Origin: an uncultured Gemmatimonadota bacterium
GTDB taxonomy: Bacteria; SM23-81; DAOVCL01
Direction: 5' to 3'
NCBI GenBank assembly: GCA_964626665.1
Contig: CAZVGK010000006.1
Span: 1-64,000 of the forward strand
DNA: 64,000 nt
Of the stretch, positions 1-64,000 are shown one piece after another; the first letter of the stretch is position 1; each line of letters opens with the position of its first letter. The notes beneath the pieces were generated by a model. That model made no database searches, was not told where the DNA came from, and was given only the letters and a program-made list of their open reading frames with translations. The translations under genes and the position numbers were made by a program.

Positions 1-356
1 AAAATTTAAGTCATAATTTACAACCATTTAGCCTTTTTACTGCGGAAGTCGGCTTCCATGCCAAGGTTAGCTCGACTTGATGCTTCCGGTGTTTTGCATC
101 CCTTCATAATCGGGGGGATAGAGCGTCCCAAAATACGAACGGAAACGTCGAGGTTATGATTTAGATCGGATTGCCAAGAGGGATGCCGAAATCTATGGAA
201 TGGAGATAGGGGGGATATTTTCAGGCCCTTTTGCCCATAGGTTGAGGAGAAAAGAAACGTAGAGTTCTTATCCGGTTGCTTTTAAGCTTTGATTCAGTGG
301 TTGAGGATATTTGTAGAATAAATAAGCAGTAATAAAAAGTAAGGGGTGAGAAAAAA

Positions 357-560
357 ATGGGAAAGACTGTTTCAATACCTGAGAAGAGTATTATAGAGAT
401 GCTTAGGGCATTGCCTGAGGATACCCTAATGGATATAGTTTCAAAAGTTTTTATGGAAAGTGATGTGTTCCCTTTAACAAAGGAGGAAAGGGTATCCTAT
501 AAAAAGGCTATGAGAGAGCGAGAAAGAGGAGAAACCATAAGTTGGGAAAAATTGAGATAG
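357..560 (+). CDS. Putative antitoxin of a type II TA pair
   Basis: 67 aa, ends in a ...GETISWEKL motif typical of antitoxins; overlaps the downstream RelE-like gene; AAGGGGTG RBS. Confidence 0.7.
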   Translation: MGKTVSIPEKSIIEMLRALPEDTLMDIVSKVFMESDVFPLTKEERVSYKKAMRERERGETISWEKLR

Positions 561-793
561 AACTTTCCAAAGAGGCAGCTAAACAGTACAAAAAGTTACC
601 AAAAGGATACAAGAGATTGGTTGATATTGCACTTTATAGATTATCTCAGAACTTACAGATAGACTTGAAGCCCATAAAAGGTGAAAGAGATATCTATAGA
701 ATTAGAGTGGGGAAATATAGGGTTCTAATAAGAATGTTTGAAAGGGCGGTACTCGTATTTAGGATATCAAGCAGGGGAGATGTGTATAAATAG
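542..793 (+). CDS. RelE/ParE-family toxin
   Basis: 83 aa, basic; motifs LKPIKG..IYRIRVGKYRVL and C-terminal RGDVYK. Confidence 0.85.
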   Translation: MGKIEIELSKEAAKQYKKLPKGYKRLVDIALYRLSQNLQIDLKPIKGERDIYRIRVGKYRVLIRMFERAVLVFRISSRGDVYK

Positions 794-1387
794 GCAACGG
801 CGGCTTGTGTAAAAAGGGGAGGGGATAAGGGATGCTGGTAAGAAAGTAAGTTGAGGTGAGAAGAACGCCGTAATGAATGGATTCCATGCCAAGATTAGCT
901 TGATAGCATTGGAATTTCCTTTTTTCTCATTGGTTATCAAAGAGTCATAGAAGTAGGACTCGAAGTCACTGAATTCAAATCCCTTGGTAGTCCTAGACTT
1001 CAGACTGCATTTTGTTGCAACCTTAGATGGTGTGGCTACTATAGTTTAGAGGGAGCGGACAGGCCTGAAGGTTTTCTCTACATAGCTTCGTCAGGGCAGG
1101 AACCCTGACGGCACCAATCTTGATGATCTGTGTTAATCTGCGTCCCATATAGCCCGCACCGAAGGTGCGCTAAGTTCACTTGACGCTCCCGTTGTTTTGC
1201 ATCACATCATAATCAAGGGAATAGAGCATCGTAAGATATTCTTAAATGATGGTGAAAGCCCATACTCTTGAGGATTCTTATACAATCTGTGGTTAATGTA
1301 TATTTTGGGATATTAGAAGGTCGAAAAGGCAATTTAAGCAAAGTCCTGGCAAATATCGTGCAAATATGTTAGGAGTGATGTTATCAG

Positions 1388-2506
1388 ATGAGAAGATTAT
1401 TTGTGACAGGTGTTCCTGTAACCGGGGATGAATTTGTTGGCCGGCAGAAGGAGATAAAGGAGATCAAATATTTGATCACCCATGGACAGAGTGTTATTCT
1501 CACTGCTCCCCGCCGATATGGTAAAACCTCCCTGCTCTTGAAGATCCTTGAAGAATTGCGGAAGGAAGGGAATTATACATCCGTCGTGGATATTTTTTCG
1601 GTTACTTCCTTAGGAGGCTTGGCAGAGAGGATAATTGAGGTGGTTTTAGAAAATCGAAAGTTGGCCTATATTGTTAAGTCGTTAAAGGAGAGCATTGCTC
1701 AAGCACTAAAGCAAGTGGAGATAAAGCAGGTTATCGAAGATTTTGAGTTTGTCCTGAACATAGCGGAGCGAAATAGGGATGAACAGGCCCTCATCGAGGA
1801 AGCTCTTGATTTTCCACAAAAGTTCACCGTTAAAAACAAGAAAGACCTCTATTTTTTCTACGATGAATTTGGTGACATCCAGAAGCTTAACGGAGAATCT
1901 TTGATTAAGTTGATGCGTAGCAAATTTCAGCGCCACAGTAATGTCTGTTATCTTTTTGCAGGCAGCCAAGAAAGCGTGATGAAGGAAATCTTCGCTCTGG
2001 AAAAAAGCGCCTTTTATCGGTTTGGCAGGTTAATCTATTTAGGAGAGATTGAACGAAAGATATTTGCAGACTACATTCAGAGCCGTTTCGCTGAGGGGGG
2101 GATTGCTGTCAATCAACAGATTGCAAATCGTATTTTGGATAAAACAAAGGGCCACCCGTATTATACTCAACTTGTCTGTCAGCATATTCACTATGCCGTT
2201 CAAGGAGAAAAGGAGACCGTAGAATCGGATGATGTAGAACAGGGATATAGGGAAGCGTTAAACTCTGAAAGGACCTATTTTGAAAAACTGTGGGAAGAAC
2301 TTTCCACCGCTCCGGCCCAATTAGGTCTTTTGATAGAGATTGTTAAGGGAGGAAAGAACTTGTGGCTTTTGGAAAAGGAGAACGGCATCAATGTGTCGAG
2401 AACGCTTAGGCTACTGCGTAAAAGAGGATTTATCAAAAAGATTGATGAAGGAGACTACTCCCTTATTGACCCCCTATTTCATAGTTATATTCTTGACCAA
2501 CTCTAA
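1388..2506 (+). CDS. Archaeal-type (ATPase_2-like) P-loop ATPase with C-terminal winged helix
   Basis: N-terminal FVGRQKE, Walker A APRRYGKTS, Walker B FFYDEF, TKGHPYY motif, C-terminal LIDPLF; AGGAG RBS. Confidence 0.85.
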   Translation: MRRLFVTGVPVTGDEFVGRQKEIKEIKYLITHGQSVILTAPRRYGKTSLLLKILEELRKEGNYTSVVDIFSVTSLGGLAERIIEVVLENRKLAYIVKSLKESIAQALKQVEIKQVIEDFEFVLNIAERNRDEQALIEEALDFPQKFTVKNKKDLYFFYDEFGDIQKLNGESLIKLMRSKFQRHSNVCYLFAGSQESVMKEIFALEKSAFYRFGRLIYLGEIERKIFADYIQSRFAEGGIAVNQQIANRILDKTKGHPYYTQLVCQHIHYAVQGEKETVESDDVEQGYREALNSERTYFEKLWEELSTAPAQLGLLIEIVKGGKNLWLLEKENGINVSRTLRLLRKRGFIKKIDEGDYSLIDPLFHSYILDQL

Positions 2507-2562
2507 TAACAGGCGACGGTTCACGATGCTCAGGAAGTGAGGGAAGTGGTAGTTGAGACCGC

Positions 2563-2595
2563 GAGATTGCTTCGGGCTCCGCCCTCGCAATGACA
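2563..2595. repeat. Palindromic repeat family A (GAGATTGCTTCG...CCTCGCAATGACA), half element
   Basis: Same ends as the copies at 41784-41886 and 63531-63585. Confidence 0.7.
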
Positions 2596-2778
2596 TTTGA
2601 AAAAGCAATGTGTAGACTATAATTTGCCCTGAGTAATAAGAACTATCCAGCAAAATCTGCGTTTATCTGCGTCCAAAAAGGGGAATCCTATGCTTTCAAG
2701 GTTAGAACCCTCGGCTGAAGCCGGGTAGAACGAGATTGCTTCCTCGCGGAGCCTGTGCTGAGCAATAGCGAAGTGCTT

Positions 2779-2848
2779 CTCGCCCTGTTAGATAAGTCTC
2801 ATAATTTTTGGCTCTTGCCAGGATGTTATTGATATCTAACAGGGCGAG
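2779..2848. repeat. Short element with 16-bp terminal inverted repeats (CTCGCCCTGTTAGATA / TATCTAACAGGGCGAG)
   Basis: Perfect inverted repeat read directly from the sequence; MITE-like. Confidence 0.6.
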
Positions 2849-3369
2849 CAATGACCGATGGGGAAACTTTAATGTGCCCTGAGTAACATACCCTACAGGT
2901 CCTGTAGGGGACAGGGCCTGTAGGGTGGCAAGAGGGGCTTTGCCTGCCCTGGCCCGTAACAGGAGCTTCGTAGGCCTATTGAGAGAGCATAAGGGAACTT
3001 TTTTGCCAAGTGGGTTTTCGTAGGTCGACAAAGGACATCTGTGTAATTCCGTGAGATTCCGTGGTGAACGGTTACGAAAAAGGCATACTATGTAAGATGT
3101 GCACAATGTGCATAAATGTGCATATCGTGGCAAAGCCGCAACCAAATAATTCACCGCAAAGACGCAAAGGACGCAAAGTTTACCACGGAAATTCACGGAA
3201 AAAGCAATTAAGAATTAAAAGTGAAGTTTATGCTGGTTATTCCTGGTTCCCGATCCCTGGACATTCAAGCCTTTGCCTTCTCTGCGCCTACTTGGCGAGC
3301 TTTGCGGTTGAAAGAGTTAATCAACAAAAATGTTGACAACAAATTTGTTGATTTTTAGGGAGGTTTTAG

Positions 3370-4563
3370 ATGGCTTTTACCTTAAAACCGGCGATTGGGG
3401 ATGAATTTTTTAACAGAACCGAACTGATAGATGAGATGGTGAATACCCTCTCTGAACCCAAATTGAGGATGGGTTTTGCCTTGGTTGGACCGAGAAGGGT
3501 GGGTAAGACCTCCATTTTAATGGAGGTGGAACGAGTGCTGAGGGGAAAGAAGGGGATCGTCCCGGTCTATTTCTCCCTATGGGAATTGGTGGAAAGGACA
3601 GTCCAAGAGTTCGTTTTCGTCCTTACTCAGGATATAATTGAGGCTTACAAGAGTGAGCTTTCCTGGAAATATAAGATAAAGAATATTATGGCACTGCCCG
3701 TTTCCACGGTTATCTCTATTCTTAAGGCTACCGATTTGAAGATTAAGCTATTTGATGAGATAGAACTTCTGCTTTCCCAAAAGGAAATTAGAAAAGAACA
3801 CATAACCCAAGTAATAAAGGAGACCTTTGCCCTTCCAGAGCAATTGGCCAAAAAGACAGATACCAGGTGTGTTCTCATCTTGGATGAGTTTCCCCTGCTA
3901 ATGGACTTAAAAAACGGGAGAAAGCTGGGAGAGGGGATAATTGGGGCGATAAGGACGGTTAATGAGACCTATAGGGATACTATCCTCACCGTTTCCGGGT
4001 CCATCAGGGCCACAATGGAAATGGCTGTATTATCCGCATCCTCCCCATTTTATCGGCAATTCATTGTGAAGAGCATTTCCCCTTTTCAGAAAGAGGATGT
4101 CCTGGGTTTATTAAGGACGAACTTAGATGCCAGTTTAGATAACGAAGCCTTGGATTTGCTTTATGAGGAGACCGGGGGGATACCTTTTTATATCCAGTTC
4201 ATTGGCCGAAAGCTATTTCAAAAAAGGGTATGTAAAGTTACCTTGGCAGAGGTAAAAGATTGCCTGGTGGAATTTATTGATGAAGAGGGGGACTTGATAT
4301 TCAGTGAGAAATTTGAGAGAATCGGCTCCAAAGAGAGGCTGGTATTATCCATCTTGGCCAGATCCGATAGTCGAAATTTGTCCTCCATTGCCAAGGCCAC
4401 CAGGGAGAGTATGAATGCGGTAAGCAGATATCTGAATTACCTAATCAAAAGGGGAATGGTAAGGAAAAAGGAGAGGGGATTATATCAAATTGTAGATCCG
4501 ATGTTTAGAAGATGGATACTGCAAAAGAGAGGGGGAATAACATTGATGTTTCGGAATTTCTAA
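3370..4563 (+). CDS. Second archaeal-type P-loop ATPase with C-terminal winged helix
   Basis: FFNRTEL, Walker A GPRRVGKTS, Walker B LILDEF, TGGIPFY, MarR-like HTH and IVDPMF; GGAGG RBS. Confidence 0.85.
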   Translation: MAFTLKPAIGDEFFNRTELIDEMVNTLSEPKLRMGFALVGPRRVGKTSILMEVERVLRGKKGIVPVYFSLWELVERTVQEFVFVLTQDIIEAYKSELSWKYKIKNIMALPVSTVISILKATDLKIKLFDEIELLLSQKEIRKEHITQVIKETFALPEQLAKKTDTRCVLILDEFPLLMDLKNGRKLGEGIIGAIRTVNETYRDTILTVSGSIRATMEMAVLSASSPFYRQFIVKSISPFQKEDVLGLLRTNLDASLDNEALDLLYEETGGIPFYIQFIGRKLFQKRVCKVTLAEVKDCLVEFIDEEGDLIFSEKFERIGSKERLVLSILARSDSRNLSSIAKATRESMNAVSRYLNYLIKRGMVRKKERGLYQIVDPMFRRWILQKRGGITLMFRNF

Positions 4564-4714
4564 GAAATTCCGAAACGTGGGGGAATGTTTGAAGGGGGTA
4601 TGCCCCTTTCAAGGGTGACAGCGGAGCAATCCGAACTGGCGGAGGATTGTGGAGCGCCATAGGGCCGGTGAGGTCCTCTGGAGAAGTTAGTGACCGAAGG
4701 GAGCTAAGTTCGTC
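4548..4714. repeat. Multi-hairpin structured repeat, copy 1
   Basis: Shares ordered blocks with 41575-41778: TTTCGGAATTT..AAGAAATTC.GAAA, TTGAAG-hairpin-TTCAA, TGACAGCGGAGC, AAGTTAG.GACCGA..GAGCTA, TCGTCT. Confidence 0.65.
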
Positions 4715-4849
4715 TGGAGATAAAGTGATGGAAAGGATTTACTGCTGAAGTGACTTCTAAAACCGTTAGTTTCCTTATTGAACCATAGGGGTTTTACCAC
4801 AGTCTGATGGTCAAAAATATAAATATGAAAGTTATTACAGGGAGGTGTT

Positions 4850-6451
4850 TTGGATTATAAGGGCAATTCTGTGAGAATTGGTGTTTTGATCGTAATCTTT
4901 TTCATTAGCATATACATATTAGCGATGAATGGAAGGTTTTCCACCTCTATGGATGTTGAGGTTTACAAAGCCGCCAAAAGTGTCGTTGAGACCGGTAGTT
5001 TTGGACTTCAAGAAAAAACGATGGCCAGCAAGATTGGTAAGGATGGCAAAAATTATGTTGTAGAGGGTTTGGGTGTGATACTATCGGGGGTTCCCTTTGT
5101 TTACCTCTCCAAATTTGTTGGCATTCCCTCAGGTAGGTTAGTGGTGCTGATGAACCAGCTCTTAACCCCTCTTGTTTGTTTGTTGATATTTCTTCTGGGA
5201 AAGGAGTTAAAATATTCTCTAAAAACTTCGGTTTTGCTTTCATTTATATACGGATTAGGAACTATGGCTTTTGTTCATTCTAAATATATGTTCCCCGAAC
5301 CTCTCACGTCGATTGCTTTTTTGTCATCGCTTCTATTTCTTTTTAAATATAGAAAATCAAAGCGGAATTTGTTCTTGTTTATCGCTGGTTCTTTTACTGG
5401 ATTTACACTTATTATCCGCCCAGATTCTTTTATTTTTATGTTCTGTATGCTAATTGCTTTGGCTATGCTTTTTTATCAGGATAAAAAGCAAGGCCAATCT
5501 TTTTCCCTGTTGATAAAACAGGCTATCCTTCTTTTAATCCCACTCGTTTTCTTTTTTATCCTTTTTTCTTATTACAATTATTTACGGTTTGGAAATATCT
5601 TGGAGACAGGATATACTATGGGCAAAGAGGGTGAAGCCGCAACATTATCATATGCAAGTCGGTTCTTAAACATAGGGAAAACCATTGAAGGTCTCTTAGG
5701 TATGTGGCTTATTCCTTGCCGAAGTATCTTCTTTATAAGTCCTATACTGATATTGTTCCTTTTTTCCATAAAGGATTTTTGGAGGAAATATCGTTTTGAA
5801 GCGAGAGTGATGGGGGCAGTCTTTGTTTTATATACTCTCCTTTACTCCAATCGTGGCCCTACAGGTTTCCCGGGAAGTGCTGCATGGGGTGTGAGATATA
5901 TGTTACCGATGGTGAGCTTCATGATAATTCCAATTGGGTGCTTTTTGGACAAAATATTTGCCGAGAACAAAATATTATGGAAAAGACTTTTTGGGACTTT
6001 GCTGGGTATTTCAATTGTTATACAAATCATAGGCTCAAGTGTAAACTATCAGATGATACAGATGCCTTTAAATAATCAGATTGTAAATGATCCGGCGGTC
6101 AAGGCAAGGTTTTCATCGCAAGAGGAGATAAACAAATATGCTGGACACGAGACCCGCTGGCGGTTGCTTATGTCTCCCAAATGGAATCTAATATCGAAAA
6201 ATATCGAGATCTTAAGAACAACTGATCAGACCGATTTTATGCTCTACAACATGCTCAAAGCTGACTTTAAGGGCCAGGCTGATTGGGCAAAGATATCTAT
6301 TTTTTTGTTAATACTTTATTTGATTTCCACTATCTTTGTCTCCGGATATTTTATTTTGAAACCTGTGGAGATTTTCCCTCTCAGAGTGGTTAAGGCTGTT
6401 CCACAAAAACAGCTTGAGTCTAAATCGGGGAGGCATCTCAAGAAAAGATGA
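4850..6451 (+). CDS. GT-C fold (PMT/ArnT-like) membrane glycosyltransferase
   Basis: Polytopic membrane protein; early D-x-E loop, FPEP, IRPD, YNYLRFG and WGVRYMLP motifs; TTG start after GGAGG. Confidence 0.7.
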   Translation: MDYKGNSVRIGVLIVIFFISIYILAMNGRFSTSMDVEVYKAAKSVVETGSFGLQEKTMASKIGKDGKNYVVEGLGVILSGVPFVYLSKFVGIPSGRLVVLMNQLLTPLVCLLIFLLGKELKYSLKTSVLLSFIYGLGTMAFVHSKYMFPEPLTSIAFLSSLLFLFKYRKSKRNLFLFIAGSFTGFTLIIRPDSFIFMFCMLIALAMLFYQDKKQGQSFSLLIKQAILLLIPLVFFFILFSYYNYLRFGNILETGYTMGKEGEAATLSYASRFLNIGKTIEGLLGMWLIPCRSIFFISPILILFLFSIKDFWRKYRFEARVMGAVFVLYTLLYSNRGPTGFPGSAAWGVRYMLPMVSFMIIPIGCFLDKIFAENKILWKRLFGTLLGISIVIQIIGSSVNYQMIQMPLNNQIVNDPAVKARFSSQEEINKYAGHETRWRLLMSPKWNLISKNIEILRTTDQTDFMLYNMLKADFKGQADWAKISIFLLILYLISTIFVSGYFILKPVEIFPLRVVKAVPQKQLESKSGRHLKKR

Positions 6452-6514
6452 AATATGTTTGTGCCCCGAATTATTCATAAGAGCCTGTATAGTTGTATCG
6501 AATGGCTAATAGCT

Positions 6515-6572
6515 GAGCGGTCAGATCCCCTGATCTGACCAAGGAGGTGGCAGAACGGGGTTCTGCCACCTC
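6515..6572. repeat. Palindromic repeat family D (GTCAGATCCCCTGATCTGAC + GTGGCAGAA..GGGGTTCTGCCAC)
   Basis: Related copies at about 13877-13914, 57669-57988 (several) and 63686-63716. Confidence 0.7.
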
Positions 6573-6635
6573 AAGGAAAAGTGGCTGAGGGCCAAATCTA
6601 TACAATAAAAATATTGTCAATAAACTTATTGTAAA

Positions 6636-7580
6636 ATGGAAAAGATTTCCTCTTCAAATGAAATTGATGTCTCCATTATTGTTCCCGCCTATAACGAGGA
6701 GGAGAATATCCCCCTATTGATGGAGAAGTTTTCCCAGATGTTTGGAGAATCCAAGATCAAAGGAGAGGTGATCTTAGTTGATGACGGGAGCACTGACGGG
6801 ACTTTACAGAAAGCAAGAGAGAGTGAGAAGAAGTATAATTTTCTCAGGGTAACTTCCCATAGGGCAAATCAAGGGCTTACTGCAGCTCTGGATACTGGAT
6901 TTAAGCTGGCTAAAGGCAGGGTCTTTGTTTTCTATCCTGCTGATCTTCAGTATGATCCAGAGGATATTCCCCGCATGGTTGATAAGATCAATGAGGGCTG
7001 GGATATAGTTACCGGTTGGAAACAGGGGAGATATGGCACCAAGAGATTTGTATCCGTTATCTATAACTGGTTGTCCCGTAAATTATTTAAGGTTAAGGTT
7101 CATGACTTAAATTCAGTTAAGGCATTTAAGAGGGAGGTGGTGGAGGATATACCCTTGAGGAGGGATTGGCACAGATATATGGTTGTTCTGGCTGCCGATA
7201 GGGGATTCAAGGTTGGTGAAGTAAAGATAGACCTGTATCCCCGCAGGTTTGGGAAGAGTAAATTTGGCGGTTTCTGGAGGATCCCCATTGGGGTCTTGGA
7301 TATTATTAGCGTAAAGTTCCAGATTTCCTTTATGAAGAAACCGATGTTATTGTTTGGGTCCTTGGGGCTCATTCTGCTTGTTTTGGGATTGGCCGCTGGA
7401 TTGATTGCCGTTTATCTGAGGGTCTTTCTACATCAAGGATTTCGCCCACTTTTGTATTTGGTGATTTTGTTAGTCCTCTCCGGAATTTCATTTTTTGTCT
7501 TAGGCTTTCTGGCTGAGGCTATAGTTGGGGTGAGGGAGAAGGTGGAGAGCTTAAAAGAGAGTTTGTTAAAGAAGCAATAA
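6636..7580 (+). CDS. GT2 glycosyltransferase, polyprenol-phosphate sugar synthase type (ArnC/GtrB-like)
   Basis: SIIVPAYNEEE, VDDGSTD, ADLQYDP and two C-terminal TM helices. Confidence 0.85.
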   Translation: MEKISSSNEIDVSIIVPAYNEEENIPLLMEKFSQMFGESKIKGEVILVDDGSTDGTLQKARESEKKYNFLRVTSHRANQGLTAALDTGFKLAKGRVFVFYPADLQYDPEDIPRMVDKINEGWDIVTGWKQGRYGTKRFVSVIYNWLSRKLFKVKVHDLNSVKAFKREVVEDIPLRRDWHRYMVVLAADRGFKVGEVKIDLYPRRFGKSKFGGFWRIPIGVLDIISVKFQISFMKKPMLLFGSLGLILLVLGLAAGLIAVYLRVFLHQGFRPLLYLVILLVLSGISFFVLGFLAEAIVGVREKVESLKESLLKKQ

Positions 7581-7603
7581 TAAGAATGTAACTTGGAATT
7601 CAC

Positions 7604-8734
7604 TTGAATATTTGTATCGTAACTCATTGTTATCCTCATTTTGATGGGGACATTTCTGGACATTTTATCCCTATTTTTGCTCAAGAGCTAAAGAGAAAAG
7701 GTCAGGAAATTTTTATATTCACCCCTAAGATGGAGACTTATCGAGGTTCACCCTTTAGAAAGGAGAAAGAATTTTTTGTTGAATATTTTAATTGGTGGGG
7801 TGGTAAAAAATTATTAGGCAATTTGAATATCTTAAATCCACTCGATGTTCTCTCTCTGTTAAGTTTAAAAATAAAAGGTGTCAAAAATTTAGTGGATTTC
7901 GTCGATAGAAATCATATTGATTTGTGTTTAGCGATCTGGGCAATTCCCAGCGGCTATTTTTGCCATATGGTCAAGAAGAAGTTGAACATTCCTTATGCAG
8001 TTTGGGTTTTGGGTTCAGATGTAAATGTTTATGGCAAAAAGTTGTTTCTGAGATCAATTCTTAAGAAGGTTTTGAAGGATGCAGATCATTTGTTTGCAAA
8101 TAGCAGGGGGCTAATTCAAAGCGTTGAAGCTATTTCGGGACAGAAGTGTGATTTCATGGCTACAAATAGAAAATTACCTGACCCCAAAAAGGTTAGCCTT
8201 GGAAAAGATGTTACTAACTTTTTGTATGTAGGGAGATTGGAGAGGGTCAAAGGGATTGATATTTTAATTGAAACTATGAAAAATCTCCTTGGAGAGGGGG
8301 TAAAAGCTAATCTTCATATCTTAGGGGATGGAAGCATAAAGGAAGAACTTGAGGGGCAAGTAATTTCATATAAGATTGAAGAAAGTGTCTTTTTTCATGG
8401 GATGGTAAATGCTGATACTGTTAGTTCCTATTTAGCCAATTGTGATTATTTAGTCATTCCTTCCAGAAGTGAGGGGATGCCAGTTGTCTTCCATGAGGCC
8501 ATGCAGTTAAAGGTTCCTGTTATAGTTACCAATGTTGGGGATATGGGACAACTAACCCGGGAATATAATGTCGGTGAAGTAGTTGAACCCGAAAGCATTA
8601 TGCAATTGAAGGGAGCGATGAAGGAAATAATGGGGAAAAATAAAGGAAATTATAGAAAAAGGATGAATGAAATAGTGAGCGAATTTGATCTGGAGAAATC
8701 AGCAGAGACATTTCTAATGAGTATTAAATCCTGA
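7604..8734 (+). CDS. GT4 glycosyltransferase
   Basis: YVGRLERVKG and PSRSEGMPVVFHEAM (EX7E) motifs. Confidence 0.9.
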   Translation: MNICIVTHCYPHFDGDISGHFIPIFAQELKRKGQEIFIFTPKMETYRGSPFRKEKEFFVEYFNWWGGKKLLGNLNILNPLDVLSLLSLKIKGVKNLVDFVDRNHIDLCLAIWAIPSGYFCHMVKKKLNIPYAVWVLGSDVNVYGKKLFLRSILKKVLKDADHLFANSRGLIQSVEAISGQKCDFMATNRKLPDPKKVSLGKDVTNFLYVGRLERVKGIDILIETMKNLLGEGVKANLHILGDGSIKEELEGQVISYKIEESVFFHGMVNADTVSSYLANCDYLVIPSRSEGMPVVFHEAMQLKVPVIVTNVGDMGQLTREYNVGEVVEPESIMQLKGAMKEIMGKNKGNYRKRMNEIVSEFDLEKSAETFLMSIKS

Positions 8735-8741
8735 TTGACTG

Positions 8742-9650
8742 ATGCTTTCTGAAGGGGGAAACCGCAATTGGCTAAAGATAATAATTCAAGTTCTGGTGAT
8801 TGGGGCGATATTCTATTTTTTAGGCAAGGAGGTTTACAAAAATTGGGCACAAGTTTCTAAATATGAATGGCATTTTAGCTATCTTCAATTAATCGTTTCC
8901 TCTATAATTCTTCTTTTTGCCCTTACATTGATGGTAATAATCTGGAGGTTAGTGTTAAAAAAGCTGGGGGGCGAGCTAAGCTTTAGAAAAGCATGGAAAA
9001 TATGGTTTTACTCAAATATGGGGAGGTATATTCCGGGTAAGGTATGGCAGATAGTGGGAATGGTTTACTTGTGTCAAAAGGAAAACATCTCCAAGATAAA
9101 AACGACTACCAGCATCTTTTTAGCTCAAGCTTTGTCTATAATGTCCGCTCTTTTTTTGATGATAATTTATCTCACTTTCATAGGAAGCAAGAAAATTCCT
9201 CACTTAATTTACTTCTTGTTTTTATTGATTCCTATTGGTTTATTCGTCGTTTACCCCTCAAATTTAGAGAAACTGATAAATTTCGGTTTGAAGACATTAA
9301 AAAAGGGAAGGGTGACGATAAGCATAAAATATGGTGACATTTTATTTGCTCTTGCCCTTTACCTTGGGGGATGGATAATCTATGGGGTAGCTTTCTATTT
9401 TTTCACCAATTCGGTGTATGGACTTTCTCATAGACTTATCCCCGTTATCTCTTGTATTTTTGCCACAGCTTACGCCCTTGGCTACTTAAGTTTTATAACC
9501 CCGGGGGGGTTAGGGGTAAGGGAGGGCATACTCGCTTCACTCTTAAGCACTTTTATGCCTTTACCTATGGCAACGATTATCTCGATTTTATCCAGAGTCT
9601 GGTTTACCCTGGCAGAATTAATCTGTTTAGGGGTAAGTTTTAAACTATAG
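8742..9650 (+). CDS. Flippase-like (lysylphosphatidylglycerol synthase TM domain) membrane protein
   Basis: GRYIPGKVW and TPGGLGVREG motifs; hydrophobic. Confidence 0.8.
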   Translation: MLSEGGNRNWLKIIIQVLVIGAIFYFLGKEVYKNWAQVSKYEWHFSYLQLIVSSIILLFALTLMVIIWRLVLKKLGGELSFRKAWKIWFYSNMGRYIPGKVWQIVGMVYLCQKENISKIKTTTSIFLAQALSIMSALFLMIIYLTFIGSKKIPHLIYFLFLLIPIGLFVVYPSNLEKLINFGLKTLKKGRVTISIKYGDILFALALYLGGWIIYGVAFYFFTNSVYGLSHRLIPVISCIFATAYALGYLSFITPGGLGVREGILASLLSTFMPLPMATIISILSRVWFTLAELICLGVSFKL

Positions 9651-9657
9651 AGTTAAG

Positions 9658-12066
9658 ATGACTAAGAGAAAGCGGAATTCAAGACTTCATAGCCGAGAAG
9701 CCAAAAGGGACAAACTACCTACCAAATTTAGTAGAGGGAAAAAGATACCAGATTTGGTCTTTTTACTCTTTTATTTTGTGTTGGTGGTTTTGTTGTTTAA
9801 GAGGTTTATCTTCGCTAATAAAATGCTTTTCGGAACAGATACTATCGCTGCTGGGGTGATGTTTAGGACTTTTTATGCCAATTTTGTGCGGCACTTTCAT
9901 AGTCTCCCTCTGTGGGAACCGTATCTCTTTGGCGGTATGCCATTTGTTGATGCTATGCATGGGGACACATTCTACCCTCTGGCCTTTTTAAAGTTTTTCA
10001 TTCCCATTTACAGGGCTTTGGGATACAAATTGATCCTGAGTATCTTTCTTGCTGGGGTTGGTATGTATTACTGCATAAGATCCCTGGGGATCGATAAAAG
10101 AGTGGCTTTTGTGGTTGGCTCAGCATACTTATTAACAGCAGATCTGGTTTCGCTCGTCTATGGAGGACACGATAGCAAAATCTATATAATGTCATTTGCT
10201 CCCATAGTATTTATGTTGCTGGAGAAGTCGATCATCACTGGTAAATTTTTCTATTTTTCGATGTTAGGTGGTTCGATAGGACTGTTGATATTGACCTCTC
10301 ACATGCAGCTTTCCTACTATTTATTATGGGCAGTGGGATTATATTTCCTCTATAGCGTTGTTCATTATATCAGGGAAGGAAAAAGAAAAGAATTTGTCAT
10401 TAAGTTGGTCGTCTTCTTTGTGCTTGCAGTCTTCATCGGCCTTTGCTTGGGAGCCGTCCAGCTTATCTCGCCTTATCTCTACCTGGGGAACTTCTCCAAG
10501 AGGGCCGGGCCGGAGAGGAGCACCTATGCCTGGGCAACCTCCTGGTCTATCCATCCCGAGGAGGTGGCTTCACTGGTGGTTCCGGAATTTGTCAACTTTT
10601 TCGATAATTATTGGGGGATGAACCATTTTCGCCTCAACTGTAGCTATCTGGGGATCATTCCCCTATTTTTTTCCCTTTTGGCTGTATTTTACTTCAGGGA
10701 TAGAAGGGCCATAGTATTCTCCTGTTTGGGCCTTCTGATGTTGATCAATGCTCTGGGGGCTACAACCCCCTTTTATAGGCTTTTTTACTACCTGATCCCG
10801 GGAGTGAAGAAATTTAGAGCCAGTGGGATGAGTATGTGTGTCCTCTCCTTTTTAGTGGTGGTGGTGAGTGGGATAGGACTAAACGGGCTTATCCGCCTCA
10901 AGATTGATAGGGCAAAACGGGATAAACTCATTAAGGGTTTGGGAATTGTTCTCGGTGGCTTCCTGGGGTTGATGGTTTTGGTGCTGATAGCTGGAGGTCC
11001 CCTTTTGTCTGTGTGGAAGGCGATCTTCTATTCCCAAATCCCGGCGGATAAAGCTCAGATAATGAGGTCGAATCTGCCCAACTTTAGGTTGGGTTTCTTC
11101 ATCTCAGCACTTTTTTTGGGTGCGGCGATCTGGTTAACTATCTCCAGGTTGAAGGGCAAGATCTCTAATCAGGTCTATCTTTTTGCCCTTGTTCCCATAG
11201 TGATTATAGACCTCTGGAGGATTGATACCAAATTCATTAAGGTTGTTGACTTTCAGGACTATTTCAGAAAGGATTCAGCTATCGAACTTCTGCAGAAAGA
11301 GAGGGAAGCTTTCCGCTGTTTTCCCCTGCCAGGAACTTATCCTTACAATCATTTGGCCTTCTTCGGAATCCAAGAGGTTGCTGGCCATCATGGGAATGAA
11401 CTGAGATGGTATGATGAATTTATTGGGGGGAACTATTTGTCCAATTTAACTTATCAATTACAGAAAAACGATGTAGCTGGCAATCCGTTTTTGAACCTGC
11501 TCAATGTCAAATATCTCCTTTATCGGCCACAGAAAAATGGACCAGTGAACCTCATCAAAAACGAGGGTTATCTTCCCCGGGCCTTTACCGTCTCCAAGTA
11601 TGAAGTCCTTCAAGGGAAAGATGAGGTGTTGGGTCGGATTAAGGATCCAGAGTTCGATTATCGTAATACGGTGATTTTGGGAGAGACCCCTCAAGTGTCG
11701 ATAAATTCAAATGATACAACTGGGACACCTGGAACAGTGGAGATCTTCGATAATAGGATAAACAGCTTTAACGTTAAGGCAAATATGAAGAGACCCGGTT
11801 TTCTCTTCCTGAGTGAGAACTACTACCCGGCCTGGAGGGCCTATGTGGATGATAAGGAGACAAAGATCTACCGGGCAGATTATACCTTCCGAGCCGTTTA
11901 TCTGGATGAGGGTGAACATATAGTCAGATTTGTCTTTGACTCCCGGCTATTTAACATCGGTAAATGGATAAGCCTTCTCACCTTAGGTTTTATTATCGGT
12001 TATATTCTTTGGGAGGTGAGAGGAACTCATAGATTAGATGCTCAGGATCGTGGTCACCGGATGTAA
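9658..12066 (+). CDS. YfhO-family GT-C membrane protein
   Basis: PLWEPYLFGGMPF, LLNVKY, LPRAF, SENYYPAWRAYVD and ADYTFRAV motifs. Confidence 0.85.
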   Translation: MTKRKRNSRLHSREAKRDKLPTKFSRGKKIPDLVFLLFYFVLVVLLFKRFIFANKMLFGTDTIAAGVMFRTFYANFVRHFHSLPLWEPYLFGGMPFVDAMHGDTFYPLAFLKFFIPIYRALGYKLILSIFLAGVGMYYCIRSLGIDKRVAFVVGSAYLLTADLVSLVYGGHDSKIYIMSFAPIVFMLLEKSIITGKFFYFSMLGGSIGLLILTSHMQLSYYLLWAVGLYFLYSVVHYIREGKRKEFVIKLVVFFVLAVFIGLCLGAVQLISPYLYLGNFSKRAGPERSTYAWATSWSIHPEEVASLVVPEFVNFFDNYWGMNHFRLNCSYLGIIPLFFSLLAVFYFRDRRAIVFSCLGLLMLINALGATTPFYRLFYYLIPGVKKFRASGMSMCVLSFLVVVVSGIGLNGLIRLKIDRAKRDKLIKGLGIVLGGFLGLMVLVLIAGGPLLSVWKAIFYSQIPADKAQIMRSNLPNFRLGFFISALFLGAAIWLTISRLKGKISNQVYLFALVPIVIIDLWRIDTKFIKVVDFQDYFRKDSAIELLQKEREAFRCFPLPGTYPYNHLAFFGIQEVAGHHGNELRWYDEFIGGNYLSNLTYQLQKNDVAGNPFLNLLNVKYLLYRPQKNGPVNLIKNEGYLPRAFTVSKYEVLQGKDEVLGRIKDPEFDYRNTVILGETPQVSINSNDTTGTPGTVEIFDNRINSFNVKANMKRPGFLFLSENYYPAWRAYVDDKETKIYRADYTFRAVYLDEGEHIVRFVFDSRLFNIGKWISLLTLGFIIGYILWEVRGTHRLDAQDRGHRM

Positions 12067-12919
12067 CGGGCTCTTGGGATCTGCCCTGAGCCAGTCGCTT
12101 CAAGGGACATGGGAGGTTTTGGGCTTAGATTTAAATTCTGGAGCCTTTTCCCCTTTCCAAAAGGTGGATATACGGGATAGGAAGGGGTTAAGTCAGGCTA
12201 TTGGGGGATTTCATCCTCATCTCTTGGTTAATGCCGCTGCCTTTACTGATGTGGATGGGTGTGAAAGGGATAAGGAGAAAGCCTGGGGGGTGAATGTTAA
12301 GGGGGTGGAGAATATAGCTTCCCTCTGTGGCGAGTTGGGTTGTAAGGTCATCCATATCTCTACAGATTATGTTTTCGATGGAAAGGCTGGTCCTTATTCT
12401 GAAGAGGATCTGCCCTCCCCCTGCAACTGGTATGGGGAGACAAAGTGGGAGAGCGAAAAGGTTCTGGAGAGGTTTCCCCTGGATTATGCCGTAGTGAGGA
12501 CATCCGCCCTCTATGGATTCCATAAGGGGGGGAAGGGGAACTTCTTTAGCCTCTTGCTGGATCGGCTAAGTAGGGGCGAGGATGCCTACGGTTTTGTTGA
12601 CCAGTTCACCACCCCCACCTTTGTGGGAGATCTGGTAGAAGGGATAAGAAAAGTTATGGATGAGAAGGGCACATTCCATATCTCCGGAGGGGAGTTTTTA
12701 AGCAGGTTTGATTTTGCCCAAAAGGTGGCCGGAGTTTTTGGGTTTAACCCTTCTTTGGTCAAGCCGCGGGAATCAACTGGAGCAGGGTTTATTGCCCAGC
12801 GTCCCTTAAGGGGTGGGTTGATGATCGATAGGGCCGAAAAGGCCTTAGGTTATAGGCCCCATTCGGTTGAGGAAGCCCTAAGGAGCATAAAGGCGGAGAG
12901 GGTTGCGACAGAGGGATAA
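12038..12919 (+). CDS. rfbD: dTDP-4-dehydrorhamnose reductase family
   Basis: GCNGLLG, NAAAFTDVDGCE, ISTDYVFDG and YGETK motifs. Confidence 0.85.
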   Translation: MLRIVVTGCNGLLGSALSQSLQGTWEVLGLDLNSGAFSPFQKVDIRDRKGLSQAIGGFHPHLLVNAAAFTDVDGCERDKEKAWGVNVKGVENIASLCGELGCKVIHISTDYVFDGKAGPYSEEDLPSPCNWYGETKWESEKVLERFPLDYAVVRTSALYGFHKGGKGNFFSLLLDRLSRGEDAYGFVDQFTTPTFVGDLVEGIRKVMDEKGTFHISGGEFLSRFDFAQKVAGVFGFNPSLVKPRESTGAGFIAQRPLRGGLMIDRAEKALGYRPHSVEEALRSIKAERVATEG

Positions 12920-13634
12920 GGGGAAAGCCTTAGTCGTTTTTCCCACCTATAATGAGCGGGAGAACATCGAGGGCATTATAGCTGCTGTTTTGGGGGTTGA
13001 CCCGAGGATAGAGGTTTTGGTGGTGGATGATAACTCTCCGGACGGGACGGGCAAACTGGTGGCCAAGCTGACCAAGCCAAACAAGAGGGTGCATCTGATT
13101 AAGAGGGAGAAGAAGGCAGGCCTGGGCTCTGCCTATATTGAGGGATTCGGCTATGCCCTGAGGAATGGATATGACTACATATTTGAAATGGATGCGGATT
13201 TCTCCCACGATCCCAAGTATATACCAGATTTTTTGGAGAAGGTAAAAGAGTATGATTTGGTTATTGGCTCCCGATATATTAAGGGAGTGAATGTCATCAA
13301 CTGGCCAATGAAAAGACTCCTGTTGAGCTATTATGCCAATATGTATACTAGAGTAGTGACGGGGCTCCCCTTGAAAGATGCCACGGGTGGGTTCAAATGT
13401 TACCGCCGGAAGGTCTTAGAGGGAATAGATATTGGGAAGGTTAAGTCCGATGGCTACTCCTTCCAGATAGAGATGAGCTACAAGGCGTGGAAGAAGGGTT
13501 ATAGGATCTGTGAGATCCCGATCGTGTTTGTGGACCGCCAGGCCGGCCAGTCTAAGATGTCCAAAAAGATCGTGCGGGAGGCTATCTGGATGGTGTGGAG
13601 GCTGAGGCTTTCCAGCCTATTGGGAAGGGTATGA
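12903..13634 (+). CDS. Polyprenol-phosphate mannose synthase (DPM1/Ppm1-like GT2)
   Basis: PTYNERENI, VDDNSPDGTG, EMDADFSH, DATGGFK, GYSFQIE. Confidence 0.88.
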   Translation: MRQRDKGKALVVFPTYNERENIEGIIAAVLGVDPRIEVLVVDDNSPDGTGKLVAKLTKPNKRVHLIKREKKAGLGSAYIEGFGYALRNGYDYIFEMDADFSHDPKYIPDFLEKVKEYDLVIGSRYIKGVNVINWPMKRLLLSYYANMYTRVVTGLPLKDATGGFKCYRRKVLEGIDIGKVKSDGYSFQIEMSYKAWKKGYRICEIPIVFVDRQAGQSKMSKKIVREAIWMVWRLRLSSLLGRV

Positions 13635-13689
13635 GGTTTTTTTAGAAGTGCCTTATGGGGCTCCTGCCCGGACGGAGATGAGAAAACAT

Positions 13690-14055
13690 TCTACCGCACT
13701 GCAGTGCGGGCCTCGAGTTAATGACGAAATCCGAATGACGAATGACGAAAAGACTGCAGTGGCTTCTGGGCTAAAGCCCCAAAGAGGTTACCCCAGCTAA
13801 AGCTGGGTAGAATTGTAGGGGTCGCATTTATGCGACCCGAACGGGCTTGATAAATCAAGCCCCTACAAGGGATTTACCTGATCTGACTGTGGCAGAATCG
13901 GGGTTCTGCCGTCTCAACAAGAGATCCCGTAGTGAATAAGTATGTTTTCTTATCTATTCGTGTGGATTCGTCCATTCGTGTCATTTGTGTTCCAAAGATT
14001 CAGTGAAATCCGGGTAATCTGTGGCCCTTGTTTGGTTGCTGCCCTGCCGCGCTGA
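13690..14055. repeat. Intergenic mosaic of palindromic repeats, including a GTAG-type inverted REP doublet at 13815-13866
   Basis: GTAGGGGTCGCATTTATGCGACCC...GGGCTTGATAAATCAAGCCCCTAC, plus family B/D hairpins and 7-9-mer periodic repeats. Confidence 0.7.
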
Positions 14056-14115
14056 GGGTTAGGCATACTTGGGGGTGACAAGCATTATAGGAGTTGAATC
14101 GTTTTCTCAGGAAGT

Positions 14116-15015
14116 TTGAATTTGCCCCATTTACAGAAAAGGGATTTAATTGTAGTCATCGTCTCCTACCGGACCAAGGCCCATTTAAGAAGATGCCTTT
14201 CCTCCCTTAGGGGAAAATCCCCCCAGACTAGTTATCAGGTAATGGTGGTGGACAATGCCTCGGGGGATGGAACCGCCTCTCTGGTGAAAAGGGAATTCCC
14301 TCAAGTTCTTCTTAGGGAGGAAAGGGAGAACATCGGGTTTGCCCGAGGGTGTAATCGGGTTCTGCAGCTTCCCCCTCCCCGGTATATCCTTTTCCTGAAC
14401 CCAGATGCCTTAGTAGAAAGAGGGGCCGTCGATCTGATGGTCTCCCTTTTGGAGGAGAGGGAAGAGGTAGGTATAGTGGGAGGAGGACTATGGGGATATG
14501 ACGGGCGACTGCAGCCTACCTACCGGCGGTTTCCCACCTATGGCAATTTGTTCTTCACCAAGAAAAACATTATAGGTAGTTTGTTAGGCAGAAGGCCTAA
14601 ACCCAGGGAAAGGGCAAGGGAGGTGGATTCTGTGGCCGGCGCATTTATGCTAATCAGGGGGGAACTCTTCCACCGCTTGCAGGGGTTTGATGAGCGGTTC
14701 TTTATGTATGTAGAGGATGTGGACCTCTGCTACCGAGCTCAGGGAATGGGGATGAAAATCTTCTACCTTCCCCAGGCCCGGGCCAGGCATTTTTGGGGGG
14801 CATCAACCAGGTTCTGCAGGAAGAGAATGGTTATTGAACATCACCGGAGCCTCTATCGTTTCTTCGAGAAGCATCACCCTCATCTTTTAAAGAATCTCCT
14901 CCTGGGCTGGATCCTGCTTCTCAACTTAGAACTTGCCTTGGCTGGAGATTTTGTGCGGGAGGTGTTTTTAACGGAGGGAGCTGATAGATTGGCCCCTTCT
15001 TCTAAAGGGGGGTAA
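14116..15015 (+). CDS. GT2 glycosyltransferase (WbbL-like, possible rhamnosyltransferase)
   Basis: VDNASGDG, NIGFARGCN, FLNPD, GFDERFFMYVEDVDLC. Confidence 0.85.
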   Translation: MNLPHLQKRDLIVVIVSYRTKAHLRRCLSSLRGKSPQTSYQVMVVDNASGDGTASLVKREFPQVLLREERENIGFARGCNRVLQLPPPRYILFLNPDALVERGAVDLMVSLLEEREEVGIVGGGLWGYDGRLQPTYRRFPTYGNLFFTKKNIIGSLLGRRPKPRERAREVDSVAGAFMLIRGELFHRLQGFDERFFMYVEDVDLCYRAQGMGMKIFYLPQARARHFWGASTRFCRKRMVIEHHRSLYRFFEKHHPHLLKNLLLGWILLLNLELALAGDFVREVFLTEGADRLAPSSKGG

Positions 15016-15017
15016 AT

Positions 15018-16169
15018 ATGGACAAAGTTTTCAACCGTTTACTTCTTCTTTCCTTATTCCTTCTTTCCTTTGTTGAATTGAGCAATGGATACGCCTATCA
15101 TCAGAAGGGAATTTCCATCACCTATCCAGAGAAGGATGGAATAAGATGGCAATTGGGAGGGCTCTATAATCGGGTGCAAGGGCTCTTTCCCTATGGAGGA
15201 CCGATTCTCACATCTCCTTCCCCTTGGGGATTTAACCTTTCATTTGACCTTGGATATGGATTCGCCAACCATCACTGGAGCTACAGGTTGAAGTTAAAGA
15301 GGCAAATTTTCAAGTGGTGGGGCATAGATTTACAAGGCTATGATGAAATCTTCAGCCAGGATAGCTGGCTTCTCTCCACTCGAGAGAATACCCTCTCCTC
15401 AATTCTTATCAAAGAGGATTTTAGGGACTACTACCACAGGAGGGGAGGGCTATTCGGTTTTGGCTTCAGGCCAAAAGGGTGGATTGACTGCAAACTTGGC
15501 TACCGGGTAGAGAGGGAGAGTAGTTCTTTCAAAAAAGCCAAATGGTCTCTGTTTGGGAGGGACAAGGATTTCCGGGAGAACCCGCCTATAGAGGAAGGAC
15601 TTCTCAGGACAGGTGAGATAAAGGTTAAGTTGCATCTGCTGAAGGATGGGTTAAACTGCCCCCAGGGATGGCAGATTTTGGGCAGTTACCAGAAGGGTGG
15701 GGGGGATTTTTCCTTCTCCCGCTATAGGCTGGGTTTCAAGTTGTATCAAAGGGTGAGCATAAGGGAGGAGATAGATCTGAGATTAAGGGTTCTCTCCCTA
15801 ACCGGAGATAACCTTCCCCCACAGTTTCTTCTCGACTTAGGGGGGATAGGAAGCTTAAGGGGCTATCCCTTCAAGGAGTTCAACGATGGGAGGAGGCTCT
15901 TGCTGGTTAACTTAGATTATCGGTTCAACTTCGGAGGATGGTTTGAACCAGCGGGGATCTGGTTCTTGGAGAACCTACAGGTCATCCCCTTCTTCGACTC
16001 AGGATTGGTCTGGAATTCAGGGGAAGAGTTTAGGCTGAACAAGTTGAAAAGTGATGTGGGTTTAGGGCTTTCCGGAGGGGGGAAGGACGACTTCAGGTTG
16101 AACTTTGCCTGGAGGTTAGATAGAGGCGATAGCCTGAGGGTGGGGTTGAGATTGCAGAGGATCTTTTGA
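15018..16169 (+). CDS. Omp85/BamA-TamA-like outer-membrane beta-barrel without clear POTRA domains
   Basis: Signal peptide, LGGIGSLRGY loop motif, FFDSG, terminal Phe. Confidence 0.7.
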   Translation: MDKVFNRLLLLSLFLLSFVELSNGYAYHQKGISITYPEKDGIRWQLGGLYNRVQGLFPYGGPILTSPSPWGFNLSFDLGYGFANHHWSYRLKLKRQIFKWWGIDLQGYDEIFSQDSWLLSTRENTLSSILIKEDFRDYYHRRGGLFGFGFRPKGWIDCKLGYRVERESSSFKKAKWSLFGRDKDFRENPPIEEGLLRTGEIKVKLHLLKDGLNCPQGWQILGSYQKGGGDFSFSRYRLGFKLYQRVSIREEIDLRLRVLSLTGDNLPPQFLLDLGGIGSLRGYPFKEFNDGRRLLLVNLDYRFNFGGWFEPAGIWFLENLQVIPFFDSGLVWNSGEEFRLNKLKSDVGLGLSGGGKDDFRLNFAWRLDRGDSLRVGLRLQRIF

Positions 16170-16170
16170 T

Positions 16171-17193
16171 ATGATTTCCCACCTGCTTTTCATTCCCTTT
16201 TTCTTCCTCACCTTAAACACAGTTTCCCCCTCTTCCTCAACCTGGGAGAGAATAGAAAAAGGGGTGGGTCTCAGCAACAATGGCCAGTATGGGAAGGCCT
16301 TTGAGCTCTTTGATCGGATTATTGCAGAAAGGCCCCAATGCCCGACTGGATATTTCTTCAAGGCAGCGGCCCTCCAGGCTAAGATGATGGATTTTGAGGA
16401 TTACCGCTGGGAGAGTGAGTTCTATGCCCTCCTGGATACCACCGAGGAGCTTTGCCGACGTATAGGGCGAAGGAATGGGGCAGATCCCTGGGCGGAGTTC
16501 TTCTTGGGGGGAGCCTTGGGGTTTCGGGCAGCATACCAGGCAAAGAGAGGCCATTGGTGGTCAGGGTTTAAAAACGGGAGGCGGGCCAAGGCCAGTTTAG
16601 AGGAGGCCTTGAGGCTTGACCCGCAACTTTGGGATGCTTATTTGGGATTAGGAACTTATCACTATTGGCGAAGCAGAATGACCAGATTCCTCAGGTGGCT
16701 CCCCTTTATCTCGGATGAACGGGAGAAGGGTATAAGGGAGCTTTGGCTGGCCGCGCAAAAAGGCCATTTCTCCTCCGCAGCGGCAAAGGAGGGTTTGGCT
16801 TGGATCTACATTGAGGAAGGAGAATATGGTAAGGCCCTCTCCCTCTCTGAAGAGCTCTGCAAACTCTATCCCTCAGGACGAAGTTTCCTTTGGGGGAAAG
16901 CCAGGGCCCTTTGGGGAGAAGGGGATTGGCAGGGGGCAGAGGATACCTATAGGAGGATATTGAATTCGGTAGAGGCGGAGGAGTTTGACAATCACTACAA
17001 CGCCATTGAATGCAGGTACTGGATAGCCCGTTCTCTCTTTAACCGTCAGGTATATTCCGGTTGCATAAGGGAGTGTCAAGCCATCTTCCGGTATGATCCC
17101 CCCCCCGCTGTGCGGAGGAGGTTAAGGGAGAGGCTCGAGGAGACTGCTCAACTTCTCTCCCAGGCCCAGAAGCTACTGCCCCCCAAAAGATAA
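16171..17193 (+). CDS. Secreted TPR protein
   Basis: Signal peptide; TPR-like helices (ALRLDPQLWDAYLGLG). Confidence 0.75.
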   Translation: MISHLLFIPFFFLTLNTVSPSSSTWERIEKGVGLSNNGQYGKAFELFDRIIAERPQCPTGYFFKAAALQAKMMDFEDYRWESEFYALLDTTEELCRRIGRRNGADPWAEFFLGGALGFRAAYQAKRGHWWSGFKNGRRAKASLEEALRLDPQLWDAYLGLGTYHYWRSRMTRFLRWLPFISDEREKGIRELWLAAQKGHFSSAAAKEGLAWIYIEEGEYGKALSLSEELCKLYPSGRSFLWGKARALWGEGDWQGAEDTYRRILNSVEAEEFDNHYNAIECRYWIARSLFNRQVYSGCIRECQAIFRYDPPPAVRRRLRERLEETAQLLSQAQKLLPPKR

Positions 17194-17222
17194 AGGCCCG
17201 ATCCTAATGGATCGGGCCTTTA
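17191..17222. terminator. Bidirectional intrinsic terminator
   Basis: TAAAGGCCCGATCC-TAAT-GGATCGGGCCTTTA between convergent genes. Confidence 0.8.
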
Positions 17223-17238
17223 AGGGCGATGCAAAAAT

Positions 17239-17439
17239 CTATGATTTAACTACATTTTTTGCCTGCGGTCCCTTCTCGCCTTCCACTATCTCGAATTCAA
17301 CTTCTTGACCTTCCGTCAGGGTTTTGAATCCGTCACCCTGGATGGCTGAAAAATGGACGAAGACATCATCGCCATCTTCCCGTTCAATGAAACCATAACC
17401 CTTGTTTTCATTGAACCACTTCACCTTGCCATGTTCCAT
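17239..17439 (-). CDS. cspA: Cold-shock protein
   Basis: GKVKWFN, KGYGFI (RNP1) and VFVHFSAI (RNP2). Confidence 0.95.
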
Positions 17440-17490
17440 ACTAACTACTGACCTCCTTTATGGATCTGAAAGCACTATTACTTTCGTTGT

Positions 17491-17519
17491 AATATAAGGA
17501 ACTATTTTGAGGATGTCAA
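17491..17519 (-). promoter_or_regulatory. sigma70 promoter of csp
   Basis: TTGACA-17 nt-TATATT on the minus strand. Confidence 0.7.
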
Positions 17520-17525
17520 GCACTT

Positions 17526-18113
17526 TTATGATATTATTTGCATAATTCCTCCACTTAATATCGGGATGGTGAAATTGTCATCGATGGGCAGAGGGGAAAG
17601 CTCAGTGAGGGTGGCCAGGAGGGCTCCCCAGAGGCCGATTCTAAATGGAAGATGGGGGACTGCCCAAACCACAAGAAGACAGGAGGCCAGACAGGCCAGG
17701 CTTCCAGTTAAGCTTTTCTTTCCTATGGGGACCTTCCTCCAGTGCTTTCCCACCAGGGCAGCGGAGACATCACCCAAAACGAGAAAGAGGATAGCGCCGG
17801 CAGCGATCTCCTTTTGATAAAGCAGATCGGATAATAGGCAGGAGGAGAGAAGATAGGTTGAGCTGGTGAAGGACCTTCTCTCGTGTTTCCTCATAATGAT
17901 GCCGAATGTGCGGTTGAATATGCGGGTAAAGGAGGGGTTTCGTAGGCGTAAAAGCTCCATAAACAGGATGACAACGGTGAAAAGAGCCAGGGCGGTGATG
18001 GAAGTTTGGTGGGGAAGGATGAGAATCCCCAAAGGGATAACTAAGGCGGTTAGATGGAAACTTTTCCGCTTTAGCTCAGAGCTGAAGCTCTCTCTTTCTC
18101 CTGGGTTGGTCAA
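17526..18113 (-). CDS. Polyprenol/phytol kinase-like (CTP-transferase family) membrane protein
   Basis: RKSFH, LGDVSAALVG, KKSLTGS and DDNFTIP motifs. Confidence 0.8.
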   Translation of the reverse strand: MTNPGERESFSSELKRKSFHLTALVIPLGILILPHQTSITALALFTVVILFMELLRLRNPSFTRIFNRTFGIIMRKHERRSFTSSTYLLSSCLLSDLLYQKEIAAGAILFLVLGDVSAALVGKHWRKVPIGKKSLTGSLACLASCLLVVWAVPHLPFRIGLWGALLATLTELSPLPIDDNFTIPILSGGIMQIIS

Positions 18114-18119
18114 CTTAAC

Positions 18120-19082
18120 TTAGAAGTAGAAGAAGGCGGAGACCCGGTAGCAGTTGTCAAGGCTCTTATGGGCTAAGAAGCTTGTGTCCACCTGGAATCT
18201 CTGCACCATTAACCCCAGACCAGCGGTGAAATTGCCCTGATTAGAGCCTACCCTTAGGGAGAAGATCTTCCGGTAGGTGTATTCTCCCCCAAAGTGGAAA
18301 TCGCCACTTGCCTTCCCTAACCATCTTTGAGCTGAGGTTTTCCTCCCCTCAAACCTTAGATCAACATCTGTAGCCAGGATGAGGTTTCCCTGACGGACAT
18401 CCCATTGAGAGGCAACTCCCCATTTTAGGCTAGGAAGGATTGACTGCTTCTCTCCGGTGTCATAGGCCAAGAGAGTAGTAGTGGCATCTTGCAGGTTCAG
18501 GCCAAGCCGAAAGTGGCCCAGGGAGAGGAGAGCCCCCAAATCAGTCCCCAGGCCAAAAGCGGAGTTATCTGCTAACTTGCGGTAGATGAGCTTGACATTG
18601 GCCCCCCAGGAGAGGTTTTGACCCCTTTCTGCGGCATAGGTGAAGAAGAGGGCATAGTCGCCGTGACTTCTCTTTTTAATCATATAAGGGCGGTTGTCAG
18701 TAGTATTTGGCGGACGCGAGGGATCGGGAACTGCGGTGAGCTTTATCCCTCCTCCTCCCAGTCTGATCAGGCTTACCCCAATGGCGCTTATCCCAGGGCC
18801 TGCTAAGGGTTTGCTATAGGAGATGTAATCATGGTTTAAGAGCTGGCCAAATGTCTCCGAGTGCATCATAGCCACGCCTCTTCCCCTTGTCTGGACCAAC
18901 CCAGCGGGGTTCCAATACCCTGCGGTCAAATCGTTGGCTATGGCCACAAAGGTTCCTCCCATTCCCAGAGGCCTGGCCCCTACTCCCAGGGCGAGAAACT
19001 CCCCTGCGTATTTGGCCCCAAAGGCCTTAACCGGAATAGAGGGGAGAAACAATATAAGAAGCAGATAGATTCCCTTTTTCAT
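18120..19082 (-). CDS. PorV/PorQ (UPF0164)-like outer-membrane protein
   Basis: FLALGVGARPLGMGG and YWNPAGL motifs, beta-barrel pattern, terminal F. Confidence 0.8.
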   Translation of the reverse strand: MKKGIYLLLILFLPSIPVKAFGAKYAGEFLALGVGARPLGMGGTFVAIANDLTAGYWNPAGLVQTRGRGVAMMHSETFGQLLNHDYISYSKPLAGPGISAIGVSLIRLGGGGIKLTAVPDPSRPPNTTDNRPYMIKKRSHGDYALFFTYAAERGQNLSWGANVKLIYRKLADNSAFGLGTDLGALLSLGHFRLGLNLQDATTTLLAYDTGEKQSILPSLKWGVASQWDVRQGNLILATDVDLRFEGRKTSAQRWLGKASGDFHFGGEYTYRKIFSLRVGSNQGNFTAGLGLMVQRFQVDTSFLAHKSLDNCYRVSAFFYF

Positions 19083-19311
19083 CTTTTTTGGGATTTATAA
19101 TTAACCTTCTCGATTTAGGTGATAGAGCTTCTCTTGGTTGGAGTCGCCCATCTCAACATCGCCTTTTTGTAATACCTGCAAGCAGCGAATCGGGGTAATG
19201 CAAGTATTGGAACGAACTTAGCCGTAATCTGCGAAACTTTTTTGACAGGATTTACATGATTTTTATTTATTCTGACTGTCCTATCTATCAGGAAGCAAAC
19301 TGCCACAGGCT

Positions 19312-19500
19312 TTACCAAAGTGTAGCAAACACACTGTCAGGAGATTTCGCTTTAGTGGGTTTATCCTTAAATATTCTACCCTCGTATTTTCGTTCCATCT
19401 CTCGATAGTGAGCAACAAGTTGCCTCGGGTCATGATTGTATTCTGCTGAAATCTGGTGACGTATTGCTCTGATACGCTCAATAGTGTAATCTTTCTTCAT
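19312..19500 (-). CDS. Small protein downstream of the PIN gene, putative antitoxin
   Basis: D..IERIRAIRHQIS motif; starts 2 nt after the PIN stop; GAGGAG RBS. Confidence 0.6.
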   Translation of the reverse strand: MKKDYTIERIRAIRHQISAEYNHDPRQLVAHYREMERKYEGRIFKDKPTKAKSPDSVFATLW

Positions 19501-19502
19501 TT

Positions 19503-19982
19503 TTACATCTCCTCTAAGGTTGATAATTCTATTGGAGTTGTCAAAATGGGGACAAATAGCCCCAATATTGTGTTTATTCGTCGAATACGATCAAATTTGT
19601 TTGCATTTGCTAAATGTTGGCAATTCCAAGTCAATAAAAAGTCGCAACGGTGAAACGAAGCCATTGCCAAATGCAAAGCATCTCCCACAGGATCCTTTGG
19701 CATTACGCGATGAACAATATAAGCTTCCACGATATCAGCAATAGCATCCTCGATAGGAAGAATAGGAACGTCTGACAATAATGACAATGTCTTCGACTTC
19801 ATTGGATAATTGCCTTTCTTAAGTTCTTCAATAACAGCCAAGCTAGTAACAAGTTCATAATGCTCTCTTTGTTTGTCCCACCATTCTCGAGTCCATTGCC
19901 GCCGGGCAATCATCTCTGGTTCATCTCGAACCTCATAGTAAAAACTTGGTATCGTTGTCTCGATGTAAATTCGTTTCTTCAT
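19503..19982 (-). CDS. PIN-domain (VapC-like) protein
   Basis: IYIETTIPS, DALHLAMAS and LLTWNCQHLAN; start re-called at MKKRIY (ATG 19982) instead of 20093. Confidence 0.85.
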   Translation of the reverse strand: MKKRIYIETTIPSFYYEVRDEPEMIARRQWTREWWDKQREHYELVTSLAVIEELKKGNYPMKSKTLSLLSDVPILPIEDAIADIVEAYIVHRVMPKDPVGDALHLAMASFHRCDFLLTWNCQHLANANKFDRIRRINTILGLFVPILTTPIELSTLEEM

Positions 19983-20099
19983 ACTATCTTGCAATGCCGC
20001 CCCGATTGGCAAAGTGGCACCCCTCTTTGTCTGGTGGCTTGCATTGGTCTCAAGTTTGGCTACATCTCCGCTCCGTGATGGAGCCAGCGCCATTTAGCC

Positions 20100-20137
20100 T
20101 ATCAGCATGTTTGCGAAGTGTCGCAAACATGCTGATA
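20100..20137. repeat. Perfect 17-bp-stem hairpin
   Basis: TATCAGCATGTTTGCGA-AGTG-TCGCAAACATGCTGATA. Confidence 0.7.
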
Positions 20138-20247
20138 TTTGTTGTCATTGACTGCAAAACCAAAATTAAATAAATAAATTGATTTTTAGAAGCTTTCTCA
20201 CAAACCTTTTGTTTAATTTGCGATATGAAATTATCACAATTTTCATA

Positions 20248-21084
20248 CTAACCAATAAATATCCTATCTACATCTACTATCTCCCCAGTTTGGATATCAA
20301 TGAACAAGTCTAAGGTAGAACCCCATTCATCAATAATTGCGCTCCCAACTTTTTTACACAACATATCGTTTATAATGTAAAGGCCGAGAATTCTTATACT
20401 ATCTGGAAGAGAAATAACCTCATCGTTTGCCCTATAATAGTCTATAGCTATTACATTTAGGTCATCGTATGAAAGAACATTCTCGATTTCGCTCAAATTT
20501 AGATACCACCTGTGAATTCCTAAATAATTGACTTTGCCTGTATTTCCCTCGACCTCTGCCAAGATATATGGATAATACAAAGCAGTGTCTCTAAATGTTT
20601 GGCTAAGCATGATATGATACCAGTGCTTATGATGTCCTGCAGCGTATTTTTTTGAGATGAAATCCTCTGTGCCATCCAGCGATATTCCTGTTTGACCTAA
20701 TATGGATATAATGGTTGAATCTGCTTTGTCTTGATCATATGACCAATCGTCAGATGTTCCTCCTCGCCTTAAAAGATAACTTACAAAGTAAGGTTGATCA
20801 TTTGTATCCACCCATACCGTGACCTTGGCTTCATTAGTGGCAGTATATTCATAACCTTCCTTTGTCCATCGAATTCCTGCAACTTTTTGATTAAATGACA
20901 ATGGCGTAACATTTAAAATTCCCGCAAGGCTATCTGCTATCGTATCATACGGATATTTCATAAATGCCACATAGTCAAGTGTCGTAACGGTTGGTGGATT
21001 GTTTCCTGTTGAACTTTTTTTACTGCAGGAAAAATATAAAGACGCCACAAGTAATAATAGGGTTAAACTTAATGTCTTTTTCAT
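20248..21084 (-). CDS. Hypothetical lipoprotein
   Basis: Signal peptide II (MKK...LYFSC) followed by a low-complexity linker; visibly AT-rich. Confidence 0.7.
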   Translation of the reverse strand: MKKTLSLTLLLLVASLYFSCSKKSSTGNNPPTVTTLDYVAFMKYPYDTIADSLAGILNVTPLSFNQKVAGIRWTKEGYEYTATNEAKVTVWVDTNDQPYFVSYLLRRGGTSDDWSYDQDKADSTIISILGQTGISLDGTEDFISKKYAAGHHKHWYHIMLSQTFRDTALYYPYILAEVEGNTGKVNYLGIHRWYLNLSEIENVLSYDDLNVIAIDYYRANDEVISLPDSIRILGLYIINDMLCKKVGSAIIDEWGSTLDLFIDIQTGEIVDVDRIFIG

Positions 21085-21198
21085 TTCTCTATAAGAATCT
21101 ATGAAAAATCTGTTGAGGCTAAGAGATAGCTTTTTGTTTCTTTGATCCAGTTATCCCGACGAATTAGGAATTTCATCCTCCTTACCCAATCCTCAGTC

Positions 21199-22424
21199 TC
21201 AGTTCAAAGTTGGTTCGACGATTCTACCCATAAAGAGTATCGTCCGGGAATGATTTTCTCGAATCACAAATACAAATGGCCGACAACTCGCATTGAAAAC
21301 CCACGGATACCTACAGTGCCGACCACTGAGGTAGCTGCTGCGGCTTCTGTGCCCTCTTCGTTTACCTCCACAAATGTTTTATGCTTTACCCTGCTAATGA
21401 ACAGACCACCTGGTTTATACATTTTAGTAAAATCAGCCTGTTGGGGATCGAAAGCTACTGCCATTCCCAATGCCTTCAAGACATCATTCAATTTTAGCCC
21501 GTATTCGAGGGTGAATTTGGGCAACTGCAAGAGCCCTTCCTGTGGGGAGAAACTGTTTATCCATCGGTTCCAATTCTCCTCATTAAATTCTGCAATCAGC
21601 TCATCGATATTCTTTTGCGGACGGGGAAGAAAAATGGTCATACTGAATTTACCATCGCCATAGGGTAAATCAATGGCCTGAAAATCGGGGGTTTCGAAGT
21701 ATTGAAAATCATTCTCCTGAGCCATCATCTTGCACGGTTTTTGGGAACCATCAGGCAGGGTAAACCAGTCATCTTGCGTCAGGCTTTGGTCAAACTCGTA
21801 AGTCCAGGTGCCCTTGAAATAGATGGCATTAATAAGAAACATAACATCTTCAATATCAATCCTACTCACAATTCGCTTTATTTTCCCATTGGTATTCTCA
21901 TCAACCCAACCATTGATTATGTTTGGAGAGGTTGGGTCGTTAAAGTCCAATCCCCTTACTACAGCACCGAAATATGTCTTACATAGATTGAGGGAATCCT
22001 CTTCAAAAGACCAGTTCTGACGATACCAGATGGAGTTTGCAATCTGAAACTTCACTTTTGGATCGAGTCCGGTTAACAATTCTATCAAGCTCTTGTAGGA
22101 CTCATTCATCTCTTGAATCGTCAAACCAGAAAGCTCAAGGGTTTTCTGCATTGCCTCTTGCGTGCTCCCATTGGCTCCGTTGTAGGTCATCCCCAAGGCC
22201 ATGGAAACGCTCAACGGAGAGATAAAAACATTCTCATCCCTTTCCTCTCTAACAATTTCCTTGAAAAGTTTGAGCCCGAATTTGTTGTCAGACTCAACCA
22301 ACCTTTTTTCCGCCCCAGTCAACTCACGCGGGGGTCTCTTGGTAGACGAAGAGGGATTTTTTGTGCATTGCATAAATCCAGCGCAGATGCAAAGCACGAT
22401 GGTAAGACTTAATATCTTAGACAT
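21199..22424 (-). pseudogene. Serpin (probable lipoprotein) with a 1-nt deletion frameshift near the C-terminus
   Basis: NVFISPLS, LINAIYFKGTW and hinge EEGTEAAAAT; the conserved tail RPFVFVIRE...ILFMGRIVEP lies in another frame after 21283; start at ATG 22424 after AGGAGG. Confidence 0.8.
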
Positions 22425-22534
22425 AATGCACCTCCTCATTTATGGCGAATCTCTCCTCCCATCCTTTCCAGAACCCCTTTGCCCAAAGAAGGATCGATAT
22501 TGCTAACCCGGGTGTGCAAAATTGCTACTATCCT

Positions 22535-22563
22535 AATTTAAACTTTGGCCCTTGGTGTGTCAA
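22535..22563 (-). promoter_or_regulatory. sigma70 promoter of the serpin gene
   Basis: TTGACA-17 nt-TAAATT. Confidence 0.55.
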
Positions 22564-22574
22564 GGGTAAACTTT

Positions 22575-23882
22575 TTACTTTACTATGCGGGAAATATCAT
22601 TGACGGTGACGAAGATCATCAGGCCTATAAGGATGAAAAAGCCTATCTTCTGAAAGATGAGCTTCTGAGTAAGGGTGGGGGGCCTGCCCCGGGCCCCTTC
22701 CCAGAGGAGAAATGTAAATTGACCTCCATCCAGGGGGGGGATGGGGAGGACATTTACCAAAGCCAAATTAAGGCTGATAAAAGCCAATAGGTAGATGAGA
22801 TTAGCAAGTCCATATCTCGCCGATTGACCAGCCATCTGTATGATAAAAACCGGACCTCCAATGAGTTTGGGGGAGATTTGACCGAAGATAAGCTTTTTTA
22901 GGAAGGAGATTATCTCCCAGGTTAAGTTGGCTCCCCAGGATAGGCTATAGGTAAACGAACTCCAGAGGTCCAACCTCACCGTTTCCAAATAGGGGCTTAT
23001 CCCTATTAGACCTACACTCTCCGGCTTTCCTGACTTGTTGATCACCTCTCCAGCTTCAGGCCTGATCCGGGCTTGGAAGCTTTTTCCATCCCTCCTCCAG
23101 GTCACTACGAGCTCCTTACCGGGATTTTGATGGATTATCTCGGCCAGGCCATCCCATTGATCTATCCTCTTGCCTTCCACAGAGGTGATTAGGTCCCCCC
23201 TCTTTAAACCTGCCCTTGCGGCTGGGCTGTTTGGTTTGACCTCTTCAATTTTGGCCTCCCAAAAAGGCCAGAGCAGAGAATCCACGCTTATTCTAAAAGG
23301 TTCAATCTGGAATTCCTTAACCTGTGCAGCCTTTTCCACCTTGATCCTGATGGCTTTTCCTTTGAGCTTAGCAAGCCTCTCATAGACATCATCCCATCTT
23401 CTCACCCCCACGCCGTTAATCTCAAGTATGCGGTCTCCTATCTGCAAACCAGCCACCCTTAGGGGTGATTGGGGTGGAAATCCACCGATTTTGGTAGTAG
23501 AGATGGTTCCCACCCCGTGGCTCCAAGCCAAGATCCAGATGACGACCAAAGCCAGAATAATGTTCATTAAGGGACCGCCGAGAATGACCAGAGCCCTTTG
23601 GGGTACGGATTTGGCCCTGAATTCCCAGGGATGGACCTCCTCAGTAGCTGCCTCCTTGGTCGGTTCCTCTTCTCCAGCCATCTTTACATAGCCGCCAAAG
23701 GGAATGAGGGAGATAGAGTATTCCGTCTCCCCGATTTTTTTCCCGATCAGTTTGGGAGGAAAGCCCAGGGAGAATTTCTCCACCCTTATTCCCACTGCTT
23801 TGGCGGCCAGGAAGTGGCCCGACTCGTGGACAAAGATGAGAACGCCTAATACAAATATAGCGGCCAAGATGGTGATAAGCAT
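22575..23882 (-). CDS. rseP: RIP metalloprotease RseP
   Basis: HESGH zinc motif, two PDZ domains, NVLPIPPLDGG; follows dxr. Confidence 0.95.
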   Translation of the reverse strand: MLITILAAIFVLGVLIFVHESGHFLAAKAVGIRVEKFSLGFPPKLIGKKIGETEYSISLIPFGGYVKMAGEEEPTKEAATEEVHPWEFRAKSVPQRALVILGGPLMNIILALVVIWILAWSHGVGTISTTKIGGFPPQSPLRVAGLQIGDRILEINGVGVRRWDDVYERLAKLKGKAIRIKVEKAAQVKEFQIEPFRISVDSLLWPFWEAKIEEVKPNSPAARAGLKRGDLITSVEGKRIDQWDGLAEIIHQNPGKELVVTWRRDGKSFQARIRPEAGEVINKSGKPESVGLIGISPYLETVRLDLWSSFTYSLSWGANLTWEIISFLKKLIFGQISPKLIGGPVFIIQMAGQSARYGLANLIYLLAFISLNLALVNVLPIPPLDGGQFTFLLWEGARGRPPTLTQKLIFQKIGFFILIGLMIFVTVNDISRIVK

Positions 23883-23883
23883 A

Positions 23884-25050
23884 TCAATCCTTTGTCCTCT
23901 CTTCTATGAAAATCTCCCCTTTCTCCTGGGCCCACTGATGAGCTTCCCATATCTCCTCCCAGTTCGGATGAAGCAAGGGGTTATGTAAGTTCATCACCTT
24001 CTCCACTATGTCGGCTATCTCAGCCAGCTTTATTCTCCCCTTTAAAAAGAACTCCACGGCGATCTCATCCGCCCCGTTAAGCACGGCAGGCATAGTCCCT
24101 CCCCTTTCCAGGGCCCGGTAGGCCAGGTTTAAACAGGGGAAACCCTCCATTGGAGGAAGGTCAAAGCTAAGGCTGCCCACTTTAGCCAGGTCAAGATTGG
24201 GCCTCTCCCTGGGAAAGCGATGAGGCCAAGTAAGGGCATATTGGATGGGAATCTCCATATCAGGAGGTGCTAATTGGGCCATAACGGAGCCATCAACAAA
24301 CTCCACTAAGGAGTGCACTATGGATTGAGGGTGAATGAGGACCTGAATCTGGGAGGGGGGGAGACCAAAGAGCCAGTGAGCCTCGATCACCTCTAACCCT
24401 TTGTTCATTAAAGTTGCCGAATCGATGGTGACCTTTTCACCCATCTCCCAAGTGGGGTGGGAGAGGGCCTTTTTTTTGGTGATCCCTCCCCTGAGGTGGC
24501 CGGGATTCTTCCAGAATGGCCCCCCGGAGGCGGTAAGGATTATCTTCTTTAACTCCTTTTTTCTTCCCGCTTTCAAACATTGATGAATGGCACTATGTTC
24601 GCTGTCCACAGGTATTATCTTCGCCCCATTCCTTTTCGCCTGAGGCATAATTAACTCCCCAGCCATAACCAGGGATTCCTTGTTGGCTAAGGCTACATCC
24701 TTCCCCTTTTCCACTGCCCTCATTGTGGGAAATGCCCCAGCCGAGCCCACCAAGGCGTTTAACACTAAATCCACCTCTGGCCGGGAGACAAGCTCCAAAA
24801 TTCCCTCTAAACCAGGGAGAATTTTTGTTCCATTTGGCGGGTTTTTAAACCGGAGAAAGGATTGGGGGTCGGCTACTACAGCTAATTTGGGCCTATATTT
24901 TTCCACCTGAAGGGAGAGGAGTTCCACATTGTGTTGGCAGCTAAGGCCATAGACATCAAATAAGTCCGGGAACCTTTCGATGACCCTGAGGGATTGTCGG
25001 CCCACTGACCCCGTGGAGCCCAGTATGGCTATCTTTCTTTTTTTTACCAA
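23884..25050 (-). CDS. dxr: 1-deoxy-D-xylulose-5-phosphate reductoisomerase
   Basis: LGSTGSVG, LANKESLV, PVDSEHSAI, LTASGGPF, IDSATLMNKGLEVIEA. Confidence 0.97.
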   Translation of the reverse strand: MVKKRKIAILGSTGSVGRQSLRVIERFPDLFDVYGLSCQHNVELLSLQVEKYRPKLAVVADPQSFLRFKNPPNGTKILPGLEGILELVSRPEVDLVLNALVGSAGAFPTMRAVEKGKDVALANKESLVMAGELIMPQAKRNGAKIIPVDSEHSAIHQCLKAGRKKELKKIILTASGGPFWKNPGHLRGGITKKKALSHPTWEMGEKVTIDSATLMNKGLEVIEAHWLFGLPPSQIQVLIHPQSIVHSLVEFVDGSVMAQLAPPDMEIPIQYALTWPHRFPRERPNLDLAKVGSLSFDLPPMEGFPCLNLAYRALERGGTMPAVLNGADEIAVEFFLKGRIKLAEIADIVEKVMNLHNPLLHPNWEEIWEAHQWAQEKGEIFIEERTKD

Positions 25051-25099
25051 GAGCTTCCTTTTATTTTGCCTTTCTATAACGGTTTACCAACAATAAGTT

Positions 25100-25267
25100 G
25101 GGCCTAAAGGCACTTAACCCACACTAAAGTGCGGTAGAACAGTAGAAAACCTACCACGGACTTACCCGGAACAACACAGAGTTTTCTACCCGGCTTTAGC
25201 CGGGGTTCCTGGGCTTTAGCCTTACATAGGCCCTAAAGGCCCTTAACTCACATAAAGCGCGTTAGAA
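25100..25267 (-). repeat. Inverted, diverged copy (about 1.3 units) of the 146-bp composite repeat found at 45083-45394
   Basis: Reverse complement carries TTAAGGGCCTTTAGG, GGCTAAAGCCC, CCGGCTAAAGCCGGGTAGAAAACTCTGTGTTG and TTCTACCGCACTTTAGTG. Confidence 0.8.
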
Positions 25268-25517
25268 GTTGAAGATTGCTTCGGCTTGCCACTTCGCTGC
25301 CGCTCAGAGCAAGCTACGCTCGTTGTGGATGTTATCATCCACAACGAGAACCCCTTCGTCAGGGGAGGAGCCCTACCAGCACGGGCAGATCACTTAAAAT
25401 GGCTTCAATCTCTTTTTGTTTGCAGTTTTTTCGTAACCCGTTAATTCCCTGGCATCGGTTCTCCGACCGCTTGATAGATCAGAGGGGCAAAAACCTTATC
25501 TTTTAAACTCTTTTTTT

Positions 25518-25545
25518 AAGATAGGTTAAAATTCGACCTTGTCAA
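25518..25545 (-). promoter_or_regulatory. Candidate sigma70 promoter upstream of dxr
   Basis: TTGACA-16 nt-TATCTT. Confidence 0.45.
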
Positions 25546-25551
25546 GGGAAT

Positions 25552-25577
25552 AAAAAAGGCTGAGTGGTGCTCAGCCT
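25552..25577 (-). terminator. Intrinsic terminator after nfnB
   Basis: AGGCTGAG-loop-CTCAGCCT followed by a T tract on the minus strand. Confidence 0.75.
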
Positions 25578-25604
25578 CCCTTCTCTGGTCAATAGAATTG
25601 TGGG

Positions 25605-27002
25605 TTACCATTTGCCCGTGCGCACATATTCATCAATCGCCCGGGCTGCCTTCCGGCCAGCCCCCATAGCTGAGATAACCGTCGCTGCCCCGGTGGCCAC
25701 ATCCCCTCCGGCAAAGACCCCTTTCTTGGAGGTTTTTCCGGTCAGCTCATCGGTGACGATGTTCCCATGTCTGCCTGTTTCCAGGCCAGGTGTGGTGGAG
25801 GGGACCAATGGATTGGGGCTGTTGCCGATGGCCACCACAACCGTATCAACCGGGATGCGGAAGTTAGATCTCTCGATGGGGATGGGCCTGCGGCGGCCTG
25901 AGCTGTCGGGTTCACCCAACCTCATCTTGATGCATTCCGCCTCCTTGACCCAGCCGTTGGCGTCAGAGTAATAGCCAACAGGGTTGGTGAGGAAATGGAA
26001 CTCCACCCCCTCCTCCTCGGCATGGTGGATCTCCTCATTTCTGGCGGGCATCTCCACCCGCGAGCGGCGGTAGATGATCATCGAGTAGTCTGCCCCCAGC
26101 CTGAGGGCGGTGCGAGCCGAATCCATAGCCACATTCCCCCCTCCAATGGTGGCTACCCTTTTGCCCTTCTGGATGGGCGTGTCGTATTGGGGGAAGAGGT
26201 AAGCCTTCATTAGGTTTACCCTGGTGAGGTATTCGTTGGCGGAGTACACCCCATTGAGATTCTCCCCAGGGAGCTGCATAAACCAGGGGAGCCCAGCCCC
26301 AGTGCCCAAGAAGACGGCATTGAACTCCTCCAGCAGTTCATCTACCGTTTTGGTGGTGCCCACGACGAAGTTCTTCACCAGCTTAACCCCCATCTTACAA
26401 AGGTTTTCTACCTCCCTACCCACAATAAGCTTGGGAAGCCTGAACTCCGGTATGCCATAGACCAGCACCCCACCGGCCTCGTGGAGGGCCTCGAAGAGCG
26501 TTACCTCGTGGCCCATCTGGATCAAATCTCCGGCCACAGTGAGCCCAGCAGGGCCCGCCCCCACCACGGCAATTCTCTTTCCTGTCCTCCGTTTTCTCTG
26601 CGGTAACTCCGGAACCCCGTGGGCCGCCTCCCAATCCGCAGCGAACCTTTCCAGCCTCCCAATACCTACGGGTTGCAATTTTTTGCCTAAGATACAGAGC
26701 TTCTCGCACTGCTCCTCTTGGGGACAGACCCTTCCGCAGATCGCAGGGAGGACATTCTTCTCCTTCAACCTACGAATTGCCCCGGGGAAGTCCCCTTTGG
26801 CGATGAAGCCAATGAACCCGGGGATGTCAATCTCTACCGGACACCCCGTGATACAGGTGGGTTTGGGGCATTGCAGGCAGCGCTGCGCCTCAAGGATGGC
26901 CTCCTCCTCAGAATAACCGTAGGGAACCTCCTGGAAGTTCTTGATCCGTTCCTGGGGAGGTTGCTCCCTCATCTTGGTTTTGGTGGGAGAGATCTTGGCC
27001 AT
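25605..27002 (-). CDS. nfnB: NfnB/SudA (GltD-like FAD/4Fe-4S subunit)
   Basis: RCLQC..CITGCPV, ICGRVCPQE.QCE, GAGPAG, GGGNVAMD, YRR; coupled to an NfnA-like gene. Confidence 0.88.
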   Translation of the reverse strand: MAKISPTKTKMREQPPQERIKNFQEVPYGYSEEEAILEAQRCLQCPKPTCITGCPVEIDIPGFIGFIAKGDFPGAIRRLKEKNVLPAICGRVCPQEEQCEKLCILGKKLQPVGIGRLERFAADWEAAHGVPELPQRKRRTGKRIAVVGAGPAGLTVAGDLIQMGHEVTLFEALHEAGGVLVYGIPEFRLPKLIVGREVENLCKMGVKLVKNFVVGTTKTVDELLEEFNAVFLGTGAGLPWFMQLPGENLNGVYSANEYLTRVNLMKAYLFPQYDTPIQKGKRVATIGGGNVAMDSARTALRLGADYSMIIYRRSRVEMPARNEEIHHAEEEGVEFHFLTNPVGYYSDANGWVKEAECIKMRLGEPDSSGRRRPIPIERSNFRIPVDTVVVAIGNSPNPLVPSTTPGLETGRHGNIVTDELTGKTSKKGVFAGGDVATGAATVISAMGAGRKAARAIDEYVRTGKW

Positions 27003-27003
27003 T

Positions 27004-27816
27004 TTACCTTTCCGCAGAGAGGGTTTCCTGGAGATAATAGGCGCGACGGCGGGTCCGCAGCAGCTCCCAGTTTACCTGGTGGCCATCAAAATTCGGCCCA
27101 TCGACACAGGCAAAGAGGGTTTTCCCCCCTACCTCTACTCGACAGGCCCCACACATCCCCGTCCCATCAACCATAACGGTGTTGAGGCCGACGATCGTCT
27201 TTACCCCAAAGGGCCTTGTTGCCTCGGAAACAGCGCTGAGCATAAAGGTGCACCCCATAACAATGACCAGATCCACCTTCTCCCCCTTTTGGAGCAACTC
27301 GGCCAAATGGGAGGCGGAATGTCCCCTCTTCCCCCGGGAGCCATCCGCGGTGGAGATGATCAGCTCATCGCTCCATTGGCTTAGCCTATCCTCCCAGTAG
27401 AGGAGGAAGCTGCTCCGGGCCTCAATCATAGCGGTGACCCTGTTTCCCGCCAACTTAAATGCCTTGGCCAGTGGGTAGATGCTCCCTATGCCGTAGCACC
27501 CGCCCGCTAAGACAACCCGGCCTAAGCCCTGGGGCTCTAATGGTTTGCCCAGCGGGCCGACGAATGTGGGAACCTCGTCCCCAGCCACCAACTTGGCCAA
27601 CTTTGCCGTAGAGGTGCCCACCTGGAGGAAGAAGCAGGTGACCGTTCCCTCCTGGGGGTTCCAATCGGCCACGGTGAGGGGAACCCTCTCCCCGCTCTCG
27701 TCTGGGCGGATGATGACAAACTGGCCGGGCTTTAGCTTGGAGGCGATGAGCGGCGCGGAGATCTCCAGAAGATGGATGTTGGGGACGATCATCTCCCTGC
27801 GCACTATCTTATTCAT
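27004..27816 (-). CDS. nfnA: NfnA/SudB (FAD/NAD-binding 2Fe-2S subunit)
   Basis: PGQFVI, ERVPLT, GPLG, MVDGTGMCGACRV...ACVDGP. Confidence 0.88.
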   Translation of the reverse strand: MNKIVRREMIVPNIHLLEISAPLIASKLKPGQFVIIRPDESGERVPLTVADWNPQEGTVTCFFLQVGTSTAKLAKLVAGDEVPTFVGPLGKPLEPQGLGRVVLAGGCYGIGSIYPLAKAFKLAGNRVTAMIEARSSFLLYWEDRLSQWSDELIISTADGSRGKRGHSASHLAELLQKGEKVDLVIVMGCTFMLSAVSEATRPFGVKTIVGLNTVMVDGTGMCGACRVEVGGKTLFACVDGPNFDGHQVNWELLRTRRRAYYLQETLSAER

Positions 27817-30367
27817 CGGGCTCTATCCTCACTGCTAAGCTCCCCTTGTCCAGGAGTAGGTGGATAAACTCCCAGGGATATAAGGTGGAGTGGGGGTTGA
27901 GGGAAAGAATGCCCGGAGAAAGCCCTACCGTTTGTTTGACCACTGTGGTCAACTTCCCCCCCTTAAAGATTAATTTAACCCTGTCCCCATCTGCAATCCC
28001 CATTTTGGCCGCATCTGAACTGTTGATTTCCACCGCTCCCTCCTTCTGGATCAACTCCATTCCCTTTACCCTTTCGCTGAGTGAGCCGCCCCGGTAGTGA
28101 AAGAGCCAGTCCTCGGCGAGGAGGGTAAAGGGATAACCGGGGTGAAAGGATGGTTTTGGCTTAATGTTTAAGGGGTAGAGCTTTCCTATATTGACGGGAA
28201 GCTCTCTGACCACCCCTTTTCCACTGAGCCTTCTGCCAGACAACCCCGCATATCCGGGAACAACCCTACCGATCTCCTCGGTGATCTGGGAGACTCGCTG
28301 GTAGGAAAATCCCTTTGCCCCCATCCTTTGGGCGATCTGGGAGCAGATCCACCAGTCGGGTTGGGCCTTTCCCAATGGTTTGATCCCCCTCTGCAACTTC
28401 TGCACCCTCCCCTCCAAGTTGGTGTAGGTTCCCCTAACCTCGGCAAAGCTGGCCGCGGGGAGCAGGAGATGGGCGAAGTCGGTAACCGCTGAAGGATAAA
28501 GCCCCTGCACCACTATGAAATCGAGCTTTTGCAGGGAGCTTAGGGAGGGCATCTCCCCTATGAGGTAAAGGGCTTTAATCCTTCCGGATGCGATGCCCTC
28601 AATTACCCCCTTGCCCCTCTTCCCGCTCAATTTCATATCCCAGGCCTCCTCGTAGTGAGATCTGGCCTGAGGGTCGGCTAACTTTCCCAGCCCGGGAAGG
28701 TAGCCCGGGGCGAGGCCCATATCACAGGTGCCGAAGAGGTTGGAGGCCCCGAAAAGGGGAAGGATCCCCGCCCGGCCTCCCATCTTCCGCAGGAGCCGCA
28801 CCAGGTTGTAAAGGGCAAGGAGGGGTTCATAATTGATCCCTCCGGATCCGTAGATTACTACCAGGGGTTGGTGCTCTCTGATTAACCTGGCGGCTGCAGT
28901 TATCTCTTTTAGGGAGAGGCTGCTTGCCTTTTGAACCTCTAGGAGGTCAAAGCCTGGGGCGAAGTCCTCTAACCCCTTTTCCCCCTCCCCCAGCAGTTTG
29001 CCTATCCCCAAGAGGAGGGGAACCTCTCCCCCAGGCAAAGGACGCAGGCCAAGGTGGGAGAGCCGGGAGAAGGAGGTCTCCCGGTGATTGATGGTCAGGA
29101 GCTGGGCCCCGTTTTCCAGAGCCTTCTTCACTTCTACTCCAATTACCCCATGGGAGAGGGAAGGATCTGTGCCTAAGATAAGCAGGCAGCCGGCATCCTT
29201 GATCCCTTTTAGATCTGTGCCCCAATCCACCTGGAGAAGCTCACCCCAGTCCGGATGGAGATAAGGGGGGGAAAACTCTATTTGGTTGGAACCCATCACC
29301 CCACGGGCGAACTTCTGGAGAACATAGCCGTCCTCATTGGTGCAGTTTGGGGAGGAGATGAGGGCAAATTCCTCTCCCTGATGGGAGGAGAATCGAGCGG
29401 CAACTTCCCCAATGGCCTGATCCCAGCCAATCTCTACCCATCTGCCCTGCTTCTTCATCAGGGGGACCTGCAGTCTGTCCGCGGCATACACCATCTCCAC
29501 AATGCCGAAACGGCCTTTGAGACAGGCCTGCCCTTGGTTGATCCCTCCCTCCGCGGGCTTGGCGCGGATGATCCTCTCTCCCTTGATTTCTAAGCTAAGG
29601 GAACAGCCTAAGGAGCAGTAGGGACAGATCGTGGAAACCTTGTGGTCGGCTGTCCCCTCCCACATAGTGTGTCGCTCGGTTAGCGCTCCGGTGGGACAGA
29701 CATCCACACAGGCCCCGCAGAACTGGCAGCCGGATTCGAGAAGGTTACGGCCGAAGGCCGTGCCTACCAGGGCCTCATTTCCCTTGTGGATAAAGGCCAA
29801 AGCCCCCAACCCCCGCACTTCCTGGCAGGTCCGCACACAGCGCCCACAGAGGATACAGAGGTTGTAGTCCCTCCCAAGGAAGGGGTCGTCCGCTACGGGG
29901 AGGCCCCGGTAGGCGATGGGGAAACCGACCTCTGTAACCCCTAAGTAATCCACCAACTTCTGCAGATCACACCGGTTGTTCTGCGGACAGAACTGACATC
30001 CCGTGGTTATCCCTGATTTGCGGGTGGTGGTCTGGTAGATGGGGCACTCCTCTTTATATTCGCAGACCAGACAGGTATAAGGATGCTCGGAGAGGATTAG
30101 CCGGAGGATATCCCGCCGATACTCCTGAATTTTGGGGGTCTCGGTCTGGATCACCATCCCCGGGACAGCGGGGGTGGTGCAGGCCGTGGGGGTGCCCCTC
30201 ATCCCCTCAATCTCCACTATGCAGAGTCGACAGGCCCCATAGGGGGGAAGCCCGGGATAGTGACAGAGGGTGGGAATATAGATCCCAGCCCTTTGGGCCG
30301 CCTCCAAGACGGTATCCCCCTTGTTTGCCTTGACTTCTTGGCCGTTTATGGAGAGGGAAATTTTCAA
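27809..30367 (-). CDS. NuoG/FdhA-like Fe-S protein with a molybdopterin-oxidoreductase fold lacking the Mo/W-ligating Cys/Sec
   Basis: N-terminal 2Fe-2S and 4Fe-4S motifs, CPYCSLGC..CLKG; the FDH loop DHCARLCH is replaced by EFSPPYLH. Confidence 0.8.
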   Translation of the reverse strand: MKISLSINGQEVKANKGDTVLEAAQRAGIYIPTLCHYPGLPPYGACRLCIVEIEGMRGTPTACTTPAVPGMVIQTETPKIQEYRRDILRLILSEHPYTCLVCEYKEECPIYQTTTRKSGITTGCQFCPQNNRCDLQKLVDYLGVTEVGFPIAYRGLPVADDPFLGRDYNLCILCGRCVRTCQEVRGLGALAFIHKGNEALVGTAFGRNLLESGCQFCGACVDVCPTGALTERHTMWEGTADHKVSTICPYCSLGCSLSLEIKGERIIRAKPAEGGINQGQACLKGRFGIVEMVYAADRLQVPLMKKQGRWVEIGWDQAIGEVAARFSSHQGEEFALISSPNCTNEDGYVLQKFARGVMGSNQIEFSPPYLHPDWGELLQVDWGTDLKGIKDAGCLLILGTDPSLSHGVIGVEVKKALENGAQLLTINHRETSFSRLSHLGLRPLPGGEVPLLLGIGKLLGEGEKGLEDFAPGFDLLEVQKASSLSLKEITAAARLIREHQPLVVIYGSGGINYEPLLALYNLVRLLRKMGGRAGILPLFGASNLFGTCDMGLAPGYLPGLGKLADPQARSHYEEAWDMKLSGKRGKGVIEGIASGRIKALYLIGEMPSLSSLQKLDFIVVQGLYPSAVTDFAHLLLPAASFAEVRGTYTNLEGRVQKLQRGIKPLGKAQPDWWICSQIAQRMGAKGFSYQRVSQITEEIGRVVPGYAGLSGRRLSGKGVVRELPVNIGKLYPLNIKPKPSFHPGYPFTLLAEDWLFHYRGGSLSERVKGMELIQKEGAVEINSSDAAKMGIADGDRVKLIFKGGKLTTVVKQTVGLSPGILSLNPHSTLYPWEFIHLLLDKGSLAVRIEPDE

Positions 30368-30379
30368 CGCTTTGTATCC

Positions 30380-32245
30380 CTAACGGATGATGACGGCATC
30401 AAACTGACAGACTTCATAACAGTTGCCACACTTGGTGCAGAGCTCCTGATCAATCGTATGTGGTCCCCCTCTCTCCCCAGAGATTGCCTGGACTGGGCAG
30501 GTCTTCTTACAGACCTCACAGCCGGTGCATTTGTCCGGATCGATGGAGTAAGTGATTAGTTGTTTGCAGACTCCCGCCGGACATCTTCGTTCCTCAATGT
30601 GTGCCTCATACTCATCACGGAAGTATTTGAGGGTGGTCAAAACAGGGTTGGGGGCAGTCTGGCCCAGTCCACAGAGGGAACTGCTCTTCACGGTTTCCGC
30701 CAGCTTCTCCAGCTTCTTTAAGTCCTCTAACTTGCCCTCCCCTTGGGTGATTCGCTCCAATATCTCCAGCATCCTCTTGGTCCCCACCCGACAGGGAACG
30801 CATTTTCCGCAGGATTCCTTCTGGGTAAAGGAAAGGAAATAACGGGCTATATCCACCGCGCAGGTCTGCTCGTCCATCACGATCATCCCCCCCGAGCCCA
30901 TAATCGACCCTGCCTGCACCAGAGATTCGTAGTCAACCGGGAGGTCAAGCTTGGCTGCCGGCAGGCAACCACCGGAGGGCCCCCCGGTCTGCACCGCCTT
31001 AAACCCCTTGCCGCCCGGAATCCCCCCCCCAATCTGGTAGACTATCTCCCGTAAGCTAATGCCTAAGGGGACCTCAATGAGTCCGGTACGTTCTACTTTT
31101 CCCGCCAAAGCAAATGTTTTTGTCCCCTTGCTTGTGGGGGTTCCATATTGGCTATACCAATCGCCCCCATTGCGCAGGATGTGGGGGAGGGTGGCCAGGG
31201 TCTCCACATTGTTGATCACGGTTGGTTTCCCCCAGAGCCCGGAGACCGCTGGGAACGGGGGACGGGGGCGGGGCATTCCCCTCTTCCCCTCAATGGATGA
31301 GATGAGGGCGGTCTCCTCCCCACAGACGAAGGCGCCGGCACCCTTTTTAAGCGAGATGGAAAAGCTAAAGTCAGAGCCTAAAATTCCTTCCCCTAAGAGC
31401 CCATAATCGTTCAACTGGCTGATGGCCAGCTGCAGCCTCTCCACAGCTAAGGGATATTCTGCCCTGATATAGATAAAGGCCTCCTTGGCGCCAATCGTAT
31501 AGCCGGCGATGAGGATACCCTCTAAGAGGGCATGGGGATCCCCTTCGATGAGAGAACGGTTCATAAAGGCGCCTGGATCACCCTCGTCAGCATTGCAGAT
31601 GAGGTATTTGGGATGGGTGGGGGAACTACGGCAGATCTCCCACTTTCGCCAGGTGGGAAACCCCGCCCCCCCCCTTCCCCTGAGGCCTGATTTTCTGAGC
31701 TCTTCTATGATCTCCCCCGGTTTCATCCCCAAGGCCTTCTCCAACCCCAGGTAGCCATTGTTGACCAGGTACTCCTTAATATCCTTTGGGTCTATGAAGC
31801 CGCAATTTTTTAAGACAATCCGTACCTGGGGGGCCAGCATAGGTAGGTCAAAGAAGCTGGGGATGCCATCAATCCCTCCCTCTCCCAGCTTACCAAGGGC
31901 ATATTCTGCACAGGGATCGTCTCTTAAGAGCCATCTTTCCACTAAGGCTTTTACCCTTTGAGGGGAGACTTGCTGATAAAGGATGAGGGGATAACCAGGT
32001 TTTTCAATCCCGACGATAGGTTCTAAGTAGCAGAGCCCTACACACCCCACTTCAATCAGATGGGCATCTATCTTCTTGGCTTCCAGCTCACCCCTAAAGG
32101 CCTGCAGCACCTCCAGCGCTCCGGCTGCCCGCCCACAGGTTGCTGCTCCCACCAGCACTCGGGGTCTTCTGCTGTGATCTGCCTTCCATTGGGAGTTGAT
32201 CTGTTCCCTTATCTTTCCCAGATTTTTTTCATTGGTTAGCGGCAT
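30380..32245 (-). CDS. HydB/NuoF-like FMN subunit with C-terminal 2x[4Fe-4S]
   Basis: GRGGAGFP, NADEGDPGAFM, GGPSGG, SCGKC..CR, EAH..CPAGVC and a ferredoxin tail. Confidence 0.9.
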   Translation of the reverse strand: MPLTNEKNLGKIREQINSQWKADHSRRPRVLVGAATCGRAAGALEVLQAFRGELEAKKIDAHLIEVGCVGLCYLEPIVGIEKPGYPLILYQQVSPQRVKALVERWLLRDDPCAEYALGKLGEGGIDGIPSFFDLPMLAPQVRIVLKNCGFIDPKDIKEYLVNNGYLGLEKALGMKPGEIIEELRKSGLRGRGGAGFPTWRKWEICRSSPTHPKYLICNADEGDPGAFMNRSLIEGDPHALLEGILIAGYTIGAKEAFIYIRAEYPLAVERLQLAISQLNDYGLLGEGILGSDFSFSISLKKGAGAFVCGEETALISSIEGKRGMPRPRPPFPAVSGLWGKPTVINNVETLATLPHILRNGGDWYSQYGTPTSKGTKTFALAGKVERTGLIEVPLGISLREIVYQIGGGIPGGKGFKAVQTGGPSGGCLPAAKLDLPVDYESLVQAGSIMGSGGMIVMDEQTCAVDIARYFLSFTQKESCGKCVPCRVGTKRMLEILERITQGEGKLEDLKKLEKLAETVKSSSLCGLGQTAPNPVLTTLKYFRDEYEAHIEERRCPAGVCKQLITYSIDPDKCTGCEVCKKTCPVQAISGERGGPHTIDQELCTKCGNCYEVCQFDAVIIR

Positions 32246-32248
32246 AGG

Positions 32249-32731
32249 TCAATCGTATTTGTTAAGTATCTTCATTGCCTTGAAAGGGGTCATCTTTCCA
32301 TAGACCTTGTCATCGACCACCACGACCGGGGCTAAGGCGCAACAGCCAAAGCAAGCAATCCTTTCCAGGCTGAACCTGCCATCTTCTGTAGTTCCTCCTG
32401 GTTTTACCTGCAGTTCGTCCTGCACAAAATCGAGGATCCTGGCTCCCCCCCGCACATGGCAGGCCGTTCCCAGGCAGACCTTGATTGTGTGCCTTCCCGG
32501 TTTGGTGAAGCGAAATTGGGAGAAGAAGGTGGCTACACCAAAGACCTCGCTTGCTGATAGCTTAAGATGGTCCGCTACCTGACCCACGGCCTCCTGGGAT
32601 ATGTAGCCAAGCCTCTCTTGCACCTCCTGGAGAAGGGGGATTAATTCACTGTTTTCTCTCTTGTGCTTTGAGAGGATGTTCTTAAACCCCTCCTGCGGAG
32701 ACTTTCCCTGTTTTATTGGGTGTTTAATCAT
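32249..32731 (-). CDS. HydC/NuoE-like 2Fe-2S subunit
   Basis: VCLGTACHVRG and CFGCCALAP. Confidence 0.9.
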   Translation of the reverse strand: MIKHPIKQGKSPQEGFKNILSKHKRENSELIPLLQEVQERLGYISQEAVGQVADHLKLSASEVFGVATFFSQFRFTKPGRHTIKVCLGTACHVRGGARILDFVQDELQVKPGGTTEDGRFSLERIACFGCCALAPVVVVDDKVYGKMTPFKAMKILNKYD

Positions 32732-32740
32732 AGGTTGCTG

Positions 32741-33193
32741 TCAATCATAGGATAGGCGAGTCTTCTCATCCGCCAGTAGTGGCCCAATAATTTTCTGCCA
32801 TTCTGGGGAGTCCCATGTCCCCAATTTTGTATGCACAGTGAAGTATTTCTGGGGAATTGGGTGCGTCCCCACAACCACCTCTATCCCATATTTTGCCTTA
32901 ATGAATTCTTGAAAATAGGTTGTGTAGGGACAGGGGGGGTATCCGACAACCAGGCCGGTGGCCAGGTGAATCACCTGCACCCCATTTTTGGCCATCTCCT
33001 CGGGGGCATATTCAATGTTCCCCCCCGGGCAGCCGCCACAGGTTGTATATCCAACCAATTCCAACTCCTTGGCCTCTTTATAGATGCTAAATGCCCCTTC
33101 CCTATTCTGTAGAGATCTAAAACACTTGCCCCCAGCGCACATCCGGTAACGGTCACAGATGATAATCCCGATTTTAATTTTGTTTTTCATCAT
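32741..33193 (-). CDS. CGGC-domain protein
   Basis: IIIC..CAGGKC, TCGGCPG, HLATG, CP and VVGTH motifs. Confidence 0.85.
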   Translation of the reverse strand: MMKNKIKIGIIICDRYRMCAGGKCFRSLQNREGAFSIYKEAKELELVGYTTCGGCPGGNIEYAPEEMAKNGVQVIHLATGLVVGYPPCPYTTYFQEFIKAKYGIEVVVGTHPIPQKYFTVHTKLGTWDSPEWQKIIGPLLADEKTRLSYD

Positions 33194-33454
33194 TGTCTCT
33201 TTCTATATAAAAATTGCGAAACGAAAAAATGCAAAGGGGAAAAGTAAAAATCATTATTGCTTCCTCTGTAAGGTAACATCTCGTCTGTCACTTTGCCTTT
33301 TTTCCCGATCTATCGGGACAATTTACCATTGCTGGCTGCAAAACTTGACACAAAATTTAAGAAGTTGCCTTATGAAGCCAGCTAGTATGATTAGACCGAG
33401 CCAAAAGGCGAGACTATCTGTGTCAAAGGCACTTCTGCGACCCGTTTTTGTTTC

Positions 33455-33546
33455 ACTTAGCGTCTTGCGGGTATGAGAAGTCCAAGCGAAGCGAGGATTT
33501 GGGCGGAGTGCCGAAGGCACGAAGCCAGATAAGCCCTGTTATAAGC
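33455..33546 (-). mobile_element. Integron attC-like recombination site
   Basis: Minus strand: R'' GCTTATAAC just after the cassette stop, internal hairpins GTGCCTTCGGCAC and CGCTTCGC, degenerate R' GCTAAGT. Confidence 0.65.
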
Positions 33547-33556
33547 CATTCCGCCG

Positions 33557-33955
33557 TCATTCCTCAAAATCAATCCACCCATTTCTTTCATCGAAGATTA
33601 TCCGAAATCTCTCAAATATGCCCATTCTTCCCATAAGCATCGGCACTTCTTCTACTAATGCCCACGCTATCCTTATTTTCAACCTTTTGCCATTCAACAG
33701 CAAAGTAACCCCTTTGAGAATATAGGGAACCCCTGCTCCTGAAACACCTTTAACCTCTTGAACGGCATCTTCTTTCTCCTGCTTAAAGCCAAGAGCTCTG
33801 CCAAAACGAAAGGGTATCATTGAAACATCAGCACCTGAATCTACGTACATTGGTATTTCCACAGCAAAACTATCCTTTTCCAAAATCACCTCTGCTACAG
33901 GGCGAAGAACAACCCCTAAAGTACTTCTTTCTTCTCTGAACCTTTGACGTATCAT
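33557..33955 (-). CDS. Retropepsin-like aspartyl protease
   Basis: LRP..., catalytic VDSGAD, C-terminal LMGRMGIFERF. Confidence 0.8.
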   Translation of the reverse strand: MIRQRFREERSTLGVVLRPVAEVILEKDSFAVEIPMYVDSGADVSMIPFRFGRALGFKQEKEDAVQEVKGVSGAGVPYILKGVTLLLNGKRLKIRIAWALVEEVPMLMGRMGIFERFRIIFDERNGWIDFEE

Positions 33956-34146
33956 AATACCAACATCCTTTCCTCAGGCACCTTTGCCACAAAGGGTCTT
34001 TCATGAGGATATTCTTGCCGTACTCTATCGAGCATTTGCTCAATATTCTCACCCTTTGCCACCACTTTGCCATTTACAATGATCACATACTTGTTCTCTA
34101 AACCTGTTTTATCGAGTGTTACATACACATCGAAATTCTTGCTCAT
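33952..34146 (-). CDS. DUF5678-like small protein
   Basis: KYVIIVNGKVVAKG motif; 4-nt overlap with the protease; AGGAGGT RBS. Confidence 0.75.
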   Translation of the reverse strand: MSKNFDVYVTLDKTGLENKYVIIVNGKVVAKGENIEQMLDRVRQEYPHERPFVAKVPEERMLVL

Positions 34147-34221
34147 GGCTCTACCTCCTTTACATTAAGAATTGGCATCAAGCTTTTTAATACCAACGGT
34201 GGAATTGCGTATAACATCCTA

Positions 34222-34372
34222 TTACCATTTCCCATCCCTCAAATATTGATCAATTGCTACCTTCGCCACCTTGCCTACGCCTATAGTCAGGATCAGGGTT
34301 GCCGCCCCGGTGACGATGTCCCCTCGCAAATACCCTCCTCTTGCTGGTCTTCCCTCCCTTTTCGTTAGCTAC
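34222..34372 (-). pseudogene. 3' remnant of an nfnB/gltD paralogue
   Basis: Manual translation KTSKRRVFA / frameshift / DIVTGAATLILTIGVGKVAKVAIDQYLRDGKW* matches the C-terminus of 25605-27002. Confidence 0.8.
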
Positions 34373-34913
34373 CCTTCAATTTTGACCACAGGGAGATCCT
34401 CTTTCGATTTGACCTTAATCGTCTCTCTGTGGTCTCATTCTTGGGGGAAACCCAGGAGAGGAAATAAACCCAAAATATGCAGGAACCACAGATGAACACA
34501 GCGCGGCAAAGCCGCAATAAAACAATTCACCGCAAAGTCGCAAAGAACGCAGAGTTTAAAGAAAAAGACTCACCACGGATAAACACGGAGTAACACGGAA
34601 AGAAAATAGAGATTACCGTCAACTAATCGTTTTATTTCATTTCCCTTTTGCTTTTTATTTCCTCTGCGATCTTAGAGGCTTTGCGGTTGACACAAAAAAC
34701 TTTGCCAAAAAAACAAGATCTTGCAAGATTGTATTACAGATTTTCACAGATTATATAAGTATCTTCAAGAATATAGGCTTTCACCTTTTAAGTGGAAAAG
34801 GGGGTCAAACTCAATTTTTAAGAGCTCTTCGTTTAGAATATCTCGTGGTTTCCTAACGCATAATCTGGGATAAACTCTTCAGAACATCCCTCAACCCAAT
34901 ATTTCTCAGGCAG

Positions 34914-34942
34914 AATGTAAAACTTAAGGAGCTAAATATCAA
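34914..34942 (-). promoter_or_regulatory. Candidate sigma70 promoter
   Basis: TTGATA-17 nt-TACATT, just downstream of the hairpin at 34973-34998. Confidence 0.45.
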
Positions 34943-34972
34943 GGGAAAATTTTCATAATCCCCCATAAAAGC

Positions 34973-34998
34973 GAATGGCCTGAGGATTCAGGCCATTC
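34973..34998 (-). terminator. Probable terminator after the glutamate-synthase-like gene
   Basis: GAATGGCCTGA-loop-TCAGGCCATTC, then GCTTTT on the minus strand. Confidence 0.65.
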
Positions 34999-35033
34999 TG
35001 GGAAATGGGATGGGCATTTGCGGGATTCAGTAG

Positions 35034-36614
35034 TTAGTCGTTGAGTATCTCCTCTGCCTCCCTTTTGTCTACATCCATAATATAGTGGATTCCGCTGATC
35101 TCTGCTGCTTCCTTAGTGAGGGCGGCGATGTCGTCCCGGGTGATATACTCCAGGGTAAACTTTCTCTCCCCAGCCATGATCTGCCGTAGGCCCTGGGATA
35201 ACCTTTGCATATAGGTGTAGAGCCCCAATGCCCCCGTAGGGATATCGTAGAACCTATCTCCCAATTGCTCCTTTAACTCTGGAGCAGAGATAAAGATCTC
35301 CTCGGCCTTTGTCCCGAACCTTTCGATATAAACCGGGACCTGACCTTCATCGATCCTCTTACCAATGGTCTTACCGACCATGGCAGCAGTGAGGGGCGCT
35401 CTGGCCATACCAATGAGCTTGAAGTAGGGAGCCCCTAAGGCCAGACCTTTAAAGATCTGATCTTCAAAGGCAAAGCCTCCGGCGATGGCGATGTCCGGCA
35501 CATACTTACCCTTCTTGGCAAGTTTGTCGACATACTGGTAGAGTAGCGAATGGAGTTCGATTCCTGGAACCCCCCATTCGTTCATCATCCGCCAGGGGCT
35601 CATCCCTGTTCCTCCACCGGCAGCATCTACGGTGAGAAGGTCGATCTTTCCCTCAGAGGCGAACTTCACTGCTCTGGCTAAATCCACAGGACGATAGGCT
35701 CCCGTTTTCAGGAAGACATACTTGGCCCCTCCCTCTCTAAGTTCCTGAACCCTCTTCAAGAAGCTCTCCTTCTCCACCATCCCTACCCGGGAATGCCTCT
35801 CAAACTCTTTGAAGCTTCCACTTTCAAAGGCCTTGATCACATTGGGATCCTCTGGATCGGGGAGAACGATATATCCCCTCTTCTTGAGCAACTGGGCCTT
35901 CTTGAGGTCCTTGATCTTGACCTCACCGCCGATGTCCTTGGCCCCCTGGCCCCATTTGAGCTCCACAGCCTCCACTCCGAGCTTTGAGATGGCATACTCT
36001 TGAACGCCGAGCTTGGTGTCTTCGATATTGGCCTGGACGATGATGGCCCCGTATCCGTCCTGCTGCCATTGCCTGTAGAGGTTGATCCTCCATTCAAGAT
36101 CGGGAGAGTGGACGATCTTACCGTTCTTTATTTCACTATCCACATCCATTCCGCAGACATTTTCCCCAATGGTCAAGGGAATCCCAGCAAGGGCCGCGCC
36201 AATGGCCAGCCCTTCCCAGTTGATTTTGGCGATGTTGGTAGAGCCCAATCCGGGAATAATTAAGGGAAGTTTCACTTTGATTCCCTTATCATGGCCAATG
36301 GCTGTTTCAATTTTGACATTTCGGAAAAGAGCCTTGTTGCTGTCGGCTTCGATACCATAAGCACCAGCGGCAGTGCCCAGGATGGTGAAATGGGAAAGAT
36401 CAACGGGGTATTCCTTTTCGCTAGCCGTGGTGATAATACCAAAGGGTTGAGGATAGATAACCTCTGTGCCCCTGTAGGCAGACTTGCCCACCTCACACAT
36501 CCCGATGCATCCGTCGACACAGGTTGTACAGAGACCGCTGAGCTTATTGATTGACTCATCCGTGCGATTCTTCGTCAGGGTGGCAGCGCTGGTGTTGATT
36601 CTTGAGTATGACAT
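35034..36614 (-). CDS. Stand-alone FMN-binding glutamate-synthase-family protein with N-terminal Cys cluster
   Basis: CTTCVDGCIGMC, IGEN, ELKWGQGAK.IGGE, D.AGGGTG, AGG; no glutamine amidotransferase domain. Confidence 0.85.
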   Translation of the reverse strand: MSYSRINTSAATLTKNRTDESINKLSGLCTTCVDGCIGMCEVGKSAYRGTEVIYPQPFGIITTASEKEYPVDLSHFTILGTAAGAYGIEADSNKALFRNVKIETAIGHDKGIKVKLPLIIPGLGSTNIAKINWEGLAIGAALAGIPLTIGENVCGMDVDSEIKNGKIVHSPDLEWRINLYRQWQQDGYGAIIVQANIEDTKLGVQEYAISKLGVEAVELKWGQGAKDIGGEVKIKDLKKAQLLKKRGYIVLPDPEDPNVIKAFESGSFKEFERHSRVGMVEKESFLKRVQELREGGAKYVFLKTGAYRPVDLARAVKFASEGKIDLLTVDAAGGGTGMSPWRMMNEWGVPGIELHSLLYQYVDKLAKKGKYVPDIAIAGGFAFEDQIFKGLALGAPYFKLIGMARAPLTAAMVGKTIGKRIDEGQVPVYIERFGTKAEEIFISAPELKEQLGDRFYDIPTGALGLYTYMQRLSQGLRQIMAGERKFTLEYITRDDIAALTKEAAEISGIHYIMDVDKREAEEILND

Positions 36615-36797
36615 CTCTCCTCCTTCTTCAAAGTAATGAGAATTGAGAATTGAGAAAAAATTAAAAGATTTTTGAATTTTTGCTACTCACTTCTGCTTCT
36701 TATTTTTCCCATATATGCTGTAAGCTATGTGTCTTTTTCCATATCTCTAAAACCTCAAAACTTTTTGTTTTCATTCTCGGTTTTTACTACTCAATTC

Positions 36798-37490
36798 TCA
36801 CTTCTGTTTCTTCTCTTCTGCCTCTTTTAGAAGACAGGCTGCACAGGGGTCCATAGAGCATTGAGCGTCCTCATATATATCAAGGCACGGGTAGCTCAAA
36901 TTTTGACAACCGCCGCAAAGGGTTGTGGGTGGTTGGGACCCCTGACACCTAAGCTGAACGACCGGACAGATGTACATACAGGCGCCACAGGTTCGGCAAA
37001 CATCCGACTTAATATCGAAAGGAGTGGCAATCTTCCTATCTTTCCCCCTGTTCACAAATCCTATTGCTTTTGCTCCCATCTGCTCCTCGCACATCCGAGT
37101 GCAAAGGCCGCAGAGGATACAGTCGTCATTTCTGGGTTTGAATCGAACCTTAGTTACCCCAAGTTTGGAGGCAAGATCCTGAATTGTCTTTGAGTTCGGA
37201 GAGGCGGCAACGAGAAGTTCTACCAGCATCTTCCGTGCCTTGATCACCCGCTTCGAATGGGTCCGCACCTCCAATCCTTCCTCTACCGGGTAGGTACACG
37301 AGGTTACCAATCGGCTTTTTTGAGGATCTGAGCCAATTTCTACCACGCAGAGCCTACAGGCTCCATAAGGGGAGAGTCCCTCGTGGTAACAGAGAGTGGG
37401 GATGGGAATTCCATAGAAGCGGCAAACCTCTAACAGAGTTTGCCCCTCTTCTGCCTGAACATCTATACCGTTCAATCTCAAATTTACCAT
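36798..37490 (-). CDS. HydA/NuoG N-terminal-like Fe-S subunit (no H-cluster or Mo domain)
   Basis: IPTLC..GACRLC..SC, CILCGLC..C, CRTCGAC..CP and a Cys-rich tail; start at MVNLR (37490) overlaps the upstream stop. Confidence 0.85.
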   Translation of the reverse strand: MVNLRLNGIDVQAEEGQTLLEVCRFYGIPIPTLCYHEGLSPYGACRLCVVEIGSDPQKSRLVTSCTYPVEEGLEVRTHSKRVIKARKMLVELLVAASPNSKTIQDLASKLGVTKVRFKPRNDDCILCGLCTRMCEEQMGAKAIGFVNRGKDRKIATPFDIKSDVCRTCGACMYICPVVQLRCQGSQPPTTLCGGCQNLSYPCLDIYEDAQCSMDPCAACLLKEAEEKKQK

Positions 37491-40400
37491 GTTTTTACTT
37501 CCTCGATGGCTTTCAGTGACTTCTCCCACTGATGAAATTTCTCCAAATCTACCTCCAGATCACACCGGAGACATCGTTTTGCCTCCTTCATAGCCATCTG
37601 TGCTGTGTATCCCAGATCCACTTCCTTGAAGTTGTCCTTCCTGGCGTCCACTGAAAGGGTAGGACCCTGGACCTGACCATAGGGCACGGGTTCGGCCTCC
37701 AGATCGTAGTAGGTATCTACATGTTTGGTGACCCTCCAAGGATACACTCGGGTCCTATCAGGTCTCAAGTACTGGTCAATGGCTACGGCTCCTCGCTCTC
37801 CTGCTGCCACAGCCCGGATGACCGTTGCTGGGCCCGTGGCCACATCCCCACCGGAGAAGACCCCAAGAATCGATGTCATCCCCCATTTATCAGTCTTGAT
37901 AGTGCCGTCCTTGTTCGTTACCACCTCCAGGCCGGTGAAAAGCTCCCTTATGTCCGCAAATTCCCCAATGGCAGGGATGACGGTGTCTACCTCCATCCGA
38001 TAGGTTTTGTCGGGTTGAGGGATCGGTCTCCTTCGACCACTGCTGTCAAACTCACCCAACCGCATGCGGACCACCTCAACCCCATTGACCCGATTTTCCC
38101 TCTCAATGATCTTCGTAGGAGCTACCAAGAACTCAAGCCTAACGCCTTCCTGAAGAGCCTGTTCAATCTCCTCTTCGAAGGCTGGCATTTCCTGTCGAGT
38201 TCGTCGGTAGAGAATCGTCACCTCCTCGGCGCCCAGTCGGAGTGCAGTCCGTGCTGCATCAATGGCCGTATTGCCTCCACCCACCACAACAATCCGCTTG
38301 CCCATCTTCACCCGCCGCTTCAAGTTTACATCCCGCAAGAAATCTACACCCTGTACTACCCCCCGAAGCTCCTCTCCGGGAATTCCCATTCTCCTATCCC
38401 CGTACATTCCCACAGCCACATAGAAGGCCTGGTATCCTTCATCGAAAAGCTCCAAGAGCTTCACATCCTTGCCGACCTGGGTGTATAAGTTGATCTCTAC
38501 CCCCATAGCCTCGATACGTTCAATCTCCTGTTGCACCACCCTCTTGGGGAGCCTATTTTCCGGGATAGCTATGGCCAGCATCCCGCCCGCCACAGGCAAT
38601 GCCTCAAAAACAGTCGGTTGGTAACCCAAACGGGCCAGAAAGTAGGCGCACGAGAGGCCAGCGGGACCTGCACCGACGATTCCCACTTTGTGGGGAAGCT
38701 TCTCCTTTGGGGTACCTCCCGGAGGAAGGATCAAATTCTCCTGTTCGTAGTCTCCGATGAACCGTTTCAACATCCGGATAGCCACAGGCTCATCAATCTG
38801 ATTCCGCCTGCACTTGGACATACAGGGATGGTCGCACACCCGACCACAGATTGAGGGAAAGGGATTGGTGTCCAGAGCCAGCTCGAGGGCCTCCTGGAAT
38901 CGCCCTTCCCCAATGAGTGATACATATCCAGGGACATTCATCCCAGCAGGACAGGCATTCTGGCAAGGAGAGATGAAGAGCTCCCGGCAGACACCAGCGG
39001 GACATTTCCGCTGCTTGATGTGGGCCTCATACTCGTCCCGGAAGTAACGCAAGGTAGAAAGCACAGGGTTTGAAGCTGTCTGCCCAAGGCCACACTGGGA
39101 GGTATCCTTGACCACCTGGGCCAGCTCTTCCAGAAGTTCCAGATCTCCTATCTTTCCCCTTCCCTCCGTGATGTCGGTGACGATCTCCAGCATCCGGCGA
39201 ATTCCCTCTCGACAAGAAAAACACTTGCCGCAGGATTCATCCTGGAGGAAATTCAGGAAGTACTTGGCCACATCCACCATACAGGTATCCTCATCCATGA
39301 CAACCATGCCACCAGATCCCATGATGGAGCCTGCCTCGGCCAGCTTCTCATAGTCTACCGGGAGATTCAGAAGATCCTTCGGGATACATCCACCAGAGGG
39401 TCCCCCTGTCTGAACTGCTTTGAATTGTTTGCCCTCGGGAATGCCACCGCCAATGTCGAAGATGATCTCCCCCAAACTCATCCCCATAGGTACTTCCACC
39501 AGACCGGTGTTGTTTATCTTGCCCACCAAGGAAAATATCTTTGTCCCCTTGCTCTTCTCCGTTCCAATGCTGGAGTACCAATCTGCCCCTTTAGTTATGA
39601 TCAGCGGCACATTGGCCCAGGTCTCTACATTATTGATGTTGGTTGGCTTGCCCCAAAGGCCCTTTATAGCCGGGAATGGTGGTCGCTGCCTCGGTTCTCC
39701 CCTTTTCCCCTCGATGGAGGCAATGAGGGCGGTTTCCTCACCACAGACAAAGGCACCTGCTCCCCTGCTTATCCGAATGTCAAAGTCAAAACCTGAGCCA
39801 AGGATATTTTTTCCTAACAGCCCGCATTCTCTGGCCTGTTCCAGAGCAATAGTCACATTCTTAACAGCCAGGGGATACTCATTCCGAACATAGATTATTC
39901 CCTCATTTGCACCAATGGCATAGGCTCCAATGACCATTCCCTCTAAGATGCTGTGCGGGTTTCCCTCCAAGAGGCTCCTGTCCATATAGGCGCCTGGATC
40001 TCCCTCATCTGCATTACAGATGATATATCTTTTGTCCCCTTTGGCCCTGCGGCAGAAGTCCCATTTGTATCCTGTGGGAAACCCAGCCCCTCCTCTTCCT
40101 CTTAGTCCGGATTTCTTCACCTCTTCTATGATTCCCTCTGGATTCATCTTACTAAGGGCCTTAGCCAACGCCTCATATCCTCCGACGGCTATATAATCTG
40201 TGATCTTAGTGGGGTCAACAAGGGGATTGTTACCAAGGATAAAACGCTGTTGTTTTCTATAAAAGGGTATCTCCTTCTCGTGGACAAACTTCTCTCCCGT
40301 GTTGGGGTCAGTGTAGAGCAGCCGTTCGATCACCTTTTTTCCCAGGACAGTCTTTGTTATAATCTCCCCTGCATCCTCTGGTTTTAAATGCACATAGAAG

Positions 40401-40651
40401 ATTCCCTCTGGCTGGAGGATCATATTGGGTTCAACTTGGCAAAAGCCGTGACAGCCCGTTACCTTGATGACGACCTTGTCCTCTAAATTGCGTCTTTTGA
40501 TCTCTTCCTTAAATGCCTGCACAACCTTGTCAGATCCTCGTGCCAGGCCACAGGTGCCTGAGGATATGGTAATGCAAGGGATTTGAGGAATCCCCTTGAT
40601 AATGGCTTCCCTTAGTTCCTCAAGTTGTTCGGGAGACGCTATCCTCTTCAT
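37484..40651 (-). CDS. HydB/NuoF::GltD-like fusion flavoprotein
   Basis: NuoF motifs in the N-terminal half, then SPCQNACP, ICGRVC, GAGPAG, GGGNTAID, YRR and terminal EAKRCLRC. Confidence 0.9.
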   Translation of the reverse strand: MKRIASPEQLEELREAIIKGIPQIPCITISSGTCGLARGSDKVVQAFKEEIKRRNLEDKVVIKVTGCHGFCQVEPNMILQPEGIFYVHLKPEDAGEIITKTVLGKKVIERLLYTDPNTGEKFVHEKEIPFYRKQQRFILGNNPLVDPTKITDYIAVGGYEALAKALSKMNPEGIIEEVKKSGLRGRGGAGFPTGYKWDFCRRAKGDKRYIICNADEGDPGAYMDRSLLEGNPHSILEGMVIGAYAIGANEGIIYVRNEYPLAVKNVTIALEQARECGLLGKNILGSGFDFDIRISRGAGAFVCGEETALIASIEGKRGEPRQRPPFPAIKGLWGKPTNINNVETWANVPLIITKGADWYSSIGTEKSKGTKIFSLVGKINNTGLVEVPMGMSLGEIIFDIGGGIPEGKQFKAVQTGGPSGGCIPKDLLNLPVDYEKLAEAGSIMGSGGMVVMDEDTCMVDVAKYFLNFLQDESCGKCFSCREGIRRMLEIVTDITEGRGKIGDLELLEELAQVVKDTSQCGLGQTASNPVLSTLRYFRDEYEAHIKQRKCPAGVCRELFISPCQNACPAGMNVPGYVSLIGEGRFQEALELALDTNPFPSICGRVCDHPCMSKCRRNQIDEPVAIRMLKRFIGDYEQENLILPPGGTPKEKLPHKVGIVGAGPAGLSCAYFLARLGYQPTVFEALPVAGGMLAIAIPENRLPKRVVQQEIERIEAMGVEINLYTQVGKDVKLLELFDEGYQAFYVAVGMYGDRRMGIPGEELRGVVQGVDFLRDVNLKRRVKMGKRIVVVGGGNTAIDAARTALRLGAEEVTILYRRTRQEMPAFEEEIEQALQEGVRLEFLVAPTKIIERENRVNGVEVVRMRLGEFDSSGRRRPIPQPDKTYRMEVDTVIPAIGEFADIRELFTGLEVVTNKDGTIKTDKWGMTSILGVFSGGDVATGPATVIRAVAAGERGAVAIDQYLRPDRTRVYPWRVTKHVDTYYDLEAEPVPYGQVQGPTLSVDARKDNFKEVDLGYTAQMAMKEAKRCLRCDLEVDLEKFHQWEKSLKAIEEVKTW

Positions 40652-40654
40652 TTT

Positions 40655-41131
40655 TTACTCTCTTCCTAAGAGTGAAACGACCTTTTGGGTGCTCATTTGC
40701 CCATAATAGGTGCCGTCTTTGACCACAATTGGCCCAATGGCACAACATCCCAGGCAGTTGACGGTCTCCAGGGTATATTCTCTGTCTTGGGTTGTCTCTC
40801 CCGGTTTAATTTTCAGCTTTCTCTGCAGTTCATCCACGATCCGAGGACTACCTCTCACATGACAGGCAGTGCCAAGGCAGACGGTTATTAGGTGTTTCCC
40901 CCTCGGTTTGAGACTGAAGGACTTATAAAAAGTGACTACCCCATAAACATCAATCAGAGGAAGTTCCAACCCTTCGGCAACCCTACGGATAACCTCCCGG
41001 GGAAGCCAGTTATACAAGGCTTGAACATCTTGCAGAATGGGAATGAGAAATTCCTTTCTCCTGCCGTAGGAACTCAATACCGCATCAACTTGCTTGAGAT
41101 CAATTTCCATAGTAGGTTCTTTCTGAAGCAT
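40655..41131 (-). CDS. HydC/NuoE-like 2Fe-2S subunit
   Basis: VCLGTACHVRG and NCLGCCAIGP. Confidence 0.9.
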   Translation of the reverse strand: MLQKEPTMEIDLKQVDAVLSSYGRRKEFLIPILQDVQALYNWLPREVIRRVAEGLELPLIDVYGVVTFYKSFSLKPRGKHLITVCLGTACHVRGSPRIVDELQRKLKIKPGETTQDREYTLETVNCLGCCAIGPIVVKDGTYYGQMSTQKVVSLLGRE

Positions 41132-41133
41132 TT

Positions 41134-41541
41134 TTATCTCCCCCGAAAGAATACAGAGTAAGTGTTGTAAAACTCCTTTAGAGCCGTCTCGATCTTCTCA
41201 AACTCAATTAGGTGCTTTTTGCAGCCCCGACGGGTGCAAATTTCCACAACTCCGCCCCTGGCAAGCCACATAGGGGCCATAGGTGCGCCGCATTGCTCGC
41301 AGGTCCTGGTGGACTTAAGCTCGGCTTCACAGAAGGGGCAGAAAAACCTAACTACCGTCCCTTGAGAGATGGGATACTCTGTCTCAACCTCGTAGCTTCC
41401 ATAAAGGGCACTTAATCGAACCCATCCCCGCTTCCCATCAAACTCCGCGACAATTCCGACACTGGGGTGGCCATCTATCTTGTGTTCGTTATCCATCAAT
41501 GACTGTTTACAATGTGGACAAATAACTTTCAAAGGGATCAT
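41134..41541 (-). CDS. Cys-rich (zinc-ribbon-like) protein
   Basis: CPHC, CPFC, CEQC and CTRRGCKKH; 2 nt from the nuoE-like gene; GAGGAG RBS. Confidence 0.75.
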   Translation of the reverse strand: MIPLKVICPHCKQSLMDNEHKIDGHPSVGIVAEFDGKRGWVRLSALYGSYEVETEYPISQGTVVRFFCPFCEAELKSTRTCEQCGAPMAPMWLARGGVVEICTRRGCKKHLIEFEKIETALKEFYNTYSVFFRGR

Positions 41542-41574
41542 AAGTTATCTCCTCAAGATTTTGTGCTACTTTAA

Positions 41575-41778
41575 CATTTCGGAATTTTTAAGAAATTCTG
41601 AAATGTCGGGGGTTATTTGAAGTCCTGCACTTATGCATAAGTGCAGGATTCAATCATGACAGCGGAGCACCAGAGGGTCGGTGCTCCGCCAGCTCACACC
41701 GAAATTAAGTTAGCGACCGACGGAGCTACTATTGGGGACATTAAATAGCGCTTGTCCGAAAAGTACGTAGCTTCGTCT
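41575..41778. repeat. Multi-hairpin structured repeat, copy 2
   Basis: Same block order as 4548-4714, with different internal stems. Confidence 0.65.
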
Positions 41779-41783
41779 TTTGA

Positions 41784-41886
41784 TGTCATTGCGAGCGACT
41801 GTAAGGAGCGAAGCAATCTGTTTAATATCAGGAGATTGCTTCGGCCAGTTCCCTCACTTGCGCTCGGAACAAGCCTCGCAATGACA
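41784..41886. repeat. Palindromic repeat family A, full doublet
   Basis: TGTCATTGCGAG...GAAGCAATCT...GAGATTGCTTCG...CTCGCAATGACA; 41832-41886 matches the reverse complement of 63531-63585 with 2 mismatches. Confidence 0.8.
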
Positions 41887-41924
41887 CTATGCTGAAAGAA
41901 TAGACGCTTGTAGCTAAAGATGAA

Positions 41925-43205
41925 CTAAGCGTAAAGCCCTCGGCTCTCGGCAGCCTGGGTCACCCTTTGGATGCCGACGATGAATGCCGCCGTCCGCATT
42001 TTCACCTTATATTCTTTAGCGGTTGCCATAACGGCGTTGAAGGCATTGACCATCACTCTTTCCAAATCCTCGTTCACCCGCTCCTCCGTCCAGTAGTACC
42101 CCATCCGATTCTGTACCCACTCGAGATAGGAGACCGTCACCCCTCCTGCGTTGCAAAGAATATCCGGGATAATGTGAACTCCCTTCTTGTAGAGAATAGC
42201 ATCGGCCTCAGGAGTTGTGGGACCGTTGGCCCCTTCAGCAAGCGCTTTTGCCTTGATTCGATCTGCATTTTCCTCTGTAATCTGCTCCTCAAGGGCTGCA
42301 GGAATGAGAATATCCACATCCTCTTCCAAAAGCTTCATAGGGTTATCGTACTTCTTGACCTTACCCATTTTCTCGAAGCCTTTTAGCGTCTTGGTCAACG
42401 TTTTGTGGGTATACTCGATGGCTTCTTTCATCGGGATTCCTTCTTTACTGTAAAAACCACCGTCGATATCGGAAATGGCCACAATCCTGGCTCCCATTTC
42501 CTCCAGGATCTCTCCTGCGAAAGAACCGACGTTCCCAAAGCCCTGAATGGCAACCGTCGCTTCGCTTAAATCTATTCCTATATGTTTGGCCATCTCCCGC
42601 ACGCAAATTGCCAGCCCTCTTGAAGTGGCCTTCTTCCTTCCTTCAGACCCGCACATCTCCAGAGGCTTGCCAGTAATCACCGCTGGAAGGAACCTCTTGT
42701 GGTGCATCGAATAGGTGTCCATCATCCAGCCCATGATCTGGGAGGTCGTGTTCACATCCGGGGCGGGTATGTCCTGATCCGGCCCGAAGAGATCCGACAT
42801 CTCCGCCATATATCTCCGGGAGACACGCTCCAGCTCATGATTGGAAAGATTCCTCGGATCTACTATCACGCCTCCCTTCCCACCACCAAAAGGCACGCCT
42901 ACTACCGCACATTTGTAGGTCATCCAGAAGGCAAGTGCCTTCACTTCATCCACCGTTACATTCTGGTGAAATCGAATCCCACCCTTTGCCGGTCCACGGA
43001 TGACCGAGTGTTGAACTCGGTAGCCCTTGAAAATTTGGATAGAACCGTCGTCCATCCGAATCGGCAGATTTACCTCTGTCACCCTGCGGGGTTCCTTGAT
43101 CAAGGCAATCTGGTTCTCCGTGAGATGGAGTATTTTAGCTGCCTGATCAAACTGCAGCATTGCCATCTGGAAAGGGGTGAGCTTTTTGGTGATCTTCTCA
43201 GCCAT
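41925..43205 (-). CDS. gdhA: Glutamate dehydrogenase (ELFV family)
   Basis: GPAKGGIRF, MTYKCA, GGGKGG, DIPAPDVNT, QGFGNVG, EGANGP; start MAEK (43205) after GGAGGAGG. Confidence 0.93.
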   Translation of the reverse strand: MAEKITKKLTPFQMAMLQFDQAAKILHLTENQIALIKEPRRVTEVNLPIRMDDGSIQIFKGYRVQHSVIRGPAKGGIRFHQNVTVDEVKALAFWMTYKCAVVGVPFGGGKGGVIVDPRNLSNHELERVSRRYMAEMSDLFGPDQDIPAPDVNTTSQIMGWMMDTYSMHHKRFLPAVITGKPLEMCGSEGRKKATSRGLAICVREMAKHIGIDLSEATVAIQGFGNVGSFAGEILEEMGARIVAISDIDGGFYSKEGIPMKEAIEYTHKTLTKTLKGFEKMGKVKKYDNPMKLLEEDVDILIPAALEEQITEENADRIKAKALAEGANGPTTPEADAILYKKGVHIIPDILCNAGGVTVSYLEWVQNRMGYYWTEERVNEDLERVMVNAFNAVMATAKEYKVKMRTAAFIVGIQRVTQAAESRGLYA

Positions 43206-43252
43206 TTCGGCTACCTCCTCCGAAATTGAAGTTTGGCTAAAACTATAAAGCA

Positions 43253-43281
43253 AAAATAATATAGTGACTCATCACTGTCAA
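43253..43281 (-). promoter_or_regulatory. sigma70 promoter of gdhA
   Basis: TTGACA-17 nt-TATTTT. Confidence 0.6.
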
Positions 43282-43298
43282 GATTTATTTTTTTCGAT

Positions 43299-43316
43299 TT
43301 GGGAAAAATTTCACAA
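43299..43316. promoter_or_regulatory. Rex-like operator
   Basis: TTGGGAA-AAAT-TTCACAA, one mismatch to TTGTGAA-N4-TTCACAA. Confidence 0.6.
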
Positions 43317-43335
43317 GAACCCTGTCTTTTGTGGC

Positions 43336-43364
43336 TTGACAGAGGGGGAAAAGATTTGTAATTT
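43336..43364 (+). promoter_or_regulatory. sigma70 promoter of the MATE gene
   Basis: TTGACA-17 nt-TAATTT. Confidence 0.55.
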
Positions 43365-43515
43365 CTTAGAGGCAATTCCAGATCCAAAGGGACCTTTTCC
43401 ATGTTCTTTGTGGATGTTATCATCCACAAAAAGACTTTCTCCGTCAGGGCAGGAGCCCTGGCAGCACAGAGAGGAGATAATGAGTAGCCCACTTTATAAA
43501 AGATCTACCCCCTAA

Positions 43516-44862
43516 GTGACCAGGGCAAAAAGGGATTTGACCCAGGGGAGCATTCCCCGGAATCTCATAACCCTGGCCCTGCCTCTGATCGCCGCCAACC
43601 TCTTGCAGACCACCTTTAACATAGTGGATATGCTCTTCGTAGGAAGGTTAGGGCCCCAGGCCATTGCTGCCATCTCCTTAGCTGGGGTGCTGTTGATGTT
43701 CTTGATGACCATTGCCATTGGCCTGGCTACTGGAACTCAGGCGATGATCTCCCGTTTCATCGGTGCCCAAAGGCCAAAGGAGGCGGAGGCGGTAGCCATC
43801 CAATCCCTCCTTCTGGGCCTCTTCTCCTCATTTCTGCTCTCCATCGTTGGTTTTTTTCTCTCACCTCTTCTCCTTGAACTGGTAGGGGCTAAGGGTGAGG
43901 TTTTCGTTTTAGGTAATGGTTATCTGCGGATTATGTTCTCTGGCATCTACACGGTTTTCCTCCTTTTCCTGGTCAGTGCCATCTTCCAGGGGGTGGGGAA
44001 TACGGTTACCCCAATGAAGATTCTCATCTTTTCTACCATCTCCAATATAGTCTTGGATCCTCTCCTTATTTTTGGCCTATGGTATTTCCCCCGCTGGGGG
44101 GTGAATGGGGCCGCTATTGCTACCGTCACGGCCAGAGGCCTGGGTATGATTGTAGGCATATACCTCCTCTTTAAGGGTAGATTGGGTATTCACCTCCATC
44201 TGAGGAAGATTCAGATGGATCTGGGGATGATGTGGCGGATCATCCGGATTGGGCTGTTTGCCTCCATCCAGGCTATCTTAAGGAATATCTCTCTGATAGT
44301 TATTGCTCGCATTGTTGCTTCCTTTGGCACCTTTGCCATCGCTGCCTATGGTATAGGAATGAGAGTGAGGATGGTGGTGATGATGCCCGGTTTCGGTTTG
44401 GCGGCAGCCACCGCGGTTTTGGTGGGCCAGAACCTGGGGGCAAAGAATCCGCGGAGGGCAGAGAAGAGCGGACTTTTCTCCTGCCTCTATTATGGTCTCT
44501 TTATGATCCTTGCCGGTGGTCTCTTCTTCGGCTTCGCCCATCCCATTGTCTCTGCCTTCAATTCACAGCCCGATGTGGTCAGGATAGGCGGTAACTATTT
44601 GCATATCCTCACTTTGAGTTTTGTCTTTTTAGGGACTTCTATTGTCTTGAGCAGGGCGATGAATGGAGCGGGGGATACCATCTCACCGATGGTCATCACT
44701 GGCTTTACCCTTCTTATCCTGCGTATTCCCCTTTGTCTTCTTCTCTCCTATAGTCTGGAAACAACCGGCATCTGGGCAGGGCTGGCCCTCTCCGATCTGG
44801 CCAATGGACTGATCACCTTTGGCTGGTTTCAACAGGGCAGATGGAAGAGGAGGAAGGTGTAG
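43516..44862 (+). CDS. MATE-family efflux transporter
   Basis: DLTQGSI, VDMLFVGRLG, NIVLDPLLIFG, GAAIAT, VGQNLGA; about 12 TM helices. Confidence 0.92.
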   Translation: MTRAKRDLTQGSIPRNLITLALPLIAANLLQTTFNIVDMLFVGRLGPQAIAAISLAGVLLMFLMTIAIGLATGTQAMISRFIGAQRPKEAEAVAIQSLLLGLFSSFLLSIVGFFLSPLLLELVGAKGEVFVLGNGYLRIMFSGIYTVFLLFLVSAIFQGVGNTVTPMKILIFSTISNIVLDPLLIFGLWYFPRWGVNGAAIATVTARGLGMIVGIYLLFKGRLGIHLHLRKIQMDLGMMWRIIRIGLFASIQAILRNISLIVIARIVASFGTFAIAAYGIGMRVRMVVMMPGFGLAAATAVLVGQNLGAKNPRRAEKSGLFSCLYYGLFMILAGGLFFGFAHPIVSAFNSQPDVVRIGGNYLHILTLSFVFLGTSIVLSRAMNGAGDTISPMVITGFTLLILRIPLCLLLSYSLETTGIWAGLALSDLANGLITFGWFQQGRWKRRKV

Positions 44863-45082
44863 TTGCCACCTTAGAGGTTATGGCAACTTTTGCAGTATGG
44901 GGCTTAGTTCTTTCCCTTGGATGAAAAAGGTTTGGTTCTGGGGATCGATAGAATATTCACCCTCTCCTTAGTCCTCTCCCGTCAAGGGGGAGGAGGCTAT
45001 TTAGGATGTCCCGCTCTGTGCTACAAAAATCTTGCCAGATTGTGTTTCGGACAAGGTTTTTTAGGTTGTTTGCGCTTCCAAT

Positions 45083-45394
45083 TTCTACCGCACTTTAGTG
45101 CGGGTTAAGGGCCTTTAGGCCCCCGTGGGTTAAATCCAGAGAACGGGCTAAAGCCCTAAAGACGCCGACTAAAGTCGGGTAGAAAACTCTGTGTTGCTCC
45201 GTGTAAGTCCGTGGTAAGTTTTCTTCTTTTCTACCGCACTTTAGTGCGGGTTAAGGGCCTTTAGGCCCCCGTGGGTTAAATCCAGAGAACGGGCTAAAGC
45301 CCTAAAGACGCCGACTAAAGTCGGGTAGAAAACTCTGTGTTGCTCCGTGTAAGTCCGTGGTAAGTTTTCTTCTGTTCTACCGCACTTTAGTGCA
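45083..45394. repeat. 146-bp tandem composite palindromic repeat (2 units plus a partial third)
   Basis: Units start at 45083, 45229 and 45375 with TTCTACCGCACTTTAGTGC; near-identical. Confidence 0.9.
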
Positions 45395-45688
45395 GGTTAC
45401 TATGGAGTGTGGTAACTACTGTTGACGTATGCTGTGACAGGAGTCACAGCACTCCAAACGGGCTAAAGCCGGGTAGAACAGCCTCATATATCCCTTTGGC
45501 TGCCTCTTTTCCGTAAACATCTCCTCAAGCGATGGCTTCGCAGCACACCTCTCTTTTCTCATAATACAGCAAAAAGGGTGGCTTGCCCCTCTTGGTTTTG
45601 CATTCCGAGAGCCTTAGGGTAAATTGCAATTCCCAAACCCCTGGTCGAACCCAACTCTGCTACATATTTTAAGAAAAATCATTCTCTT

Positions 45689-45701
45689 TAATCCCTTGAT
45701 A
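45689..45701 (-). promoter_or_regulatory. IHF-like site
   Basis: TATCAAGGGATTA matches WATCAANNNNTTR, about 55 bp upstream of a -24/-12 element. Confidence 0.5.
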
Positions 45702-45754
45702 AGGAACGAATTATGATTTAAAGGGGGGAGTATTCCCTTTTAGGTATGATTGTA

Positions 45755-45770
45755 TGGCAAGGGGATTGCT
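45755..45770 (+). promoter_or_regulatory. sigma54 (-24/-12) promoter of the signalling cluster
   Basis: TGGCAAG-GGGA-TTGCT, one mismatch to TGGCACG-N4-TTGCW. Confidence 0.7.
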
Positions 45771-45831
45771 ATGTAACTTCTGCAGACAAATGGGAACAGT
45801 TAAGCAGAAAAGAGCAAAAGGAGGGCTACCG

Positions 45832-46002
45832 ATGCATGAGGTGATGAAGGCTGCCGAGGCAGCAGAATATCTCCGGTTTCATGTGAAAACCCTCTGCAGG
45901 CTAGCCAGGATGGGAAAGGTGCCCGCCTGCAAGGTGGGTAACGAATGGAGATTTGTCAAGGAAACCCTGGATCGTTGGCTACGAACCTGGGGCGACAGAT
46001 AA
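45832..46002 (+). CDS. Excisionase-like helix-turn-helix DNA-binding protein
   Basis: EAAEYLR..KTL..LA..GKVPA.KVGNEWRF; ATG 45832 after AGGAGG. Confidence 0.85.
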   Translation: MHEVMKAAEAAEYLRFHVKTLCRLARMGKVPACKVGNEWRFVKETLDRWLRTWGDR

Positions 46003-46024
46003 CCATAAAAACACCCGGAGGACA

Positions 46025-47674
46025 ATGGAAGATCTGGGCTCTCAGATAGAACAGTTGAGTAAGAGGGTGGAGAATATGGAGAGGATGGTGGAGGGGATTC
46101 ACCGGGTAAGCCTGGAGATGGTGGGGAGCTACAAGGTGAAGCTCACTATGGAGCTTGTTTTTGGTCTCTTGAGCGAGTTCTATGGTTGTGGGAAGGGGGT
46201 TCTTCTCTGGAGGAAAGGGGCTAATTTCGTTCCGGCAGGTGCTTGGGGGATGAGGGGGATGGATGATGAATGGCGGATAGAGGCAAAGAGATTTTTCCCT
46301 TACTTAAAGGGTGAGAGGGAGCCATTCCCCCTTTCCCGTCTACCTGCAGCCCTTTTGCCTCCTTCCTTGGATGGTTTGCATATCCTTCTTCCCCTGCGTG
46401 GGAAGAGGGGGCTTATGGGGATACTCCTTTTAGGCCCGGAGGGTGAAATAGCCTGGGAACCGACGGAGGAAAGGATTCTACAGGTATTAGCTAATTTCCT
46501 GGTTCTTTCCCTGCAGAAGGAGAGGCTCTACCTGAAGGCCACTAACCTCTCTAAGAGGTTCAAGGCGCAATTGGAGTTGGCCACCAGGGAGTTGCGGGCG
46601 CTCAACAAAGAGTTGAAGAAGAAGATATACAACCTCCACAACCTATTCCAGGTGAGCACTAACGTTTATGCCATATTTGACATTAATCATCTCTTCAATT
46701 CGCTACTTCTCACCATATTGGGTCAATTGGGGGCCAAAAGTGCCACCATTTTTCTGACGGCTGGGGATGGAGAAGGGAGGTTAATCCCCAAATTTTATAA
46801 GGGGATGAGAAGCGAGGAGATTTCCAACCTGGTTTTGAAAAGGAAGGGAGGGTTCCCTCGTTTCATCGCCGGGAAGGGGATACCTGTTCTGGCCTCCCAG
46901 ATCGATGAGTCCCTATCTAAGGAAAGGGAGTTTGCCCAGCTAAGAGAACTTGAACTTGAGCTCTTCGCCCCTCTCTTGGTATCGGGGGAACTGATGGGCA
47001 TACTGGCCTTAGGGGGAAGGATGAACGGAGAGCCCTATCACCCAGAGGATCTGGAGATGCTGGCCATTCTCACCAATATGGCGGGGGTGGCCATTGGAAA
47101 TGTGAAGGAGTATAAGAAGGTGGAGAAGCTTTCCTATACCGATGGGATGACCGATCTCCACAACTACCGGTATTTTTCTAACCGCTTAGAGGAGGAGATA
47201 ATTAGGGCAAAGAGGTATGATCGCCCTCTCTCCCTGATAATCTTGGATGTCGACTACTTTAAGAACTACAACGATAACTTAGGGCATCAACAGGGCGATC
47301 TGGCCCTGCGTGAGCTCTCCGAGATATTGAGGAAATCTGTGCGCAAGATCGATGTTGTCTCCAGATATGGGGGGGAGGAATTCTGTGTGATCATGCCTGA
47401 GGTGAAGAGTGCGGGCTGTAAGAAGTTTATGGAGAGGCTGCGGAAGAAGGTGGAAGATCATCATTTCCCGGGGGAGGAGGTGCAACCGCAGGGGCAAATC
47501 ACCATAAGTCTGGGCGGGGCAACTTTCCCCCAGGATGCAGCCGCTATGGACGAACTCATCTACAAGGCGGATTTCTCCCTCTATGAAGCTAAGAGGAAAG
47601 GCCGGAACTGCTCGGTTAGCTATGGGGGGTCACCCCCAACTCGGAAGATTATGCCAGCAATCCTGCGAGGTTGA
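46025..47674 (+). CDS. GAF-GAF-GGDEF diguanylate cyclase
   Basis: TDGMTDLHN, RxxD I-site (RKID) and GGEEF; start re-called at ATG 46025 after GGAGG. Confidence 0.9.
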   Translation: MEDLGSQIEQLSKRVENMERMVEGIHRVSLEMVGSYKVKLTMELVFGLLSEFYGCGKGVLLWRKGANFVPAGAWGMRGMDDEWRIEAKRFFPYLKGEREPFPLSRLPAALLPPSLDGLHILLPLRGKRGLMGILLLGPEGEIAWEPTEERILQVLANFLVLSLQKERLYLKATNLSKRFKAQLELATRELRALNKELKKKIYNLHNLFQVSTNVYAIFDINHLFNSLLLTILGQLGAKSATIFLTAGDGEGRLIPKFYKGMRSEEISNLVLKRKGGFPRFIAGKGIPVLASQIDESLSKEREFAQLRELELELFAPLLVSGELMGILALGGRMNGEPYHPEDLEMLAILTNMAGVAIGNVKEYKKVEKLSYTDGMTDLHNYRYFSNRLEEEIIRAKRYDRPLSLIILDVDYFKNYNDNLGHQQGDLALRELSEILRKSVRKIDVVSRYGGEEFCVIMPEVKSAGCKKFMERLRKKVEDHHFPGEEVQPQGQITISLGGATFPQDAAAMDELIYKADFSLYEAKRKGRNCSVSYGGSPPTRKIMPAILRG

Positions 47675-47675
47675 G

Positions 47676-48890
47676 ATGGAAGGAGTTAAGCAAATGGGGA
47701 TTTCCCCGGGGAGTGAAGATTGGTCGGATCTCAACCGGGAGTTGAAGAGGAAGATCTTTGACTTGAGTAGCATCTATGACCTCTCCAGTCAGTTACAGAA
47801 GGAAGAGGACATGGAGAGGTTGGTCAACATCTTCCTCCTTAGCTTGGTGGGCAAGCTGGGATGTGTATCAGCCTCCCTCCTCTTACCCGATGAGAAGGGG
47901 ACCTTCAGGGTTAAGTACGGTAAGGGAGTTAATTGGGAGAGGGCAGCCCAGCTAAGGGTTACGGGGGAGTCTCCCCTTTGGGAGGAGTTAAGGAGAGAGG
48001 GTTATTTTTTCAGCGAGAGCGTAGCTCAGAGGGCGGAGAGGGATGTGCGCAGGATAATCCAGGCTACCGGAGCCAAGCTCCTCTTCTTTATCCCCTTCCG
48101 GGATGGGCAAAAGGCCTGCTTGACCTTGGGGGATAAGGTATCGCGAAGCCCGATCCGGGAGGAGGACCTGCAGATAATCTCTATCCTCTCCCATCAGATG
48201 TCTGCTGCCCTGGAGAGCCTGGTCCTCTTCAAGGAACTGAAGGATATGTATACCAGCGCGGTGATGGCCCTGATCGCCGCCGTGGAGGCGCGGGACCCAT
48301 ATACCAAGGGGCATGCGGAGCGCACCAGTCGTTGGGCAGTGAAGATCGCGCGGGAGATGGGAATGGGGGGCGAGGAGTTAAAGAGGTTTGGCTTCAATGT
48401 CCTTCTCCACGACATCGGGAAAATCGGCCTGAAAGAGAGCATAATCTGGAACCATCCGGGCAATCCCCTCACCCCCCTGCAGTGGGAGGAGGTGAGGTTA
48501 CATCCCCAGGTGGGGGCCAAAATCCTGCGGGAGGCTAAGTTCTTAGATGAGGCGGTGGAACTGGCCCTCCGTCATCACGAGAGGTTTGATGGGAAGGGTT
48601 ACCCGGATGGGCTCAAAAGGGAGGAGATTCCCCTCAAGGTGAGGATATTGAGTGTGGCCGATTCTTATGATGCGATGATCATCGATCGGCCTTACCGCAA
48701 GGCCCTCTCCCCCCAGGAGGCAATGGGGGAGTTGATCGGGGGCCAGGGGACCCAGTTTGACCCTCAGGTGGTGGATGCTTTTCTGCGGGTTTTGCAGAAG
48801 GATCAGCTTTCGCAGGTTATCGCGGATCTCGCCCAGGGAGCAACCCTCCCCAAGGGGAGTTCTGGGGACGTTTCCCCAATGGTTAATTAG
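47676..48890 (+). CDS. GAF-HD-GYP phosphodiesterase
   Basis: DPYTKGHAER, HDIGK, HHERFDGKGYPDGL, RPYR; start at 47676 or 47694. Confidence 0.9.
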   Translation: MEGVKQMGISPGSEDWSDLNRELKRKIFDLSSIYDLSSQLQKEEDMERLVNIFLLSLVGKLGCVSASLLLPDEKGTFRVKYGKGVNWERAAQLRVTGESPLWEELRREGYFFSESVAQRAERDVRRIIQATGAKLLFFIPFRDGQKACLTLGDKVSRSPIREEDLQIISILSHQMSAALESLVLFKELKDMYTSAVMALIAAVEARDPYTKGHAERTSRWAVKIAREMGMGGEELKRFGFNVLLHDIGKIGLKESIIWNHPGNPLTPLQWEEVRLHPQVGAKILREAKFLDEAVELALRHHERFDGKGYPDGLKREEIPLKVRILSVADSYDAMIIDRPYRKALSPQEAMGELIGGQGTQFDPQVVDAFLRVLQKDQLSQVIADLAQGATLPKGSSGDVSPMVN

Positions 48891-48924
48891 GTTGTTGATG
48901 CCAGACGATAGGAGGAGATAAAAG

Positions 48925-51900
48925 GTGAGAACGGTTGACGGAAGGTATGAGCTGGTAAAAAAGTTGGGAGAGGGGGGGATGGGGGAGGTCTGGCTGGTCA
49001 AGGACAGGGAGAATGAAGGCAAGGAGATGGCCCTGAAGGCTATCTCCCCCCAGGTGATCGGGGGGAAGGGAAGCGGATGCTTCCAGCACGAATTTGAGTT
49101 GCTCAGCAAATTGCGGCATCCCAATCTGGTGGAGGTGTATGATTTTGGCCAGGCCGAGGTGGGTTGTTTCTTTACCATGGAGTATGTGATCGGGGAGGAT
49201 CTCTTCTCCTATGCCCAAAAGAACCCGCCCTCCCAGCTTATGGAGGTGGTGGTGGGGGTGCTGCGGGCTTTGGAGTATATCCATTCTCGGGGGCTCATCC
49301 ATTATGATGTGAAGCCGGAGAATGTTAGAATAGGGAAGAAGGGGCAGGTGGTCAAGCTGATGGACTTGGGTTTAGCCGGGGAGGGGGGGATGACCGCTGC
49401 GGGGAGGGTAAAGGGAACATTGGCCTACATCGCCCCGGAGATAGCCCGGGGGATAGAGGTGGATAAGAGGGCAGACCTCTACTCTTTAGGTGTTACCCTC
49501 TGGTATATACTCAGCGGTGAGCTTCCCTATGGGGGGAAAACCCCCTGGGAGGTGATGAGAAGTCAGGTGGGTAAAGGGGGCCTTGCGGTTCCCGCCAACT
49601 TTGCCCCGCCCTGGAAGGATGTTCTCCTCAAACTGCTCTCCCCAGAGCCCTCCGAGAGATATTCCAGCGCTAACGAAGTGATCAGGGCGATCAGCAAGCT
49701 TACTGGGAAGAAGTTTCCTACTGAAACCCAGGAAACGAAGATAAGCTACATATTGAGTGGGAAGTTTGTGGGCCGAGCCAAGGAGCTAAAGCGGCTTACG
49801 CAGATTATGAAGGGAAGGTTTACTGGTGATGGGGGAGGGGAACCGGCCCTGGTTCTCTTAAAGGGGGAAAGGGGGGTGGGGAAGAAGAGGCTCTTGCGGG
49901 AGTTGAAGTATAGGGCCCAATTGGAGGGGTTTAGCTTCTACTCGGGCAGGTGCTATGAGGAGGGGGGAGACCCCTACGGGCCCTGGGCGGAGATACTCCG
50001 TCGGCTGGTGGTGACCTTGAATATGGAAGATCCGACGCTGCAGCCATATTCGCCGGAGTTAGTGAAGCTCCTTCCCTCCCTCATCGCTGCCCAACCCGCA
50101 CCGGAGCTGGAGCCAGGCCAGGAGAAGCTGCGGCTCCACGAGACGCTCACCAACTTCTTCGGCCAGATCTCCTCGGCCAAGCCCCTTTTGTTGAACCTCA
50201 CCGATATGCAGTGGGCGGATGAGGGAACCCTGGAATTCCTCTCCTATCTGGCCAGGAATAGCAGGCAGGAGAAGATATTCATCTGTTGCGCCCTGCAGGA
50301 TGGTGAAGGGCAACCGGCCCTCATAAAGGGGATGGAGGGCGAGGACTATTGCCAGACCATTTCCCTGGACAGGTTGAGGACAGCCGAGATGGAGGAGCTG
50401 ATTGCCTCTATGTTAGGGATCAAGCAGGTTCCCCCAGGGTTGGAGGGGAAGGTGATTAAGCGGACTGGCGGCAACTCCCTGTTGTTGGAGGAGACGATGA
50501 AATCCCTCAGCGAGGAGGGGATCATCTACCGCCAGGACGGTAGGTGGAGATGTAACTCAGATCGGCTAACCGCATTTGAGGTCCCTGGTTCGGTAAGTGG
50601 GGCGGTGGAGAAGAGGTTAGAGAGACTCTCCCCTGAGGAGTTAAAGGTTTTACGGGCACTTGCGGTGATCAACCATCCGGTTGAATTGCAACTCCTCTGG
50701 AAGATCCTCTCCTTGCCCCCCGAGGGCCTGCATGTAGTGGTTGCCGATTTGGAGGCCAAAAGGTTGGTGAGGAAGAGCTGGCACTCCGGGAGACCTATCG
50801 GGGAGATCTCCCAACAGACCACCTCCAACCTGGTCTATTCCCGCATCCCTGCCCAGGAGAGGAAAACCTTACATCAGAAGGTGGGGTCAGTGCTGGAAAA
50901 GGGGAAGGTGGGAGCAGAGGAGCTTGCCTACCACTTCCAGAGGGGTTTAGGAGGGGCCAAGGTGGCCACCTATTGCTGGAAGGCGGGGCTGAGGGCCAAG
51001 AAGCTTTATAGCAATGAGAGCACCATCTCCTACTTCCAGTCTGCCTTGGAAAATTTGGGGGAGGAGAAGAGAGGGCTCAGGGCCAAAATCCTTGGTGAAT
51101 TGGGGGAAGTCTTTAGGCATACCGGTGAGTTGGAAAAGGCTATCCAGGTCTATGAACAGGTTTTAAGGGATTATGGCGCGGAGTTGAACCAGCGACCAAA
51201 GGTGCAGCTTCATATCAAGTTGGCCACTGCCTGGGAGAACAGGTCGCAGTATGAAAAGGCCCTGGCTGTGCTCCAGGAGGGAAGGGAGTTTTTGGGGGAG
51301 GGGGCGCAGGGGAGGCTTCCTGCCGAAATCATGGCGGATATGGCTATGGTGGAGCTGAGGAAAGGTGATTTTGACTCCTGCTTGCGGCTCGGCCAGCAGG
51401 GTTTGCAGGTTTTAGGCTCCCGAAAGACCTGCCGGGAGGGTGGGCTGCTCTATAATGTGCTGGGAAATGCTTACTTCTACCGAGGAGAGCCCAAGAAGGC
51501 GGAGAAGTTCTACCAGAAGAGCCTGGGGATAAGGGAGAAATTGGGGAATCAGAGAGCCGTCTCTTCATCGCTGAACAACTTGGGGAACATCTACTTCATG
51601 CAGGGGGAACACAGCAAGGCTGTGGACTACCATACCCGCAGTATGGAGATATCCGAGAGGATCGGAAACATTATGGGTGTCTCCGGTTCCCACATCAACC
51701 TGGGCAATATCTACCAGGTAGGGGGGCAACCCTCTAAGGCATTAAGCTACTTTCAGAAATCCTTGGAGATTAACCAGCGGGTGGGGGATAAAAATGGGCA
51801 GGCCTCCTGTATGAACAATATCGCTGGCATCCGCATAGACAAAGGTGACCTCCAGGGGGCAGCCGACCTCTTCCAGTCCAGTCAAGAGATCTTTCGCCAG

Positions 51901-52734
51901 ATAGGGAATAAGTTCGGTGAGGCAATGTGTTACGCTAACTTAGGGATAACCTTCTTTGCTCGAGGGAAGTATTCCCAGGCCTTAAGCTTCTATCGGAAGG
52001 GTCTGAAGATGGCTCGGTTGCTGAGTAACTCCTCACTGCAGGCTACGTCTCACAACAACTTGGGAGAGGCCTACCTCGCCTTAGGGGAGGTGAAGGGAGC
52101 GAGGAAGGAGATAGAGGAGGTTATCTCTATAACGGAGAAAAGTGGAGAGAAGCGGCTCTTGGCGGAGGCTTACAATCTTTTGGGCAAGGCCGAGCTGACC
52201 ACGGGAGAAATCTCGCGGGCGGAGGCTGCCCAGAGGAAGGCCTTGGAATACTCCACCCTGTTGGGGGATGAGCGGTTCCGGGGGCGGGCCTTTGTCGATT
52301 TGGGTCACATCGCCCTGAGGCAGGAAAAGGACGAGGAGGCCCTGGGTTATTGTGAGGAGGCCCTTTCCATTGCGGAAAGGCAGGGAGCCAAGGAGCTTTT
52401 GGCCGAGGCTTTCCTGCTCAGGGGCCAGGTGGAGGGGCGGCGCAGTTGGGGCAATAGATCGAGGGCCCTGAAATTCTTGGAGAGGACGATCAATCTCGCC
52501 CAGGAGATGGGGGTCCCTGAGCCGAACTGGAGAGGCCACTACCAGATGGGCAAGCTTTATCAGGAAGGCAAGTTCCTCCAAAAGGCGCTGCGCCACTATG
52601 CAGAGTGTGTGTCCATATTCAAGTCCTCCTGCTCTCAGATCAAAGTGGAGAGGCTTAAGTGGAGCTATCTTGAGGAGAAGGGGAGGCGGGAGGTCTTCGA
52701 GGCGATAAAAAAGCTAAAGAAAATCGCTCCATAG
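48925..52734 (+). CDS. Ser/Thr kinase - STAND-like NTPase - TPR protein
   Basis: GEGGMG, ALK, HYDVKPEN, DLG, APE; FVGRAKEL, GERGVGKK, TDMQWAD, TGGNS; long TPR array. Confidence 0.9.
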   Translation: MRTVDGRYELVKKLGEGGMGEVWLVKDRENEGKEMALKAISPQVIGGKGSGCFQHEFELLSKLRHPNLVEVYDFGQAEVGCFFTMEYVIGEDLFSYAQKNPPSQLMEVVVGVLRALEYIHSRGLIHYDVKPENVRIGKKGQVVKLMDLGLAGEGGMTAAGRVKGTLAYIAPEIARGIEVDKRADLYSLGVTLWYILSGELPYGGKTPWEVMRSQVGKGGLAVPANFAPPWKDVLLKLLSPEPSERYSSANEVIRAISKLTGKKFPTETQETKISYILSGKFVGRAKELKRLTQIMKGRFTGDGGGEPALVLLKGERGVGKKRLLRELKYRAQLEGFSFYSGRCYEEGGDPYGPWAEILRRLVVTLNMEDPTLQPYSPELVKLLPSLIAAQPAPELEPGQEKLRLHETLTNFFGQISSAKPLLLNLTDMQWADEGTLEFLSYLARNSRQEKIFICCALQDGEGQPALIKGMEGEDYCQTISLDRLRTAEMEELIASMLGIKQVPPGLEGKVIKRTGGNSLLLEETMKSLSEEGIIYRQDGRWRCNSDRLTAFEVPGSVSGAVEKRLERLSPEELKVLRALAVINHPVELQLLWKILSLPPEGLHVVVADLEAKRLVRKSWHSGRPIGEISQQTTSNLVYSRIPAQERKTLHQKVGSVLEKGKVGAEELAYHFQRGLGGAKVATYCWKAGLRAKKLYSNESTISYFQSALENLGEEKRGLRAKILGELGEVFRHTGELEKAIQVYEQVLRDYGAELNQRPKVQLHIKLATAWENRSQYEKALAVLQEGREFLGEGAQGRLPAEIMADMAMVELRKGDFDSCLRLGQQGLQVLGSRKTCREGGLLYNVLGNAYFYRGEPKKAEKFYQKSLGIREKLGNQRAVSSSLNNLGNIYFMQGEHSKAVDYHTRSMEISERIGNIMGVSGSHINLGNIYQVGGQPSKALSYFQKSLEINQRVGDKNGQASCMNNIAGIRIDKGDLQGAADLFQSSQEIFRQIGNKFGEAMCYANLGITFFARGKYSQALSFYRKGLKMARLLSNSSLQATSHNNLGEAYLALGEVKGARKEIEEVISITEKSGEKRLLAEAYNLLGKAELTTGEISRAEAAQRKALEYSTLLGDERFRGRAFVDLGHIALRQEKDEEALGYCEEALSIAERQGAKELLAEAFLLRGQVEGRRSWGNRSRALKFLERTINLAQEMGVPEPNWRGHYQMGKLYQEGKFLQKALRHYAECVSIFKSSCSQIKVERLKWSYLEEKGRREVFEAIKKLKKIAP

Positions 52735-52759
52735 CCGAATATTATTAGAGGAGCTAATT

Positions 52760-55700
52760 ATGGGTAGAAGGAAGAGTAGAACCATAGAGGGGTTTTTCCG
52801 GGAGGTGGATGGGCAGATAAAGGAGCTGGAGGGCAGATTGGGCCCATTTCAGGGAGAGCCATTAGGGGAAGGGGGGGTGAACTTAAAGAAGATGTTGGAA
52901 ATCTCCCGGGCGATGAATTCCACATTAGAGCTCGCCCACCTCTTAAGCTATGTGATGGACAAGGTGGTAGAGATCACCAGGGCGGAGAGGGGTTTCCTTA
53001 TCTTAGTGGGGAAGGGGGGCAACCTGGAGTTTAAGGTGGCTCGCAACCTGAGCCGGGAGGAGATAGCCAGCGCCGAGTTCGAGATCAGCCATTCGATAAT
53101 CGGGGAGGTAGTGAAGACCGTCCAGCCTATGCTTATAGAGAACGCATTTGAGGATGGGAGATTTGCCCAACAGGTCAGCGTGAGGGATTTGGAGCTGCGC
53201 TCCATTATGTGTGTTCCTCTGCAGGTCAAGGGCAAATTAACTGGCGTGGTCTATGTTGACAACCGTTCCGTAGTCGGCCAGTTTGATCAGGATGACCTCG
53301 ACCTCCTCATCCTCTTTGCCAGCCAGGCGGCCATTGCCATAGAGAACGCCCGGCTCTATGAGGATCTCCACCGCTCCCAGGAGGAGATTAAGAGGTGGAA
53401 CAGGGAGCTGGAGAGGAAGGTGGAGGAGAAGACCAGGGAGATCAGAACCTCGGAGGAGAAATATAGAGCCTTAGTGATGAATGCCTTGGCTGGCCTTTAT
53501 ATATTTCAAGACAGCAAGTTCAAGTTTGTGAATCCAGAGATAGAGTCGATCACTGGATATAGTCGAGAGGAGATAATAGGAAAGAGCTTCTGGGAGGTAG
53601 TTGCTCCCCATGATAGGAAGCTGGTTAAGGAGAGGGGACTGAGAAGGGAGGGGGGAGAGAAGGTTGAAAGCCATTATGGTTTTAAGATTGTGAGGAAGGA
53701 TGGTGAGTTGCGGGATGTGGAGGCTCTGGCCTCCCGCATAAAGTATGAGGGGAAACCAGCAGTGCAGGGCTGGATTAGGGACATTACCGAGGAGAAATGG
53801 GCACGGGAACAGACAAAACGGGGGTATAATCGGGTTAAGGAGTTAACCAGCATTGCCGGCAGCATCTTACGGGAGAGAGACCTAAAGAAGATATTGGATC
53901 AAATTGCCACCGCGGTAAAGGGGTTTGCCGGTTTCGGGAGGGTATTGATCTCCCTTATGGATAGGGACTTCAACGGCCGTCTAGTCTCCTTCGTGGGCCT
54001 GACCAAGAGAGAGGTGGAGGAGGTAAGGGGGAAGAGTATGACCCCTGAGGAGAGGAGGATGGTCTTCAGTGACCGTTGGCTGTTGGGCGGTTCATATTAC
54101 ATTCCCCACGATCAGATGCCCTTCCAGGATAGGGGCATACCCAGCCGGGCACCGCAGGGGGGCTTCCTGGGTTGGCACCCCAATGACCTGCTTCTCATAC
54201 CCCTGCGGGGGACCAAGGGGAGGTTTATCGGTTACATCTCGGTGGATGAGCCAGATGATGGACGAGTCCCTACGGCGGAATCCTTGGTTCCCGTGGAGCT
54301 TTTTGCCAAGTTAGCCTCCGTGGCCATCGAGAACGCCAACCTCTTTAGCGAACTCCAGCGCCGGCTCCAGGAACTAAATACCCTCAACCGCATTGGTGAA
54401 GTTCTTAGTTCCACCTTGGAGCTGGATGAGCTGCTGCCGGAGGTATATAAGCAGGCCAGCAGGGTAATGGATACCACCAACTTTTACATTGCCCTCTACG
54501 ATGAGGGTTTAGATGAGATTGAGTTCGTCTTCACGGTGGAGGGGGAGAGACAGCTCACGGATCCTCCGGTGAAAAGGTGGGGCGGAAAGGGGATGACCGA
54601 ATATATCATTCGAAACAGGGCGCCGCTCCTCGTGAAGAGGGATGTTGACAGGTGGCAAAAGGAGCAGGGGATCGAAATGATTGGGAAGCCCGCCTCCTCC
54701 TGGCTGGGTGTGCCGATCATTGCCGGGGAGAAGGTGTTAGGGGTCATTGGCGTGCAGAGCCACACCCAGGAAAACAGCTATGATGAGGGTCATCTCGAGC
54801 TGCTCTCCACCATTGCCTCCCAGGCCGCGGTAGCTATGGAGAACGCCAGACTCTTCGATAGATATGAGATGAAAGTAAACCAGCTCTCCACCATCTTAGA
54901 GGTGAGCAGGAGCCTCTCCCTCACCCTTTCCTTTGATGAGGTCCTCTCCGAGATCGCCTCTGATGTGCAGGGGCTTCTCAAGGGTGACCTCTCCGTTCTC
55001 TACGTCTTGGAGGAGGGGGATATATTAAGGCCAAAGGCGGTGATGGGCAATTATGCCCAAGAGATAATCGCCCATTCCCTGCAGGTAGGGGTTGGCCTGG
55101 CCGGATCCGTGGCCAAGAAGGGGAGCGCGCAGATACTAAATGATCTCCAAAGGGCCAAGAGGGATAGGCTTCCCATTAAGTCCCCGCTGACCCAATCCCT
55201 CCTCTCGGTTCCCCTTCTCTCCAAGGGAAAGATACTGGGCGCACTTACCGTGGCTCGGTTGGGGGAGGGAAGGAAATTTGCCCGGGAGGAGCTGGAACTC
55301 TGTGAGATCTTTGCCTCCCAAGCTGCGGGGGTATTGGAGGATGCCCAGCTCTTCGATGAGATAAACCGCGCCTATGAGCAGTTGAAGCTTACCCAACAGC
55401 AGCTTGTGCAGGCCGGGAAGCTGGCCGCGGTCGGGGAGCTGGCCGCGGGGGTGGCCCATGAGCTGAATAACCCTATTGGGGGGATCTTAGGCTATGCCCA
55501 ATATGCGCTGGAGAAGCTGAATAGGAGGACTACCCTTACCGACCAGGAGCTGGAGAGCTTGCACAAATACTTAGACTACATCCAGCAAGGTTCCCAGAGG
55601 GTTAAAGGTATTGTGGAGAATCTCCTCCGTTTCTCCCGGGCGGACTCCTCCGGATTCGGAAGCCTGGACATAAACAAGGTGTTAGAGAACTCCTTTGCCT

Positions 55701-56140
55701 TTACCCAGCACCAACTGAAGCTTAGTAAGGTTGAGGTGGTTAAGGAGCTAAATCTGGAAGTCCCTGCACTGAAAGGGAATGCCAACCAACTGGAGCAGGT
55801 CTTCACCAACCTGATTATTAATGCTGGTAAGGCAATGCCCCAGGGGGGAAAGCTCCAGATTAAATCGGGTTATGATGTAAAGAGTTCAACGGTCAAAGTT
55901 GAATTTGCCGATACCGGATGTGGCATCCCCCAGGAGAACCTGAATAAGATATTTGACCCCTTCTTTACTACGAGGAAGACTGGAGAGGGAACAGGACTGG
56001 GCCTCTCGGTGAGCTATGGCATTGTGAAGAACCATCAGGGGAAAATAGAGGTGAAGAGTAAGGAGGGGGAGGGGACCAGGTTTGTTATCAGCCTGCCGGC
56101 TGGCGAAGCCTCGCCTCAAAGTGAAGGACCCACTGGGTGA
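52760..56140 (+). CDS. GAF-PAS-GAF-GAF-GAF histidine kinase
   Basis: Repeated ..AIENA.L GAF ends, PAS ending in RDITE, H-box AHELNNP, N/G1/F/G2 boxes. Confidence 0.92.
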   Translation: MGRRKSRTIEGFFREVDGQIKELEGRLGPFQGEPLGEGGVNLKKMLEISRAMNSTLELAHLLSYVMDKVVEITRAERGFLILVGKGGNLEFKVARNLSREEIASAEFEISHSIIGEVVKTVQPMLIENAFEDGRFAQQVSVRDLELRSIMCVPLQVKGKLTGVVYVDNRSVVGQFDQDDLDLLILFASQAAIAIENARLYEDLHRSQEEIKRWNRELERKVEEKTREIRTSEEKYRALVMNALAGLYIFQDSKFKFVNPEIESITGYSREEIIGKSFWEVVAPHDRKLVKERGLRREGGEKVESHYGFKIVRKDGELRDVEALASRIKYEGKPAVQGWIRDITEEKWAREQTKRGYNRVKELTSIAGSILRERDLKKILDQIATAVKGFAGFGRVLISLMDRDFNGRLVSFVGLTKREVEEVRGKSMTPEERRMVFSDRWLLGGSYYIPHDQMPFQDRGIPSRAPQGGFLGWHPNDLLLIPLRGTKGRFIGYISVDEPDDGRVPTAESLVPVELFAKLASVAIENANLFSELQRRLQELNTLNRIGEVLSSTLELDELLPEVYKQASRVMDTTNFYIALYDEGLDEIEFVFTVEGERQLTDPPVKRWGGKGMTEYIIRNRAPLLVKRDVDRWQKEQGIEMIGKPASSWLGVPIIAGEKVLGVIGVQSHTQENSYDEGHLELLSTIASQAAVAMENARLFDRYEMKVNQLSTILEVSRSLSLTLSFDEVLSEIASDVQGLLKGDLSVLYVLEEGDILRPKAVMGNYAQEIIAHSLQVGVGLAGSVAKKGSAQILNDLQRAKRDRLPIKSPLTQSLLSVPLLSKGKILGALTVARLGEGRKFAREELELCEIFASQAAGVLEDAQLFDEINRAYEQLKLTQQQLVQAGKLAAVGELAAGVAHELNNPIGGILGYAQYALEKLNRRTTLTDQELESLHKYLDYIQQGSQRVKGIVENLLRFSRADSSGFGSLDINKVLENSFAFTQHQLKLSKVEVVKELNLEVPALKGNANQLEQVFTNLIINAGKAMPQGGKLQIKSGYDVKSSTVKVEFADTGCGIPQENLNKIFDPFFTTRKTGEGTGLGLSVSYGIVKNHQGKIEVKSKEGEGTRFVISLPAGEASPQSEGPTG

Positions 56141-56466
56141 GACCTCGAGTGTAAGAAGAATGTAGAATGAAAGAGCTATGGGCCCAGACAATAATCGGCA
56201 TCAGGAGATGCCTCCCACAACTTCTTGAAGATGGGACACGAATGCCTCGAATAAACGAATCTACACGAATGGGAGCCCCGTGTGTCGCAGATCGTTGCTC
56301 GTAAGATCGGGGAACGAACCGCAAAAACCGAATACCGAGAACCGATAGCAAAAAGCTGAGTCAATTAGGATTTGTGCTATTCGTCCATTCGTGGGATTTG
56401 TGTTCAAGGCCTTATCAACAACCCGTCAGGGCGGGGATCCTGACGTCACAGGAAAGGGGGTGAAAG

Positions 56467-56778
56467 ATGAGAGTTGACTTACAGAAGATAAAATCTGGGA
56501 TGAAACTTAGCGAGCCGGTCTTAAACCAACAAGGAGGCCTTTTACTCAAGGAAGGAGAGGTAATTACCCCTCAGCATCTTATGCTCTTTAAAACCTGGGG
56601 AGTTGGACAGTTTGAGGTCGAGGGTGAGTCTAAAAAGGAGGAGGGGACAAAGAAAGGAGAGGAGATAGAGAAGGAGGTTGAGGCCATATTCTCGGCCTCT
56701 GGTGGGGGAGAGATTATGGAGGAGATCAAGAGGGTAGCTAAAAAGATGAGGGCAGCTAAGGAGAGGAGTAGCCAATGA
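56467..56778 (+). CDS. Small protein resembling the N-terminal module of HD-GYP proteins
   Basis: IKSGMKL..PV....G.LLL.EG..IT..H...FKTWGV; ATGA overlap with the HDOD gene. Confidence 0.65.
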   Translation: MRVDLQKIKSGMKLSEPVLNQQGGLLLKEGEVITPQHLMLFKTWGVGQFEVEGESKKEEGTKKGEEIEKEVEAIFSASGGGEIMEEIKRVAKKMRAAKERSSQ

Positions 56779-57623
56779 ATGTAGGCCAATTGCATGGAAG
56801 GATAGAAAGAACCAGTGACCTTCCCACCCTCCCGGTCATCTACCAGAAGGTTAAGGATCTAGTGGATAACCCGCAGACTTCCGCATCAGATCTGGGCAAG
56901 GTGATTACCCAAGATCAGGTTCTTACCACGAAGCTCTTGAGGTTGGTCAACTCTTCATTTTATGGATCCCCCCAGAGGATAACCACGGTAAACCGGGCCA
57001 TCACTATAATAGGATTTAGGGCCTTAAAGGCTATGGTTCTGGCTACCTCTATCCTGAGGGCCTTCTCGCTGGATGGGAATGACGGCTTTCAGGGCGAGGG
57101 GTTTTGGCAGCACTCTATCGGGTGTGCGGTCGGGGCTAAGATAATTGGGAAGTATATAAAGTATGAGGAGCCTGATGAGCTCTTTGTGGCTGGTCTCATC
57201 CATGATATTGGGAAAGTGGTGGAGTATGTTGCCTTTGGTGCAGAACTAAAGGAGATACTGAGGATTACAGAAAAGGAGGGCATTTTCATCCGGGAGGCCG
57301 AGAACAGGGTTTTGGGGGCGGATCACGCCCAGATAGGGAGCATATTTATCCGCAAATGGAAGTTACCTCCCCAATTAATCGAGCCAATTACCTACCATCA
57401 TACCCCCCAGGAGGCCAAGGAATTCTCCCGGGAGGTGGGAGTGGTTCACCTCTCTGATATACTTATCAAGGCCTTGGGGTTGGGATGGGCGGGTGATTAC
57501 AAAGTCCCTCCCTTGGATTTAGGAGTGTGGGATAACTTGGGTTTGGCAATATCGGCCATAGAGCCTATTATGGAGGAGATGGAAGAGGGGTTCTGGGATG
57601 GGATCTCCATCTTAAAGGAATAG
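56775..57623 (+). CDS. HDOD-domain protein
   Basis: LPTLP, LLRLVNSSFYG, FWQHS, AGLIHDIGK, DHAQIG, WKLP. Confidence 0.92.
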   Translation: MNVGQLHGRIERTSDLPTLPVIYQKVKDLVDNPQTSASDLGKVITQDQVLTTKLLRLVNSSFYGSPQRITTVNRAITIIGFRALKAMVLATSILRAFSLDGNDGFQGEGFWQHSIGCAVGAKIIGKYIKYEEPDELFVAGLIHDIGKVVEYVAFGAELKEILRITEKEGIFIREAENRVLGADHAQIGSIFIRKWKLPPQLIEPITYHHTPQEAKEFSREVGVVHLSDILIKALGLGWAGDYKVPPLDLGVWDNLGLAISAIEPIMEEMEEGFWDGISILKE

Positions 57624-57668
57624 GCAAGGATCGGAGGATCAGGGGATCAGGGGAAAATGGAAATTATG

Positions 57669-57988
57669 GAGCCGTCAGATCCCCTGATCTGACAGCAGCT
57701 CCTTTCCCCGAGCGATCAGATGCCCTCATCTGACCGCAAAGGGTGGGTGACAGAATTGGGGTTCTGCCACCTCGATATGATCTTTCTATTCGTGCAGATT
57801 CGTCTATTTGTGTCATTCGTGTTCGAGTCCAGTGAACGGGCTAAAGCCCTATCAACCCCGGCTAAAGCCGGGTAGAAAAAAGCTCATCCTGAGCTGTCAA
57901 ATCCTCGAGTCTGACGGCAAAGGGAGATGGTGGCAGAATTGGGGTTCTGCCACCTCGATATGAGCGGTTAGATGCCCTCTTCTGACCG
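57669..57988. repeat. BIME-like mosaic of family D and family B palindromes
   Basis: Several GTCAGAT..ATCTGAC hairpins, two CAGAATTGGGGTTCTGCCACCTCGATATGA copies and one GGGCTAAAGCCC..GGCTAAAGCCGGGTAGAA. Confidence 0.8.
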
Positions 57989-58080
57989 TCTCTCCGACGA
58001 GCAAGAGTATAACCGACAATTAGCTGATTACTGATCACCGATCACTGTATTACTGGGTGAGCCGTTATAAGGAGTAGAAT

Positions 58081-59442
58081 ATGTCGATCAACCAGAAAGA
58101 AGGGTTGGAAGGAGAGCTAAATAGGGCTCAAAAGAGGATAACTCAGCTTGAGTTCACCAATCAATCCTTTCTTCAATCCCTTAGTCGATTGGAGTCCGCA
58201 GGGGAGTTCCAGGAGAGGGTCGAGTTATCCATAGGCCTGGATCAACTGGCAGAGATACTCCTGGAGGAGGCCGGAGAACTGATCAAGCTAGAGGTCTCTG
58301 CCCTGTTCCTGGTTGAGCCTCATTCTCAGGCCTTCAAACTGAAGTTATCCCGGCCTACGGATTCCGCCCCTCTCTCTCAGGAGGAGATCAAACAACAGAT
58401 AGAGACCGGTGTATTCTCCTGGGTGTTAAATCAGAGAAGATTGGCCGTAATCCCTTCCTTAGCCTTGGATGAGAGGAAGGGAGAGCTGATTATGGTCCCC
58501 CTCACCACAGCCAAGCGAACCATTGGGATGTTACTCGCCCTTGTCGGGGTGGCCGTTGATTTCATCCCCCAGGGGTCGCTTAAGCTCCTCTCAGTTATGG
58601 TCAAACAGGCATCCTTTGCCATTGAGAACAGTCAGTTGTATCAGGGCCTGAAGGATTATAGCCTTAATTTGGAGAAGATGGTGGAGGAGAGGACGCAAAA
58701 GCTAAAGGAGACCCAATCCCAGCTCTTCCGGTCCTCCAAACTGGCTGCGGTGGGACAGTCGGCGGCAGGAGTGGCTCATGAGCTGAACAATCCCTTAGGA
58801 GGTATTTTGGGGTATACCCAGTGGCTTCTGGAAAAACTGGAGGATGTCAACCTTCAAGGAGAGAATACTCACCAGATTGGGGAATGGTTGCAATTTATCG
58901 AAAAGGAGACCAAGAGGTGCAAGAAGATAGTAGGGGGGCTGCTCGGATTCTCCCGTAGCGCGGAGATGGATTTTAAACCCTTAGATATCAATCAGATTCT
59001 TCAGGAGACCCTTCTTTTCTCCGAGCCAAGCCTGAAGCAAAAGAGGATTAAACTGGTAAAAGGGCTTGACCTCTCTCTTCCTCAGATTAACGGGAATGCC
59101 GAACAACTTCAACAGGTTTTTACCAACCTGATACTTAATGCCCAAAAGGCGATGCCCCAAAGGGGAGTTCTTAAGATAAACTCTGAATTTGATCCCCAGA
59201 AAAGGGAGATACGGATAAGTTTTCGGGACACTGGGTGTGGCATACCGAATGAAATCCAAAGTAGGATATTTGAACCCTTCTTCACCACCAGCAAACCGGG
59301 TGAGGGAACGGGTTTAGGCCTCTCGGTGAGCTATGGAATAGTAAAGGGTCATGGTGGACATATAAAGGTGAAAAGCAAGGTGGGAAAGGGTTCAACATTT
59401 ACTGTCTTCTTGCCAGGGGGGGGGAACAATGTCCATGATTGA
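58081..59442 (+). CDS. GAF histidine kinase
   Basis: AIENS, AHELNNPL, QVFTNLILNA, DTGCG, FEPFFTT, GTGLGL. Confidence 0.92.
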   Translation: MSINQKEGLEGELNRAQKRITQLEFTNQSFLQSLSRLESAGEFQERVELSIGLDQLAEILLEEAGELIKLEVSALFLVEPHSQAFKLKLSRPTDSAPLSQEEIKQQIETGVFSWVLNQRRLAVIPSLALDERKGELIMVPLTTAKRTIGMLLALVGVAVDFIPQGSLKLLSVMVKQASFAIENSQLYQGLKDYSLNLEKMVEERTQKLKETQSQLFRSSKLAAVGQSAAGVAHELNNPLGGILGYTQWLLEKLEDVNLQGENTHQIGEWLQFIEKETKRCKKIVGGLLGFSRSAEMDFKPLDINQILQETLLFSEPSLKQKRIKLVKGLDLSLPQINGNAEQLQQVFTNLILNAQKAMPQRGVLKINSEFDPQKREIRISFRDTGCGIPNEIQSRIFEPFFTTSKPGEGTGLGLSVSYGIVKGHGGHIKVKSKVGKGSTFTVFLPGGGNNVHD

Positions 59443-60418
59443 AGGGAACGCCAAGCTACAGGCCGAGACATTGGTCGAAAGTATGAAGGATGAGGAGATA
59501 AACTCCATCTTAGTGGTTGATGATGAGGAGATAATGAGGAGTTTCCTGCAGGATGTCCTTACTGGCGAAGGTTACCAGGTGGATATTGTTCCCACTGGGG
59601 AGGAGGCAGTGGATAAAGTTGGCGAGAAGAGATACGATTTGGTGATCACCGATATAAAGATGTCGGGGATTGATGGAATTCAGGTCTTGAGCCAGGTGAA
59701 GGAGATCAACCCGGCCACTGAGGTAGTGGTGATGACCGGATACGCCTCCTTAGAGTCTGCAGTGGAGTCTATGAAGATGGGGGCTGCCGATTATATTACT
59801 AAACCCTTCAACATTGATCAGATAAGGATTGTGGTGGCCAAGACCTTAGAGAGGAAGAAGTTGCGGCAGAAGGCCGAAGATGAGGAGTTCTACAAGCATC
59901 TTTCGCGCACAGACGGGCTGACAAACCTCTATAACCAACGTTTTATGCATCAACTGTTGCAGTCTGAGATCTCGCGGGCCAAGAGGTTTCGCCAATCCCT
60001 TTGCCTTCTTATGCTTGATATAGACAACTTCAAGGTATACAACGATACAAACGGTCACCTGGCTGGCGATCAGGCCCTCAAGCAATTGGCCTGGATATTG
60101 AACAAATCCGTGCGCAGTTGTGATATGGTAGCCAGATATGGAGGTGAGGAATTTGTGGTTATTGCTCCCCAGACCGACCTGGAGGGGGGGGAGATACTGG
60201 CTACGAGGTTGAATCGGTTGGTGAGGGAGACCAAATTCGCCAAGGAGGAGGTCTTCCCCCAGGGGAGATTGACGGTAAGCATTGGTGTGGCCTGTTTCCC
60301 TGAGCAAGCTACAGACGAACGGAGCCTCATAGAGAGATCAGACCAAGCCCTTTATCAGGCCAAATCCAAGGGTAGGGACCAGGTTTGTCTCTATGGAGGG
60401 GCTAATGAAAAGGGCTAA
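59429..60418 (+). CDS. REC-GGDEF diguanylate cyclase
   Basis: VVDD..TD..MTG..KP receiver; RSCD I-site and GGEEF. Confidence 0.92.
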   Translation: MSMIEGNAKLQAETLVESMKDEEINSILVVDDEEIMRSFLQDVLTGEGYQVDIVPTGEEAVDKVGEKRYDLVITDIKMSGIDGIQVLSQVKEINPATEVVVMTGYASLESAVESMKMGAADYITKPFNIDQIRIVVAKTLERKKLRQKAEDEEFYKHLSRTDGLTNLYNQRFMHQLLQSEISRAKRFRQSLCLLMLDIDNFKVYNDTNGHLAGDQALKQLAWILNKSVRSCDMVARYGGEEFVVIAPQTDLEGGEILATRLNRLVRETKFAKEEVFPQGRLTVSIGVACFPEQATDERSLIERSDQALYQAKSKGRDQVCLYGGANEKG

Positions 60419-60764
60419 GGTTCTCGTAGTTGACGATGAGCCGGTGATCAGGAGCCTCCTCTCCGATGTCCTCCGCGAGGAAGGCCTGGATGTGGTGGTG
60501 GCCAAGGGGGGAGAGGAAGGGATAAGTAGGGCGAGAAAAGACAATTTTGATTTAATCTTTACCGATATTCATATGCCCGATGTAGATGGGATAGAGGTGC
60601 TTAAGGTGGTCAAGGGGATGAACAGATCGACTGAAGTTATCCTTATGAACAGCTATCCGGATGGCCTGGAAGAAAAGGGTTTAAACTTAGGGGCCTATGG
60701 CTGTCTGCACAAACCCTTCGAGCTAAGGGGGTTGCGGTCTATCTTAGAGGATCTGTTGCCATGA
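60405..60764 (+). CDS. Single-domain response regulator
   Basis: VVDDEP, FTDIHMP, HKPF; ATG 60405 after GGAGG. Confidence 0.88.
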   Translation: MKRAKVLVVDDEPVIRSLLSDVLREEGLDVVVAKGGEEGISRARKDNFDLIFTDIHMPDVDGIEVLKVVKGMNRSTEVILMNSYPDGLEEKGLNLGAYGCLHKPFELRGLRSILEDLLP

Positions 60765-62119
60765 GCAAGGTTCTGGTAGTAGACGACGAGGATGTGATTA
60801 GGGAGATGGTCAGGGAGGTCCTGGTGGGTGAGGGCTATGAGACTGTCACGGCGGAGGATGGTCGATCTGCCCTCAACAGGATCAAAGATGGGGGGATTAA
60901 CCTGCTGTTGACCGACATTAAGATGCCAGAGATGGGCGGAATGAAGTTGATCAAGGAGGCCAGGAAGTTGGACCCCGATCTGCTCTCCATAATAATGACT
61001 GGATATGGCACCTTGGAAACGGCAAGGAAGGCGATGAGGGAAGGGGCTTATGATTACCTTCTCAAGCCATTTGATCTGGTCGATTTGCGGATGGCCGTCT
61101 CCAGAGCCTTTGAGAGAAAGAGGCTAGATGAGGAGAATGCGCGCTTAAAACAGCTAACTGGCCTTTTTGAGGTTAGCCAGAAGTTAAGCGAAACCATAGA
61201 GAGGAATACACTCTCGGAGCTTCTCCTCCGCTCCGCCCTGGCCCAGACCCAGGCGGAACGGGGGGAAATATGGCTGGTGGATAGGGAGGGGAGGATGCAG
61301 GAGGTGGCCACCCACGGTGATGGTCTGGATCTAAAGGGGGTGGTGGGTGAGGTGGTCCAGGGGGGTGAACCCCTCTTCATGGCCGCAGATGAGGGGGAGC
61401 TAATCCTTCTCCCCTTAAAGGCCAGCAGGAAGGTGTTGGGGGTGATCGGTCTCCAGAAGGGCAGTGGCGGAAAGGGTTTTAGCCCGGGAGATCGAGAGCT
61501 ACTCAACCTTTTGGCCAACCAGGGAGCTATATCCTTAGAGAACAGCCACCTCTTCTCCAATCTTCAGGATGCCTATTTTTCCATTATAAAGTCCTTAAGC
61601 CTTCTCCTCGAGGTCAATGACCCCTATACAAAGGGGCACTCCCAGCGGGTAACCGAGCTCTGTCTGAAGTTGAGCAGAAAGCTTGGTTTGAAGGAGGGCG
61701 ATGTGCAGCTTTTAAAGCAGGCTGCCCCCCTGCACGATATAGGGAAGATAGCGATTAGTAATGGCATACTCCACAAGAAAGGGAAACTGAGCCCCAATGA
61801 TTGGAAGGCCATCAGATCACATCCCATTGTGGGGGATGAGGTCCTAGCCCCCATAGGTTTTTTGCAACAAGCCAGGAAGATCGTCCGTCATCATCACGAG
61901 AGGATGGATGGAAAAGGTTATCCAGATGGGTTAACTGGAGAGAAGCTTGACCTGCCCACCAGGATAATCATCGTTGCCGATGCCTACGATGCAATGGCCT
62001 CAGATCGTCCTTATCGGAACAGGCTCTCCCGGAAGAGGATCATCCAGGAATTTAGGGAAGGCGAGGGAATCCAGTTTGACCCCCAGATCGTCCATAGCCT
62101 TTTGGAGCTGTTAAATTGA
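60761..62119 (+). CDS. REC-GAF-HD-GYP phosphodiesterase
   Basis: Intact receiver, GAF, DPYTKGHSQR, HDIGK, HHERMDGKGYPDGL. Confidence 0.92.
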   Translation: MSKVLVVDDEDVIREMVREVLVGEGYETVTAEDGRSALNRIKDGGINLLLTDIKMPEMGGMKLIKEARKLDPDLLSIIMTGYGTLETARKAMREGAYDYLLKPFDLVDLRMAVSRAFERKRLDEENARLKQLTGLFEVSQKLSETIERNTLSELLLRSALAQTQAERGEIWLVDREGRMQEVATHGDGLDLKGVVGEVVQGGEPLFMAADEGELILLPLKASRKVLGVIGLQKGSGGKGFSPGDRELLNLLANQGAISLENSHLFSNLQDAYFSIIKSLSLLLEVNDPYTKGHSQRVTELCLKLSRKLGLKEGDVQLLKQAAPLHDIGKIAISNGILHKKGKLSPNDWKAIRSHPIVGDEVLAPIGFLQQARKIVRHHHERMDGKGYPDGLTGEKLDLPTRIIIVADAYDAMASDRPYRNRLSRKRIIQEFREGEGIQFDPQIVHSLLELLN

Positions 62120-63468
62120 GTTTCCTTCTGATTGCCGGGGAGAGGGAGAACCCCACCATGAAGGTGGTGCGGAAGATGGTTTCCCAGAGGGGGGGAGGAG
62201 AGGTCTGGGCTCAAACCCCACAGGAGGCCCTGCAGCTAGCCGATCAGAACTCTCCTCAACTTGCCTTGGTGGATCTCGATTATTTGGGGGAGAAGTCCTT
62301 TGAGCTGATCAGAAGGCTTAAGTCCAAGAACCAGAGACTAAGGGTGGCACTAACCTCATTCCAGTCCTCCTTAGAGGATGCCATGCGGGCTGTTCGGGCG
62401 GGGGCTGAGGATTTTATCCCCCTTCCTCAGAAGATGGATAAGCTGGAGTCATTTTTGGAGAAACGTCTCAATGTAGAGGTAAACCCTTATAGCTTGGAGG
62501 GAAAGGGATTTGAATGGATAATCGGGGAGAGCTCAAAGCTAAAGAAGGTTCTGGAAATAGCCAGGAAGGTCAGCAGAAGTTCAGCTCGCACAGTCCTCAT
62601 CAGGGGGGAGACGGGGACAGGAAAGGGACTTTTGTGCCGGGCGATTCACTACTCTAGCCCAAGGGCCGATAAGCCCTTTATAGAGGTGAACTGCACGGCC
62701 ATCCCAGAGACGCTTTTGGAGGCAGAGCTCTTTGGCCACGAGAAGGGGGCCTATACCGATGCCAAGGAGAAAAAGCTGGGCCTCTTAGAGTTGGCTAACC
62801 TTGGGACTATCTTTCTCGATGAGGTGGGGAATATGAGCCTCAACACCCAGGTTAAGCTCCTCAATGCCATAGAGGAGAGAAAGTTTAAGAGATTGGGGGG
62901 AACAGAGGATATTAGGGTTGATATGAGGGTAATTACTGCCACCAATAAGGATTTGGAATCTGCGGTGAAAGATGGGAACTTCCGTGAAGATCTCTACTAC
63001 AGGCTCAATGTGGTCTCCCTCCTGCTTCCTCCCTTAAGGGAGAGGGAAGAGGATGTGATCCTCTTGGCCCATCACTTCATTCAAAAATACAACCGGGAGT
63101 TTAACCGTCGGGTCAGGGGGCTTACCCCAGAGGGGGAGAGGTTCTTGCTGGGTTACAACTGGCCAGGCAATGTGAGGGAATTGAAGAACTTCATCGAGAG
63201 GGCAGTCCTCCTGGGGGAGGGGGACTTCATTGGCCCAGGGACAGGGAGCATACCCGATGGTCACTACTCCCTTAAGAGGGCCGATGCGGGAGAAGATGAC
63301 CTTGCCGGCCTAGTGATAGGCCTGCCCGAGATGGAAAAGGGGCTTATCCAGAGGGCACTTAGGTTGACTAAGGGGAACAAGAGCCAGACGGCCCGTCTCC
63401 TGGATATATCTCGCCCTCGCCTGCTGCGTAAGATAGAGAAATACTCCCTCCAGGAAGATCACCTGTAA
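62116..63468 (+). CDS. sigma54-dependent activator (atypical REC-AAA+-Fis HTH)
   Basis: GETGTGK, ELFGHEKGAYTDA, FLDE, FREDLYYRLN, WPGNVREL, NKSQTARLL. Confidence 0.92.
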   Translation: MSFLLIAGERENPTMKVVRKMVSQRGGGEVWAQTPQEALQLADQNSPQLALVDLDYLGEKSFELIRRLKSKNQRLRVALTSFQSSLEDAMRAVRAGAEDFIPLPQKMDKLESFLEKRLNVEVNPYSLEGKGFEWIIGESSKLKKVLEIARKVSRSSARTVLIRGETGTGKGLLCRAIHYSSPRADKPFIEVNCTAIPETLLEAELFGHEKGAYTDAKEKKLGLLELANLGTIFLDEVGNMSLNTQVKLLNAIEERKFKRLGGTEDIRVDMRVITATNKDLESAVKDGNFREDLYYRLNVVSLLLPPLREREEDVILLAHHFIQKYNREFNRRVRGLTPEGERFLLGYNWPGNVRELKNFIERAVLLGEGDFIGPGTGSIPDGHYSLKRADAGEDDLAGLVIGLPEMEKGLIQRALRLTKGNKSQTARLLDISRPRLLRKIEKYSLQEDHL

Positions 63469-63530
63469 CAAAATAGTTCACCACTGATACTACTCAGATC
63501 ACATTATAGTTTGCACATTGGTATTTTAAG

Positions 63531-63585
63531 TGTCATTGCGAGGCTTGTCCCGAGCGCAAGCGAGGGAACTGGCCGAAGCAATCTC
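63531..63585. repeat. Palindromic repeat family A copy
   Basis: Near-identical to the reverse complement of 41832-41886. Confidence 0.8.
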
Positions 63586-63732
63586 ATAGTCTAAACCTCC
63601 ATTAGGCGTTTTGGATTGCTTCGCTGCGTTCCCAATAAAAGTGTGCTGTCAGGAGTTACCTCCTGACAGCTCCTGAAAATTTCGATGAGCCGTCAGAACC
63701 CCGATTCTGACGGCAAAAGGTGGTTAGCGATC

Positions 63733-63800
63733 TGTAACAAAATAGACCATTAATTCGGCTATTTGGCAGTCTGATCATTTTGGTATACCAAAATGTTACA
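63733..63800. promoter_or_regulatory. Candidate enhancer (UAS) sites
   Basis: TGTAACAAAATAG (also at 63464), a perfect 20-bp palindrome CATTTTGGTATACCAAAATG (63776-63795) and an inverted TGTTACA. Confidence 0.5.
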
Positions 63801-63881
63801 GTTTACTCTTTCAAAAAAATCATAGGTATAAAAACCCGTTGCTAAACAATGAGTTGGGGCATTAGACTCCAGTCCTCTTCC

Positions 63882-63897
63882 TGGCACGCCACTTGCA
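63882..63897 (+). promoter_or_regulatory. sigma54 (-24/-12) promoter
   Basis: TGGCACG-CCAC-TTGCA, perfect consensus; IHF-like AAACAATGAGTTG at 63844-63856. Confidence 0.85.
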
Positions 63898-63938
63898 AGT
63901 AGTAAAGATGGAAAAGGAAAATTCACAGGAGGTGCCCC

Positions 63939-64000
63939 ATGCTTAAAGATCACAAATGGGAATTGGCCCTTATGGGTGGGTTCCTGCTTCTCACCCTTCT
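63939..64000 (+). CDS. 5' fragment of a probable exported or membrane protein (runs off the window)
   Basis: AGGAGGT RBS, then MLKDHKWELALMGGFLLLTL. Confidence 0.6.
   Translation, partial: MLKDHKWELALMGGFLLLTL

Follow-up and report, generated by a model that had tools for sequence, protein, structure and literature searches.

A putative Bfu-family iron-sulfur flavoenzyme operon with a distant glutamate synthase-like FMN subunit

Bfu enzymes tightly couple NAD(H), ferredoxin and a third substrate in one reaction and hold a central place in the energy metabolism of anaerobes; to our knowledge, in every characterised member that third substrate is H2, formate, NADPH or an aldehyde. Schut et al. 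2022 (PMC9304861) describe the Type 2 enzymes of their scheme as having a BfuA that lacks the A3 and A5 clusters and any catalytic domain, the third-substrate site being provided by extra subunits; the tungsten aldehyde oxidoreductase-Bfu of Acetomicrobium mobile, WorABCSL (PDB 9MQX), is of this type. As presented in PMC12318220, its short BfuA (about 247 aa) has no A3 cluster and no catalytic domain, and recruits separate catalytic subunits through its C-terminus. The account of the solved Stn/NfnABC enzymes in PMC12018979 places a GltD module within BfuA, on the mid-potential path, and describes B3/B4 as the low-potential branch and ferredoxin docking site of solved Bfu enzymes. In NADPH-GOGAT, GltD is described as the subunit that naturally passes electrons to GltB (PMC8097209), and PMC3448663 proposes, from gene context only, an FGltS in which a GltS-like subunit is combined with an F420H2 dehydrogenase module.

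In the window, that is, the whole 64,000-nucleotide stretch of DNA analysed here, six co-oriented ORFs were listed on the minus strand (35034-43253). We regard it as an evenly balanced proposition that the genes at 35034-41541 encode one multi-subunit Fe-S flavoenzyme of the Bfu family, with a GltS-like third-substrate subunit and reductive amination as its likely reaction. In gene content the locus partly resembles Type 2, with no A3 site, no catalytic domain in BfuA and an FMN gene directly downstream; the BfuA tail, however, has eight extra conserved cysteines that may form further clusters. The GltD insertion in BfuA typical of Stn/Nfn enzymes was not found, BfuA here consisting of 230-243 aa with Fe-S motifs only. 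The combination of a Bfu core, an NADPH module and a distant GltS-type flavin subunit is common in uncultured anaerobes. A first-pass annotation of this DNA knew of no characterised complex of such composition, and our keyword searches of the literature likewise found no paper describing one.

All six genes are real and are spaced as that annotation had reported. The gdhA gene (41925-43253) encodes an ELFV-family glutamate dehydrogenase (ELFV_dehydrog, Pfam E 2.4e-82) of 442 aa when read from the TTG at 43253; translation more likely begins at the ATG at 43205, and a sigma-70-like site (43281-43253) lies shortly 5' of it. The boundary formerly drawn at 43316 is too far out, as in-frame stop codons occur between that position and the gdhA start region. 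A 383-nt spacer with dispersed palindromic repeats (41542-41924; fold z-score -7.5) follows; pieces of it have 61 matches across contigs of the same genome, and no Rfam family matched it. This spacer probably separates two transcription units, gdhA and the operon. The genes for the Zn-ribbon protein (41134-41541), BfuC (40655-41131) and the NuoF::GltD fusion, hereafter BfuB::GltD (37484-40651), are then separated by gaps of 2 and 3 nt. With BfuA read from the ATG at 37490 (36798-37490, 230 aa) rather than from a GTG (36798-37529, 243 aa), the last of these genes overlaps the BfuA gene by 7 nt. This ATG corresponds to residue 14 of the GTG frame, PDB alignments begin at residue 14-15 and the relatives start there. 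An AT-rich spacer of 183 nt (36615-36797; fold z -0.77), on the minus strand of which neither a promoter-like nor a terminator-like site was called, ends in a GGAGG ribosome-binding site ahead of the gene for the FMN TIM-barrel protein (35034-36614, 526 aa), the proposed catalytic subunit. In metagenome relatives the gap between these two genes has an approximate median of 54 nt (range 2-513). A terminator-like minus-strand hairpin (34973-34998; 11-bp stem then T-rich tail), 36 nt past the FMN gene stop, is the likely end of the operon.

Together, BfuC, the NuoF-like BfuB and the short BfuA with its Fe-S motifs make up a core of the Bfu (HydABC) type. BfuC (158 aa) is a NuoE/HoxE-like [2Fe-2S] subunit, matching 2Fe-2S_thioredx (PF01257, Pfam E 9.8e-50) and the HoxE/NuoE models of NCBIfam. 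The BfuB part of the 1055-aa fusion (38987-40651, residues 1 to about 555) comprises an N-terminal [2Fe-2S] domain (residues 32-112 match 2Fe-2S ferredoxin models in NCBIfam), an NAD(H)/FMN site and the [4Fe-4S] cluster B1, with Pfam matches to Complex1_51K (PF01512) and NADH_4Fe-4S (PF10589) at residues 178-544. In PDB searches, residues 29-559 aligned with the bifurcating NiFe-HydB of A. mobile (7t2r_B, E 2.8e-235), and the BfuB part also aligned with WorB (E 1.3e-211) and other bifurcating HydB/NfnB/StnB chains; a second BfuB encoded in the window is 54% identical up to about residue 568. Since the alignments to solved chains and to this second BfuB end at residue 559-568, with no B3/B4 ferredoxin-like C-terminal domain, and are followed by the Fer4_20 domain of GltD with its two [4Fe-4S] motifs, the position is filled by a different two-cluster domain. 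The GltD/NfnB-type part (37484-38986, residues about 556-1055) combines this 2x[4Fe-4S] domain with an FAD/NADP(H) domain (Fer4_20 and Pyr_redox_2 in Pfam, residues 555-951) and matches residues from ~102 to ~567-594 of StnC (8oh5_C) and NfnA (9n5u_A, 9bov_A) with E-values from 1e-103 to 1e-125.

BfuA finds its best PDB match in WorA (9mqx_A, residues 4-188, E 5.8e-37). In Pfam and NCBIfam it consists of Fer2_4 and a 4Fe-4S dicluster, with no catalytic domain. Its cysteines (numbered from the ATG) comprise a [2Fe-2S] set (C34, 45, 48, 65), two [4Fe-4S] motifs (C124-134 and C165-175) and eight conserved cysteines in a C-terminal tail (C178-C219); the stretch from C65 to C124 contains no further Cys and thus no site for A3, the His-ligated cluster. 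The initial proposal, drawn from a BfuA with Fe-S domains only, was that the core lacks any catalytic output; this is right only in part. The GltD module provides an NADP(H) site, and the trio of BfuC, BfuB::GltD and short BfuA occurs without the FMN gene in 25 species genomes. Because a GltD-type NADP(H)/FAD site is the kind of third-substrate site present in the solved Stn/NfnABC enzymes, the claim was overstated.

The FMN protein is only a distant relative of the glutamate synthase FMN domain. It scores 48.1 bits against Glu_synthase (PF01645; gathering cut-off 20.4), over profile positions 185-303 of 369 only, and the gene scores 35.6 bits in a six-frame genome search; Pfam found no amidotransferase domain. 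Comparison of its family with GltB by hhalign gave a probability of 75%, in the C-terminal half, while the family profile reached GltS chains only at E 0.21 and a PDB search with the single sequence returned no match. An 800-aa FrhB-ferredoxin-GltS-like fusion (P0238), 38% identical to the FMN protein and bearing a similar Cys motif where its parts join, provides a bridge to positions 57-305 of PF01645. The FMN protein itself carries an N-terminal C29-x2-C32-x3-C36-x3-C40 motif. The [3Fe-4S] loop of GltS (C-x5-C-x4-C, following the strands that bind FMN) is absent, with no Cys in the aligned region, where E. coli GltB has GCKYLRICHLNNC.

Is so distant a resemblance compatible with glutamate or 2-oxoglutarate as the substrate? 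Aligned to E. coli GltB, the protein keeps GEN (GEG in GltB), ELKWGQGAK (QIKVAQGAK), GGGTGMSP (DGGTGASP) and AGG (DGG). G150-E151-N152, Q194 and Q223-G-A-K226 line up with GltB motifs, and R246 lies 20 residues past K226, as R957 does past K937 in E. coli GltB by our own count (MAFFT shifts the two by 3 columns). In GltB, 2-oxoglutarate/2-iminoglutarate is presumably bound by three loops (GEG(G)E, IKQ and QGAK) together with a basic residue some 20 positions past the QGAK lysine; a literature search found no paper naming the residues of this site. The distant relation to GltB, together with a fold tie with hydroxy-acid oxidases and IDI-2, means that the substrate can only be inferred, and we place glutamate/2-oxoglutarate a little below an even chance.

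The complex could be as described and its FMN subunit act on something else, such as another 2-oxo acid or imine, a 2-hydroxy acid (lactate, 2-hydroxyglutarate) or an enoate-type compound, the label 'glutamate synthase-like' then denoting family resemblance only. We find this possible but rather unlikely. The structural model speaks for it: Foldseek listed 1ofd (GltS) at rank 6, and in both Foldseek and VIA-align glycolate oxidase, flavocytochrome b2, lactate oxidase and IDI-2 came as high as GltS or higher. The best 50 VIA-align rows (Z 25.1-26.8), which also include mandelate oxidases, are headed by hydroxy-acid oxidases and IDI-2 over ~290-317 residues, and no GltS entry is among them. Relatives of the protein also score on FMN_dh and IMPDH models; PF01070, the hydroxy-acid oxidase family, gave no match for the protein itself at E up to 0.001. 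The short PF01645 coverage and the E-value at which GltS is reached point the same way, as does the lack of a 3Fe-4S loop and of glutaminase and GXGXG domains. However, the QGAK loop and the GEN motif are common to the FMN protein and GltB, and we know of no hydroxy-acid oxidase that has them. Furthermore, GDH and GlnA genes are enriched beside the operon, and about half of the operons have a fused GltD, which is GltB's natural partner.

Occurrence across genomes identifies the FMN protein as an integral part of the Fe-S flavoprotein operon. Among 79 FMN-linked loci examined in metagenomes, 74 had more than 300 nt of upstream sequence, and in 73 of these the gene immediately ahead of the FMN gene is a BfuA gene (identity 50% or more; the exception is locus L100). 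The arrangement is seen in 5 of 80 genome loci fetched with BfuB::GltD as the query. In a query-independent set, the BfuA tail and the FMN gene were both present in 4 cases and both missing in 58; the tail never occurred without the FMN gene, and one FMN gene accompanied a diverged, unaligned tail. The neighbourhood survey thus upheld the link between the FMN gene and the Bfu genes that had been proposed, but not the six-gene set as a whole, gdhA being found in 21 and Zn-ribbon homologues in 10 of the 79 loci. The best 120 matches to the FMN protein are 74-90% identical, almost all of 526 aa, and come from both bacterial and archaeal phyla; at least 592 metagenome stretches were confirmed to carry it, as were 20 of 301 Chloroflexota species genomes.

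We think it improbable that the BfuC/BfuB::GltD/BfuA trio is a self-sufficient Stn/Nfn-like NADH-ferredoxin:NADP+ transhydrogenase, with the FMN protein and gdhA as separate users or producers of NADPH. The FMN-less trios mentioned above would be consistent with it, as would the match of the GltD module to the NADP(H) domain of solved StnC/NfnA, the 183-nt gap and separate ribosome-binding site of the FMN gene here, and a GDH that would supply or consume NADPH. However, 21 of the 25 FMN-less BfuB::GltD fusions fall in a 22-row group of the BfuB tree (83% local support) outside the FMN-linked clade, and their BfuA has no Cys tail. All 58 FMN-linked rows but one (L157) lie in a single 84-row clade with 100% local support, within which the fusion state of GltD flips at least 10 times. 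In FMN-linked loci GltD is fused in 33, absent in 30 and undetermined in 10, so that 30 of the 63 scored operons keep an unfused BfuB and the GltD module is not required; the FMN gene keeps its place behind BfuA either way. A canonical NfnAB-like pair is moreover already present in the window, at 25605-27816.

Glutamate-related genes are enriched among the neighbours: of 85 loci, 22 have GDH-like genes and 13 have GlnA. For GDH-like genes the count is 21 in the 79 FMN-linked loci, compared with 3 in 74 Bfu control loci that lack the FMN gene. The standing of gdhA as a conserved member of the module did not hold: present in about a quarter of loci, it lies on either side of the operon in relatives, sometimes on the other strand, and here it is set apart by the 383-nt repeats. 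It is probably a separate, functionally related enzyme with its own promoter region. Nor did we find grounds for calling the module redox-regulated: the Zn-ribbon protein (135 aa, four CxxC-type pairs) yielded sub-threshold zinc-ribbon matches and no family match in Pfam and NCBIfam, and is an optional accessory, encoded between BfuC and BfuB in loci L022 and L037.

The host genome (99.65% complete) has GlnA and gave no match to GATase_2 (PF00310) or GXGXG (PF01493), searches that were positive in 13 and 14 of 14 control genomes, respectively; it therefore has no canonical GOGAT. Elsewhere, of 20 Chloroflexota genomes with the FMN gene, 16 have GXGXG matches, and GATase_2 matched in 3 of 5 tested. 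Since the FMN gene co-exists there with split-type or canonical GOGAT genes, it is not simply a GOGAT substitute.

A catabolic role, in which a peptide fermenter oxidises glutamate to 2-oxoglutarate and ammonia alongside GDH and passes the electrons to NAD+ and NADP+, would suit the frequent GDH, the recurrent M1 and M50 peptidase genes nearby and the origin of the closest named FMN-protein relatives in peptide-fermenting lineages (Aminicenantes, Thermoplasmata, Theionarchaea and WOR-3). It is nevertheless very unlikely, as the glutamate/2-oxoglutarate + NH4+ couple, at about -130 mV (our own estimate from equilibrium constants), lies well above NAD(P)H and ferredoxin, too high for glutamate to reduce the two branches of a bifurcating core, and the assimilatory gene GlnA is also a recurrent neighbour.

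We therefore return to the assimilatory Bfu complex. Physical assembly of the subunits seems to us probable. BfuC and the NuoF-like part of BfuB would constitute the NAD(H)-binding, electron-bifurcating core, wired through the eight-Cys tail of BfuA to the N-terminal Cys4 cluster of the FMN protein; from there electrons would reach the FMN of the 526-aa GltS-like TIM barrel, the putative third-substrate site. As the GltD/NfnB-type module replaces the ferredoxin-like domain of BfuB, NADPH would enter or leave at what is the ferredoxin branch of solved Bfu enzymes. The most likely chemistry would be the formation of glutamate from 2-oxoglutarate and free ammonia by reductive amination, needing neither a glutaminase domain nor ATP and driven by NADH jointly with NADPH and/or reduced ferredoxin; direction and stoichiometry are suggested with weak confidence. 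We tentatively raise the possibility, doubtful at present, that anaerobes possess a third route for assimilating ammonium that has escaped recognition. In it, a confurcating Bfu enzyme with a glutaminase-less GltS-like subunit would pool electrons from NADH and from reduced ferredoxin or NADPH for this amination, the extra driving force of the low-potential electrons standing in for the ATP of GS-GOGAT.

The enzyme may tie glutamate and ammonia metabolism to the cellular redox carriers. A Bfu member whose working subunit is a relative of glutamate synthase would directly connect electron bifurcation with central nitrogen and carbon metabolism. As the FMN subunit is unusually conserved and widespread, its function bears on the annotation of many uncultured sediment organisms. 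If the third-route reading is true, many energy-limited lineages of sediment bacteria and archaea would have high-affinity glutamate synthesis at no ATP cost. Estimates of the cost of nitrogen assimilation in energy-starved anaerobes would change under the assimilatory reading, and the operons with fused and unfused GltD would be a natural experiment on the donor to the low-potential branch of Bfu enzymes.

How, then, does the proposed complex compare with known systems? It shares with WorABCSL a BfuBC bifurcating core and a short BfuA without A3 cluster or catalytic domain. However, its catalytic partner is an FMN/[Fe-S] GltS-like protein instead of the tungstopterin WorSL, its BfuA tail has eight conserved cysteines where WorA has a zinc finger and helix adaptor (the alignment ends at residue 188), and its BfuB bears a GltD module in place of the ferredoxin-like domain. 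With the Stn/Nfn-Bfu enzymes (Sporomusa ovata StnABC, 8oh5; NfnABC of Caldicellulosiruptor and Thermococcus sibiricus) it has in common a Bfu core and a module of the GltD/NfnB type that binds FAD and NADP(H) and carries two [4Fe-4S] clusters; here, in contrast, this module is fused to the BfuB C-terminus, replacing the B3/B4 ferredoxin-docking domain, and the FMN protein is a fourth redox subunit.

The resemblance to GltBD (E. coli b3212/b3213; Azospirillum 1ea0/2vdc) lies in the GltD-type part, the Fe-S clusters and an FMN TIM barrel with QGAK, GGTG and DGG/AGG motifs. Unlike GltB, the FMN protein has no glutaminase, central or GXGXG domain (the first and last being absent genome-wide), and its N-terminal Cys4 motif stands in place of the 3Fe-4S loop; a NuoEF-type bifurcating core is added, and the sequence relation is very distant. 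FGltS likewise pairs a GltS-like subunit with a dedicated electron-input module, an F420H2 dehydrogenase there and a Bfu core here, both systems being known from genes alone.

ORF calling in the window places six genes on the minus strand, and their coordinates bear out the co-oriented arrangement, the 2-3 nt gaps and the 7-nt overlap described in the first-pass annotation. The operon comprises genes for a Zn-ribbon protein (41134-41541), BfuC (40655-41131), a BfuB::GltD fusion (37484-40651), BfuA (36798-37490) and a 526-aa FMN protein (35034-36614), Bfu denoting the HydABC-type electron-bifurcating family. The upstream gdhA (41925-43253), 383 nt away, encodes a glutamate dehydrogenase (GDH) of the ELFV family. 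Spacing is 2 nt between the Zn-ribbon gene and BfuC, 3 nt between BfuC and BfuB and 183 nt between BfuA and the FMN gene; the end of BfuB and the start of BfuA share 7 nt when ATG 37490 is taken as the BfuA start, a choice backed by its translation, by PDB alignments beginning at residue 14-15 and by the starts of its relatives. According to Pfam and NCBIfam, BfuC is a NuoE/HoxE-like [2Fe-2S] protein, in the 1055-aa fusion residues 178-544 are a NuoF part and residues 555-951 bear Fer4_20 and Pyr_redox_2 domains in GltD architecture, and BfuA is HoxU/NuoG-N-terminal-like with Fe-S motifs only. The end first proposed for the region, 43316, cannot be kept, as in-frame stop codons stand between it and gdhA; the likely start of gdhA is ATG 43205, downstream of a promoter-like site. 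A sigma-54 promoter consensus pattern has 25 matches in the window, with 24.65 expected, and none in the two spacers; an Rfam scan of 34500-43600 (E up to 1) returned nothing beyond one chance-level lncRNA row. The spacer between gdhA and the operon (41542-41924) consists of dispersed palindromic repeats of three or more kinds (fold z-score -7.5; no Rfam family), pieces of which recur 61 times, across many contigs of the same genome.

Is the FMN protein part of the Fe-S module, as was claimed? Searching with it gave 80 metagenome loci, or 79 once one identical to the window was dropped (L136). A BfuA gene (at least 50% identity) lies directly upstream of the FMN gene in 73 of the 74 loci with more than 300 nt upstream, at an approximate median gap of 54 nt, and this neighbourhood survey argues for the claim. 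In the exception, L100, divergently oriented genes stand upstream of the FMN gene (9406-10989) in place of a Bfu gene. BfuB is GltD-fused in 33 of the FMN-linked metagenome loci, unfused in 30 and unscored in 10, and the Zn-ribbon gene occurs in 10/79. With BfuB::GltD as query, we obtained 80 loci from one-genome-per-species contigs and scored those BfuB/BfuA pairs that had at least 1.2 kb after BfuA. The FMN gene accompanied four fused BfuB (L002, L003, L009 and L037) and was lacking beside 25; for unfused BfuB these numbers were one (L073) and 33. The Cys-containing C-terminal tail of BfuA, with eight conserved Cys in our alignment, occurred together with the FMN gene in four pairs and never alone; 58 pairs had neither, and one had the FMN gene with a diverged tail. 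The FMN gene is present in three of the seven species genomes of the phylum. In two loci another FMN paralogue, divergent at 46-48% identity, lies just ahead of the operon (L103, 1308-2885; L126, 1418-2269). Complex prediction from the BfuA and FMN protein alignments scored 0.00 in both runs, made without controls, and is no evidence either way.

A FastTree phylogeny of BfuB residues 1-560 covers 118 rows, restricted to those with a scorable BfuA and enough DNA to show an FMN gene. All FMN-linked rows but L157 fall into a single clade (84 rows, 100% local support); of the 25 FMN-less fusions, 21 group apart from it, in a set of 22 rows (83% support). Within the FMN-linked clade, fused and unfused forms interleave, and well-supported branches force at least 10 changes; the tree implies no fewer than 10 gains or losses of the GltD module there. 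On this evidence the FMN-linked operon forms its own lineage, with the GltD module as an exchangeable add-on. L107 and L125, like L096 and L109, have near-identical BfuB N-terminal parts (path lengths about 0.1-0.2), one with and one without the GltD module of about 490 aa. Between BfuC and BfuB, at the position of the Zn-ribbon gene in other operons, many operons encode BfuB's thioredoxin-like [2Fe-2S] domain once more (query residues 27 to about 115; FMN-query loci L096, L102, L109, L117, L121-L123, L138, L145 and L148; BfuB::GltD-query loci L007, L008, L013, L024, L027 and L038).

The FMN protein family shows very little divergence: of 8000 scored matches, the best 120 have 74-90% identity, nearly all with a length of 526 aa, and they stem from metagenome-assembled genomes of bacteria and archaea. 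With clustering at 50% identity, just 190 clusters attain E 1e-30. The relation to glutamate synthase (GltS) is distant. The PF01645 match is weak (48 bits, profile positions 185-303 of 369), a single-sequence PDB search gave nothing at E up to 0.01, and the family profile meets GltS chains only at E 0.21. The AlphaFold2 model is an FMN TIM barrel (pLDDT 83.8, the N-terminal 34 residues at low confidence), to which Foldseek assigns near-equal scores for glycolate oxidase, flavocytochrome b2, IDI-2 and GltS (1ofd, rank 6); VIA-align puts IDI-2, flavocytochrome b2 and hydroxy-acid oxidases at Z 25-27, with no GltS entry among the 50 rows listed. Several motifs are nevertheless common to the FMN protein and E. 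coli GltB at similar spacing: GEN/GEG, IxQ, E-x-K-x-x-QGAK, GGTG-x-SP and (D/A)GG. In GltB they presumably bind 2-oxoglutarate; we found no paper in the open literature naming the synthase-site residues of GltS. The 3Fe-4S loop of GltS is missing in the FMN protein, and four N-terminal Cys, at least 90% conserved, may take its place as Fe-S entry site. Glutamate/2-oxoglutarate is a candidate substrate of this subunit.

The first-pass annotation had also counted gdhA as a member of the module. We clustered all ORFs of 85 FMN-linked loci and scanned representatives against Pfam. Recurrent neighbours are GDH (22/85 loci), a GAF histidine kinase (18/85) and glutamine synthetase (13/85, in most of them co-oriented and immediately upstream), together with a lineage-specific downstream set of M50 peptidase, class I Trp/Tyr tRNA synthetase, ScpA and ScpB. 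GDH-like matches occur in 21/79 FMN-linked loci (0.97 Mb) versus 3/74 FMN-less Bfu control loci (1.17 Mb), and one of those three control loci, L022, is a contig whose end cuts a close relative of the fusion gene. GDH can stand on either side of the operon, sometimes on the opposite strand; gdhA is an enriched neighbour rather than a member. A second redox cluster adjoins downstream on the minus strand (25605-33193). Its genes encode another BfuC (32249-32731), preceded by a CGGC-domain protein (32741-33193), then a BfuB of conventional type whose tail is ferredoxin-like (30380-32245), a BfuA of 852 aa that has molybdopterin domains (27809-30367), an NfnA/PyrK-like protein (27004-27816) and an NfnB/GltD-like protein (25605-27002). 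From its domains, 27809-33193 looks like a formate-dehydrogenase (Fdh)-type Bfu; the remaining pair is NfnAB-like (25605-27816), and a conventional transhydrogenase is therefore probably already present. A 391-aa serpin-family protein (21264-22439, minus strand; PF00079, E 6.4e-105) adjoins an M50/PDZ site-2 protease and DXP reductoisomerase.

The window's own genome (99.65% complete) has one GlnA and neither a GATase_2 nor a GXGXG domain, and therefore has no canonical glutamate synthase (GOGAT). Whether the FMN gene substitutes for GOGAT was asked of 301 Chloroflexota genomes. A GXGXG match of whatever strength is seen in 16/20 FMN-positive and 204/281 FMN-negative ones, so the two do not exclude each other. 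These tallies include four unpublished genomes (G049, G192, G269 and G173, all GXGXG-positive and FMN-negative), as presumably do the FMN tallies. By hand count, strong GXGXG matches (E up to 1e-50, large-GltB type) are present in 2/20 FMN-positive against 179/281 FMN-negative genomes, a contrast confounded by kinship because FMN-positive genomes are mostly small. Since, moreover, three of five FMN-positive genomes tested have a weak GATase_2 match (in G007, 3 kb from its GXGXG gene), we do not count this contrast as support. Some other genomes carry the FMN gene alongside split-type or large GOGAT genes, so it is not a simple replacement.

The best-supported reading of these gene sets is a Type-2-like Bfu complex. 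The first-pass interpretation is partly supported, and the FMN subunit probably belongs to the complex. BfuA would link the FMN subunit to the FMN/B1/C1 bifurcation site for electron transfer, BfuB would bind NAD(H), and the other branch would be served by NADP(H) in fused forms and by ferredoxin in unfused ones. The glutamate/2-oxoglutarate+NH4+ couple lies, by our estimate, near -130 mV under standard conditions and near -280 mV at low ammonium, so glutamate oxidation cannot feed both branches. With two donors driving it, reductive amination would be highly exergonic, in keeping with a role in assimilation that needs no ATP. Keyword searches and section 5 of the Bfu survey of Schut et al. 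2022 (PMC9304861) yielded no Bfu with a GltS-like subunit and no BfuB::GltD fusion; the supplementary tables of that paper, covering all Bfu clades, may list the gene set.

The ferredoxin-linked GOGAT cluster of C. thermocellum is a five-gene locus (Clo1313_2032-2036) whose activity was never measured, and the putative F420-dependent glutamate synthase of methanogens was proposed from gene context only (PMC3448663). The latter idea resembles an 800-aa FrhB-ferredoxin fusion relative (P0238), a single polypeptide with a 2x[4Fe-4S] ferredoxin, FrhB/FdhB-type F420 dehydrogenase domains and a GltS-like domain, the last of these 38% identical to the window's FMN protein; the polypeptide matches PF01645 positions 57-305.

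In the fusion, residues 1 to about 559 give a full-length alignment with B subunits of solved bifurcating enzymes: NiFe-HydB (7t2r_B, E 2.8e-235), WorB (9mqx_B), HydB (8a6t/7q4v/7p5h), NfnB (9n5u_B) and StnB (8oh5_B). BfuA finds its best PDB match in WorA (9mqx_A, E 5.8e-37, residues 4-188) of the WorABCSL structure 9MQX (PMC12318220), and both lack cysteines at the A3 cluster position. The window's second, conventional BfuB (621 aa) aligns with the fusion only to about residue 568, past which it has a ferredoxin-like domain and the fusion the GltD Fe-S domain. In the T. sibiricus NfnABC structures (PMC12018979), this ferredoxin-like domain holds the low-potential-branch clusters B3/B4, and ferredoxin docks between it and the NfnC C-terminal domain. 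The fusion therefore puts an NADPH/FAD site on the branch whose usual end point is ferredoxin. The view that the core lacks a catalytic output of its own holds only in part, given the NADP(H) site of the GltD module. BfuC, BfuB::GltD and a short, tail-less BfuA also form a trio with no FMN gene in 25 species genomes (L004-L046), including Pelotomaculum terephthalicicum JT (L027) and Thermovenabulum sp. (L011). Schut et al. did not, as far as their main text was consulted, describe this trio; it is a possible alternative Nfn-Bfu transhydrogenase architecture, with the NADPH module on BfuB. The remainder of the fusion matches the GltD-like insert of StnC (8oh5_C), NfnA (9n5u_A) and 9bov_A; the known Stn/Nfn-Bfu transhydrogenases therefore have their NADP(H) module on BfuA, whereas the window's operon has it on BfuB.
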